Positions 1 through 64,000 of a DNA stretch of 64,000 nt are shown here, piece by piece. The translations under genes and the position numbers were made by a program. Under the pieces are notes generated by a model. The model searched no databases. It was not told the origin of the DNA and saw nothing but the letters and a program-made list of their open reading frames with translations. The stretch's first letter is position 1. Each line of letters begins with the position of its first letter. Source of the DNA: Antechinus flavipes (Eukaryota); assembly GCF_016432865.1 (NCBI RefSeq), contig NC_067402.1:16926001-16990000 (forward strand), written 5' to 3'.

Positions 1-1374
1 GTTAGCAGCTTTATAAAGCTGAACCTAATGCCAGCAGAGATGCTTCAGGCACTGATGCAAAATGTCCTGATTTAGCTGTGTGAGGCCCCCTAGATGATAA
101 TCCCATGATCAACTGGGTCAGTGACCATGGCAGAACCCCGTCACCATACGATGTTGCCATCCAACCTCATTTATTTATTTTAAATGACAATGTTTTAAAG
201 AGATAGGATATCTCCAGTCTCTTTGATTTCTGGAAGACAACTTGTTTCTTGGTAATCATAATTTTTATGGATTTAGCACTTTTATGTTTTACCCATACAA
301 CTGTGTAAGAAAGTAATGCAAGTGTCTCTTCCTGTTTTCCAGATCAAGCAACTAAGCCTCTGAAAGGTTGGGATTTGCCCACTATTACAGATTTAATAAG
401 TGTGTGAGACCAAATTTGAACCCAAGTCATACTTTTTCCCCATGACACTGTGTTGAGCTGATTTTCACTCTAAAAATAAGTTTTCTCTGGAGTGAATTCT
501 GGAAGGTTTGGATTCAAATTCTTCTTTGGTCATTACCATCTGTGTAAACTCAGGCAAGCATTTCACTGCACTGGCTCTCAGCGTCTCCATGAGAAGATGA
601 GGCATTGGATTTGGGGTCCGCTATGGTTCCTGTCTGGGAACCTGTTAGAACCATTTACTTTTGTTTTCAGTTCCAATTCTCTTACTCTCCACCTTTTCAC
701 CACTCATTGAGAAGTCCATGTACACAAAAAAATTATGCAAAACATATCAGAATTAGCCATGCTCTTGAGAAAAAAGAAAGTGGGAAAAACAAAGGGGAAA
801 AATACAGTTTAGTTTGCAATCTGAATCCATTCTTTGGTTGAGTCCTTTGGAGTTGTGGTAGATCCTTGTAATTATCATAATCTTGATGTTTGTGTACATT
901 TTCCCATTGTTCTCTGTTCACTTCACTTAGCATCAGTTGAGGTAAATCCTCCCATCATAACATTTATTTTAGAAGCTGCGCTAATATTTCCAGTTAACCT
1001 TTTTGCTATTTTTCATGTAAGTGAAATGTTTTCATTTTAGAAAAAGACATTTCTAATTTTAGTTGTGCAGATATTGAAACAGTGAGTGACCGCATTTGCA
1101 AAATAAGAAAGGGTGCTGACTGTCAGTTGATGTTTGATGATCATTTGTAATCACGTAGAACTTGTGGTTTTGCTTCCTTCTTGACAGCTCTTATCAGCTT
1201 GGATTTTTTGGGTGTCCTTCACTGAAAGGGATAGAAGCTTCCTTCCATCTTAGAAAAAGGAGTCAGCTTTGAGGACAACAGAAAGTATTTTTGTGCATTT
1301 CAAGAGGATGTGATCCTTGAATGTATGCAGCCATATTCCGAAGGCGGCAGTGGGGCCCACCTTAGTTCCTCTTG

Positions 1375-1417
1375 GTTCCAGGGCTGGTGCTCTATCCACT
1401 GCCCCATCTAGCTGCCC
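1375..1417 (-). mobile_element. CORE-SINE tRNA-like head fragment
   Basis: ggctggtgctctatccactgccccatctagctgccc is the antisense SINE 5' head only. Confidence 0.6.
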
Positions 1418-2032
1418 TCTGTTCCACATTAGTTCCATGTGCTTCAATAATTTGGTTAGCACACAGTTTGATCATGAAGAAGTAGCATGGAATAGAGATT
1501 GAAGTCAGTTTTTCCTTCAACATATTGTGTGCGCCCAGCAGGTTGCCAGATGCTCTCAGTGCAGCAGGGAAGTCTCTTTAAGCAGGTATCTTACGAGAAA
1601 CAGTTGCCTCCCATCTTTCCCCACCCTGAGCACTTTTGGATGTTGGAGCCACAGAACTCAGTAAATTTGTCCTTGGATAACCTTGTTGAACTTAGGTTTG
1701 AGAATTGCTTCCAATGTCTTGGTTCTGTTGAGGTGATGAAAGGATACTAAAATGGCCCTTACGTAGAAAACTTGATTAGATAGTTCACAGTGTCATAATA
1801 AAAGCCAGAGGATTGGAAATTGGTCATCTAAGCAGGAAGGATATCCCAGAAGGTAAGTGACCCATCTGCAAACCACAGCTTTTTCAGTGGTTTTGGTTGT
1901 TTTTGCCTAAATTATAGGCATTATTGGTCAGAAATCCAAGTGATTCTGGTTATTCAATTGTGCAGTTCAAATTATGAAGAAAGTAACTGAGTAACCAGAA
2001 TCCAAATGGCTCATGTGTTGTGTGTCTTGTAG

Positions 2033-2158
2033 GAGGAGAGGGCCAAATGTAGCAGCTACGCCGACGAACTGGCCAGATTGGAGTTGAAGTGGAAGGAGCA
2101 GGTGAAAATCAGTGAGGATGCGATGCTGCGCCTTGCGGAGGTGGAGGATCAGAACAAA
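2033..2158 (+). CDS. TAX1BP1: TAX1BP1 internal coding exon (end of coiled coil): EERAKCSSYADELARLELKWKEQVKISEDAMLRLAEVEDQNK
   Basis: AG acceptor at 2031-2032 and GT donor at 2159-2160; 126 nt, phase 0/0. The translation aligns with recalled human TAX1BP1 DEKAKCNKYADELAKMELKWKEQVKIAENVKLELAEVQDNYK. Confidence 0.93.
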
Positions 2159-5100
2159 GTCAGTGTGGGCCTTGGTTGTTTAATAGTATGTGGAGCATAG
2201 AAAGTCTTAGCTTTCCCACCAAGAAGACAGAGTCTTAGCAGCTAAAATGACTGCTTTTGTGCCTCTAATTCTAAGCATATGTTTGTTGAACTAATGTTGA
2301 ACATCCAATACTATTAGGAAACATTTCTTACAAAGCTTTGTGCTGAATATCCATTTACAGAGAGCCTCAAAAAGCTTTGTGTGGTTTTAATGACTAGCAC
2401 TGGGACATGTTGAATGTCTCTCGCCCCAGAAAACTGATATGCTATATAATACTCCTTGTACCACAAAATACATAGTGAAAATAGATGTAATTTGAATTTT
2501 ATTTCCTCACAAATAAGAATTCATTACACTTCTATGCTTAAGAGTACCATCTTTAGCACTCATCAAAATATGAATGGATAAATACATCCTTATCAATAGG
2601 TTCCCTAACGGAATCTTAAAAAAAATTTTTTTTGCAATTATCTGTATGAAAACAAAGTATTCAAAGTACTTTGATACAATCTATGCCAAATTAAGCTGGA
2701 ATTGAATTTATGGATGTTAAGAAAGATTTCAGGATTGTCTTAAGGACTTCTATTTACTACAGACTTGTTCCATTGTTTTCTTTATCTACAGCCATGAAAT
2801 TTGGTGAAATCAAATTTAATTGAGCTTTCTTTGAACTTGTATCTGTTTTTTCTACTGGTAACTTAACTTGTAAATTCAACTTTGATATACTAAAAGATTT
2901 TATCTGAACGAATTTTGGTACAAATTATTAGAAAATAAAGGAGCCTACCAATGGATATGGTAGGAATCAAGGGTACATTCACCGCCAATGCACAGCACAA
3001 GATATATGTAAACAGTGTGTGAACCCACAGTCTGTATTTTCGGAGGCAGGACACTATCCCTTGCTTTCTGGGGGAATTCGGCCTTCAATACCAAAATCCG
3101 GCTCGGATTTGGTGGAACTCTTAAAATCTTAAATTCACTATGAAATGAATTCTGTCTTGTGATGATTAGCTTGTACATGATGGCATCTTTTAAAGCAATC
3201 CAGTGTACGGGGTGTGTGGATGTGTATTTTGGGAGTGTGAGTATATGGAATGTGTATGCACGTGCTTGTGTGGAAGTGTATGTATGCGTACGTGCTTTGA
3301 TAATAGGCAGCATTTTTAGCAGGAGTGCAGTGGCATTTAATTACATCTTTGTCTTCCATTTAGTTCTAGCCTAGGTCAAATGATCAGCAAAACATAATGG
3401 AAAAGATTATTTTATTTCCAGAGATAGTGAAACTAGTGGGTAGGGGAAGTCCAAAGCTTCACAGCACAGAGACAGAAGACACGTATAGATTTTAGGGTGC
3501 TATGTTTAGTTATTAGTTTGTTGTAAGCAAACTCTAATAATGGAATATAGTGGGATAATATTTGTTAGGGTGAATTGATCCATTTATGTGCAGCAGTTTG
3601 CTTTGCATCTCCCTTATGGTTGTGTAAAACAGATTCATGGCTACTTAGCATACATAGGTGATATGCTTTATTATTGTACTAATATTGTATGCTATCTTAA
3701 AAGTGATTTCAGGCTTATGATAATTTATGTCTTCATTAAGACAATCTTTCATAAGAAACAAAGGGACCAAATGATATTTAATGTATGATAAATTTATTGA
3801 GTCTTGAGCTTTACACGGTAGTGCCCTTATAATTTGCTAAGACAGGTAGTGAGATTGATGTCCATTTTTTGGTAAATCAATTAAATTGTTGGCAAAACCA
3901 TTTTATCAAATAAAACAGCTGGCTTGAAATTTTGAAAACCATTTGGATTTGTTGTGTTAGGACAAAATATAGAAACATTTTGATGAAGCCGGTCAGATCA
4001 ATTCACAAGAAATTTCTTTTTCCGTTATCATAAAACAAAGCAATCTGGTTAACATGTTAAATTTAAAAGGTTGAATTTGTTTTTCGTTTTTCATTTAGCT
4101 TTCTTCTCACAGAGTAAAAAAAGATTTCCCAACTACAAAATTTCTTATAGTACAAAGGAAAAATACTGATTCTGTACTTTGAAAAGATGTTTCTATCATT
4201 ATTGGCTATTCTTTAATCATTTTTAATCTAAAAATTTATCAGAAATATGTAAAGCCTTTACTGAAGAATAAAGTGTAGATCTCATCTACCAGCAAGGAAG
4301 TGCTCTAAAGATACAAAACTTTTACTGTTTAATACAGTTTCTACTCAAGGCTTGCATGAATATATTGTTTCAAATCCTGAGTGGATTGAAGCAATTCCTT
4401 TACATGATTTTTTGATGTAAAATGATCTTTGAGTAATAATTTGAAGTGAACTTAAACATCTATGTGGAATTATTATATAATTAAAAAATCCTTCACATTT
4501 TCTTTTTAATTTCAAGCATTCTTTAAAAATAAGCTATGTAACTTTAAAATGGCATTTTAAAACTGCCATCTATTAATTTGCAATTTTCTTTGGCAAATTT
4601 TTTGTTTGTATCCCTTTTTTGGCTGTGGTAAACTCACTCCTGTTGATCGTGTAATCATGATCAGTAATAATACCTGATACTATAATACCTGAGAGAGAGA
4701 GCATTCTGTATTTCATAGCAATCTTTTTGCAATCTTTGAGGTCACTCATTTCATAATGAACTCCCTTGTTTTGGATCCTTGCTAATCATGTATAGCCTAA
4801 CCTGATTACTCTTAACATCATTGTGATTTGTCCTCACCCTCCACCTCCTCCTCCTGAGGTGGCCTCAGTTGCACAAAATAAAACAAAATCCCACATTTAC
4901 TAAGTTTCTAAGGGTGAGCTGCAGACTGCCACCCAGAATGGTTGCACCAGTTCATAATTCTTCCACAATCCCTGAATTAGTTGATGTTTTTGACCTTTAT
5001 TATTTATTCTGGTGGGTTGTTTGATAGAATACCAGAATTGTTTTAATTTGCATTGCTCTTATGAGGAATTTGGGATCCATTTTTGTTATAACTTGCCAAA

Positions 5101-5218
5101 GGTAAGTTGCATTTTTAAAACAGTGGAAAAGGTACTCTGTAGTCAGTTCTGCATACTGTCTTGACAAGTGGACATGGACAACATTTGATTTCTTAATTGG
5201 TTCTTTGATGGTTTTTAG

Positions 5219-5399
5219 GAGCTTGAAAAGAAACTTGAAAATCAGGCTGAGAGAGAAAAGGAAGATCAGAATTCCTGGCAATCCTCAACGAGTGGCCCTC
5301 CCAAAGAGCAGAGTGGGCCTGTTCCTTCAGTGCCTTCAGTGCCCAATAGTCAACCAGTTCTGCAATTTGGAAATCCCTATGCAACTTCGGACTCCCGAG
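5219..5399 (+). CDS. TAX1BP1: TAX1BP1 coding exon: ELEKKLENQAEREKEDQNSWQSSTSGPPKEQSGPVPSVPSVPNSQPVLQFGNPYATSDSR
   Basis: ttttag acceptor at 5217-5218 and GT at 5400-5401; 181 nt, phase 0/1. The QPVLQ(F/Y)GNPYA motif matches the recalled human protein. Confidence 0.9.
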
Positions 5400-5789
5400 G
5401 TTTGTTGTTGGTTTTGAATTAAGCTGGGGTATGATATACTCTGTGTGTTTCAATTATGGAAATACATGATGTTCTTTTGTTGGTAAAACAGTGGGATGAA
5501 ATTTTTAAGTGTTAGTTAGAAACTTATTCTGGATGGTGGAAAGAAAATTGGACAAGGAGTCCAGAGAGTTGAATTTGAATACAAATGGGAAAAATAATCC
5601 TTGGGTTAATTTTCTCATTTTGAACAGCGTTGTTGTGAGGATGTGAAATAATATGTAGAAAATTCTGTACATTTAAAAGCCCCATTTAAATTCTAGTTCT
5701 TTAAAAAATGCTTTTGTTTTTGAGGTTTGGGGTCTGCTTGAACTATCTAAATTTTAATAGTATTTCATTGTTTTATGATTTCATTTCAG

Positions 5790-5941
5790 ATGGAGCAGAT
5801 GGTGCTTTTTACCCAGATGAAATCCAAAGGCCACCACCTGTAAGATCATTCTTGTGGGAATTGGAAGACAACGTAGTCTGTAGCCAGCCTGCTCGAAACC
5901 TTAGTCGGCCTGATGGTTTAGAGGACCCTGAAGAAAGCAAT
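5790..5941 (+). CDS. TAX1BP1: TAX1BP1 coding exon: (D)GADGAFYPDEIQRPPPVRSFLWELEDNVVCSQPARNLSRPDGLEDPEESN
   Basis: tttcag acceptor ending at 5789 and GT at 5942-5943; 152 nt, phase 1/0. Visible inside ORF 5708..5962 and nearly identical to recalled TAX1BP1. Confidence 0.95.
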
Positions 5942-6568
5942 GTAAACTTGAGTTTTTCTTGATTTTCCTAACCTGTTTATAAGAATATTACACATATATG
6001 GCTACCAATTATGGAAAACCTTGCATCATTTATATTTCCTTTTGAGTTGTAGAATCAGTTATAAAAATACTTTAGAAACATTTTCTTCTGTAGGATTTTA
6101 GTTAAAAGTATAAAAGTATTAAGTAATGAACATATAAAAGCAAAAGTGAGTGCATAGGAACTTTTGTTTTCAAAATTGGCTTGCTAGATCAAAGAAAGAT
6201 GTTGCAATTTTTATTACTTTCTTTGCCCACTTGAAGCTTGAATGATTTGAGTTATATTAGTGTTCTAAAAAACACAAGTGCAAGGGTTATTGTGTGAGCT
6301 TCCTTTTTTGGAGAACATTTCCTTTGACATTTACTCCTTCAGTTTAATGTAGCATCCCTTGTACTTTGGCACTAAGACAAGAATAAGCATAGCTTTGGCT
6401 TGTGTAACACATAATGATAGTCTTTGATTAGATTTAAAGGATTTCTTAACCATTTACTAAATAAGTTTGTTTCTTTTTCGTAGCACTTTCTTGATGAGTT
6501 ATAATCTAAGATGGATTTAAAAGAATGACTTTATTGTGCTCTTTGCAAGAACAGTGGTATCATGACCT

Positions 6569-6756
6569 NNNNNNNNNNNNNNNNNNNNNNNNNNNNNNNN
6601 NNNNNNNNNNNNNNNNNNNNNNNNNNNNNNNNNNNNNNNNNNNNNNNNNNNNNNNNNNNNNNNNNNNNNNNNNNNNNNNNNNNNNNNNNNNNNNNNNNNN
6701 NNNNNNNNNNNNNNNNNNNNNNNNNNNNNNNNNNNNNNNNNNNNNNNNNNNNNNNN
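6569..6756. other. Assembly gap (N run)
   Basis: 188 N. Confidence 1.
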
Positions 6757-9700
6757 TTTGCAGCCTATTTAAGATCTAGAGTATTCTCTTACTGTTTTTT
6801 CCCACCTTTACTTCTCATTCTGCATATCTAATCTGATCATTCTTGGCTCCGACATTACCTGTGACAAGCCCTTCTCTTTCTTAGTCACCTGCTTCAGTTT
6901 AATTAGCAGAGAGGGTTTTCTCCCCTTTTTTTGATCTATGTGCGTTGCCCTCCTGTAAACCCAAGAGAAGCAGTCTTGTGCTCATTTGCTGACACTGAGA
7001 TTTGGTAATGAGATGGAAGGACTCCACTGGGCTTGAATTGGGAGTAACCTTGCATTGCTGTTTCTCCATTCAGACAGAAACCCATTTGTCTATCCCATCA
7101 CAGTCTTTACATTTTTCTGGCCATTGCAAATGAAGATCAGATGGGAGTACAGTTCCAAAATGTCATTTTAATTTCTGTACACCAAAATATAGATATAAAT
7201 GAATGACAATACAAATACATTATACTCAAATATTGCATGAGAAAATAATTGTAAGAAGTAAGTTAGACTGAGTGGCAGAGCAGTCCTAGTGAAGACAGCT
7301 CTTCTTCCACTCAACAAAGAAGGCTTAAACTAAATTCAGGAGTGTCAGGATGCAAGCAGATCATTCTTTAAAGGTTGGACAAAGGCAATTTGCGCAAAGA
7401 TTTTTAAAATAAATCTTTGGGTGAAGTGGCTCAGCTTTGTTCCCATGCCACTTTTTTTTTTATTTTAATTTAAACTGTTTCAGGAACATTGTCTTCCATT
7501 ACAACTATCATTTTAAGTTTGATGTAGTATTATCTTCCTGTCTTGGTGACTCACTGAATATATATCTTTATAGAAACAGGACAAATGTGATACTCTAAAT
7601 CTCTTCAAGTCTGAGACATGATAATGTATCTGAGATTAATTGGGATAATGAATACAGGAAAAACCCATTATGCTGGATAAAAGTCATTCCCATGACACTA
7701 CATTTGCAAGGCCCTTAATATTAAGTCGGTGAGTCGGGCATAACACATTTTATTAGAAAATTGAGACTTCAGAATTGGAAGTTTTTGCCTATGGTCACAC
7801 AGATGGTTCTTGCAGTGGAACCTGAAGCCCTAGAGAGCCCTCTGTTGTGGGCCTTGATGGTCTCTAAGACTGCACCAATGAGATACAACTGTTCTTAGGT
7901 GGAAGGAGTTGATAAGAATATACTGCATATCAAGCTTTGAATCCAAGACTGAGTGGGAGGTGAAAACAAAGTGATTTGAATTTTTCTAATAAGACCAAAA
8001 GTCCTGTCCTCACCAGATTAGTGTTAAAAGCATAAAGGGGAACTTGTATCTAAATTTTGATCCAATAAAATACAAACATTTATGTTTTTCAATTCTTCTT
8101 ATTTTGAAACATTCAGAGAACTCTTTATTATTTGCTACCACAAAATTTAAAATCAGAGAATCTATTATTAGAGATCATGCAAAAAACAGTCATTAGATTT
8201 CTTTGTAATTGGCTGTCTCAAATTTTGATACTTTTTTTTTTTAAGCTAGCCCTACAGTCAGATAACCCTTGACTCCACGTCTTTCTGTGTAGAAAAGGCA
8301 CTGACTACATTATTGGCAGAGAATGTTTCTTTAAAAGACCCCTCAGAACAACAGCCAAAGATCCCAGTTTGCAAATGGAAAAGAAAAAAATCATACCGAA
8401 TTTGGGCAGGAATCTGAAGAATTATCCAGACTATCAACAAATTTATTTGTTGTATTAAGAAAGAATTAGCAGGAATCTAGGACTATTGCTTATGTATATT
8501 GAATTATATTTAAATTTCTCCATTACAAAATTTTCTTAATATATTATCAGGCATGCTAATTCATTGATACAGCCATGAAATGATACAATTCTTTGTGGAA
8601 AGCATTTGGAACCATGCAAATAAAGTGATTAAATGCCCATACTCTTTGAACTATAGACTCCATTGCTGGATTTTCATATCATGATAAGGAAAAAGTGCCC
8701 ATGTACTTACTCCATTATTTCTACCACTATTTTTTTATGATAGGAAGAATTGGAAATAGGAAGTAGTCTGTCATTGGGAACATAACAGAAGGTGAATGTG
8801 AAGGATAGAGAGATCTGAGATCCTTTGTGGGACAAAGGGAACAGAGCCAGAAAATCACACACGTAGTACATGCAAATGGAAAGAATGTGAACCTCCAGCC
8901 CACTTGTGCGGGGGCTGGCGCCTTGGTGTCACATGTTGCATGGATTTAGATTTTCACAATGTGTCCATCAGTTGTGCTGACTTTTTTTTCTCTCTAAAAT
9001 TTACTTTGGCTCTCCTGGAGGAAGAGGAGAAATACACAGGATTCTTTGGTGACATAAGATATAGAAACTATCAATTGAAGCCTACCTAAAACAAAAAAGT
9101 GGTGATGGTTGGAAAGGTTGTGCAGAGCCACAAGTTTGGGCAGAGTGAGTTTGACAAGGCACATGGAGTAGACACTTGGATATGGCCCAGGTGGTGATGA
9201 TGGCAGGAGTGTGAGGATAGAAAGTGCCATGGTAGGAAGAGCCACATGGAGACCTTTGTACTCATAGGTCCCTCATCCTTGCAAATGGCCATTTTGGGTA
9301 TAATGAAAAAGGGCCATTTTGTAAAATGCATTGTAATTAAATCAGTTATAATTATTGAAGAATTTTGTATTTTGTGTTTTGTTTTTATGAATTGCTTTAG
9401 TGGCTGAAATTATCTTTACTGAGATACAATGTCCTCCTTGCTTATGCTCCTTAGAAAAACCGAATGGCAATGACAGCCATGCGTCAGGTGATGAGAAGTT
9501 GTGTACTTCTGGTATCAACTCAGAAATTCACAGAATACGTGTGACCTTCATGTTTGCATGACTCTCAGTAGTTTGAATTAGAGCACTAACTACCAGCTAT
9601 GTACGATGTTAATGATATTGTGGTCAAGGTTTTGTAAATCTTATGCCCCATTAGTCATCCCTAATTCCTGTCTGGATTCCAAGTGCTTACATTAACAATA

Positions 9701-11622
9701 ACCTCAGGGCGACAGGAAGGCCCCGACTGTGGTTATTGCCATGTACTGTGGGACTTCTTTGGCCTAGCTTTTGTATGGGGGAGTTGGAGCCTCATGTCTG
9801 GATTGTTGGCTTTAAGTTGGTTTGAGACACCGGTATGGTTTTTCTTTTCATTTCATGCTGTCACAATTTCTGTGTGGATGCAATGTCGGTTAATTGACAT
9901 GAAGAACATCCTTGTTTTCGGTGGAGAGTGCTAGCTTGTCGTATCCACAAAACAGAAGGATCAGCTAGACATGGGATGGCAAAGGAATATGTGCAATGAT
10001 GTGGGGGGAAGACACTGATCTGAATCACTTAAGATCTGAGTTACATTTTTGTACTACTTAAACTTTTGTACCCAGGGATGAGCTGAGAGAGACTTCTGAA
10101 AAAGTCTGCCCTTGTCAAATAGCATCCAGGTTTTATTGTCACAGTTTAGTTGGAGAATATCTAGAGAAAGGCCACCCAGATGGGCGTGGCCCTTGATTCC
10201 ATTCCAAATGAGCATTTCTTCAAGGTTGTTGCTCTTTCCAGCTATATGAAGAGGCTGTCACTGAGAAGAGGAAAATTCGGAGGTAAAATGGGAGTGGGTT
10301 GCTGGATAACAAGACAGCTTTCCACTTTAGTTGAACAAGCATTTATTAAGCTCTTTGTGCCCAACATGACAGTAGACAGATGGGTTATGACTATACAAGT
10401 GAAACACCCTCCCTTCAAGGGGCATCCTTGTGTCAAGAATAGTGTGTATGGATTTGGACACTGATGTCATGGAGTGATCCCATTTTCATAAGGAGAATGT
10501 TGCGTACTTTGAAGCTTTTTTGTAGAAATTTGCTTATGGAATTATTTGAGGTAGTGTAAATGTCATATATGCAAATATCAGTATACATAAAACCCATAAT
10601 AGGAATAATCTCTGACTACAGGGGGTTTGCTGCATTTTCTGTCTAGCTAGGGTCATCGGTTTTAATCGCCAAGACTTTGTTACCTATCTTAGGTCTTTGT
10701 AAAAAATAAGACTTTGGCCTTTAAAACAATGTATCTGCACTATATGTAGATAATTCTGGACTGTTATTGATTGGTTGACGCTCCTCAGCCTGCCCCCTTG
10801 GGTGACTTCTATACTTCTTCACCAAGGGAGCACCTGAGATGCTAAAGGCCTTTCTCTGCTTTTTCTGCACATTTCAGTTGCTTCAAGTCGCCTTGAAGAT
10901 TTCCTTGTTTCTCATGCTTTTTTTCTGAAGTTGCAGCTAACCCTAACCCCTTTGCATCTAGGGTCTTCAATGTCCTGTAGCCATACAGTGATGTTAGAAC
11001 ATTGATGTGATCTTCTGAAAGTATTTTTAGTCTCCTTGTAATGCTGGCTTCTGGGTCCAGCTCCTTGTCCTTTTATAAGGTCCTGTCCCATATATACAAG
11101 CTGATAAATGAATGAAAAGACACTTGTTAAGTGGTGATTATGTGCTAAGCACTTCACAAATATTCTGTTTGATTCTCATCAAATAGTGGATACAGATGGG
11201 GGAGGGGTATCCTCGTATTCCTTGTTGCAAAGATTTATTTTATCCAATTATTTGCTTCTCATCTACTTTTTGTTCCCTTGAGCATTGGTTTTGTTTGGGC
11301 AAAACTTTCTTAATCTCCATTTTAACCTTCTGTGTTCTCTACCTTTTTTTGAACCCTTCTCAAATGTATGGCTAGATCTAATAGGTAATTTCTTCCTTAG
11401 TGCTTCTAATTTGTTGATGTTGGTATTATAGGTAAATTGTTATTAAAGTTCAAAATAATTCTTTGACCTTCAAATTACGCTTGTGTTCACCTGAAACTCT
11501 AACCCAGAATACTTCAAATACAGTTCAATTTTCTGTAGAAATATTTGTGGCTTTGTGCATGGTTGAGTTAAATCGTTCTCTGAAACATGGAACTAAATCT
11601 TGTGGAATTATGTTTTATGCAG

Positions 11623-11708
11623 GACGATGATGAGAATGTCCCTACTGCTCCCGAACCTCCAAGCCAGCTCTTACATGCTCATGGGACAGGGTTTTGCTTT
11701 GATTCCAG
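11623..11708 (+). CDS. TAX1BP1: TAX1BP1 penultimate coding exon: DDDENVPTAPEPPSQLLHAHGTGFCFDS(S)
   Basis: AG at 11621-11622 and GT at 11709-11710; 86 nt, phase 0/2. Matches recalled EDENVPTAPDPPSQHLRGHGTGFCFDSS. Confidence 0.95.
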
Positions 11709-12110
11709 GTAATAACTTTTTCTACATAGATCTTTTGCACATTATTTTGTAATTTCAGAAATTCTTAGCTATTCAGTAAAGTAGATGCTGTAGGAAATTC
11801 TAGGTTGCTTTCATCCTTACGGATAATTACATTGGAATTCTGTGTTTCATTATTTATTCTGAGGAACTATTTTGGGAACTCAACAAAAAGGTGTCAAACC
11901 AAGGGTGGAGCTTTTCAGTAAATGGTCCCCCTTGCTGAGGGCTTGTCTTGGTGAGCAGGCAGTATGGTGAAAAGTCAGACCCGAGGTCACTCATGTGATA
12001 GCACAGTTAGCACTGGCAGTTTCAGGAGTCCCATAGAGTTCTGAGAATCAGCATTTCCAATGTGGTTATTTCTTAGAAATGTAACGATTTCCTGTCCCTG
12101 TCTCTTCAAG

Positions 12111-12312
12111 CTTTGACGTTCACAAGAAGTGTCCCCTCTGTGAGTTAATGTTCCCTCCCAACTATGATCAGAGCAAGTTTGAAGAACACGTCGAAAGTCA
12201 CTGGAAGGTGTGCCCCATGTGCAGCGAGCAGTTCCCTCCAGACTATGACCAGCAAGGGTTTGAAAGGCACGTTCAGACTCATTTTGATCAGAATGTTTTA
12301 AATTTTGATTAG
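12111..12312 (+). CDS. TAX1BP1: TAX1BP1 last coding exon with two UBZ zinc fingers: FDVHKKCPLCELMFPPNYDQSKFEEHVESHWKVCPMCSEQFPPDYDQQGFERHVQTHFDQNVLNFD*
   Basis: AG at 12109-12110 and TAG stop at 12310-12312. Contains tandem CxxC...HxxxH UBZ fingers and the PPNY/PPDY (PPxY) motifs characteristic of TAX1BP1. Confidence 0.97.
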
Positions 12313-12970
12313 AATGTCAGTTTTTATTATGTTATTCCAGTTTACCATTTAAAAAAAGATCACCTCCAATAGATATACCATATCCGAGAAAACATCTAAT
12401 CCATGTTTCTGACTCTTCATCATATGTTACCTGTGTACAGCACAGTAGGTTTAGGGCCAGGGTCCATCTTGGGCTTAGCAGCAGATAGTAAAATAGGCTC
12501 TGTTACTCTCCCCTGCTCTAAAGAAAGGAAGAAGTTCTTTGTGTTGTGTGTGTATATCTTTATTTATTCCCCAGTTGTGAACATTGTATCAATAAAGGAC
12601 ACAGGGATTGTTTTAATGTGACAACAGAAAAAAATTCCATGGTGGTAGGGAATAGAGCAGACTGATAACCAGTTTCCATTGCGTAGGTGATTGAGCATGA
12701 TTAAATATTATGTAATAAAAAGTATTTCTGATAGCAATCTTGTGTAGTAATTCTTTGGGCAAGTTTCAGAAAGCTATAATTTATCCTATGAACATAGTTT
12801 TCTAATCCTCTTTGGAAGTTTAGATGCATGTATGATGAGATTACATGCTTGCAACGTAGCAAATACCTCTTGTACATGGGAAAAGGTTGGCCTTAGGAAT
12901 TAATCTAAGGAAGCACATTTTGCTTTAATCCAGTATTTTTATGAATAAAGAAATTAATATAATTAGATTT
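12313..12970 (+). other. TAX1BP1: TAX1BP1 3' UTR with three candidate AATAAA signals (12591-12596, 12714-12719, 12944-12949)
   Basis: AT-rich sequence after the stop codon; the hexamers were read directly. The cleavage site actually used cannot be determined from sequence. Confidence 0.6.
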
Positions 12971-13296
12971 ATCTGAATGATTATTTTTCAATCATCTTAC
13001 AGTTATATTTATAGCTAATGGAAAGTAAGTGAAGAAACCTCCTTCACTCCCCAGGGCTCTGGGTCCTTGACAAAGGTTTGCAGGGAGGGGGTTTGTGCAT
13101 TCTGCAATTTTCCTCTTGAACATAAAAATTATGTTTCTAATTAAGCAATTAAAAATGTGAGAAGACATTTGTTTCTGACTGTACAGTACTCATTACATTA
13201 AAGTTAAACCAGTATTGGAGCTCTGTGGCTGTTTGCTTTCATTATTATCCAATTAATCTGTAATCTTATGGTTAGGGGCTCTTCACAATTTGGTAA

Positions 13297-13337
<41 letters not shown>

Positions 13338-13452
13338 GATAAAACTGTTTCCCTTGTAGTTACGTGTACTTGGAAGTAATTGGGGGAAAGTATTCTCTAG
13401 CCCCCGCTGACCATGGTCTCTTTTCCTTCTGTTTCAGCCCAGTCCTTCTCAA

Positions 13453-13522
13453 CACCACCTAGTGGCTTCCTGATTTCATTCTTTATTAATATGGAAGCAT
13501 TTATATGATTGGGTCACGTGAC
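13453..13522. promoter_or_regulatory. Motif cluster between the two 3' ends: CTCF-like, CCAAT box and palindromic E-box GTCACGTGAC
   Basis: caccacctagtggc at 13453-13466, ATTGG at 13508-13512, GTCACGTGAC at 13513-13522. Function is untested. Confidence 0.4.
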
Positions 13523-14090
13523 TGAGCTTGGCTATGAGGGGCTCTCCAGTCATTTGATAATATCACCTGTGTGTAAATTTTTGCTCCTGAGAACTTAGAG
13601 ATTGGGGGTGCGTGGTATTCTCCTCAATTTAATCATAGAGATGGCTGGGATTTTCCCTTGCTGGGTCATATCTCCCCACCCTTTATGGCTTCAGACAAAT
13701 TTCCCAGGTTGCAGAGGAGCCGGGGAGGGGGCGCTTCACTCCCACTTCCCTACATAGATGGAAACCCTGACTTGTACTAAAAATAGAATTTAAATCGACT
13801 TGGAAGGAATTGGAATGAGTAAGCCCCAGTCCTCTCTGGGGCCTTGTCGGTGACTGGACAGACTGGGAAGGCTTTGTTTCTTCCCAGGAGCACCCTTGAG
13901 GATTGTGTCTGCACAGTCTCAGGGCCCATTCTTAGAAAACGGGTCAGTTTTTCACAAAAACATTTTCAAGTCGAGGATCACATAGCATTCAGCACGCCAC
14001 ACTCGGCGTTCTAGATGGGACGTCCAATCTTGTCTGTCTTGAATTTTTTTAGCCTTGCTTTGATCCAGAGGATTTGTTCCAATATTTAAG

Positions 14091-14123
<33 letters not shown>

Positions 14124-14199
14124 GACACAGTGTGGTGAATTCCCGAGTGAAGTAACTGAAAAAAATCAATTGGGAGGTGAGAGAGTAAATCAAGGGTCG

Positions 14200-16340
14200 G
14201 TCTTGTTTTGGGTCAGAGGCAGTTTATTTTAAATGTGATTTGATTTACATTTGTAAGCAGCTTTCTCAACAGGAATTCTTAATCAGTACATCACCTTCAA
14301 TTCCAACAAACCCCTGTCACTTTCAAACTTAATGTTCTTTCCCCCCAACAAAACATATGAAAATATAATTTAAAGCACAGTTTTCACAGACACAATACAA
14401 TACATTCACTATACACGGTATAACAAAATAGTCCCGTCCTTACCTGTTTAGTAATACTGTCACAATGAATAAGTAATTAGAAGCTGGAATTGATTTCATA
14501 GCTGAAAGGAAGTCCCATGCATGATGATTTTATTTTATGACTGTTTAGCTACTAACTGATTCAGCCCGCAGACCCTGGCCCTAGCCACAGCGTGGTCTGC
14601 TCGGGCGCCCCGAGCCAAAGGGGGGCCCTGCCGGGCACCCCCTCGGCACGTCTTCAGTCTGGATCGTCTTTGAAATGGGAGCACTGGGTGTCAGAACCAC
14701 ACTCATGCCTTCTGAGATCTGAGGAAAGTTTTAGAGGGTGTTCTCTTTCTAAACGCTTAAAATCCTCATTAGGAAGGATCCAAGACTGATGAAAGTAGAT
14801 GTTTACACATCTGGCTAACAGAGAACTGTCATCCTTTCAAAAGTTTAGTGAGTGTCCCGAAAAATGAAAGGGCCACCTGCTTCCCAGCTGTGTCCAAGAC
14901 TTTCTATCACACGGGCCCAGGCCACAGGGGAAGAGCGTTGTCACAGGCAGCCCTAACTTGCTTTTTACCAATTTGTTTTGTGGGAAGTTGGCCGTCTCAG
15001 AGCAATTTTTATTGCATAATTAGGCAACTGGTAAACTCATGTTTCAAGAATAGCACTTGGGAGGAAAGAAACCCTCAATGATGGTCCTGTTACTGAGGAA
15101 AAGCTCAGGGATGGTCCCCATAGAAGCGAACGCTACAGTGGGCCGTGTCGGTCACCGTGCTCTCTGACCACCTGCTGCTAGAAGCACTTCATTGTCGGTA
15201 AGGCTCAATGTTTCTTGTGTCGGCAAAGCGATTTATAAAGCTAAACAGAGTTCCAATGGGAATGTGCACACCTTGCGCGTGGGGCAACCCTCTCCCTCCT
15301 CCCCGCCTGGAGGGTCTCCCCTTGAAACATGCTCAGAGCTTTCATCTTGATTTGCTGCCACAGGCACGAAAGGGCAGGAGTTGCAAGAATTGGCAACACA
15401 TAAAACATCAAATCTGTTGGCAATAGAGAACTGCAAAGTGCTTTAAGACTTCATCCGAGGATGAAGAGAGAACTAAATTTCACACACACAATTTGCATTC
15501 TAAGTATTTCAAAGTGTTTCCGAACAGATTTTAGGGGAAATAATTCATTGAATCTTGGTCCTCAAACATCTGATGGGCATGAATCGAGCACCCAGCACCA
15601 TGCCTTGTACTTGGTAGGCACTCGATATGGGATGACGGATGGATGGAGTATGCCTCTTAAAAAGTCATTTCTGACATTAAAATGATTGCTCAGTCACATG
15701 GCAAGATCTTCAGCACTTCAAAGGGGAAAAAAAGATTGGCAAGAAAATATAAAACACAGAAAGCACACCTCTTTATGTATGTTATTTAAGTATGAAAATA
15801 TTTTTAGCATATTATGTTAAACATTCTTATATAATTTCTGCTCCCTAACGACTGGCTAGCCACGGGTCTGAGCTCCCCTAGGTAAGGCATGTTAACCAGC
15901 TGGACGACAGTGGTGATGTTTTGGTTTCCACACGTGTGAGTCGATGTGTCGAGAGACTTCAATCGCATTACGATCTCGAAATGATCTCAGTGCCAGGCTT
16001 CCCCTCCCAAGTCGGTAACACTGCAGGACAATTAAACCTATTTTCCACATGCCCTCGTTTTTATTTTGGGGAAAATATTCTGAAGAGCCTAGAGCTTTTT
16101 TCTGTTTTAGCACCTTATATCAAAGTAATGAAAATGGTGGGTATGGTCGATTACATGTGCAAATGTACAAAATCATTAACTCTACAAAGATAACATTCCA
16201 AAATTACAGAAAAAAATGTAAAGCATGCATTTAACTCTTCTTTTAAAGGGTTGCTGAACGCTTCCCTCGACAAAAGGTGGCTGTTTTCAAAAATCAGCAA
16301 CTGCTGGTGAGGATTTCTTGGCACAGTTAGGACCAGCGGG
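14200..16340 (-). other. JAZF1: JAZF1 3' UTR (about 2.1 kb), poly(A) signal AATAAA at 14223-14228 on the - strand
   Basis: Follows the TAA stop at 16341-16343. The plus-strand TTTATT at 14223-14228 is the most distal clear signal. The end coordinate is approximate. Confidence 0.6.
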
Positions 16341-16517
16341 TTATTGCTGCATCTTCCTGATAATCTCCGCAGACACGGGCGGGTGGAAATTGATTGTGTG
16401 GTGCCGCAGGCCCTGAGCGGTCTTGTAACTCTTCCCGCAACGGCATTTGAAGGGTTTACGGACGCGGATCTGCGTTCGGTGGCCGTTCTTGGCGTGGTAC
16501 TTGATGCCGTTGACATT
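16341..16517 (-). CDS. JAZF1: JAZF1 last exon (exon 5): NVNGIKYHAKNGHRTQIRVRKPFKCRCGKSYKTAQGLRHHTINFHPPVSAEIIRKMQQ*
   Basis: CAG acceptor (plus-strand ctg at 16518-16520); 177 nt to TAA. Completes C2H2 finger 2, encodes finger 3, and is identical to the recalled JAZF1 C-terminus. Confidence 0.97.
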   Translation of the reverse strand, partial: NVNGIKYHAKNGHRTQIRVRKPFKCRCGKSYKTAQGLRHHTINFHPPVSAEIIRKMQQ

Positions 16518-19500
16518 CTGCAAGGGAGAAAGAAATGATCAGTCTGCAGTGACCCAGGCTGCGGCCTGGGACCCGGCAAGAAAGCGGCCCGGCCCTGGGG
16601 GAGGCTGGTTGTGGGATCCCGTTTGTCAGAGGGCCCGGTTTGGGCGATTGCAGATGAGCGGTTTTCCCCAAGATGCTTTTGAGTGAAGCCAGTAAAGATC
16701 AGAATTTGGGTTCAAATCCTGGTCATCTTACTCAAGGCAGCCTGTGGTACTAAGGGAAAAGGGCCCCAACTAGGACCTGGTTGTACCACCTTTGTGTAGG
16801 CAGGAGCGCAGTTGAGACCCTTGCTGCTTCAGTTAACAAGTCCTAGGACCCCAGGGTCAACTCTAAAGCTCTAAAGTCATTATTCAGCCAGCTGCAGTAT
16901 GTGCCAAGTAAGTGACTGAGGCAGGAGAGCCCACTTTTCTCGTGTCTTCAAAAGAACACAAGCGTGCAAAATGAACAGCATTGGGTATGTTTTCCTCTCT
17001 TGCTGCCTTGGACTAATTGCTCTTTACAAAATTCAGCTGTTAGTGCAGACAGCAAACAGTGTGGGGTAATGGCAGGAAATGGGCCTCCCCTGTATTCCAT
17101 GACTAGGAAGGCAAAAGGAACATTTTTAAATTTGGGCCATCTCGGAGGGACAATGCCCCGATTTCCCTAGAGGACCGATCGGTTAGCACTGGGACATTGA
17201 GGGAAACTTTAGGTGGTCACTTCCTACTCTTTGGCTTGTGGCATTTTTAAATGAAATGGACAATTTGGAGATTGTGGATGTGAAATACTCCTTAGAGTTG
17301 CACTGCTCACGGTCTTTTTTGCTGCTTTCCCCCTCTTAACTTGTCACAAAGGTTGATCCTGATCCCTTAGTGGGAGCGGGGGGGAAAGAGATTCTGAAAT
17401 GAAGGTGATGGATAAGCAAGAGCTCAATATTACCGATACTTGTGTTGGAAGAAGCAGCTTTCTTGCAACTTGCTCTCAACCCCAACATTTCCTTAAACAT
17501 TTAAACGTCTATTCCTGATGGCTTTTTTATTTCAACAGGAAGAGAGGTTTCTGAGGAGATGCAGATACAGGATCTGCCTGAGTAGAGGAATCATAGAAAG
17601 GCTGTTTTGTCATCAAGCCCCTTTCCCCACTGCTCAGCCCATCTCGACCAAAATAGTTAAGTTTACTGCAGCAATGTATCTTCATGGAAATTTGTTAGCA
17701 GCCACGTCCCCAAGGTGAAATAATACTTAATCACATAATATACTAGATGTTAAGTTAAAATTAAAATTAAAAATTTTTTTTTTCTCTGACAACTCCTGTT
17801 CTACCTAGAACTGTCAGGGCACCCTCTGAAATCTCCATGTGTTGGGGAAGTGTTCCCTTCCCATTCTGGGTGCTGCCATTGCCGCTTTATAGTCTACAAA
17901 GGGTAGAGAAAATGCAGGAAATGGGGGTGCAGCAGGAGGAGGGGTAAGGAACACAGATGCCATTGGTCTACCAGAGGGACAAAAAAAAGGGGGAGATGTG
18001 TGATGAGAGAACAGAGCCAGTGTCAGGGTGCTGGAAACACAGGGCTGGAGGGGATGCAAAGGTGGGATGGAAGGGGAAAATATCCCCTGACACAGCTGGT
18101 ACAGAGAGAGATCAGGGAAGGAAAGTGTCCTGCTGAGAGCAGCTTCTGGAGGCTGGGCAGTGCCCGGAGTGACATTGGTAGAGATTGTGATATTGGTAGA
18201 AGTGCCCTGGAGGTTGGCATGAAGAGGGCATTCTGGGAAGGGAAGGGGGTGGGCACCTGGCGTGGACAGGAAGGTTTGCTCATTGGGTGGGTTCAGAACC
18301 ACCCAGTCCCAGAAGTGGGGCAGTGGGATGATGCTGACCGCTGAGCATCCGGGCCAGAGAGGTTTGTTAATGGGAGTCGGGCTGCTCAGGGCCCAGTCCT
18401 GGAGGTGGGAGCATGAGGTGGGCCAGCTGCAGAAGCCCCTTATTAGGAACCCTCAGAAGTGCTGCTTCCCTGGGACAAGCAAGCGGCCTCGAGGGAAGGC
18501 GGCCTCGAGGGAAGACGGCCCCGGAGCCTTGACAGTAGCCACGATGGTAAGTCAGGAAGCCGTGTGCGATCCCTTGGGTGCCAGCCCCCCAAGGTGAGAC
18601 CTTGCACTGCCTCAGCTGCTGGAGGGGACTTTTCCTCTCCCTCCAGATCTTCCAGATACATTTGTCAAGTAGGAGGAGAAGCCCAGATTGGAGGCCCTCT
18701 GGGGCGCCTTCCACTTCTGAAATTCGGTGATAACAGTGGTGATTGGCAGGATTTCCTTGGCTCAGATTCCTCAGGCCTTGGGTCGGTCCAGCTTCTATTT
18801 ATTTATTCATCCCTTCATCCCCCCACCAGTACTTAACACGTGCCTGCCCAGGGCCTCCTTCAGGGGAGTTAGCAAACATTCCCGCCTTTGTTTCCCAGTG
18901 GTGCTGCCGGCCTTGAGATGGGCCATTAAAGAATCCAGTCACACCTCGGAGGCCCGGCGAGCTCACACCTTGATGGAAAATGGGGATGAACCGAGCGGGC
19001 ATTCCATGGCACCCATAGGAGAGAAACTCCGTTGCTGCTTACATTCGCTCCTAATTAGGTTGGGCCACGGGTGGAACCAGAGAGGTCTTAAGCCACAAGA
19101 ATCCAGTGGAATCTGAGAAAACCGAGCCCCTTCTGCCCCAGAGCCGTCCGAGCAGACCTGCCGGGATGGCGAGGGCTCCGCGGCCCCTTTCACATGCTTT
19201 ATGTAAACATTTGTGGCCCGTCTGGCGGGAGCTGGGGTGGAAAAGCCAGCCAGGCCCATATATCAGCTTTATTGGGAAAGGTCACCTGACAATCACACGC
19301 TTTGTTGTCCCAGGATTGATTTCTAGGAAGGTAAGAGCTTTAAAGCTCGTGGGCACCTTCGGGATCCATCTATAGTCTATCCTGGTGCAGATCCCGGTGG
19401 GATTCCTCTTCTGGGTCTGAGCTCCTTCCTCCTCCTCCTCAGCCAGTAATGGATCTTTTGCTTCCCAGCTTTCTCTCTGCGATCCCAAGTGGGGATAGTT

Positions 19501-22260
19501 GGGCTATCTGGGGGGCCCTGGGCTCCCTGAGCACCAGGTGAGTGTGCGGGGCTCTGCGTGGAGTTTCAGGGAGGGATGATCCTGACGTGCCCAAAAGGAG
19601 ATACCGAGGACCCTCCCTCCCGGGTGACCAACAGCCTCCTCACAGCCACACAGGATCTCTGGAAATGACATGCTCCCATGTGGACCGACTGTGAACGGCA
19701 CAATATGGACAGTTGCCTTTTCTCAGGGAAAACATGGCAAGGGAGCTGCTAAGCTTGGGGGGAGAGCGGTATGTTGGATGACCTTTGGGTTACACAGGTC
19801 ATCCCCAACAGGGAGACGTCCGCTCCACGGAGCGTATACAGACGGCGTTGTGCCCCCTTGTGGGGTCTCGGTGAGAGCAATACACGGCCTCTTCTGTGCA
19901 GGAAGGGTTTTTTTTACTCTTTATGACTCCCACTTTGGGGTTTTGTTGGCAGAGACCCTGCAGGGGTTTCCATTTTCTTCTTTGGCTCATTTTACAGGTG
20001 AGGAAACTGAGGCAGAGTAAAGTGACTTGCCCAGGTGTAATATTCTTCTCTAAAATATAATATTCTCTGAGAACAGGTTTCTTGGGGGCTTCTGGGAACA
20101 GCCTTCCTTTCAGTTCAGTGTAATCACCCTGGATGCAGCCAGGTATTAGAGTGCAAATCCAAGTCCTGTCTCCTTCCTTGGGCCCGGTTAGCTTTCTTGG
20201 AGGCCCATCTCTGTCCTTGCTTCTGAGAGCTCCTGCCGCTCATCCTGTGCCAGCTTCAGCTTCTCTTCCTCCGCGCGTCTCCAAATCCAAAGGCTTCGGC
20301 CTCCAGCCAGCACAAAGGTGGAAGGTGGAACGGATCTGTCTCCTCTGAGAGCTTCTAGTGGGCTGGTCCTCCTGCCCCCGAGAGCTCCTCCTTAATGTTC
20401 CACCCTGAGTACACATCGATCATTCCATCACTAGGAAACCATATTTGTTGTAGGATTAAATCGCTGCTAAACTAGATTTAACCAGTGTCTCCTCAATTCC
20501 ACTTAGCACCGGTAAGAATCCAACACCCAGGGTCACACAGGAAGGGTCTGAGGCCGGATTTGAACTCGGGAAGGCAGCCCGACCTGGGCTGGGCGTCCCG
20601 TGCACTCTGGGCCCCGGGCTGTCCCCCTTAAGTGATGGGAAAATGTCCAAGGGCCTGACCGTGACTTGGTGATGTGAGGCCTTCGGTCAGCATTGCCTGG
20701 ATGGGAGTTAATATGGAGGAGACGAGAGACATGGGGGACCGGACAATGGAGGCCGCTCTGGCCACCCCTGGAGTCCGGGGGCCGCTTCTGGGCCAAGGAG
20801 GGACCATGTGAGGATCACCTGAGGGGGGAGGTGTTCAGGCTGAAAAGGAGGACCGGGGCCGAGAGGCAGAGTCAGCGGGAGCCCACCCTTCTCTGCCCGT
20901 TCTGTGGCTCTGGTTTCTAACACTCCAACCGGCACCGCACCATGTTGTGCTGTCTCCTTGCCTGGGGCGCTCACCGGCCTGGGGTCTCACCGGCCTGGGG
21001 TCTCCTGGGTCTGGAGCACTCTCTGACCTGAAGCCTCCTGGCCTTGGGGCACTCTCCAGCCTGGGGTGCTCCCCCCCATCCATGCCCACCTCCCTGGGGC
21101 TCTGGCCGCCTGCTCTAGAGCCGCCTCCTCCAGGGGGCCTCCAGGTGTCTCCCAGCTGCTGATCCCCCTCCGGGCATCTCCCTCGGGCACCAGTGGCCTG
21201 GCCCCGTCCCTTCCCTGCTCCCGCTGGCTGAAGAGTTCCCCACAAACGGCCTCCAGAGGGCGCTGGCTCTCCCCAGGAAGCTTCTCCGCCCTCGCTGGCC
21301 CTTCTGCCGGCTGGCTCTGGAGGCCCCATGGCGGGAGGGAGCCAGAAGCTGAGCTTCCCTCTGCTTGGTCGGCCCCGGGGGATGCTCCAGAATCCGGCTG
21401 AGTGAAGAGTGAGGCACTAATTATGCACCGACGGCATGCACAGCACCGAGGCTGCGGGCAGAAAGGGACCATCCCAGGGTCAGAGGCAGAGGATTCCTGG
21501 TCCCGGGGGCAGCAGCCAAACAGTGTTAGCACCTTTTCTTTAGCGTCACTTCTGGGATCAAATCCTCTCAGGAAACGGTCCCGACACTGCACAAAGACTT
21601 GCACAGTGATAATATTTTGGGGGGAAGTCCCTGAAGTAGCAGCTGGGCTGCGCCTCCACAGGGCCCTTCCAAGGAACGGAGGCAGCACCACCATCCCCAG
21701 GCTCGGGGGCTTTCTCCTTGAGGCTCTCACCCAGGGGGCCTCCACTTCCCTCCCTCGGGGTCCCTCAGCGAGGCTGCCTGACCAGCCCCGGGGGGCAAGG
21801 GCGGGCAGCTGGTGGGTGAGTGCCCCCGTCTCAGCAGGAGTCGCCGCCCTGACTGATGGCCTGGGCATCTGAGGCGTGCTGCCTCTCCTGGGCCCCCATG
21901 CCCGAGAGCGGCGGCCGTTCAGCAGCTGTGGCCCCAGGGCTAGGGGGAAAGCCTAAATCTTTGGGCTGGTTCCTCGATCCTGCGGCTCCAGTGGAGCAGC
22001 CAGGTTTTAGTGGATGGTGCCGGGACGGGCTCAAACGATTCACGACAGGGGTGTTGGGGAGGATCCCGGAGCCATCAGCCCCACAGGCCGGGGGGAGAGG
22101 GCCAAGCGGCCTGGACAGGCTCGCATTTTCTCATCTTTTGGAATGAGTTTAGAAATAAGTACAGGGGGTCCCTTGCCCTGATGCCTGTCTCAGGGGCAAA
22201 GCTCCAAGGCCTCTCCCCTGGAACCTGCCGGTAACTGCCCATCTGCTTCCTGCTGGTCCC

Positions 22261-22590
22261 ATCCAGCCAGGGCCCCGTGTCCCCAAGGGCAGGCTGACCA
22301 GCCCCTCCCCCATCAGCCAGGGCCCCGTGTCCCCAAGGGCAGGCTGACCAGCCCCCCCCCCATCAGCCAGGGCCCTGTGTCCCCAAGGGCAGGCTGACCA
22401 GCCCCTCCCCCATCAGCCAGGGCCCCGTGTCCCCAAGGGCAGGCTGACCAGCCCCTCCCCCATCAGCCAGGGCCCCGTGTCCCCAAGGGCAGGCTGACCA
22501 GCCCCCCCCCCATCAGCCAGGGCTGACCAGCCCCTCCCCCATCAGCCAGGGCTGACCAGCCCCCCCCCCCCCCATCAGCCAGGGCCCGTG
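22261..22590. repeat. Minisatellite: five 50-bp units, then two internally deleted units of about 29 bp and a partial unit
   Basis: Unit CATCAGCCAGGGCCCCGTGTCCCCAAGGGCAGGCTGACCAGCCCCTCCCC; ggcccc/tgtgt recurs at 22271, 22321, 22371, 22421 and 22471. Confidence 0.95.
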
Positions 22591-23802
22591 ACGTGCCCCT
22601 GGCTGCTCCAGCAGGTTCCGGGCCTTTCTGCCGGACCTGAGGAAGGCGCACAGCAGGGAGGCTGGAGGCCGGGCAGGGTCGGGAGGAGGCCCCCCATTGT
22701 GTGCCTCAGTTTCCCCACTGCCACGTGAGGAAGCCCGCAGCTCCTACCTCCTGGGTTACTGAAAGGCTCTCCCCCTCCCCCAGCCCTCGGCTGCCTTAGT
22801 TTCCCCTCAGACAGTTCCAGCCCCCAGGCTCCCCTTGGCCAAGGCCCGGCCTGGGAGGGGCAGAGCAGGGCGGGGCAGCTTGCTCCTTGGGCCTGGAGGA
22901 GCCTGCGAGGCTGGAGGCCAAAGGAGAGGCCGGGTCACAGACTCGCCTCCAAATAAGCGTTTTGGGGACGCCGAGTGGGCGCGGAGGGGCCGGCGCAGAG
23001 GAGGAGCCCCCTGCAGGGGCCTCCAGGAGCTCCCCTTGGCTCCTCCCTGCAGCCCGGGGGGAGGGGTGCTGGGCTCGGCTAATCCCGGCTGACATTCACT
23101 ACCTGGGCCTCAGGTTCCTTATCTGTGAGTGAGAGGGGAAGGACTAGGTCCCCCACGGCGGCCCCTCCCGCGGCTCCTCTGCCCCCACTTCCACAACCCC
23201 GGGCTCTGCGCCCCTCTCAGGCCGGGGCCTCCTGACCCGGGGATTAGCGAAGCTGCCCACCCGCCGCCCTTTCGGGTTTTAGACGTCGGGGGTCGCTTCC
23301 ACAGCTGGTTTTTAAAGAGCTGCTAAGACTTCATGGAAAACTTTGGTTTGGGAGCCGCTGGCGGTTAGGGGGGAGGCCCGGGGCTCCGGCCCCTCCCAGG
23401 GAGAAAATCTGCGGGGCCGGCGGGGGAGGGGGGGAGGGGGAGAGGGGAAGTGGGGAAGGGGGCCATTGTGAAATTGTGGGAAGAACGGAGCCAGGGACCC
23501 CCCCCCCACTTCCATTGGAGGGCTCGAGGGCGAGGCCGAGGGCGGGGAGGGGAGAACCCTCGACTGGACTCAAAAACCGGACCCTTGAAAATGTGGCTGG
23601 GTTCTTGATAGTTTGTCTAAAAGCACCTGCCCCTCCCTCCCTTAATCTCCCCCTTCCCCTCTCTCCCTCTCCCCCTCCTCCTCCCCCCCCCCCCCCCCCC
23701 CCCCCCGGCTTTTCCCCAGGTCTGGCCAAATGAGCCGGCAGCGTGACTGTTCAGTCGGTCGCTTCCCGGCAGAAATTTGGAAAAACGAAGATTCCCCGTG
23801 GA

Positions 23803-24430
23803 GTCCCCATCGCTCCCAGCGCCAAAGCTGGACGGGCGCCCCCTCCCCCCCTCCCAGCGCCAAAGCTGGACGGGCGTCCCCTCCCCCCCTCCCATCGCTC
23901 CCAGCGCCAAAGCTGGACGGGCGCCCCCTCCCCCCCTCCCATCGCTCCCAGCGCCAAAGCTGGACGGGCGCCCCCTCCCCCCCTCCCATCGCTCCCAGCG
24001 CCAAAGCTGGACGGGCGCCCCCTCCCCCCCTCCCATCGCTCCCAGCGCCAAAGCTGGACGGGCGCCCCCTCCCCCCCTCCCATCGCTCCCAGCGCCAAAG
24101 CTGGACGGGCGCCCCCTCCCCCCCCATCGCTCCCAGCACCAAAGCTGGACGGGCGCCCCCTCCCCCCCCATCGCTCCCAGCGCCAAAGCTGGACGGGCGC
24201 CCCCTCCCCCCCCATCGCTCCCAGCGCCAAAGCTGGACGGGCGCCCCCTCCCCCCCCCCCCATCGCTCCCAGCGCCAAAGCTGGACGGGCGCCCCCTCCC
24301 CCCCCCCCCATCGCTCCCAGCGCCAAAGCTGGACGGGCGCCCCCTCCCCCCCCCAGCGCTCCCAGCGCCAAAGCTGGACGGGCGCTCCCTCCCCCCCTCC
24401 CAGCGCCAAAGCTGGACGGGCGCCCCCCTC
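23803..24430. repeat. CpG-rich minisatellite, 14 units of about 39-49 bp
   Basis: The core CCCAGCGCCAAAGCTGGACGGGCGCCCCCTCCC was counted 14 times. Units differ mainly in C-tract length and in whether CCCATCGCT is present. Confidence 0.97.
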
Positions 24431-24992
24431 CTCTCCCGCTACTGCCCGGGACTGAGCGCCCCCTCCTCTGAGAGTCCGGAAGAACCCTCAGAACCGGCAG
24501 ACTGCTCGGAAGGGGACGGGGGCGCTGCCAGCTGGGGTCCAGGGCCGGAGGCTCCGTGAGGGCCCACCTGGGGACGGCGCTGGCGGACTCGGGAGGAAGG
24601 AAGGAAGGAAACCGGGAGCACCATCCCATTATCTCACCGGAGGAGTCGGTGCTGTCACAAAACCCGCTTTAGGGGAAACTGAGGCAGAGGGAGGCAATGC
24701 TCGAGTCTGGATCTGAACTCGGGGCTTCTTGACTGCAGACCCAGCGTTCTCCACCCCGGGCCCCGCGGGATAGGCCCTTCACGCGTTGTTAGACTCTCAG
24801 GAAAATGGGGGGACGGCCTGGATTGGGGCCTTAAAGTCGGTCACCTCCCCAGGGCCTCGGACACCTCCCGCCGGCTTTGACCTCTCGGTGCCCCGGCTAC
24901 TCCCTAAGAGCCCGAGCCCCGGCCCATCTGTCCAGGTCTCCAGGTTCCCGGCAGAAGGCGCGGCCTGGGAGGCGCCCGGGGGGCCCCGTGTG

Positions 24993-25143
24993 GGGCTTCG
25001 CCTTATATCGGGCCCTGCGCGGGCTTCACCTTATATCGGACCCTGCGCGGGCTTCACCTTATGTCGGGCCCTGCGCGGGCTTCACCTTATATCGGGCCCT
25101 GCGCAGGCTTCACCTTATATGGGGCCCTGCGCGGGCTTCACCT
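24993..25143. repeat. 28-bp tandem repeat (5 full units plus a partial unit) built from the JAZF1 exon 4 donor sequence
   Basis: Unit GGGCTTCACCTTATATCGGGCCCTGCGC starts at 24993, 25021, 25049, 25077 and 25105, with a partial unit at 25133. Compare the real junction gggctttaccttatag at 25155-25170. Confidence 0.95.
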
Positions 25144-25163
25144 CGCGCCGGGCGGGGCTTTAC

Positions 25164-25333
25164 CTTATAGCGTTTTTTGCATCCAGGCACCGGGCAGGCG
25201 AAAGGCTTCTCGTCCCCTCCGTTCATGCACATGGAGCTGAGGATGGCCTCGGAGCTGATGGCGCTCTCGGTGGTCCAGGACTCGTCGCTGTCTGATTCCT
25301 CGTAGTCCACCTCCTCCTCGTCATATTCACTGC
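25164..25333 (-). CDS. JAZF1: JAZF1 exon 4: (G)SEYDEEEVDYEESDSDESWTTESAISSEAILSSMCMNGGDEKPFACPVPGCKKRYK
   Basis: CAG acceptor (plus-strand ctg at 25334-25336) and donor AAG|GTAAAG at 25163; 170 nt, phase 1/0. Acidic region plus the first half of finger 2. Confidence 0.97.
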
Positions 25334-26919
25334 CTGAGAGAGGGAGGGACAGGAGGACGCGGTGAGGGCGGCGCCCTGGGGGCCGGCTCAGCCAGCCTTC
25401 CCCCTCCCCCCGCCCGGCTCCCGGGTTCGGCCCTGGATCAGAACCAGAGGGGCCCGGTTCACGTGGTCCCTCGGTGACCCTCTCCCGCCCTGGCTCGGGT
25501 CACCTGCAAAGCCCCCCATTGTCAGTGATCACTATTATCCTGGTCGGGATGGGGCCTGGCAGCCCCGGCCACAGCTGCCGACCCCGATGTGGACCCGGCC
25601 CGACCCAGCCCGCAGTCCCTGACCTGGTTTCTAAAGAATAGGCTGGTAAAGGTATTTCTTGATAATTGGTTTCTTTTGTAATCTCCCACATTTAAAATCA
25701 GTGTTTCGAGAGGCTTGGTCCGTCTGCCAGAGGGTCCGGGGCCCAAAAAGGATTTCGGGACTGAGGCCGGAACCCCCATTTACACCATCAGTCATTTACA
25801 CTTGAGTAAGAATGTGACATTCAGATCACTGAGTAAGAACAGGTTTTGATGAGGGGCAGGGAGAAGAACACAAAGACATTGGCGGGAAGGGTCGGGAAGT
25901 GGGGGCCACCAAAGTGGGGGCCAGAGGTCCCAGCCGCTGCACAAAACATTCACCTAAACAAGCCCTGTGAACGTTCTGTACTATCTGCTCACAAGCCACT
26001 GGAAACATCCCTTCTCCAGAAAGCAGGAGGGGCCTCCAAGGGCCTCAGGAGAAGGGGCCCACCCAAAACTTCAGTCTGGCCCTTTTTCTCCTGCCTTCCC
26101 CCACCGAGAGGGCTCCCCCTGCTGCCCTCCCATTTTGGCTCTTCCTCAGGGATGTTCCCAGTTCCCCAAAGAGTTTGACCTTTAAACCCCTGGCCACCAG
26201 GGAGGTGACTGGACCTGGGTGTTCCGGAGCCATTTGTCATTTGGTGGGAGGGGAGGAGGGGCCAACCCCGACTGGAGCGCCCACCTTTTTCCCCGAGTCG
26301 GCTCCCAGTCTCTGGGCCGCGTTTGCACAAGGCGACCCTGAGGACCATAATTCTCCAGATCATAAACAGTGTAAAAGAATACGCTGACAAGCCCTAATGC
26401 ATTTACAAGCCTGTGGAATAAATGGGAATTAGAACTCCACGGTAATAAGCGTGGGGGGGGGGGGCAGCAGCCCCCAGGTGTGAGACCACGTGGTCCGGCA
26501 CCGTGCAGGGTCTGCTCCTGGGAGCCGCCACGCACCTGCACCATCATCTGGGATCAATGTCCAAGGCCGTTGGGAAGAGCCAGAGCTGGGGGAGGGGGAG
26601 GATCCATCCTCCACGTCCTGCCAGGTGACTCCCCGGGAGGGAGGAGCCCAAGTGGGCTGCTTCTTGCTCTCCCAAGGGAAATGGTGGGGTCGGTCAGCTC
26701 AGCCCAGCGGGTGGACAGTGAAAAAGGAGAAACTGAGGCAAAATGAGTGTGGGAAGGAGATCTCTACCCTCCCAGTGACTTCTGCCCATGGGGCCAAGCA
26801 GAGGTGAAGACTTTCCTAAGATTCCCTGCTGCCCCCGGGGCTAACCAGCGTTTCTAGGGTGCTTCAGGGTACTTCCCATGCTACTTCATCTGAGCCTCCC
26901 AACTCCATCATTAAGATTC

Positions 26920-26980
26920 TATTATTATCCCCACTTTACAGATGAGGAAACTGAGGCCCACAGAAGCTTGGCTCAGATCA
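26920..26980. mobile_element. MIR core fragment (one example; others near 19985, 27840, 37720, 50110, 55920, 61960)
   Basis: ccccactttacagatgaggaaactgaggc CORE motif. Confidence 0.7.
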
Positions 26981-27954
26981 TTGGCTCAGATCAGACTGGG
27001 CAGGGTCTGAGCTCCGGTGCCTTCTGGATTCCAAGCTGCCTCGAGTGCCCTCCAGGGCCTGCCTGGAGCATGAGCACAGGAACCAAAGGCAGCCCCACCA
27101 AGGCCTCTCTGGGCAGTCATCCCCTGCTCCCTGGCTGCCTGCTTGGTCCTGATGGCTCTCGGCCCTCTCTGCCTTTTGGACTTTGTCTTTCCTACAAGGG
27201 TCCCCCGTAGGGACCAACGTGATTGAGAAATGGCCGCCCTGGCTCCCCCGACCACTTTCCTCGCAGGAGGGACGGCGCGGGCTGAAGACAGGCCAGGCTG
27301 GGGACGGCCCGCTCCAGATACAGACCATCTCCCTGCACAATCTGCAGTTTGGGAGATTTTCACTAAGTAGGACACATTTTGGTACATCTAATTTTTAAAC
27401 AAATGCCACAGGGCAGTGCCCTTTCAGATGGCATTTCTCAAAGCCTCACAAGCAAGACCTGGAAATTTGGAATCGCTAATTTACTCTTCTAATTGGACTA
27501 ATTTATTAACCTGAATATCAAGAGAATGAGGACATTTAAAGAAATATCAAACCCAATTCTGTGTTAAATAGAGCTGAGAGAACAAACTGCCCTTCTTGAT
27601 GGAGATGGAAGAGTTGGAATTTTTGGTTTGGGGGCTCCCTTTGTGGATGCAGCTCCAAGGGCTGCAATGTATCAATCCTTGGGCCAAGTCCCAGGAACGC
27701 AGACAGAAACAAAGCGGTCCCTCCCCTCCACACTATCAATGAGAAGTATTTACATCTACATGGCGCTTTTAGGTCCCACAAAGATTTTACACATCGTGTG
27801 ACTTGATTATTACAACCTTGGGAGAGAGGTGCTTTGAATATCCCCATTTTACAGATGAGGAAGCTGAGGTTTGGAGCTTTGGGGACTTGCAGGTGGGCCC
27901 TCGGCACCCTCAGCTTGTGGTCCCTGGCTGGTGGAAATAACTTCTCCCACCTCA

Positions 27955-28672
27955 TTGAAAAGTGGGAGGGGAAAAGAGGAAAGGAAAGGGGTGGGCTAAA
28001 TGGAAGGGAATAAGATTCCCTTACAAGTGTAAGGGAAAGGTTTAAGAAAAGGGGAGGGACTGTAAGGGGGAGGAAGGGATACTAAAGAGGGAGGGCTGTG
28101 TGAGGTGAGTGGTGCTCATAAATCTAATACTGGGGAGGGGGGTAAGGGGGAAACAAGATGGCAGGAAATACAGACTTAGTCATTGTAACCATAAATGTAA
28201 ATGGGGTAAACTCACCCATAAAGTAGAGGTGGATAGCAGACTAGATTAAAAGCCAGGATCCAACAATATGTTGTTTACAGGAAATACACGATACATATAG
28301 AATAAAGGTAAAAAGCTGGAGCAGAATCTACTATACTTCAAGTGAAGTAAAAAAAAGTAGGGGTAGCCGTCCTGATCTCAGATCAAGCAAAAGAAAGACT
28401 GGTCTAATTAAAAGCGATAAGGAAGGAAAGTACTTCCTACTTAAAGGTACTATAGATAATGAAGTAATATCCATACTCAACATATAGACACCAAGTGGTA
28501 CAGCATCTTACTTCCTAAAGGAGAAATTAAGAGAGTTGCAAGAAGAAATAGAGAGCAAAACTATAATAGTGGGAGATCTCAATCTTGTACTCTCAGAACT
28601 AGATAAATCAAACCACAAAATAAATAAGAAAGAAGTCAAAGAGGCAAATAGAATATTAGAAAAGTTAGGTAT
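27955..28672 (+). mobile_element. Internal L1 fragment: inter-ORF spacer and degraded ORF2 endonuclease domain (ATG at 28158)
   Basis: Translates as MAGNTDLVIVTINVNGVNSPIK*...DPTICCLQE...KTIIVGDLNLVLSELDKSNHKINKKE, an APE-type L1 endonuclease with stops and frameshifts. Confidence 0.9.
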
Positions 28673-29908
28673 GACTTTTGGAGGTCCTTCCTCTCTTCTC
28701 ATATATTTTATCTTTCTTTATCTGGGTACCTATTGTTTCCTGTGATAGAGCCCCAATGTTTTGGGGCTGGCGATGTCTTTTGGGGCCATCTCTACCATCC
28801 AAAACACTTCTGGGCACAAAGAAGGTACTTTAAAATACTTCCAGAACTGAATGGGATGGAAAGTTTTGCCATCTGGAATGTGCCCAGTGACTGACAGAAT
28901 ACAAATGTTTGATAATAATGAATGTATAAGTATTTGTTAAGTACCTACTATGTGCTAGGCTATGAAACAATGAATGAAACAATGCCTACTGCTGATGAGC
29001 TTACATTCTAATGGGGGATGGGAGTTAGGGACATATGAACATATATATGTATGTATGTATCCCAAAAGTCTGTTGCCATCCTTCAGTTCTGAGAATAACA
29101 AGTGGAATTTAAATGGAGCCTTCATGTGGAATAGCTCTTACAAGCTCATGCTAGGTCTTAAGGCCCCCATTTCATACAGTCCCTAGGAGACTGATTTGGA
29201 AGTCTCACATCTAGAATGACAGATCTAGAACTCTAGAATGAGGCCCCAAATCTGGAGTCCTGGCAAGCCCCAATTTCCCTACCATAAAGGAAGAGGTTGG
29301 ATCGGTGATTTCCAGGGTTCCTGCTAGTCTCAAGTCAATGAGAAACCCATCAGGCAGAACTACATTGAAGCTGCCTCTAAATATTCTCAGGGCCCTGAAT
29401 ATTTTCAGGGATTCAAGGCTCCCCTCATGGTTCTCCTTAGGGACCATGTCCTACATGAAACCTTTTCGGAGCCCTCCAATCTGACCTTCCACCATGCCAG
29501 ATGCCATGATTCTTTCCATCAGAAACCATTTTATATTCACTTATGGACACAGGGGCTATTTCTTTTTGGTAGAACGTAGTCTCTTTGAGGGCAAACTCTC
29601 TTTCATGTTTTGTTTTTATATTTCTAGCACCTTGTACAATGTCTGGAACATAGTAATTGCTTAATTCTTGCTTGTAAAATTGAATTGAATTTTTCAAAAC
29701 CCAGAGCTTTGGAGTTTTTATCATTGAATCTAATTTTAAGAACTAAAACAACCATTTTAGTTGCCCTGAGACGTCCCTCCCTATCAATGCCTACTGTGTG
29801 ATACTGGCATCAAGGATGGTCTGTGCCAGTGGCTGGTTCCTTCCTCGTTAAAGATTTGTGGGTATCTGTGTATTAACCCTCATTTAGGCAGTTAAAAAAT
29901 AAGAATTC

Positions 29909-30500
29909 TGGATGCCCACCAGTTGGAGAATAGTTGAGTAATGACAACATATGAATGTTAGGGATGTTCTATAAGAAATGATCAGGATGATTTCAGAGAA
30001 TCCTGGAGAGACTTATAGGAACTGAAGCTGAGTGAAATGAGCAAAACCAAGAGATCATTGTACACGGCAACAACAAGATTATACAATGATCAATTCTGAT
30101 GAATTAATTTCCAACAATAAGATGATCGATACCAGTTCCAATGACTTTGTGATAAAGAGAACCATTCGCACCCAGAGAGAGGACTGTGGAAACTGAGTGT
30201 GAATCACAACATGGCATTTTCACTCTTTTTGTTATTCACTTGTATTTTGTTTTCTTACCCATTTTTTTTCCTTTTTGATCTGATTTTTTTTTTTTTTTGG
30301 TGCAGCAAGAGAATTGTATAAATATGTTTACATATATTGGATTTAATGTATTTTAACATGTATAATGTATGTTGAATTGCTTATCATTGGGGAGGGGGTG
30401 GGGGGGAAGAAGAAAATCTGAAATACAATGCTGTGCAAGGGTCAATGTGGTCAAATTATCCATGCAGATGTTTTGAAAATAAAAAGCTTTAAAAATTAAA
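29909..30500 (+). mobile_element. 5'-truncated L1 (ORF2 C-terminus, 3' UTR and A-tail) with a perfect 15-bp TSD
   Basis: AAAAAATAAGAATTC occurs at 29894-29908 and 30501-30515, with a TT/AAAA endonuclease-type site at the left end. The body resembles marsupial L1 3' ends. Confidence 0.88.
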
Positions 30501-31000
30501 AAAAAATAAGAATTCCCTTTTGTCAGCACTGGGTGCTTTTAATTCATTCGTTATCTGGACTCTGGCCCCAGAGTTAACAAACAGCGATACTTCCGAGCAC
30601 ACTTTCAAACACCCATTGGCCGCCCTCACAGTTAATTGAAAGGACAGGCTTATTTGGGAGCGCTGGGATCACAAGGCACCTCAGAGGCCATTTAATCCGA
30701 GTGTTCATTTCACAGATGAAGTGACCTTAATGGAGGCGACAGGATTTATTTGAGGTCACAGATAAGCAAGGTGCAGCTGTTTCGGAGAGCCAGTTCTTTC
30801 CACTGAGTCGCACTTGCTCCCTACGAGACGTTCTTAACTAGTTCTTCCACCCAGATTCAATGTCACAGGCTCAAGAAAGCAGTAAAAATAACCAGTTCTA
30901 AAACAGATGGACAGTTTGAAAACAGCGGCCTGAGCCCAGTTTGCTGCCAGGATGGGTCTTGCACTTTAGGAAGACAGTGAAGATAAAGAGATTATTACTA

Positions 31001-31190
31001 TTGTTCAGTCTTTTTATTTGGGGGGGTTACATTGTGACCCCATTTGGGGTATCTTGGCAAAGATACTGGAGTGGCTCGCCATTTCCTTCTCCAGCTCAAG
31101 GTAAAATGAATTGCTCAGATCCACACAGCCACTAAGTTTCTGAGCTAGATTTGAACTCGGGTTCTCCAGGATCAGTGCTCACTTTCCAAA
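31001..31190 (-). mobile_element. MAR1 SINE fragment
   Basis: gtgaccccatttgggg...cttggcaaagatactggagtgg..gccatttccttctccagctca is the antisense MAR1 tail. Confidence 0.8.
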
Positions 31191-32428
31191 TCCTCACATG
31201 AGCATCAACTTTAGCTGGTATCCCCCTGGATCTGACATATCAAAAGGGCACTGGCTTTGAGGCATCAGGAGCATCCAGAAAGGGCCCGAATCCAGGACCC
31301 CTGCCGAAGGAATAAGGGCATTGCCAATGGGATGCTCGGCCCTCGTCTTCTAGCCTGGACCTTTCCCCTCTTTCTTGTCCATTTTGTGATGAGACTCATC
31401 ATAAACCCACAGTATCCTTCATGTTCTGTCACCGGGATGTTTCCTGCCGGGATATTCCACGTGTCACAGCCTGTAAAGGAAGCATTTTCTAGCTGCCCAA
31501 ATGAGGATTCATGCACGGCCGGGAATCTTTGGAGAGGAAGGAGCAGCCCCCGGCACAGAGCGTCCTTGATGTTGCTCCAGTGTCACACAGCAGGGGTTGA
31601 TAGCGAGGGATGAGTTGGGGCGAGATCTGCAAGCTCTTGTAGTTGGAGGTTGGGAAAAAATGAGCGGCCCCGGCGCTGCCCCTGACGCGCTTTTGGGGCG
31701 TTCTGGTTTTGGGCAGCATAGCACGGTCCACACCAGCAGCCAGTATTCCAACGGGCCCGAGGCGCGAGGCCCTGGCGGCGGGCTCCCATCCCGATGTCAC
31801 TGGAAGGAGCCCAGCCGAGCTGTCCCGCAAGAAGTCATTGTTGGCCTTTTATAGGCACGGAGCACCGCGCGCTTGGGAAGTTATTTGGCATTCTTATATA
31901 AACTCGCTCCCTGCCCCCCAACTCTGTTCTCCACAAATAAGGGCCTTTTAATAGCAAGTGACCTCCTGTTTAGATACAGTTCAGGGAAAACATGATAAAC
32001 CAAGTAACACAATCTCGGCTTTAAAGGTATATGCTCAGGCAGGGTTTTCAACTGGGCCGTCTAAACAAAAATAAGCTATTAACCACTTTCAGGGGAAAAA
32101 AAATAAAAATTAAATAGTTTTGGGCTTCCTGCAATTAAGCTGCCCATTTTACAGTGCAGTTGTATTTATAACAGAAAAAAGGTAAATAAATAAATATATA
32201 AAAGCCAAACAGAGCCCCTCCGCCAAAGGCTTATCCCACAAATTAACTCCGTGGTAATAATAAAGCTCATGCCAGCTGGAATCCTTTGGGCTGTGGAATG
32301 GGGAGCAAAAGCAGGTATATGGTTGAGAGAAAATAAAGTCGGATATTTTCCACCTTCCATCATGGGATGTTAATTGAACTCTGGCAAATGTTTGAAAATG
32401 TCTTTCTCAGCTTAAGAAAAAATTAAAA

Positions 32429-32591
32429 NNNNNNNNNNNNNNNNNNNNNNNNNNNNNNNNNNNNNNNNNNNNNNNNNNNNNNNNNNNNNNNNNNNNNNNN
32501 NNNNNNNNNNNNNNNNNNNNNNNNNNNNNNNNNNNNNNNNNNNNNNNNNNNNNNNNNNNNNNNNNNNNNNNNNNNNNNNNNNNNNNNNNNN
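32429..32591. other. Assembly gap (N run)
   Basis: 163 N. Confidence 1.
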
Positions 32592-32711
32592 GAGACAGAT
32601 AGAGACAGAGACAGAGACAGGAGAGAAAGACAGAGACAGAGAGATACACAGAGAAAGAGAGACAGAGACAGAGATATACAAAGAGACAGAGACAGATAGA
32701 GACACAGAGAC

Positions 32712-32744
<33 letters not shown>
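32592..32744. repeat. (GAGACA)n/(GA)n microsatellite adjoining an assembly gap
   Basis: Read directly from the sequence. Confidence 0.95.
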
Positions 32745-32747
<3 letters not shown>

Positions 32748-33597
32748 GTGTGTGTTGGAGAAACATGTGTTGTATTTTCCTAGCCACAATGGAAAACATT
32801 CATAATTAACACGCTTCTCATTCTTCTCTCGTTAGGACTACAACCATGGATTAAAAACATACATTTCTCAGGGTATCAGGAACCTCTCCTGATGCACAAG
32901 TGGGAGAGACAGGCAGCTCCCTCTCGTTAATTCTGTTTTTTCCCTCTGTGGTTCCTACAATCTCAGGAAACAGGTTTGCATGAAAGATAAGTAACAGCAA
33001 GGAAAAGGACCTACGTAAATAGGCTTTTATGAAACGGTAGTCAAGAAATGTTTTATATCGAAGGCTTAAATGCACTTTACGGCTGTGTAAAAAACACAGC
33101 GCCACTCTCAGCCCAAAGTAAACATTCCAAAGTCTACGAGCCCAACTCCTGCCCAAGGCAGGCCTCCATCAAGTCAGGGAGGGGGGGAGGGAGGGAGGGA
33201 GTGGGGGCTGGACATCACAGGTTCCAGTAGGCTCCAGATTTACTGAATCTGCCATTTCCCCCAGTGCAAAGTAGCAGTCCAAAGCCTTTCTCAACACCCT
33301 CGGATGATGAGAAAAGCAGAGCTCCCCTTTCTGGTCTCATCTATCAGTCAGGCAGCCAAATGCGAGAAGTCCCTTCGTCTCGATGCCGCCGGGCAGCTCC
33401 GTGGAACAAACGTGGAACCTGTAGCTGGAAGGTCAGGTCCTGGAGTCCCCTCCCTTGCCACCACTGCCCTGGGAACTCTTCCTCCCTTTCAAGCACAGTT
33501 CAGGTGGCCTAACTTACACTAACGGAGTCTCCCCTGACACCACCCAGTCATTAGTTCTTCTCTCCCTCTTAAAATTAGCGTGCTTTCCTTTGTACCT

Positions 33598-33835
33598 GGG
33601 GCAGCTAGGCGGAGAGTGCTGGCCCTGGGTTCAACAAGCTCATCTTCCTGAGCTTAATTCCAGCCTGAGACACTTACTGTGTGGCCCTGGACAAGTCAAT
33701 TAACTCTGTGTGCCTCAGTTTCCTTATCGGTAAAATGAGTTGGAGAAGAAAATGTAAATCACTGCCCTATCTTTGCCAAGAAAATCTCAAATGGGGTCAC
33801 AAAAAGTCAGACGTGACTGGAAAAAATGAAGCAAC
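33598..33835 (+). mobile_element. MAR1 SINE (CORE plus RTE-derived tail)
   Basis: Head gcagctagg, CORE gcctcagtttcct..aaaatgag, and tail atctttgccaagaaaa...aaatggggtcac...agtcagacgtgactg. Confidence 0.85.
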
Positions 33836-35657
33836 CTAACACAAGTCTGCGTAACGGCTGCCCTGAATAGCCATTCTGTCTGCATGCTCCTGATGCATTT
33901 TCTGTGTCCAGAATGGCTGTTGGCTGAATTGAATTGAATTCTTTGCTCAAAGCCATTTGGCTAATTGCACTAAATTCTTTTTTCTTCCTGCTCTGCAGTG
34001 CTTGATAAATAAGAATTATTAAAATCTTCTTCCAAACACAAGTGGGACAGTGTCCAGGTCCAGACTTCCTTTCTAGTCAGGGCAAGGAAGATATTTTACG
34101 AGGAATTAAAAAAAAGTCAGTTTATCCATAATTCGGCCAAGGGATTGTGCTGGAGATTGGCTGATCTGAGAGGACTTGTCTTATTCTTGGAAACTGAAGC
34201 CCTTCCACAACTCATCTTTAGCCTTCCTTCTGGGCTTATGGCTCCTGGATGTGCCCGTCAGACTGGTCTTCTCTGAACCATCTTCCTGCTGCTCTGGCCT
34301 TAAATGGAGGTTGGGTGAGATTATGGAGCTGGATTTTTACCTTTTTCACATAATCCCCAACTTTTATAAGGACTCCAGTGCTGCCCAATTAGAAATGAAT
34401 CCCACTTTTATTTTGTATCTTCACTCTGTGTTTCCATTGTTTGTCCCAGTAGAATGGGAGATACTTCAGGGTGGGGTAGCTTTTTTTTTTTTTTTTTGTC
34501 TTTGCATCCTCAGTACCTAAGGGTATGGTATCTGACTTCACCAGACATTTCATAATTGCTTGTTGAATGATTAAAAGCAAGAATTTACTCCATGTTCCCA
34601 ACTACATCCGGTAGCTATACCAACATCAATTAGTCAATTGACCAGAAAAAGGAAAACTATGATGGAAAGAATCCACAGAGAGGGAAATGATGGCCATTTC
34701 CATAACAAGATTCTTTTTTGAAATTTGGGAAAAGTAAATAAAGCTCCCTTTGGAAATTTCACAAGCTCAGGGTGAAGGCTGGTAGGAGAAAGCAAGTACA
34801 GCTTCCAGCATGTTGGGTGGACTTCCTGTGGCAAACTTCTGGAAAGGCATGGATGGGTCACACAAAAAGGGCAGGCATGAGTGGGTCACAATTTGCATTA
34901 CTAGAGGGAATGGTCTGCTGAGGAGATTGCAAATTCATTTGACTATTAAGAAGGGTGGTGATTGGTGCTTCCATCTGAAGGTCAGAGCATCACTGCAAAG
35001 ATTTGTACAGAATACCACTGAGTACAAGAGCCTTGGAAGCTTTCGTTCCTTATTTATGTGTTTTCTGTAGTGGAGCTCCCAGAATATTGGCTAGTTATCA
35101 TTTGAAATAAACTAACCAATAAACCAATAATCCTGGAACCTCTGACTAGACCAGCAACTACATCCAACATTCATTTAGGAAAAATTCAATAAGTATTTAT
35201 TAAACTCCTGTTATTTGGTGTAGGCACTGTACTAGTTGTTAAGTATACAAAGGCAAAAAAGGTTGCAGATTCTGTGCTTAGAGAAGTGATTTCCCTTTTG
35301 AAATGGTGAAATACTGGACAAATCAAGCACATTCTATATTGATGTGGTCCCTTCTTCACTTCAGAGGAGACTGGAAGCCATCTACATCTATAGATCTGTA
35401 ACTATGTTTCTTCAATTACTTTTTAAAAAAAACAGAGATTTAACTTAGTGAATAATGTGATGGATTTTTATCCTGCAACTCTTTTAGTTTTTGCCATATT
35501 TGTAGCTCAGTTACTTAAGAATGATCCTCCCTGAACATTATCATTGGATAGTCTCTGCTGATTACTCCTCTTAATCAGCTGATAAATGATAAAACTGAAG
35601 GAAAACCACAATCTGGGTCTTACTTTATCAGTCTGGGAGGCAACCAGAGAAATTTCT

Positions 35658-35872
35658 TTTTCTTTCTTCTTCTTTTTTTTTTTAATAACTTTTTATTGAC
35701 AGAACCCATGCCAGGGTAATTTTTTTACAACATTATCCCTTGCACTCACTTCTATTCTGATTTTTCCCCTCTCTCTCTCCACCCCCTCCCCCTGATGGCA
35801 AGCAATCCTATACATGTTAAATAGGTTATAGTATATTCTAGATATAATATATGACTGCAGAACTGAACAGTT
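35658..35872 (-). mobile_element. Young dasyurid-type L1 3' end with a 17-bp TSD
   Basis: CAACCAGAGAAATTTCT occurs at 35641-35657 and 35873-35889. A T-rich tail is followed by aataactttttattgacagaacccatgccagggtaat; same family as 46702-47057. Confidence 0.88.
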
Positions 35873-38800
35873 CAACCAGAGAAATTTCTACAGATCTTTC
35901 ATAAGAAAGGTGGATCCATGCACTCATCCAGAAAGGCAAGCTCTCCCTCTAAAGCCATCTCTCTAAAAATGGCAGACAACCAGGTTTAGAGGAAATATTT
36001 CTGATGTCCGCCTCATGGTGTGAAAATTGTAATTAGTGATGATTTATGGGCTCCTGTGGTCTAGACAAGAGGGTGTTCTTGGCTGGAATTGCTCCTGGGG
36101 GAGAGCACTTTGAAAATCCCCATATGATTCATTATTATTTCTAAGGTCCATGCTACTGAAGAGGTCCTGGCCTTTGGAGGCAATTGTTGAAAAAACCAAC
36201 TTGCCCCAGCTTCACCTCTAGCTTGATTTTCCTCTCTTTGACAAAATAGGGACAAAGACTGAATAGGGGGAAGGAAGAAAGGGAAAAAGGAGGAAAAAAT
36301 AAAAAGGGATTAAAAAAAGAAGAAAGGAAAGGAGGAAGGAAAGGAGCAGTGAAAGAAGGAAGAAAGGAAGGAAAGGGGGAGAGATAAAAAAAACCTTCCA
36401 GCATCTAGAAGATGAAATTTAGAACCCACTTGATTGGTTCTCCTGTTGAGAATTCTCCAGAAATAACATTCAATTTGTGATTTTTCCTAATGCCTCCCAC
36501 CTCCTTTTAACTCTCCTTCATTTTTTTAAATCACTACAAACTTCACAAATATGAACATTTTCACATACAAATATGAAAGTGTGACTCTGTTTCACCTGGC
36601 AGCATCATTCTCTCTCTCCAGAAATTCATATTTCTTTGCATTTTCATTCTTGGTTACTCATTGTAATCTCTTCCACTGCTTTGAGAGAATATGAACTCCT
36701 TCAGGGCAGGATCTGTTTAACTGTTGTCAGTATCCCTGTGCTGAAGAACAAGGGGTGCCTTTGAGAGTGACCTTGGGAACCTACTCCATTGAGAGCTGAG
36801 ACAAGGGCCTTTGGACATGAACTTGGGGGGGGGACCAATGCTCTATAAATTGAATTAAGTTTGAGACAGGTGGGAAGAGAAGAGTGTGTCTATAGGGGAA
36901 ATGTTAATTTATACTCCTGTTATTGCTATATTTTCAAAGCATCTCTTTATAAAAGCAAATTGATTATTAAGTAGTTACCATGGAAGTGGGATGCTAGTCA
37001 CTAGAGTTGGGAAGACCTGACTTTGAATCCTGTTTCTGATTCACACTAGCTGTGTGTGGAGTGGCCTTCAGCGACCCATTTATTCATGTGATAAAGGCAA
37101 GAAACCCTACGCACCCCCCAGAGTTGGTGAGAGAATCCAACAAATTAAATGTACGAAGGTTCTATTTACCGTTACTGATCTCTTGGTGACCCCCAACTGT
37201 AATTAGGCCTCTCAGGACAGGAATGGGCTTTGAAAATTGTTGGGTACATCCACATTAATGGGATCACAGTCACTGCAGGTTTGAAGTGCAGTAATGGCAG
37301 ATGGCCCAAATGTTTGGTCCGCTGGCATCCGTGTAATGTCAAGAGATCTAAGAACCCCTTTAATACTTCTAATATTCCCATATATGCTAAATGTGTGCCT
37401 GCTAATAGGAGAACATCTGTAACTGGAGGCATTGTTTCAAGTTGCACTTTTTAAGGACTCTATCCTCTGTGCGAGTTTGTTATAACAAGTAAATGCACAG
37501 TACTGTAACTTAATAAATGTGGTTAATTTGGAAAATGAAAAAAAATGTCGAGATCTAGAAAAAGGACTTCAGTATAGGGGAAAGCCCCTAATGGTCAACT
37601 TAGGGGAGGACATAGATGAAGATGGCCCAGGATGCACTACATCCTGGATGCTAGAACCATCCACATGGATAACATCACAAATCCACTGTGTCATCCTGGG
37701 CTGGATTTGGAAGCCTGAGGGTCCACATTTGAATCCTGACTCTTTTGCTGATGAAAATTTCTTCTTTAGGCCTCAGTTTCCCTAATGTGTAGAAAGAGGG
37801 GCTTAGAAGAGAGGATCTCTAAGATCACTTCTCATTTTAAAATTTTCCAGAAAGAACGATCTGAAATTCAGCTGTGCTGCCACTAGGTGGTGGAGACCTG
37901 TGATGGCTCCACAGTCCCAGCAGTAGCAATGTACTCTGGGAGGATTTTGGTAAAACTGCCTTATCTCCATTTCTGCCCAAGTCTGTCCAATTCAAGAAAC
38001 CGTTCTGCGCTGGGCTGTTACGCTTGGGTTTTATGTTGCTAGCGTAACCTTTAATCGAGCTTTCTTATTGCCTGGAAGATTTTTTTCTCCCAATTTTGCT
38101 TTGTGCACAGCGTAGCCTCGGCTAAATTACACGCTTATGTTGCAGAAACCATCTGGCTTTGATAACAGATTTCTGGAGCTTGCCTCATTTTAACAAGAAG
38201 GAACAATATAATCTTAGGGCTTCAGAGACCCAGAAACGAGGAGGTAGAAGCCCCATCAGCAGCCTCTGAGGGCCAAGTCACATCTGAACAGGAACCTTCG
38301 TCTCCCAAGCGGTCGCCCAAGCTTGAACTCCCATGGAGGACCCACTGCCATCCCATGGCAGCCCAGGCCATTTCTGCCCAGTTCTAATCTCCTTCCAGTT
38401 CACTTCTGGACAACCTCCATCGAGACTAGCACTGGAAGCCCAGTAAAAAAAATACTCACTCTTCATGTTGATCTTTTGGGGGAAAAATATCCCAGAATTG
38501 GGGGGGGTTCTAAAAAGGGGAGTTTACAGCAGCCTTCTGCCTATTTCTAATGCCATCTCTCACCTTCTTCATCAATGAAGGGGCCCAGGTTTTGGTGGAT
38601 AGAATCACTTTTTGGGCTTTCCAGGATAAAAGAGCTGAAGGAGAGGGGGGAAGTCTCAGGTTCAGACTAGCTCGCCTTCGGTCGCCAAAGATTTGGTGCT
38701 AAGCTGCCCAGGAAGAGAGGCAGGGAGATAGTGGGATGACCTTATCCACTGAGGCTCTTGCAGCCTGACAGTTCTGTGAGGCTTTGTTTTAGATCCAAAC

Positions 38801-39954
38801 ATTCCTCATTTTATTCACACTGGGCTAACAAACGCATCTTTTCATTTGAAGACTTCAAGGTCGATGAGATGGAAATCACCATTATCTTGGGTTCCCACAG
38901 GGGGCAGGGGGTGCTGGTGGGGATGGAGACTGGTTTTTCTCTCTTTAATACTTTATTTGGATAATGATGTTATTTTTAAAAAATGTATTATTTATTCAAA
39001 ACAGACAACTCCATCCAGATCCAGGCCTGCCGTCTGGGGCCAGAGAAGGGAATATTGTGGGTAACCTTTCTTCAGAGGATGGGAGGGAGAACATTTGAGA
39101 AATCTCTTGCTTGTTGCAAGAACACAGATCTGATCAGAACAACTTGGACGCGAAAAAGGTGACAATAAGTAGCATTAGAACTATGACTGGCTAGAGTTAT
39201 ATATGTCATCTATCTTATTTAACTACAACAAAGCATAGAGAGCACTGTTAGGTTTGCAAAATGCTCGGCAGAGATTATCGTTTTCAGAACAGTCCTGGGA
39301 GGGAGAGGCCATTATTAAGTCCATTTTACGGGTGATGCAGTCGAGGCTTTCGGAGGTAAAGGGCCCACCAGGGAACAGGGCCGAGTCTAGGATGCCATTT
39401 TTTTTTCTGCCTTATTTACCCAAAGCTGAATTAAGCTTGGCGGGTGCCTCGCTTTCCCCACCAAACCCTATCTCGGATGATGGGCTAAGGTGTCACGGGA
39501 CTGAGGGACCCTCTCCCCCCACCGGCAACTCATAAAGAGCCTTCCCCGAGCAGCCGCAGCACCTTGGGATCCCCCGGGCTCACCCCTGGGCACACATGGA
39601 AAAGCCATTAGAACCCAGGCCGCCGGGACCCACGGAGATGAAAGGGCTTCTCTGATTTTAATATGCCAGGTTCAGACAGAAAAAAGGGCCGCATTCTGAA
39701 ATGCAGACGCGAGGCTTTGCAGTTGCTCCAAATGGTTAATGTCTTAGCTCTCACATGTCTCCTAGGCCGAGGGTTGTTTTATTAAAAAAAAAAAAAGTCC
39801 AGAATCTGCCCTGCTTCCCCCTTGCCAAAGGCAGGGCTTCTGCCGGTCTGCTTCCAAAGGAAAATTCCTGGGAAGGTGTCCTGAGGGGCGTTTGGCGGGG
39901 GCCAGGCCGGGCTCCAGTGCAGAACAGCCACGTTTTCTGCTGTCTCCTCTTTGT

Positions 39955-40251
39955 CACCCTCTGTCTCTCTCCTGTCTCCTCTCTCTCTTTCTGTTGCTAT
40001 CTCTTTCCTTTTCTTTCTCCCCTTCCCTCCTGCTCTTCGGTCTCCTCTTCCTCTTTCTTCTTTTCCTTTTGTTCCTCTTCTTCCTCCTCTTCCTTTTTAT
40101 TTCTCTTCCCTTTCTTTCTCCCTTTCCCCCTCCCTTTCTCTTTCCTCTTCCTTCTCCTCTTTCTTCACTTCTTCTTCCTCCTTTCTTCCTCCTCCTTCTC
40201 CTCTTACCCCTCCTTTTCTTTCTTCCCCTCCCCTCTTCTTTTCTTCTCCTC
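39955..40251. repeat. Polypyrimidine (CT-rich) low-complexity tract adjoining an assembly gap
   Basis: Read directly from the sequence. Confidence 0.95.
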
Positions 40252-40434
40252 NNNNNNNNNNNNNNNNNNNNNNNNNNNNNNNNNNNNNNNNNNNNNNNNN
40301 NNNNNNNNNNNNNNNNNNNNNNNNNNNNNNNNNNNNNNNNNNNNNNNNNNNNNNNNNNNNNNNNNNNNNNNNNNNNNNNNNNNNNNNNNNNNNNNNNNNN
40401 NNNNNNNNNNNNNNNNNNNNNNNNNNNNNNNNNN
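40252..40434. other. Assembly gap (N run)
   Basis: 183 N. Confidence 1.
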
Positions 40435-42519
40435 CCCCCCTTTAAAGTAGAGCTTAATTTGTTGGTGCAATATTTCAAAAATCCTCTCTCTCATCCTAAA
40501 AGATGTCCTGTTTTATCACTTCATCCAGTACCTTTTCATGATCATGTTCTGGCCAGCATTGGAGTCCCTGCTGAGAGCAGGAGCCAGAGGCTCGTTTCCT
40601 TCCCCCCAACATTTCTAGCACCAGGTACAATATGTACAATATGGCTGGATGGGGAAGGGCTTTGACATTCCTAACAGGGGCCCTATTATTGTTCTTGAGC
40701 GTGGTGGAATAGTCACAGCAGAGCAGAAATTCCGTATATAAACAGTGAGTTATTCCACGCCTGAAATTCTGCAAGGACAACAGAGTAAAAATTCTCAGAC
40801 TTGGCCTTTTATTTAAAGGGAAATAATTTCTATTTTGCTGCTGCAAGGGGAGAAGCCCTTCATTAAATTCTCTGCTGCTGTTGGGCTTTTTGGCTTCAGA
40901 GGCTGCGCCCGGCGGGCCCCAGAGGAGGGCTCCCCCACTCCCACTTTCCTCACCTTTGCCCTTTGCGGGGGCCACCCTGCCTAATCCATGGCCACATGGG
41001 GCTCTTTCCCTCAAGTAATGACTCTACAGACTTTGTATTTACTTATATTATTTACATACTAGGTTTCCTGCGGGAGAATGGACACTCTCTCCAAAGGCAC
41101 GTCTCCATTGCTTTTTGGACTTCTGTTTCCAGCACAGTGTCTGCCAGTTGTCACTCAAATATTCCAGGAGAGTTGTGAGCTCAGCCACATCTCAAGTCCT
41201 CCAGGCCTGCCCATCTGTGTAGCCCTTGCTTCCATGGTCTCCCTAAGCTTGGCACAAGGGTTCTCGCAATGGGAACAAATCAAGCAGTTAATAGCAACTG
41301 AGTTGTTGAACACAAGGCAGTTCGGTACGGTGAGTCCGAGGACCTGGTTTCACTTACTACCTTATACCACTTTGGGCCTCGGTTTCCATATCTGTAAAAT
41401 AAAGGAGTTGGGCCACCCGGCCCCTGGAGCCCAGTCTGTGTGTGAGTCACAGACTCTTTGGGCCATCGGGTCTAGCCTAGGACCTCTTCTCAGAATAAGG
41501 GTTTTAAATACAAAAAAGAAAATCCTTAGGATTACAAAGGAAACCAGAGGCTGATGAAAGCAGATGTCATTATTTCAGTCCCATCCAAGTTTGCAGACTC
41601 CCTGAAATCCATCCTTGGACCAGAAACCCTTGCTCCACCTCTAAGATTCTCTGATTGTTCTCTGTATCTCAAAGGAAGCTGGGTCTGAGGGGAAAGGGGA
41701 AGACCCATCTTTAACATCCCCGTCTGTTCGTCCATCAGTCTGTCCACTGTGTCCCTCTGCCTTCCCCTTCCTCTCCCTCCAAGGGCAGCGGCTGGTCTCT
41801 GACTTCCTTCTTGCTGAGCCTCCCCCTGGCAGTCCGGAGGCTCCACCGCTTGCTTTGTTCTTAGATGGACGTTTATAGCAGGGGGTGCTATTCCCTGGCT
41901 AGAGAAGCTGGTGGAGGAGGGGGGCAGGAGGAGGAGGGGGACAGGAGGAGGAGGGGGGCAGGAGGAGGAGGAGCAGCAGCAGGAGGAAGGCTGCTTTTCA
42001 CTTCTGGCTCTGCTTCCCCGGCTTTAACCACAGAACCTCAGAAAAAGCCCCCCGTGGCCGGGGCTCAGGGCGGGGGACAGGCCCCAGCTCCCGGCCCACC
42101 TTTGTTTTCAGAATCGGTGGCAGAAAGTGAAGAGGAATTAAGAAGCTTCTTAGTGAGGGCCAGCTTGAAGCTTGACATCAAAAACCCCGCTAAAACCCGG
42201 GCTACGGGTCCCATCGCTTCCTGGCCAATAAAGGAGAAGAAACGGAAGCGGCCTCAGATTCTTGGGCTGGAAGGGCCCCGCAGACGGGCCTGCAGCCGTG
42301 ACGCGAAAAGGCGGCCGCTGGGCGCAGGAGAGGACCTGGCGGCAGCCCGAGAGCAGAGATGTCCACAAAGGGCTGCAGATTTTCCAGCAGAAATGTGTGA
42401 CCGAGAGTGCCCGGCTACCAGAAAAGCCGCGCCGGCCAATCCATGCTTCTGACTCGGAGTACCGGAGAAGGCTTTTCAGGGTTACTTGGGCAACAGGGAG
42501 ATCCGATCCTTCGGCGCTT

Positions 42520-42765
42520 AAATTAACTTAGTCTGTTCACTGGAAGGTCAATTACTGATGCTGAAGCTTAACAACTTTAATGAGGACTCTTTGGAAAAGA
42601 CCCTGAGGTTGGGAAGGACTGAAGGAACTAGCCAGAAGGGATGGCGGAGGATGAGATGGGTAGAGAGGGTCATGAGCTTGGATGGACATAGAGAGGTAAT
42701 GTAGGATCAAAAGGTCCGGCGTCCTCTGGTCCGTGGGGTCACCGAGAGCTGGACACACTTCAGGG
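42520..42765 (+). mobile_element. BovB-type RTE 3' end fragment
   Basis: ttcactggaaggtcaattactgatgctgaagct...ctctttggaaaagaccctgaggttgggaaggactgaagg...gaggatgagatgg...tccgtggggtcaccgagagctggacac matches the recalled BovB 3' terminus. Confidence 0.82.
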
Positions 42766-43631
42766 ACTCTACACCAATCTCAACCACCCTCCGCCCAGCC
42801 AGAAAACTCCCTGCCCTGAGGCGTTTGTGCCAGCTTGCTCAGCTAGTCCCATCAAGTGCCAGGTCCGCCCGGGACTGCCCCGTCTAGGATAAAATAATAA
42901 CTTGTAGAAAGAGCACTGGAGAAGCCACATTCAAATCACGGCCCTGTCATTCACAGCCTATCTGAATTCAGGCCAGTCATTCCAGTCCCTCAGGCCTCAG
43001 TTTTCCCACTTGTAAAACGAAGAGGTCAACCTCTAAAATCCTAGCTCTTAATCTAGAATCCACTGGAATATAAACTCCTTGAGAGCAAGGCTGTTTTATA
43101 CATTGTTTTATCTTGCTAGCACACAGTAGGTGTGTTTAACAAATATCTGTGGGGTGATTGGTGAATCCTTAGGTCTTCCACACCCGACCTTCTGGAACCC
43201 CCAAGTTTGTTGATTAGACATGAATTGACTTCGGCTAGACCTGGGATAATGGCCATATAGTTGGTTCTGGGCAAGGGCTGGGACGTTTGCTTTCCCCTCC
43301 TCCAGCACAGTCTGGAGTCTCCAATAAGGCAATGAAAGCTTTCAGAGGAGGCGACTACTACCAGTGGAAGCAGACTTTATCCAACCCCTCTCCCTAAAAA
43401 ACACATTATTTTTTTTTTGGTCAACATCACTGAAATGAAAATTAAAGTCTTAACCTATAAAGGAATATCTTTTAGTCCCAGGTAAATCAATCTACTAATC
43501 ATTCAATTTATAAGCATTTATTAAGTGCTCAATATATAGACCAGGCCCTGGACTAAGTACTTGGAGTAAATCTTTAAACTATCTATTTACATGAATAGTA
43601 ACATTCTATATGAGAACCATAATTCTCAGGC

Positions 43632-43633
<2 letters not shown>

Positions 43634-43678
<45 letters not shown>
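43634..43678. repeat. (CA)n microsatellite
   Basis: Read directly from the sequence. Confidence 0.97.
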
Positions 43679-43681
<3 letters not shown>

Positions 43682-45544
43682 GCACGCACACACTCAGATC
43701 TGTTTGGCTATTACATCAAACTTTTCCCTTTTTCAAGGAAAAGAGAAATGCAAATTTCAGATCATTTGGCCAACATGGAGTGTTCTAAATAACTCATTTC
43801 TGCTCGTGATATATAAGGGCAAAAGTCACTCTTTGAGGGCCCCCAAGAAGAAGCAGAGCAAGTACTCCCGTTGGAGCTATTAATTAGCCAACACCACTTG
43901 TACGGCACTTTCTGGCCGCCACCATTGGTAGATGCCAGTGCACAGACAGAAAATAAACAAATAAAAGCAACACTGGGCCCTGCTAATAAGCTCCAGCACG
44001 TGAAACTCAGTCTCTGCCAAGCAATAGAGAGCTGTTTTCTCAGTTCTCTCTAAGGTAGCATATGGGTCAAGAAATGTGAAATAACCAAAGAGACTGGAGT
44101 TTATTATCAACCAATATTTCCCAAGCTCATGGTGTGGGAGTGGGGGGAGTTAAGAAGCATTTAAGGCACAGGGCAGGAAAGGGAGGGAAGCATCATTTGT
44201 GATAATCATAATTACACCTCAAGGGAGTCCCCTCAAAGGCCTTCATGCTTAGGGCATTTACATTTTAAGAAAAGGCAACAATAATTGGAGTTCTCTCTTT
44301 TCTATTTCTTTCTGTACTTATTACCTGGCTCTCATAATTAGCATTTGTTCAAGATGCTATTTTTAAATTTTCTTGAATGATCACATCACTTTGCTGTCCT
44401 ATCAGCTTAAAGTTTTGTGTGAGGTTAACCATTTTTCCAACCAGATCATTCCTTAAGCTTCTCAGAAAGTACTATACAATACTCAAGATGGTCTTTCATA
44501 AATAAATACTTGATTGACAGATTAAGGACTTAAAAAAATCTCAGATAATATCCAACTAGAAAGGTTAATTTACTTTAAAAATGTCATCTTCACTGGTATA
44601 TTTTATTCTGACATCCCCTTCGTTTTTAATGAAAGAACCCCTTCCTCCATTTCCCCAGTTAGTCATCTCTTAAAATAAGAATTTTTAAAAGAAAAGACCA
44701 AGCAGCTAGGCAAAGCAAACCCACACACCCACTGTGACCGCCACTGCGTGCTTCTCTCCTGATGATTTAATAGAGTAATCTTTCATGTTACGGTGGGATG
44801 GCCACGTAGAATGCACTGGGGAGTATGGTGTGAGGTGATGGTCTGAGCCTGATTTCTGCCGGGTTGCTTTCCAGTTTCCTCAGCAGTTTCAGAGGCTATT
44901 TCTTAAGTGATTCGGGTTTCCAGTTTGTTGAACACTGAGCTATCTGGATTTTTGGGGAGCCTACCTTTGGCGGAACAATGTGGCCGGCCTGGCGGAGTTG
45001 TGCCCTCTGAGAAAGGACCTCAGTGTTTGGTACTTTGTCCTGCAGGGATCTTCAGACTCTTCCGAAGATAATTCAAATGGAAGGGATTCGGTTTCTGGCC
45101 TGGCTCTGGAGGCCTTCCCCGGTGGTCGGTCTAACCCTCTCCTCTCTCACACTTTCCTTGGGAGCCTCCCAGACCTTGGGCTGGCTCTGGCCACATAAGT
45201 GTCATCATTCATGTGACATCCCCAGAAGGAAGACTGCCAAGGTGAGAGCGCTGATACCCGGCGCTCGAGGCTTCTCCACATGTCACCGAGGGCTCCACAT
45301 CTGACAGTGTGGTCCGACGGTGCGGCCTGGGTTCTCTTGGTGTTAATTAGGACAGAATTAGCAGGAGCAGCAGAGAATGCGTTCTCGCTTTGTTGCCTTT
45401 GGAGGCTGCACTGAGCGCATAATCATCTGCAAACAAAAGCAGCCCCAAGCTCCCTCCACTTTCCTTCTGGCTCGTAGCCCTTTCAAGCTTACTATCTGTG
45501 CTGCCGAAGCAGGCCCCAATTTCTCTTTCTTTTATTGCCTCTTG

Positions 45545-47460
45545 GATTTATCATTAATATAAAGAAATGCTATTGATTTTTAAGAGTTCATTTTGTAGTC
45601 TGGGATTTTGCTGAAGTTAATTGTCTCAATTAATATCTTTGCTGATTCTGGAAGATTTTCCAATTAAATGATTTAAATCATGTCACCGGCAAATAGGGAT
45701 GATGTTGTCTTCTCTTTACCTCGAGGCATGCCTTTAATTTCTTTCTTTTAGTTGACTACTATTCTTAACCTTTCTAGAACCTTATTAAAAATTAGTGCGG
45801 AGAGCTGGGTAGCTTTGCTTTATTCCCCTATTTGCGGGGTAAATTTCTAGTTTATTTTCATTGTATATGATGCTTGCTTTTGGTTTTAGATATTTTTTAT
45901 AACCTTTAAATATCATCCTTCTGTGCCTATATTTTGTAGGGGTTTTAGCATAAATGAATTCTGTACTTTGTCAGGATCTTTTTCTGTATGTCTTGAGATA
46001 ATCACTGGTTTTTTTTTAAAAATCTTTTTGGGGCATTTATTTTTATTATGATTAGTTATGTTGACTATTTCCCTAATGTTGAACCATCCTTATATCCCTG
46101 GTTTAAATCCACATTGGTCAAAATGAATGATTTCTTGGATGAATTATGATGTTTGATAAGATTTTATTTTAAAAAATTTAAATCCATAATTCATTAATGA
46201 AATCATTCTAGATCATTCTCCTATCCTTTATCTTTTCCTGGTTTAGAAGTTAGGACTCTATATGTCTCTTAAAATGAATTTGATAGGGTGCTTTCTCAAT
46301 TTTGGAGAATAATTAGTATAGTATGTGTATAGTATAGGTAGGGGAAGAAGGAAATAAGCATTTGCCTACTGCGTGCCAGTACTCTACTAAGCACTTCACA
46401 AATATGATCTCATTTGATCCTCACAACAGCTTACAAGGTAAGGTACCATTATTACTTGCATTTGAGAGATAAGAAAGTCAAGGCTTTATAAGTGACTAGT
46501 CACATATCTATTAAGTGTTTGTGACAATTATGAATACAGGCCTTCTGGCCTCTGGGCTAAATGTTTTATTACTGAACCATTTCTTTGAAAGATGTGATGG
46601 AATTCTGTGAATCCATCAGAACCAGAAGCTCTTTTCTTTGGTAGTTCCTTCACAGGTAAGTATGTTCCATTTTCTGAGATTTATTTAAGATGTCTACTTG
46701 GGAATTTCTTCGACAAAGAGATCTAACTCAGTTTCAATTGATCAAGCATGGACAGAAGCAGCTACACCCAAAGAAAGAACACTGGGAAATGAATGTAAAC
46801 TGCTTGCATTTTTGTTTTTCTTCCCAGATTATTTCTACCTTCTGAATCCAATTCTCCCTGTGCAACAAGAGAACTGTTCGGTTCTGCGCACATATATTGT
46901 ATCTAGGATATACTGTAACCTATTTAACATGTATAGGACTGCTTGCCATCTGAGGGAGGGAGGGAAAAAATCGGAACAGAAGAGAGTGCAAGGGATAATG
47001 TTGTAAAAAATTACCCTGGCATGGGTTTTGTCAATAAAAAGTTATTTAAAAAAAAAAGAATTAGCTCAAAGAGGATCAAAAAAAAAAGATGCCTACTTGG
47101 TCCTTCTGTTAGTTAAAATAATTTATGTTTTTGAAGATGTCATTTTTTGTGTTTTTATTTTTATTAGCATATAATTTTACATAATAGGTTCTTTTTATTA
47201 TTCATTTTATTTCTTCTAGATCTGATATGACTTCACCCTGCTTATTACTATTTTGTTGATTTTGGTTTTTTGCATTCTTCTTTTTAATCAGACTTGACTA
47301 AAGTTTTATCAACTGTATTAATCTTTTCAAAGAAACACATTTAGTTTTATCAATAGATTTTTTTTCTTTTGGTTTCCAGTTTACCTTTCTTCTTTAATTT
47401 TTAGAATCTTCTTCTATATGTTTGTTTTACATTTATGAATTTGTTGATTTTCTAATTAAA
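45545..47460 (-). mobile_element. Old L1 ORF2 (RT region), interrupted by a MIR/L2-like piece (about 46330-46560) and the young L1 at 46702
   Basis: The reverse complement near 45670-45700 reads SLFAGDM (a degenerate SLFADDM RT motif); the plus strand is T-rich like antisense L1. Boundaries are approximate. Confidence 0.7.
46702..47085 (+). mobile_element. Young dasyurid-type L1 3' end with two A-tails and a 15-bp TSD (one mismatch)
   Basis: AAGATGTCTACTTGG at 46687-46701 and AAGATGCCTACTTGG at 47086-47100. The L1 3' UTR ends caataaaaagttattt followed by an A-run. Confidence 0.88.
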
Positions 47461-47574
47461 ATGCACATTCTAAGATGAATCCTCTCATTTTCTGTTTTGT
47501 TGTCCGATATGCAATCTTACACAATATACAAAGTCCTTCTGCAAAGAGAAGCCAGAGGTACATGTACTTGTTTT

Positions 47575-47870
47575 TTTACCCAACTTTTCCTCTCTTTCCC
47601 TCCACCCCCTCCTCTACATGGCAGGTAGTCCCACACATGTTAAATATGGTAAAGTATATGTTAAATACAATATATGTATACATATTTATACAATGGTCTT
47701 GCTACACAAGAAAAATCAGATTTAGAAAGAAGATAAAAATAACCTGGTCAGAAAAACAAAAATGTCAGCAAACAATAACAGAAAGCGTGTAAATGCTATG
47801 TTGTGGTCCACACTCCTTTCCCAGTGTTCTTTCACTGGGTGTAGCTGGTTCTGTTCATTCATGTACTCGG
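47575..47870 (-). mobile_element. L1 3' UTR fragment (intermediate-age marsupial family)
   Basis: ccctccaccccctcctctacatggcaggtagtc...cccagtgttctttcactgggtgtagctggttc is antisense to the L1 3' UTR type seen at 46702. Confidence 0.7.
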
Positions 47871-49546
47871 TTTTATGGAAGGTCAATTCTAAGACACAGT
47901 TGTTGCATTCCAAAGTGCTTACTGAATTACTTCATTTAAGCCTCAGCTTCCTCATCGATTTAATGAAGGAATTTTCCCCGATGATTTTCAAACTTCCAAG
48001 TTTTTTAATTTATATGTGTATGTGTGCTTTCACTAAAACAGTGGTACCTTTTTAACCACACTGTCCTCAGTACCTATAGCTCTCACATCTACTGTAGTTA
48101 ACCAAAGGAAGATGTAATGACAGTTCCTGAACCCCAAAGCACTGCTCAAGGTAGACCTGATGAAGAAGAAATCGGGTTCCTATATCTGCTATCCCCCAAA
48201 ATCATGCAACCAACAGAAATTATCCAATCACATGGAAATTGTGGTACAATCATACTTTTGTTGGGAAAGGCGGTGTACACTACCATCTCTGTTATTATCC
48301 CTTTACGTTATGGGACAAGAATATTAAACCAAGACAAACTCCCCTGGAAGGTGGAAGCCAAAGCTCAGGTGCCAAAGGGAAATTGATGTAAATGCATTTT
48401 TTTTGGTAAAATAGAAGGATTTCTGTGAAATGATATTTCACAAATGTCTGCATTGTGTAGACATTTAAAACTTAGTCCAAAAGCTCATTAAGAAGTCCAA
48501 CCCCCATCCCAGAAATTTATGGGTCATAAATATCACTCAGCCTGAAATCTCTGAGCATTTCCCTTTTCATCTTGCCTCCCCATCATCTCCAATGCCTTCA
48601 TCACACTTTGACGAACCATCATCATTCTTTCCAAGATGGTGACAATTTCCATCTCTCAGATTTTCCTCCTTCTCTGCTTTTCACTTCATCAGTTCTGATC
48701 TATTGTTATAGCTTGTGCTTCCTTCTAGTTCTCTTGTCCTCATGATGAACTTACTAAACTTTCCTTTCCCCCCCCTGAAAATAGTCTTTCACTTAAAAAC
48801 ACGATAAACATCAAACATGAACGTTTCCATTCCCAAAAAATTCCATGGAAAAAGGATCAGAGTGCAGAAATGGAGGGGAGCATGAGTTGGATGTGGTTCA
48901 CAACCTCTTCTCCACCTTTGACTAAAGCTACAAGGGGAATTGTTGAACATTCTCTGGTTCCTAAAAATGCCAAAAGGTTTCTAATTCTAAAGGTTTATTA
49001 TTCAGCCTAAAGGAAAGGGAAAGCTCCAGTCCAGGCCTGCAGGCCAGAAGTGGGACTGGCCATAGGACAAGGAGAGCCCATTCCACCAATATCACCTTTA
49101 GACCTATGACCTCTAGTGATACAATAGGGAGGGATTGTAAACTTACAGAAAGAGTTGGTCGCATCAAAACGGTCCCACATCAATAGGCAGAAGTCAACAA
49201 GTACCAGAAATCAATGAATAACAAAAGGCATTTTTTTCTCCTTCCCACATTGGGCGATGCTGCCAAACTGATGTCTCTGTTTCCCAAACAGGACTCAATT
49301 TCTCATCTCTCCTATCTTTGAACTGAGTCTCATACCTGGAATATAGTTCCTTTTTACCATCATCTCACTGGATTTTTCTCTTTATTCAAAACATAGCTCA
49401 AATAACAGTTTTTTTCTTGAAGTTTTTCCTGTAGTTGTTAGTATATACCCTGTCTCTCTAATCAACTTTTATTTAATAATTTTGTATTTATTCTCTTTAT
49501 ACTAATTCAGTATGTATGTGGATATGTCATATCTCACCCATTAGAA

Positions 49547-49726
49547 TCCAGTTTCTTAAACTGGTGTTTGCGACCCCAGGCTGGGTATTGTAACAAAATT
49601 ATGATTTATTATCAGATTTATTATCTTTGATTTGTATGCTTATTTTATATATCTATATCCCCAAGGTCATGTAAAATTTCTTAGGTGAAAAGGGACCCCA
49701 AATAGAAAAAAGTTTAAGAAGCCCTG
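49547..49726. mobile_element. Non-autonomous hAT/Charlie-type DNA transposon (MITE)
   Basis: Right TIR agtttaagaagccctg and degenerate left TIR (cag)tttcttaaact. The 8-bp flanks CATTAGAA (49539-49546) and AATTAGAA (49727-49734) have the central TA typical of Charlie TSDs. Confidence 0.65.
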
Positions 49727-50771
49727 AATTAGAACATAAACTTTTGGAGAAGTAGAGATAATTTCATTCTTTGCATTTGGATCTATAGCATTAAGATAAT
49801 AACTGACACATGGTAAATACTTAATAAATACTGGCAGGTTGACTAATTGATGGAAGATAACCTGATATCTCAGAATGGTTGGCCAAGCCAACAAAGCTTT
49901 TTTCTGTTGGATGCCAAAAGAGCCTGTCAGTTAAATATCTCAATGAAAAAACTTGGACAAACTGTCTGTTAGCAAATTGTGTAGATATGGGCACTGTGCT
50001 TTGTCACTGACTTTTAAAAAAATCTCACTTAAAATCTTTACAAGATTTACAAGATTATGGCTTCTGAAATCACGAGGCAGATCAGCGGTGTGAATAGACA
50101 GAGCACTGATTTCAAATCCAGCCTTGAACACTAGTTGTTGTAACTCTAGGCAAATGTTTTAAATGTTTTCTGTCTCAATTTCTTCATCTAAAAAATAGAG
50201 AGACAGGAATAGCACTTACCTCTTAGGGTTGATATGACGATCAAATGAGATAATAATTGTAAAGCACCATACATAATGTTAACAACTTATAGGCCATCTA
50301 GGGATAGTCAACCCCAAAAGAGAAGAATGTGTATATCCTTCCAATTTTTTTTTTCAGGAAACTGAATCAAAGTCCAGTGTTTTTTCTCTAACTCGAAGGA
50401 CAAAGGAAAGGAGAGCGCTTTTCCCCACACAAGACTTCATTGTAAACACAAAGCCCCAAATATCTGATGTGGATTCGATCTTATGTTATCTTTTTGTCTA
50501 TGTCCTGTGTCATGTTGTAGACCAAAGCTCCTTCAAGTCAGGCATAGTATAATGTATAAATGTACAAAGATTTGCATTCCAAGCACTAAGAAGAAAATCT
50601 TTTGACCAGGAAGCAATTCATAAATATCTGCTGAATTTAATGGAATGGGTGCCCGACAAATCGACAGGCAGAGAACCGTTTTCTTAGGGAAAGAGAGAAA
50701 CAACATGAAATTGTACCCAGGTGTCCTTTCTCTCAACATGGCAGGGTCCGAGTAAAGTCATCAGGACTTAC

Positions 50772-50968
50772 CTGTTGGTGTGCTACTGCGAAAGGATGAA
50801 GAGGGAGTGATGGGAGGGGTAACGGGTGGAGTAAGGCTTCCGCTGCTGTGGCGAGGCGGAGTGGACACATTCGCTCGAGACACTGAGCTGGACAGGGTCA
50901 GTGAAAGTTTGGGTTGAATTTTCTTTTTCAAGGATTCTTGCTCACGGCGAGCTGCATCAGTCATAAAT
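50772..50968 (-). CDS. JAZF1: JAZF1 exon 3: (R)FMTDAARREQESLKKKIQPKLSLTLSSSVSRANVSTPPRHSSGSLTPPVTPPITPSSSFRSSTPT(G)
   Basis: CAG acceptor (plus-strand ctg at 50969-50971) and donor CAG|GTAAGT at 50771; 197 nt, phase 2/1. Frame-compatible with exons 4 and 5. Confidence 0.97.
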
Positions 50969-51879
50969 CTGAAACATCAAGAGAAGGTGGGGAAGACAAG
51001 GCAGGAATTGAGTCATTAAGTTTTGCGGAATGCTCAGATACGCTTTTCCTAAAGCAAATGCATCGATAACCCCCCAATCTGAGTTTAACAGATGTCAGGT
51101 GAACAGTACGCATTGTTCAGGTGGGACTCCGTGACTCAAACAAATTCAGTAATTTTATACTAGGGATGGTAGTTGAACCCAGCAAGAATCAGTTCAATTT
51201 AGCCGTGGAAGCAAATTTCAACACAAAAGCTATGATTCTCAAGGAGTCTTTACGGACAGTTCCAGGAAAAGAATGATAACATTGAAGTTTACCATTCCAA
51301 AATTGTGAGTTAGGTTCATGGAAGTGTTCCCACTTTCCCCCCTAGATACTGAATATAAAGAGGGTCGTGCGACCCAGGCTTATTTGACTATATTTATTAT
51401 TCCTAAATTGGTCTTATAGGAATAACTCTGGTATTTTACTTACTTAGTTTTTTTTGGTCCTATTGCTAAGGAAAAGGATATAGTTAAGATCTAAATATGT
51501 CATTGTTATAAGCAAGAGTTCCGTGTAGATAGATGGACACTGGTAGGAGCACAAGAATTAAAGTGATGAGTAGAGAGAGAGCCTCTTGAGTATCATTGCA
51601 GACCTTCTAGTAGGGGGCAAGTTAGAGAGAGTGGTCCAGCCCAGAGAGTAAGCAGCCATACACCTTGTGGGAAATGTGTGCTGCCTATTGGGTCGAAACC
51701 TTGGGTTCCTGCTAAAACAAATGGGTTTGGGTATTTCCCCGCCACTTACATCATACAGTGAGGAAGAGATGCAGACGCTATGCTTGGATATTTGCTTGGC
51801 AATTATTAAGGCAGCAGCTAGGCTAGGGGAGTACAATGCCTCATAGCCATATTTATATATATATGTATTTGTAAGTATG

Positions 51880-52020
51880 TTGTCTCTCTCATTAGAATGT
51901 GAACTACCTGAGGGCAGGGAATAATTCAGTCTTTTTTTTTCTCCGCAACATTATTTAGCACAGTGCTTAGCATATGACTGATGCTTAAATAAAAGATTAT
52001 AGATTTGTTGGTTGGTTAAT
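51880..52020. mobile_element. L2 3' end fragment (one example; others near 28920, 29570, 35180, 43070, 43500, 54700, 58110)
   Basis: tagaatgtgaactacctgagggcaggga...gcacagtgcttagcatatgactgatgcttaaataaa is an L2 terminal motif. Confidence 0.65.
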
Positions 52021-52030
52021 AATGACAAGG

Positions 52031-52187
52031 GGGGGGGGTGCAGCTAGGTGGCTCAGTGGATAGACCCTGAAGTCAGGAGGGCCTGAGTTCAAACCTGACC
52101 TCAGACACTTAATACTTCCTAGCTGTGTGACCCTGGCTGGGCAAGTCACTTAACCCCCATTGCCTCATCAAATTAAAAAAAAAAAAA
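52031..52187 (+). mobile_element. WSINE1-like short CORE-SINE with A-tail
   Basis: gcagctaggtggctcagtggatag...gagttcaaacctgacctcagacact...gcaagtcacttaacccccattgcctc followed by an A-run. ACAAGGGGG flanks both sides (52025-52033, 52187-52195) as a likely TSD. Confidence 0.85.
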
Positions 52188-52204
52188 CAAGGGGGAAATG
52201 AAGG

Positions 52205-52790
52205 TTTTTTTTCCCTTTATTTATTTAGAATTTTATTTTCCCCCAGTTACACATAAAAACTGTTTTTAACGTTTGTTTTTTTTTTTTAAATTTTGGTTTC
52301 AGATTCTCTCCCTTCCTCCTTTCTCCTCCCCACTAATTCAGAAGGCAAGCCATTGGATATGGATTCTACACGTGTAATGATAGAAAACATTTCCATAATG
52401 GTCATACTGTGAAAGAAAACAGAAAAATCCTTCAAAAAAGTTTTTTTTTTACCCTAATGCTATAATCCGTACTTAGACACCATTGAAAAAATGGGCAGCA
52501 TTTTTCATCCTAAATCCTTCCGATTTGTCTTGGACATTATCTTTGAGAGTAACTGTGTCATTCGGGGCTGATCATCTCACAACATTGCTGCTATTTTGTA
52601 CACGGATCACGAGCTGTTCATTTCTTATAGCACATTAATTTTCCATCCCAATCACACACTCCAATTTGTTCAGCCTTTCTCCCATGGACGGACATTCCCT
52701 CAATTTCCAATTCTTTGACCCCAGAAAAGAGCGCTTATAAATCTGTTTGTGCGCATGGTCCTTCCCCTTTTTCTTTTACAGTCTTTTCTA
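52205..52790 (-). mobile_element. Old marsupial L1 3' end
   Basis: tttatttagaattttattttcccccagttaca...gatcatctcacaacattgctg...ccaattccccaat-like motifs, antisense. Boundaries are approximate. Confidence 0.65.
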
Positions 52791-53099
52791 GGGTAGTTAC
52801 CCTAGGGCTGGGGTTGCTAACCTGGGGACTGTGAACTTGGTTTTTTAAACTACTTGGATAGCTGCATTTGAATATAATTAATTTCCTTAGATCCCAGTGT
52901 TCCATTTCACGCATTCAAGACCACTGTTGTGAGAGCGGAGCTGTATGTTTAAGGGGGCCAAAAGGTGAAGAACCTCCGAGGGCAGGGGGACCCCACAATG
53001 AAACACCCAGCAAGTCATCTGTGGATCTTTTGTCATTTTCATTGTGACATCAATAGATAGTACGGAAATATTCCAGAACGGAGTTTCCAAAACACACGT

Positions 53100-54400
53100 A
53101 CGATGTTCCTTGGGCGGGGGAGAGCGGTTAACCTCGATGTTACGGTGAGAAAGAAGGGCCGATTATGGAGCTGCGGCTTTTCCAGGGATTGCCCGAGCCG
53201 CCTCCCTCCGAAGGGAGCCTCCCGGCGCAGTCCCATCAAATGCCGGGGAAACAGTCACCTGGGAACGGCGTCGGAACATTGTCCTTTTAACGCCGGAGCC
53301 GCCACCACACACTCCCCCTCCCGAGAGGCCTTTTGCAACAATCTAGAGGCGTAAAGAGGGACTTTGATATGTTTAAGCCACTGGCAGTAAAGGCTGGAGA
53401 GGACGGAGGGGCCCCTGAGTCAGAAAGAGGAGGGAGAAACGATAAGAGAGGGGGAGCAAAAGCAAGGAAGAGAATGAGAATGAATTGGGGAGGGGAGAGA
53501 AGAGGAAAAAAAGGAGGGAGACAAGAGAGGAAGAAGGAATGAGAGAAGGGGGAGCCACGAGGGAAAAGATAGAGGGCGAGGGAGAAAAGAGGAGGAGGGA
53601 GAGAGGGAGATGGAGTGAAAAAGAGAAAGAGGGAGGGAGAGAGGAAAAAGGAGGGAGAAGAGAGAGGGAGAGGGAGAGAGGAGGATGGAGAATGAAAAAA
53701 GGAGAGAAAGAGCTGGAGGGAGAGAGGAAAAGCGATGGAAGGAGAGAGGGACACTAAGCCCTTCGTGTCCTGCCCTTTCCTCTACTGCTCTTAAGCTTCC
53801 TTGTGCCTTCATTTATTCTGTATCTCCCCATAATCAGTAGATACGTGTTCTCTCTCCTGATAGAACACAAATTCACCGATTGTCTCCTTTTTGCCTCCAT
53901 GAATTTCCTATAGCTCCTCTGGCTCCCGCCTCCCCCCCCCCCCCCCCCCCTTGGCATCTTTAAGCCCCACCTCTCGGCCAGAGGGATGGGGCAGTGGCTG
54001 GAATGCAAATCCTGGACCCCGTGACCTAAAACAGGGCTAAGGGCAGTTCCCTCTCCCGGGTGCTTGAGCATCCCCCGGAGCCCGGATTTCCCAGCGCGCC
54101 CCTGGGCCCTGCCACGGCTGCTGCGGCCAATTCCCCTGGGCTCCGACAGGACCACACCCAGGCCGCATCCCCCTTCTGAGGGCTACCTTTGCCCCGCCCC
54201 CATTCTCTCGGGCCCAGGCTGGACCCTTGCTGATTGGCGGGCTGACCGGAAGGAAGGCTGGGGGACGAAGCTCCCTAAGGATGGGTCCGATCGGACCCCC
54301 AGAGCGCGAGGCCACCCACGAACACATGACGTCCGAGCCTCTGCCCCCCCCCCCCCCCCCGCCCCCCGACTGCCCTTGCCCAGGCAGGAGCAATAATTCC
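53100..54400. promoter_or_regulatory. CpG-rich, promoter-like patch in JAZF1 intron 2
   Basis: GC box at 54191-54200, ATTGG at 54233-54237, TGACGTC at 54327-54333, poly-C runs at 53932-53950 and 54344-54360, and raised CpG density. Confidence 0.4.
53420..53750. repeat. Polypurine (GA-rich) low-complexity tract
   Basis: Read directly; almost exclusively G and A on the + strand. Confidence 0.93.
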
Positions 54401-57400
54401 CACTTGGAAGTCTGGGTATTCATTTTTTTTCTTTTTGGCCGTGGGTCTGGTTGTAACTAAGATGAAAACCAGCTCCCCTCCTCACAAACCAGTCATAAAC
54501 GGTGAATTCTGCAAGATACAAAAAAAGATCTGCTTTTTTGGAGGCGAGATGGATCTGAGGGAGCAAAATGTTCCCAAATCATACCCAGGTCTCTCCCCCA
54601 GCTAAGGGAAAGGGAGGAAGGAGGGCACTGATATTTTCCAAAGTAAGCTTCTCTGATGGATCGGGGATCACCGGCTGCATCTTGCCTCCGTTCTGACAAA
54701 GTATGTCAATCAACAAGCAATTATTAAGCACCTATGATATACCAGGCACTAGTTGAGTTGCTGGGGAGACCAAAGCAAACCTGAAATGTGTCCCTGAGAA
54801 GCTGACAAGTTTTAGGACACAAAAAAGCATTGGGGGGTGAGCCTGCAGAGAATGACAAAGTAAATGAGGTCGTGGTTTTTTTTGGAGGGGAAGTTGCCTT
54901 CACTAATGCACCAGCCCTGCAGCTTGTTTTTAGAGACCCCCAGAAGCTGCACCGTTTGTTGTCCAGGGCCAGAGCCTGGACCTGAAGTTAGGCCTTCCGG
55001 GCTCTGAGGCGGCCTAGCAATCTAGGCCGTGGTGTCTCTTGGCTCTGAAAAGGCCCCTCCAAGAGAAGGGGGGCAGCTCTTCTAAGGGCACTCAGAGCCA
55101 CTCTCAGGAGCCGTTTCTGCCCGTCTCGCCCCCTCCTGCTCTCCATACCCGACTCTCTGACAGGGATAACTTTCCAGCCTTCCCAGAGAACATCAATCAT
55201 TTGATAATGAGATATTATCGGTAAAGCTGACACACAATACCAAAATACTTTGGGCTGGTGGGTTCCCCAACCCAAGTCTGGGGTTCACCCACTGTCCCAC
55301 ACTGCCTTTAGCTGGCTGCTAGCGGATCTGGGGGCCAATGCTACGGGCAAGGAGAGACTCGGGGGGATGCTGGCTTGAGGGGGAACTGACTGAAAGGGTC
55401 TGATGCCAGCCCCGAACCAAAGACCCCCAATCTGAATGTCTCCAGAAAACAAAACAGCTTCCCATCAAAAAGGCCAGCCTGTTACTAAGCCCCGGAGGAA
55501 TTATAAAGACTTCTTGGCAGACAGGCCTTGTTAAGTGGATCCCAGCCAAGACACATGATGTCATTGGAAGATATTAATAATAACGAGATCTGGACTTGTC
55601 TACCCAACTGAAGAACTCTGAGCTGGGAAGGGCCCCTGGGGCTGTCTAGCTTACCACAGTCATTTTGCACAGAAGGAAACTGAGGATCAGGCCTGGCCAC
55701 GTCTGAGTCTCTGAGTAAGGCAGCCAGGGAAGTCCATCCCCCACTTCCCACCATGTCGCCTGTGTCTCCTTGTTCCTCCCAGGCAATCTGACCTTGGCCA
55801 AAGACTCCCTCATGTGCCAACCTGAAAATCTGCGTAGCACTTGAAGGTTTTCAAAGTACTTTATTTCTATTTTTTTTTCATTTAATCCTGACAACCACTC
55901 TGGGAAGTGGGTGGTATAATGACCCCCCATTTTACAGTTGAAGAAACTAAGGCAGACAGAGGGTTAGTGAGTTGATCACTGGCTGTGAATTTCTCTTCCA
56001 CGCTCCCCCACCAGTATGAAAATCAGTGACTTTTCTGACTTTATTCAGATGTCAGACTCACCCACAAAAGCTAGCCTGTGCACCCGCAGGTTGGGGACTA
56101 GAGTCGTAGAAGGGGACCAAAGAAAATCCTTTTTGGGGCCTCCTACTGGGGGAGGCCAGCCAAGGCCAGGCAAGCTTTTTCATCCATCCATTCATTCATT
56201 TGCTACAAGATCTGAACCCAAAGGTTCAGTGACCATCAAGTTTGATCTCTTCACTTTATAGATAAGAACCAGGTCTTGATGACAGAGATCTGCTCTCCCT
56301 CTCATACCTAGGAAGGGGAAAGACAGTGTTCACACCATCCCACTCCAGCCTAGCTGCCCACAGGGGATTTTTCCTGGCCACAGACACTTGGCTCTGTCAC
56401 CCCCGTGGAGCTGACCCCTTGTGGCTGCTCAGATACTTGGGTAACATTATTTTTTAAGGCTCATGGGCATGGGGGGAAACTTGATAGTTTCCTAAGATAC
56501 TGACCATAGGGAAAGATGGAACAAGAAGGGATACAGGGAGTAAGTGAAGGAGACTCCTCCCCTCCAGGAAACAAGGGCTCCCTGAGAAGATGGGTTGGGA
56601 AGTTTTCATCATTAAGTTGAATCTTTTCAATTGCTGGATAGCCCAGAAATCTTGTCCCTAGAAAAGTAATATGCTCATTTCAAAATGAAAGCTGATTCTA
56701 AGATTCATTTTGGGAAATGCCCAAGCTGCTTAAATTAAAATGATTATTTGAGGACATATTTGCTTTAGGTAAGAGATATTGGCCTTAAGCAAATTTTCAC
56801 CTGCATTAAAAATCTTTAAAATCCTTAGACTACTATGTTCATTCAGTTTGATATAGTAATTTGGGGTACCACAGGAGTAAGAAATAATTACTTGTTCAAA
56901 CCATCCCCCAAATTCACAGAAATATACAGTTATAGGCCGGAACTTCTCGTCGACACCCATTCCACGAATATTTCTCAAATGCTATTTTCAGCATAGTTTG
57001 GGATTTGGAAATGGAAAAGGTCAATGGTTATAGGCTCCTCAGAAGGTCTATACCTGGGTATCATGAATCTTAAACATTATTATAGATTTAACCAACTTTA
57101 ACATTACAATAAATCAAAAAACAGGAAAGAGGATTGCATATGAAATTGTGAACTATTGAATTCCTTTTTCAGGAAAAAAACTGGAAGGAACTAGACATGA
57201 TGAGCCGTGAACAATGTCCCCCTCCTCCCAATGAAAGTGACTGAATGGACAGAGAACAACTGGCTACCAGTGGAAAAAGCTTCCACAACAGTAGTCCGTG
57301 CAATCAGATCATAGACTGGTTAAAGCAAAAAACAAAACACATCAAATGGGGAGAAAGGATACAAGCAAGATGGCAGTTATGATTCTTCATTTTGACCTAT

Positions 57401-57876
57401 TTAAATGAGCCAAAAAATAGGAAATAACTAAAGGAAAGGACACAGACACCATTTATCAACATTATCTCTCGATGCAAAACTGGAATAAAGTACCATGATC
57501 AAGAGGCCAGAAAAGACAAGAACCAAACCCCACTGGTCAACACTTGATCTCCTCGCTAAGCAGAACATGGCAGCCATAGGTTAACAAATCTGGTTGACAA
57601 TATAAACTCATCTGTGAAATAGGGAGGAGAATGGGAGGGAAAATTCACAGCTTGTTACGTTTTGGAAAATAATGAAGAATGATGAAAGAAAATGTATCTG
57701 CTGGATCATAATGGCATAAAACTCAAGTAAGCTATATCATTACAGATGAGATGGGAAATAGGTCACCAAAGAGAACAAGAAAGGAACAGCTCTAGCAAGA
57801 TTCCTGTAACATTTTTCCTTTCATTACCTTGGACAGCAGAACCATTGCATTGAGATGATACTTCTCACTCAGTCCC

Positions 57877-58016
57877 CTGAGGCAACTGGAGTTAAGTGAC
57901 TTGCTCAAGGTCACACAGCCAGGAAGTGTTACAGGTCTGAGGCCAAATTTGAACTCAGGTCCTCCTAACTTCAGGACTGGTGCTCTATCCACTGCGCCAC
58001 CTAGCTGCCCCCCCCC
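57877..58016 (-). mobile_element. WSINE1-like short CORE-SINE
   Basis: Reverse complement of the same consensus (gctctatccactgcgccacctagctgcccc at the right end). Confidence 0.85.
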
Positions 58017-58528
58017 ATTCTTTATGAAAAATTAAAACTGCCACTAAAATGATAAATTTTGTAAGAATTGGTCCATACGAATTTCACAAAAAAGAAACAA
58101 TGAAAACTCATTTAATAAACGCTTACTCTGTGCCACACACTATGGATTAAAAAACAAAGGCAAGATGGTCCTTGTTCTCATGGGGAAAGAACTCATACCG
58201 GAGAAGAGTAGACAGCGAAGGGTGTTTAAGCTGGGATGTCATAGGGATAGCCAATAAAACTCACTAAGGTAACGCACCCACCCACTTTCCAGAATATACA
58301 CTTGGGGCAAGTAGGACAATAGCCAGAGAACAAATGGATACACCTGGTCTCGGGAAGTCTAGAACAGAGGGTTCTGGCTCCAAGGCATGATCCTTGAGGA
58401 TTTTTTTCGAGGATGTTGCAATGTCATGGTAGAGAATTGCTGAAATTTATTCTGATGGCAACGAAAGTTTGAAAGCATTGGGTGATTTTTCAAGGTATCG
58501 GAAAGAGAACAAGATAGTCTTTTCTCTC

Positions 58529-58818
58529 TTTTTTTGGGAGACTGTTTCCCCCTCTTGCCTAGGCTGGAAATTCAATGGTTCATGGATCCAACTCCACTGT
58601 TCTTGTATACAGAAGCCTTGACCTGTTCCATTTCTGCCTGCCCTGGCTTGCCCCTCCTAGGGAGCTTGATACCTCTCTGCTCTCACCATTGCATTGGTGA
58701 TGGACTTCAGGCACCCAACTGCTTTCAACCCTATTGCATTCAGTATCCCCAAACCGAAAAGCAATCCAGCTGCCTCAGTCTCCCCAGAAGCAGGGATGAC
58801 AGGCACGTCCCACCTGAC
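58529..58818 (-). pseudogene. Full-length, diverged 7SL (SRP) RNA-derived retrocopy or SINE (P7SL-like marsupial family)
   Basis: The minus strand has three 7SL-like parts: Alu-domain 5' part GGTGGGACGTGCCTGTCATCCCTGCTTCTGGGGAGACTGAGGC, S-domain helix 8 region CCTAGGAGGGGCAAGCCAGGGCAGGCAGAAATGGAACAGGTCAAG, and 3' part TTCCAGCCTAGGCAAG...GTCTCCC followed by an A-tail. About 290 bp. Confidence 0.85.
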
Positions 58819-59694
58819 AGATGAGGGGGCAGCAGACGTGTGATTCCTTCTCAAGGGGCCAGAGAAAATCTTTTGCATTTTGTCCCGTTGGCACTGGGTT
58901 TTAAAAGCTAATTAATGGCTTGGGAGACAGTATGAAGTCCCTGGTTGTGATAAAAGGTCCTGCCCAAGCCATCCTTTGAGAAGCAGCATGGGCTATTAAA
59001 ATACAAGGGAACATTTAAGAGTTTCTTTTATATTTTCCATGTCCCTTCCAGCAGTAATTTTATCAATTGGCTTTGAGGGAAGGAGGAGGGGAGAAAGGAA
59101 AAAGGGCAGACACTGTAGAATCCCACAAGTTCCAATTCTGGCAACTGATCCCTCCAGACAAAGAGATTTCTCAAGTAACAGAGACAGATCCATCGAAAAC
59201 CCAACTGGACAAGCTCCGAGCATCTTTTCTTTGGCTATTGCGGCGCTGGAGCCTGTGAGGATATGGGAAGAAGCTGGGCCAGGAGGAAAGCTGAAATATG
59301 CCGTATTGTATTAGAACAGAGGGCATGAGAAATGTCAAGAGGATTACTGGGTATGTTTCATGATGGAGTCACGTGTGGCCCACATGTCAAAGGATCCGGC
59401 TGCTTCTCCAAGGATGAGCATTCCGAGCAGAAGGCACATCTGCTGGCAAAGTCAGGGGCTGCTTCCCCATGTTTGAGCAGCAACTTACACCCGTGGTTAA
59501 ATTGAACATGGATCGGATTCAACAGCCGGCTGGTGAAATATAACCTGAAAACAGCAAGGAGTGTACATTTCGGGAGTGTTAATTCATTAGGGGGATTTTC
59601 TGTCTGAATGATCTGCAAAACATGATTAGAAACATATTCCTTTTTAGGAAGAAGAAGAAAGGCCGTGTAAAAGAAAAAAAGGGGCATTATAATT

Positions 59695-61620
59695 TTAAAA
59701 ATATTTTATTTCATTAAATATTTTTGAATTACATGTAAATTTTTAACAATATATATTTTTTAATTATGAGTTTCAAATTTTCTTTCCTTCTCACCCTTCC
59801 TTCCTCCTTGAGAAGGCAAGCAATTTGATCTCGATTATACATGTGAGGTCATGCAAAAACATTTCCATATTAGCCATACTGCAAAAAAAAAACACAAACA
59901 AAAAAATCCCAACAAAGATATTCTCCAATCTGCACTCAGATTCCATCAGATTTCTTTCTGGAGGTGAATAGCCTTCTTCATCATGGAACCTTTGAGAGTG
60001 TTTTGGATCAGTGTCTTGAGCAGAGGAGCCAGGTCTTTCACAGTTGATCACTGTACAATGTTGTTACACTGTGCAATGTTCTTCTGGTTCTGCTCATTTC
60101 CCTTTGCGCCATTTCATGTAAGTCTTCCCAGGTTTTCTGTTCATCATTTCTTTTAGCACAATAACATTCCGTCAAAATCATATATCACAACTTGTTCATT
60201 CATTCCCCGATTGATAGGCAATCCTTGATGTCCAATTCTTTGCCACCACAGAGTTGTTTTTTCCCCTTTTCTCTGATTCCTTTAGGATACAGAACTCAAA
60301 GGGTATACACAGTTTTACAGTCCTCGAGGCATTGTTCCAAATTGTCTCCAATGATTGGACTGGCTTACAACTCTACCAACAATGCATTAGACTCCCAATT
60401 TCTTCACATCCTTGCCAGCATTTGTCACTTTCCTTTTCTATTAGCCAATCTGAGAGATGTGTGATCCCTCAGAGTTGTTTTAATTTGCATTTTTCTAATT
60501 AGTTTGGAAGGAAAGTGAGGGAGAGGAGAGGTATCAGACTGACTACCAAACTGAAGGTCTGTTACAGGCCATTGTGCTGACCTCACTGCTGCATGTCTGT
60601 AAAACCTGAATATTCTACCAGCCCCATGCCAGGAAACTGAATTGCTTCTGTTTGAGCTGCCTCAGGAAGATTCTGGTAGGATAAAGTGCCAGACATGAAG
60701 GTTCTTTCTAGAATTAAACTGCCGAGCACGCCAACTCTACTGCAGAGGGCACAACTCCACTGGGCTGGCCCCATGGTTGCAATGCCAAATGTATGTTTGC
60801 AAAAAAAAAAACATTAATATAGAACTCATACAAGAAAAGTGCCCATAAGGTGGTCAGAAAAAGCAATACAAGGACACTCTCAGAGTATCTCTTTAGAATT
60901 TTAGAATCGATTGTATGACATGGGAGACACTGGCACAGGACCGCCTGGCATAGCATGCCCTCATCAGAGAAATTGCTGTGCTCTATAGGCAAAGCGGAAT
61001 TGAATTAGCCCAAAAGAAACACTAGATGTGCAAAATTAGAGAATCCACCCCAAATATGCATAGGGACTATTTGTGTCTGCCCTGTAGCAGAGCACTCCGA
61101 GCTGCAGCTGGACACACTGTAACTCAACACTAACATTGTGATATCATTTCAGTCCTCTTTGAGAATGAAGGACAACAAGCGATAGATGTGTTGTTCTTCA
61201 GAGTTGTTTTAATTTGTATTTTTCTAGTCAGTAGTGATTTACAACAGTCATGTGACTATTGATAGCTTGATTTCTTCTGAAAACTGCCTGTTCATATCCT
61301 TTGATCATTTAGCAATTGGGGAATAGTTCTTGTTTTTATAAATTTGGCCCAGTTTTTTATATATTTGAGAAATGAGACCTTTATCAAAGAAATTTACTAC
61401 AAAATTTTCTCCATTTTCATGCTTTCCCTCTAATTTTGGTTGCATTAGTTTTTTTTTTGTGTGTGTGTGCAAAAGCCTTTTAATTTCTTGTAATCAAAAT
61501 GATCAATTTTATTTCTTATAATCTTCTCTATCTCTTGTTTAGTTACAATCTCCTCCCTTTTCCTTAGATCTGATAGATATATTTTCCCATGTTTCTCTAA
61601 TTTACTGATGATAACCCTCC
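59695..61620 (-). mobile_element. Old marsupial L1 3' region, split by an RTE insertion at 60504-61180
   Basis: Antisense L1 sequence (cagagttgttttaatttgcattt...gaaaactgcctgttcatatcctttga) continues collinearly on both sides of the RTE. Confidence 0.75.
60504..61180 (+). mobile_element. RTE-clade LINE 3' fragment (marsupial RTE family, not BovB)
   Basis: The degraded frame resembles RTE ORF C-termini (GIRLTTKLKV.RAIVLTSLL...WQDKVPDMKVLSR.KLPS...WAGPM..MP...KKQYKDTLRVSL.NFRIDC.TWETLAQDRLA). It ends in the gtcctctttgagaatgaaggacaacaa tail. Confidence 0.88.
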
Positions 61621-64000
61621 CCTACCAAAAAAAAGGGTATTATAATTGATATGAATTCTAAAAAAAAAAATTTAGCTGGCTATGGCTGGGAATCCTTTTT
61701 GGAATGGTGATATACAATTAATACTTTCTTTTCTGAAATATGATTCCCAGAAGGGAAACCATAGCCAAGAATTGGTTGGAATGCATGAATAATTAATACA
61801 AATTCTACTGCTGAATGCCTCTGCTTTGCGGCTTTTCTGGACAAGCATAGATTTGAAACTGAAAGGATCTTTGGAGGGCAGTAAGTTCTCATTTTGTGGG
61901 AATGGAGACCAGAACTTATGTCCCCAAAACATCAGAGATGGTTAGGATCTTGTAGGCAGTGTTGTACAATGGAAAGAGCCCTGGTTCTGAACTTAGAGGA
62001 CCTATGTTCCAGTCCCACTTCTAATATTTGATACTCATAACCTGTGTGGTCTTAGCCAAGTCATGTAAACAGTCAAGGAAAATGAGTTTTCCTCACTTAT
62101 AAAATGAGAAGGTTTGACTAGAAAGAAGCCTCCTGGGTCCTTTATGACTCAACCCCCACCTCATTTTACACAGGAGAAAACAGGGGGTTCGAATCTCTGT
62201 TTAATTCCTAAGGACCTACGCTACTTGGTGAAAATTAAATTTTATATACATATGCTATACCCAGATCTTTATAAAGAGTTCTGTAAATGCTAGCTATTAT
62301 TCTTTGCTCTTATTAATATTATCCATAAAATAAGATCCCTGCCAGCTAAAAAATTTTAAGCTTCAACTATTTTAATTCATAGATGAACGTAAATGAGCAT
62401 GGAAGCAATTGAATGAATGTGTCTAAATATAGCAAACCGTGATTTTAGAATATTAATAATTTCTCTCCAAGCAAAGGATTGGGAAAGTCATTGTATTTGG
62501 CAGGGCTGGGTTTTCCAATCTTTAAAATGTGGCAATGGTGGACAAATAACTTCTAAGCTCCCTTCTAGCTTTAAATTCCTAATATCAAAATAATTTCTGG
62601 ACACGATGCACAGAAATCTTAAGCAAATTCAACTGACTCAGTAGGACAATGTACACAGCCTTTCTAGCCCTATCTCAGCCATCTCTGCTTAGAAGGAAAG
62701 CCCTTTATTGTGTCTTTGGAACCAGGATTTGTCACTTAATTTGAACTTAATTTGAATTTAAGTGCCTTTTAAATGTCGTTTTCTTTTCCAGTACTGTAGT
62801 CTCTTTGCTCCTTGTTCTCCTGGTTCTATCATTTCAATCTGTCTTCTATCCTGCCATGGCTGATTTTCCTAAAATGCAGAGCTGACTGTCTCTCTCTCCC
62901 CTACTAGATAGACTACCATGGCTCTCTAACACCTAGAGCAGCAAATATCAAATCTGTTCAGCACCGAAAGCCATATGGCACCACCGGTGGAATATCGGTA
63001 TTAAACAGACGGGCTTCTGTTTCCATGGGAAGCTTAAGGTCACTAAAAGAGCTTTGTAAATTTCCCAAAGGAAATACAGAGAGCTCTCCTCCTGTTCAAT
63101 TCTGGGCCCAAAGCGTCCATCTGTCCTGTCTGCCCCAGATACACAGACTCATAGACAGCTCAACTGTCTATTGTCACCGGAGCAGTCATTCTTTAAACAC
63201 TGGGTCTTTTCTGTGGGGCCAGATAATTCTCAGTGGTTAGAGATCTCTTCCGGGCGGCTCCACACAAGCAATCCAATGTCACCTACATGCAGGAGAATTT
63301 GGAGAACTCACCGTCCCCTGGGATCCCCTCTTCAGATTCTGGGTTCTGGGCTGGGTCTTTCCCATCACAGTGGTGAGCACATTTGGAGAGCATCCATCAC
63401 TTGCTTTATTGATTCACTTGGTCTTTATGACTGGGGGTTGTTGAAGAGTATTATTGTTACATCTTTCAAGCAATCTTGAATGACTTGGATAGATGGATGG
63501 GAAATGTCATGTTGGAAAAGAGCCTGTGGGGCAGAGTTCAGTTCTACTGAATCAAAGACTTTTTTAGCATCAACAATGGGCAAGTATGGCATCCAAATGA
63601 TTCAACCCATTGCAAAATGGTAAAGATGAGGTCCCCCGGGGAACGTTGCGTACAAAGCCATGCTTGTTCCCTATCAAGGGATAGTTTCTCTTCATATGAA
63701 TTGATAATTACTGATGTTTCTTGGTGGTCTTTTTTAGAGTTGATAATAAAAACCTGGAAAGAAATCCTAGCACATTGATCCCTTAATGTTCTCACAACTA
63801 TGTTGCCTCAGGCACCGATCTCTAGATATACAAAATCTGGTTGATTAATCTGCTTTTTTTTTTTTTTTTTTTAAGATGGCATTGTACTTTCCCTATAATC
63901 ACATTCAGAACTGTTAGGTTCTAAATGTGCTGATTCCATTATCCTTGATGATAAAACCAATTGAAATACTCTTTGCAGATCTTTTCCCATTTTTCTTCTC

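What the first reader, a model, noticed from the sequence alone, without database searches (positions are those of the whole stretch)
24993..25170. Tandem repeat made of JAZF1 exon 4 splice-donor copies: a 28-nt ladder of alternative 5' splice sites
Seen: on the JAZF1 strand the real junction is TATAAG|GTAAAGCCC (exon ends at 25164). The adjacent repeat reproduces it as GAG|GTGAAGCCC (+22 nt) and (T/C)ATAAG|GTGAAGCC (+50, +78, +106, +134), plus a GC variant at +162. The real donor lacks the +5 G, so it differs from the copies essentially only at +3 (A vs G). Inference: the array arose by duplicating the exon/intron boundary and may compete for U1, making copy number a tunable regulator of full-length JAZF1. 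Every alternative removes the His half of zinc finger 2 and all of finger 3.
Basis: partly seen in the sequence, partly recalled or inferred. Interest (0 to 1): 0.72.

Follow-up and report, generated by a model that had tools for sequence, protein, structure and literature searches.

The report
Splice-donor minisatellite in marsupial JAZF1
A short tandem repeat just after JAZF1 exon 4 really does copy the exon's splice-donor signal five to six times, but the same layout is already known in human genes such as F7, CBS, IFI6 and ABCA7, where the extra donors are mostly silent, and I could not test whether they are used here.

Summary
On the minus strand, JAZF1 exon 4 ends at 25164 with AAG|GTAAAG. 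A 28-nt repeat of 5.4 copies (24993-25143) follows. It places GAG|GTGAAG at +22, AAG|GTGAAG at +50, +78, +106 and +134, and AAG|GCGAAG at +162.

The real junction is the degenerate first monomer of the array, so the array was born from the exon/intron boundary. The copies are only slightly weaker than the real donor: 7.4 against 8.1 PWM bits, with equal predicted U1 pairing energy. Every alternative destroys zinc finger 2 and removes finger 3.

The functional claim, a U1-competition ladder with copy number as a regulator, could not be tested.

The architecture is a known kind. Minisatellites whose first unit spans an exon-intron boundary are described for human F7, IFI6 (6-16), CBS, LMNB2, PDGF and ABCA7. 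In those genes only the authentic donor, or that donor plus one or two proximal copies, is used.

This scan has already noted at least ten such arrays on other DNA of this same genome. The array also lies in a GC-rich block with two other minisatellites.

Verdict: real, a new member of a known kind, probably a near-neutral by-product. Interest is low to moderate.

The parts
25164..25333 (-). JAZF1 exon 4 (170 nt). It encodes ...SEYDEEEVDYEESDSDESW...PFACPVPGCKKRYK, which includes the Cys half of zinc finger 2.
   Evidence: Sequence and translation. The acceptor AG is at 25335-25334.
25158..25166 (-). Authentic 5' splice site AAG|GTAAAG (last exon base 25164). It has six contiguous pairs with U1 (-2 to +4) and no +5 G.
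   Evidence: PWM 8.07 bits, U1 duplex -6.8 kcal/mol. Joining 25164 to 16517 gives an intact C-X4-C-X12-H-X5-H finger.
25142..25169 (-). Degenerate first monomer of the array: the last 6 nt of exon 4 (TATAAG) plus the first 22 nt of intron 4. It ends in the +22 decoy GAG|GTGAAG.
   Evidence: 14/15 identity across the junction, and 17/22 for the intronic part with gaps of 1 and 5 nt.
24993..25143 (-). 28-nt minisatellite with consensus GTGAAGCCCGCGCAGGGCCCGATATAAG. It has five full units (25141-25002) with one substitution each in four of them, plus a degenerate last unit.
25024..25116 (-). Four identical decoy donors AAG|GTGAAG. Their last 'exonic' bases are 25114, 25086, 25058 and 25030 (+50, +78, +106, +134).
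   Evidence: PWM 7.39 bits each, U1 duplex -6.9 kcal/mol.
24996..25004 (-). GC variant AAG|GCGAAG (+162) in the degenerate terminal unit.
   Evidence: PWM 0.76 bits.
25110..25112 (-). In-frame TGA at +52 to +54. It is the GTGA of the +50 decoy read in the exon 4 frame, and it stops read-through and all products of the +78 and later donors.
   Evidence: The ORF 25110..25310 listed ends here.
16340..16517 (-). Coding part of the last JAZF1 exon (acceptor ttgcag|AAT at 16517, stop TAA at 16342-16340). It holds the His half of finger 2 and finger 3.
   Evidence: C2H2 matches. 93% identity to an NCBI protein named 'Juxtaposed with another zinc finger protein 1'.

Best explanation
This is a boundary-spanning minisatellite. 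Replication slippage or unequal exchange in a GC-rich, minisatellite-prone stretch of JAZF1 intron 4 amplified a 28-nt segment. That segment began with the last 6 nt of exon 4 and the first bases of the intron, so each unit carries a copy of the splice donor. The array is a mutational by-product, not a device. The authentic donor is both the most upstream and the slightly stronger site (A at +3), and it is used for nearly all JAZF1 mRNA. The copies are silent, or at most the nearest one or two (+22, +50) are used at a low level. Shown here: the anatomy, the derivation from the junction, the near-equal site strengths, and the consequences of each alternative. Inferred by analogy with studied human cases: the silence of the copies.
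For: Anatomy.

Edge units: the two edge units are degenerate and the inner units are homogeneous. Four single substitutions occur in 140 nt, none in a donor 9-mer. About 1.3 would be expected there, and P(0) is about 0.21, so there is no sign of selection either way. This is the usual picture of a minisatellite.

Local context: the window has five arrays of period 10 or more, and three of them lie within 2.9 kb (22258-25143). They sit inside a block of 56-72% GC per kb at about 18-27 kb (searches agree), with CpG o/e 0.63-0.66 at 24-26 kb. The region therefore makes minisatellites regardless of splice sites.

Chance overlap: such arrays cover 2.05% of the window, so overlap of some donors by arrays is expected genome-wide. 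The scan has noted at least ten other donor-spanning arrays in this genome.

Precedent: in F7 IVS7, with 37-bp units whose donors are identical to the authentic one, only the most upstream site is used. This held even when the copies were improved to a consensus value of 91. LMNB2 and PDGF use only the authentic donor. IFI6 and CBS use the authentic donor plus the two nearest copies (PMC1557585). ABCA7 shows retention of one 25-bp unit (PMC5954066).

Cost of use: the +22, +50 and +78 products would escape NMD and encode truncated JAZF1. That makes appreciable use costly for a conserved gene.
Against: RNA folding gives no sign that they are masked (z -0.87). Experiments with duplicated strong sites give the opposite rule: the intron-proximal, downstream site wins once the sites are 45 nt or more apart and both are occupied (PMC3413131). 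By that rule the +50 to +134 copies could be used. IFI6, CBS and ABCA7 show that proximal copies at spacings of 12-31 nt can be used.
Confidence: 0.68

Rival explanations
1. One reading: the decoy donors are really used and compete with the authentic site for U1. A copy-number-dependent fraction of JAZF1 pre-mRNA then becomes mRNA for a protein without the His half of finger 2 and without finger 3, or becomes an NMD substrate.
For: Site strengths are near-equal and no masking structure is predicted. The intron-proximal preference for occupied duplicated sites at 45 nt or more (PMC3413131) favours it. Proximal copies are used in IFI6, CBS and ABCA7, and ABCA7 VNTR length correlates with splicing changes. 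The +22, +50 and +78 products would be NMD-immune and therefore visible and translatable.
Against: F7 minigene work shows that identical, and even improved, copies stay silent behind the first site. Here the real site is additionally the stronger one. The products are all truncations of a conserved zinc-finger cofactor. The unit length is not a multiple of 3, and all three frames are closed by +82, so no coherent isoform series results. There is no direct evidence.
Confidence: 0.17
2. The array acts without being spliced at. As a cluster of U1-binding and G-triplet (CAGGG) elements just downstream of a sub-consensus donor, it helps define exon 4. Alternatively, like the ABCA7 VNTR, its length changes neighbouring-exon inclusion or intron-4 removal.
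For: The authentic donor lacks +5 G and +6 T, whereas the exon 3 donor is a perfect CAG|GTAAGT. Each unit carries a U1-complementary site and a GGG. ABCA7 VNTR length is associated with exon 19 skipping.
Against: The F7 study found no autonomous regulatory element in the repeated intronic sequence (heading of section 10; discussion). Nothing in the sequence separates this reading from neutrality. It could not be tested here.
Confidence: 0.12
3. Assembly artefact: the copy number, or the array itself, is a mis-assembly.
For: Short tandem repeats can be mis-sized in assemblies. I could not lay reads on it.
Against: Four of the five full units carry their own private substitution, and the array has clean degenerate edges. 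Two DNA runs hold 78-90% of the sampled words of the surrounding 10 kb.
Confidence: 0.03

Closest known systems
Human F7 intron 7 37-bp VNTR (Borensztajn et al. 2006, PMC1557585)
   Same: It is a minisatellite whose first monomer spans the exon-intron boundary (last 4 bp of exon 7 plus 33 bp of intron). The authentic donor is followed by 4-8 copies. All sites are sub-consensus, and the copies would give aberrant products.
   Different: In F7 the copies are strictly identical to the authentic donor, and the array is a proven polymorphic VNTR with minigene data. Here the authentic site differs at +3 (A versus G), the first monomer is shortened to 22 nt of intron, and neither use nor polymorphism is known.
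Human IFI6 (6-16) 12-nt and CBS intron 13 31-bp boundary minisatellites (cited in PMC1557585)
   Same: The exon/intron junction is reiterated in the intron. The spacing is short (12 and 31 nt, against 22/28 nt here). The authentic donor plus the two most proximal copies are used.
   Different: I saw only the summary in PMC1557585; the original IFI6 paper was not held. From memory, not checked here, the IFI6 unit is a multiple of three and its use adds residues in frame. The JAZF1 unit is 28 nt, and every use truncates the protein.
Human ABCA7 intron 18 25-bp VNTR (De Roeck et al. 2018, PMC5954066)
   Same: The VNTR starts at the GT of the exon 18 donor and each unit begins with a donor. A transcript retaining one unit (out of frame) is observed. 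Repeat length is proposed, and there is evidence, as a modulator of splicing and dosage.
   Different: ABCA7 has 12 to about 427 units and its effect is mainly exon 19 skipping. The JAZF1 array has about 5 units and no expression data.
Human LMNB2 (100-bp) and PDGF intron 4 (81-bp) junction-reiterating repeats (cited in PMC1557585)
   Same: The exon/intron junction is repeated in the intron, and only the authentic donor is used.
   Different: Their units are much longer.
Other donor-spanning minisatellites noted by this scan in the same genome (CHRD, TMEM199, AIRE, an NLRP gene, GARIN5A, DRAP1, DEAF1, RGL3 and others)
   Same: Same genome and same architecture. The follow-up notes reached the same classification.
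   Different: These are AI notes, not checked by me. Some report sharing with other dasyurids, which I could not test for JAZF1.

Membership tests
Exon-intron-boundary-spanning minisatellite (F7 IVS7 type) | Head-to-tail array of a 10-100-nt unit in the intron directly after the exon | tested here: met
   TRF: period 28, 5.4 copies, 93% matches, 24993-25143. There are five full units with 0-1 substitutions each.
Exon-intron-boundary-spanning minisatellite (F7 IVS7 type) | The first monomer contains the last bases of the exon and the authentic donor | tested here: met
   TATAAG|GTAAAGCCC against the unit TATAAG|GTGAAGCCC is 14/15. The intronic remainder is 17/22 with two gaps. The first monomer is degenerate, not identical.
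Exon-intron-boundary-spanning minisatellite (F7 IVS7 type) | The donor sequence is reiterated as pseudo-sites of comparable strength | tested here: met
   Five GT copies at 6.6-7.4 bits against 8.1 bits for the real donor. U1 duplex is -6.9/-7.0 against -6.8 kcal/mol.
Exon-intron-boundary-spanning minisatellite (F7 IVS7 type) | Only the most upstream site (or that plus 1-2 proximal copies) is used in vivo | not testable with these tools
Exon-intron-boundary-spanning minisatellite (F7 IVS7 type) | Copy number is polymorphic (VNTR) | not testable with these tools
   No reads could be laid. No other individual's or species' DNA could be fetched.
In-frame alternative-donor ladder (my recollection of IFI6 6-16; the in-frame property was not checked in any paper read here) | The unit length is a multiple of 3, so that use of successive donors adds residues and keeps the frame | tested here: not met
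   The unit is 28 nt. +22 and +50 shift the frame, and +78 onwards meet TGA at +52 to +54.
Splicing-modulating VNTR (ABCA7 intron 18 type) | Repeat length correlates with isoform ratios or expression | not testable with these tools
   This needs genotypes and RNA from several animals.
JAZF1 (gene identity) | Sequence identity to named JAZF1 proteins, and C2H2 fingers split by the same intron | tested here: met
   The exon 5 peptide is 93% identical over 98% of its length to NCBI 'Juxtaposed with another zinc finger protein 1, partial'. There are C2H2 matches. Seven other contigs' ORFs begin the homologous peptide at the same ...Q|NVNG acceptor.

The most novel reading that the evidence does not exclude
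Two readings are not excluded. (a) The nearest decoys (+22, +50, perhaps +78) are used at a real level. Because exon 5 is the last exon, they would give NMD-immune mRNAs for a JAZF1 that keeps finger 1 but lacks fingers 2-3, with the amount depending on repeat number. That would be a natural, heritable dosage or dominant-negative dial on a NuA4/TIP60 cofactor. (b) The many donor-spanning minisatellites in this one dasyurid genome exceed chance. That would point to a mutational process that nucleates repeats at 5' splice sites. My rough estimate does not require this. Arrays of period 10 or more cover about 2% of this window. If cover is 0.5-2% in the roughly 40 Mb of noted windows, which hold perhaps 2,000-3,000 donors, some 10-50 overlaps are expected. 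At least eleven have been noted.
Probability: 0.1. Interest if true: 0.55.

Novelty: new member of a known kind. Interest (0 to 1): 0.25.

Why it matters
If the copies are silent, as I expect, this is one more natural example for the unresolved question of how the spliceosome picks one of several near-identical neighbouring 5' splice sites. Two experimental rules conflict. 'Most upstream wins' was found for F7, and 'intron-proximal wins when both are occupied' was found for duplicated strong sites.

This array has intermediate-strength sites at 22-28-nt spacing and a one-base difference at +3, so it would be a usable test substrate.

If the proximal copies are used, the products would be stable mRNAs for a truncated JAZF1, and repeat number could affect the dosage of a conserved transcription cofactor.

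For genome annotation, the practical point is that gene predictors may mis-place this donor.

Tried and rejected
1. RNA and DNA reads. The look-up of sequencing runs listed 4 RNA runs and DNA runs of three organisms. There is therefore no junction counts, no copy-number genotyping and no cross-species check.

The antisense 97-aa ORF 24877-25167 found no protein. An exact look-up of the 61-aa ORF 24442-24624 is not on record.

3. A metagenome scan for the unit pattern gave 0 hits.

4. Masking of the decoys by RNA structure was rejected. The fold of 24940-25200 is no more stable than shuffles (z -0.87).

5. A dispersed repeat or transposon origin of the unit was rejected. The unit occurs only here in the window.

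6. Selection on the decoy 9-mers: 0 of 4 unit substitutions fall in them, against about 1.3 expected, which is not significant.

7. MaxEntScan, SpliceAI and Shapiro-Senapathy consensus values could not be computed. The tables are not available, and my attempt to back-calculate the F7 paper's values from remembered frequencies did not fit. I used a PWM from remembered human frequencies and a ViennaRNA U1 duplex instead.

8. The protein atlas on the exon 5 peptide gave only generic C2H2 clusters.

9. The Logan contigs behind P0001-P0008 were not fetched. They carry only exon 5, and P0001 could be from any mammal, possibly human.

The join of the last 30 nt of exon 4, the extension and exon 5 was translated only inside local scripts to get frames.

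Full report
**What is in the sequence**

The minus strand of 25333-25164 is a 170-nt exon. Read in frame from 25334, it encodes GSEYDEEEVDYEESDSDESWTTESAISSEAILSSMCMNGGDEKPFACPVPGCKKRYK. The next coding exon on that strand starts after ttgcag at 16517. It encodes NVNGIKYHAKNGHRTQIRVRKPFKCRCGKSYKTAQGLRHHTINFHPPVSAEIIRKMQQ followed by a stop.

Joining 25164 to 16517 is phase 0 and completes a C-X4-C-X12-H-X5-H zinc finger. This fixes 25164 as the authentic donor.

The exon 5 peptide matches C2H2 fingers. It is 93% identical to an NCBI protein named 'Juxtaposed with another zinc finger protein 1', so the gene is JAZF1. Exon 3 (50968-50772, donor CAG|GTAAGT) is also in the window.

Earlier notes of this scan call the genome that of a dasyurid marsupial, the yellow-footed antechinus. 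I did not verify that.

**The repeat**

Tandem Repeats Finder gives a 28-nt unit, 5.4 copies, 93% matches and no indels at 24993-25143. On the gene strand the consensus unit is GTGAAGCCCGCGCAGGGCCCGATATAAG.

Four of the five full units carry one private substitution each, and none of these lies in a donor 9-mer.

| Offset | Last 'exonic' base | Site |
|---|---|---|
| +22 | 25142 | GAG\|GTGAAG |
| +50, +78, +106, +134 | 25114, 25086, 25058, 25030 | AAG\|GTGAAG |
| +162 | 25002 | AAG\|GCGAAG |

The unit occurs nowhere else in the window (5 matches against 0.00 expected). The junction motif TATAAGGTRAAGCC occurs 4 times against 0.01 expected.

**Origin**

The real junction TATAAG|GTAAAGCCC matches the unit at 14 of 15 bases. 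The 22 intronic bases up to the first copy align to the unit at 17 of 22 positions with gaps of 1 and 5 nt. The last unit (GCGAAGCCCCACACGGGG...) is also degenerate.

Degenerate edges around homogeneous inner units are the normal look of a minisatellite. The real junction is therefore its first monomer.

The exonic TATAAG encodes the Tyr-Lys before the intron that splits finger 2. The intron position is old: ORFs from seven other contigs all start the homologous peptide after a ...Q(cag) acceptor at the same residue. Among the named hits of the same search are fish proteins, from Goodea, Gadus and Arapaima. So the exon end is the source of the repeat and not the reverse.

**Context**

The array lies in a block of 56-72% GC per kb at about 18-27 kb, with CpG o/e 0.63-0.66 at 24-26 kb. 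Two other minisatellites sit within 2.9 kb: a 50-mer x 5.3 at 22258-22523 and a 47-mer x 12.3 at 23839-24406.

Arrays of period 10 or more cover 2.05% of the window. The region makes minisatellites irrespective of splice sites. This argues for a mutational by-product.

**Strength of the sites**

The four AAG|GTGAAG copies score 7.39, the +22 copy 6.59 and the GC variant 0.76.

ViennaRNA duplex energies with the U1 5' end are -6.8, -6.9, -7.0 and -4.1 kcal/mol respectively.

MaxEntScan could not be run. A fold of the pre-mRNA from 25200 to 24940 is no more stable than shuffles (z -0.87). I see no structural masking.

**Consequences of use**

These come from local translation only.

| Donor | Effect | Position of stop | Expected NMD status |
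|---|---|---|---|
| +22 | frameshift | last exon, 59 nt past the junction | immune |
| +50 | frameshift | last exon, 364 nt past the junction | immune |
| +78 | in-frame TGA at +52 to +54 (25112-25110) | 24 nt before the new junction | immune |
| +106 | same TGA | 52 nt before the new junction | borderline |
| +134 | same TGA | 80 nt before the new junction | sensitive |
| +162 | same TGA | 108 nt before the new junction | sensitive |

The NMD calls use the 50-55-nt rule, which is established knowledge. Because exon 5 is the last exon, the proximal products would be NMD-immune and translatable into JAZF1 lacking half of finger 2 and all of finger 3.

Because 28 is not a multiple of 3, the GTGA of successive units closes all three frames by +82.

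**Whether the copies are used**

This is the core of the interpretation, and I could not test it. The look-up of sequencing runs found four RNA runs and DNA runs of three organisms.

Attempts to reach other individuals' or species' DNA through neighbouring ORFs or a metagenome pattern found nothing.

**What is known**

Borensztajn et al. [quoted passage not shown]

- In F7 intron 7 (37-bp units, 5-9 copies, donors identical to the authentic one) only the most upstream site is used.
- In F7 the copies are functional when the first site is destroyed. Copies improved up to a consensus value of 91 still do not compete. Only perfect-consensus copies do.
- The same paper lists IFI6/6-16 (authentic donor plus the two nearest of 25 copies used) and CBS intron 13 (authentic donor plus two copies used).
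- It also lists LMNB2 and PDGF, where only the authentic donor is used.

De Roeck et al. 2018 (PMC5954066) describe a 25-bp ABCA7 VNTR that begins at the exon 18 donor. They observed a transcript retaining one unit and a length-dependent effect on exon 19 skipping. That is the published form of the 'copy number as regulator' idea.

Against a simple 'upstream wins' rule, Hodson et al. 2012 (PMC3413131) show that two strong sites, both occupied by U1, splice almost wholly from the intron-proximal site once they are 45 nt or more apart. The JAZF1 sites are of intermediate strength, so the outcome is not certain. The natural boundary minisatellites are the closer analogues.

**Recurrence in this genome**

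The scan's own notes list the same architecture at CHRD, TMEM199, AIRE, an NLRP gene, GARIN5A, DRAP1, DEAF1, RGL3, EFNA4 and others on other pieces of this genome. The follow-ups reached the same classification and gave me the F7 lead, which I then checked in the paper.

A rough expectation is 10-50 chance overlaps. It assumes array cover of 0.5-2% and some 2,000-3,000 donors in the roughly 40 Mb of noted windows. This does not demand a special mechanism. It is an estimate, not a test.

**Verdict**

The origin from the exon/intron boundary is supported. The regulatory ladder is untested and, by analogy, unlikely to be more than low-level use of the nearest copies. This is a new member of a known kind, and interest is low to moderate.

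Noticed in passing
window 18000-27000: A GC-rich block (56-72% GC per kb against about 32-48% in most of the rest of the window) surrounds JAZF1 exon 4 and the proximal half of intron 4. CpG o/e is 0.63-0.66 at 24-26 kb, so that part meets the usual CpG-island criteria inside the gene body.
   Followed up: partly
window 23839-24427: A large minisatellite with a 47-nt (TRF also 44-nt) C-rich unit, about 12 copies at 96% matches, lies in intron 4 about 570 bp downstream of the donor array. Long spurious ORFs run through it on both strands.
   Followed up: no
window 22258-22585: A 50-nt x 5.3 minisatellite (97% matches) runs into a related 29-nt x 2.7-3.2 array. The 50-mer contains GGGCAGG, the core I recall from classical human minisatellites.
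   Followed up: no
window 50772-50968 (- strand): JAZF1 exon 3 (197 nt, ...KKKIQPKLSLTLSSSVSRANVSTPPRHSSGSLTPPVTPPITPSSSFRSSTPT) has a perfect consensus donor CAG|GTAAGT. This contrasts with the sub-consensus exon 4 donor AAG|GTAAAG.
   Followed up: partly
window 6569-6756, 32429-32591, 40252-40434: There are three runs of N (188, 163 and 183 bases). The second abuts a long imperfect (GA)n tract at 32592-32748. They were left as they are.
   Followed up: no
They encode part of the conserved stretch of exon 4 (roughly SSEAILSSMCMNGGDEK). This blocked all read-based tests of the finding.
   Followed up: no
window 53562-53732 and 41913-41987: Purine-rich low-complexity tandem arrays (55/75-nt units of GA-rich sequence, and a 17-nt GGAGGAGGGGGGCAGGA unit x 4.4) lie in intron 3.
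   Followed up: no
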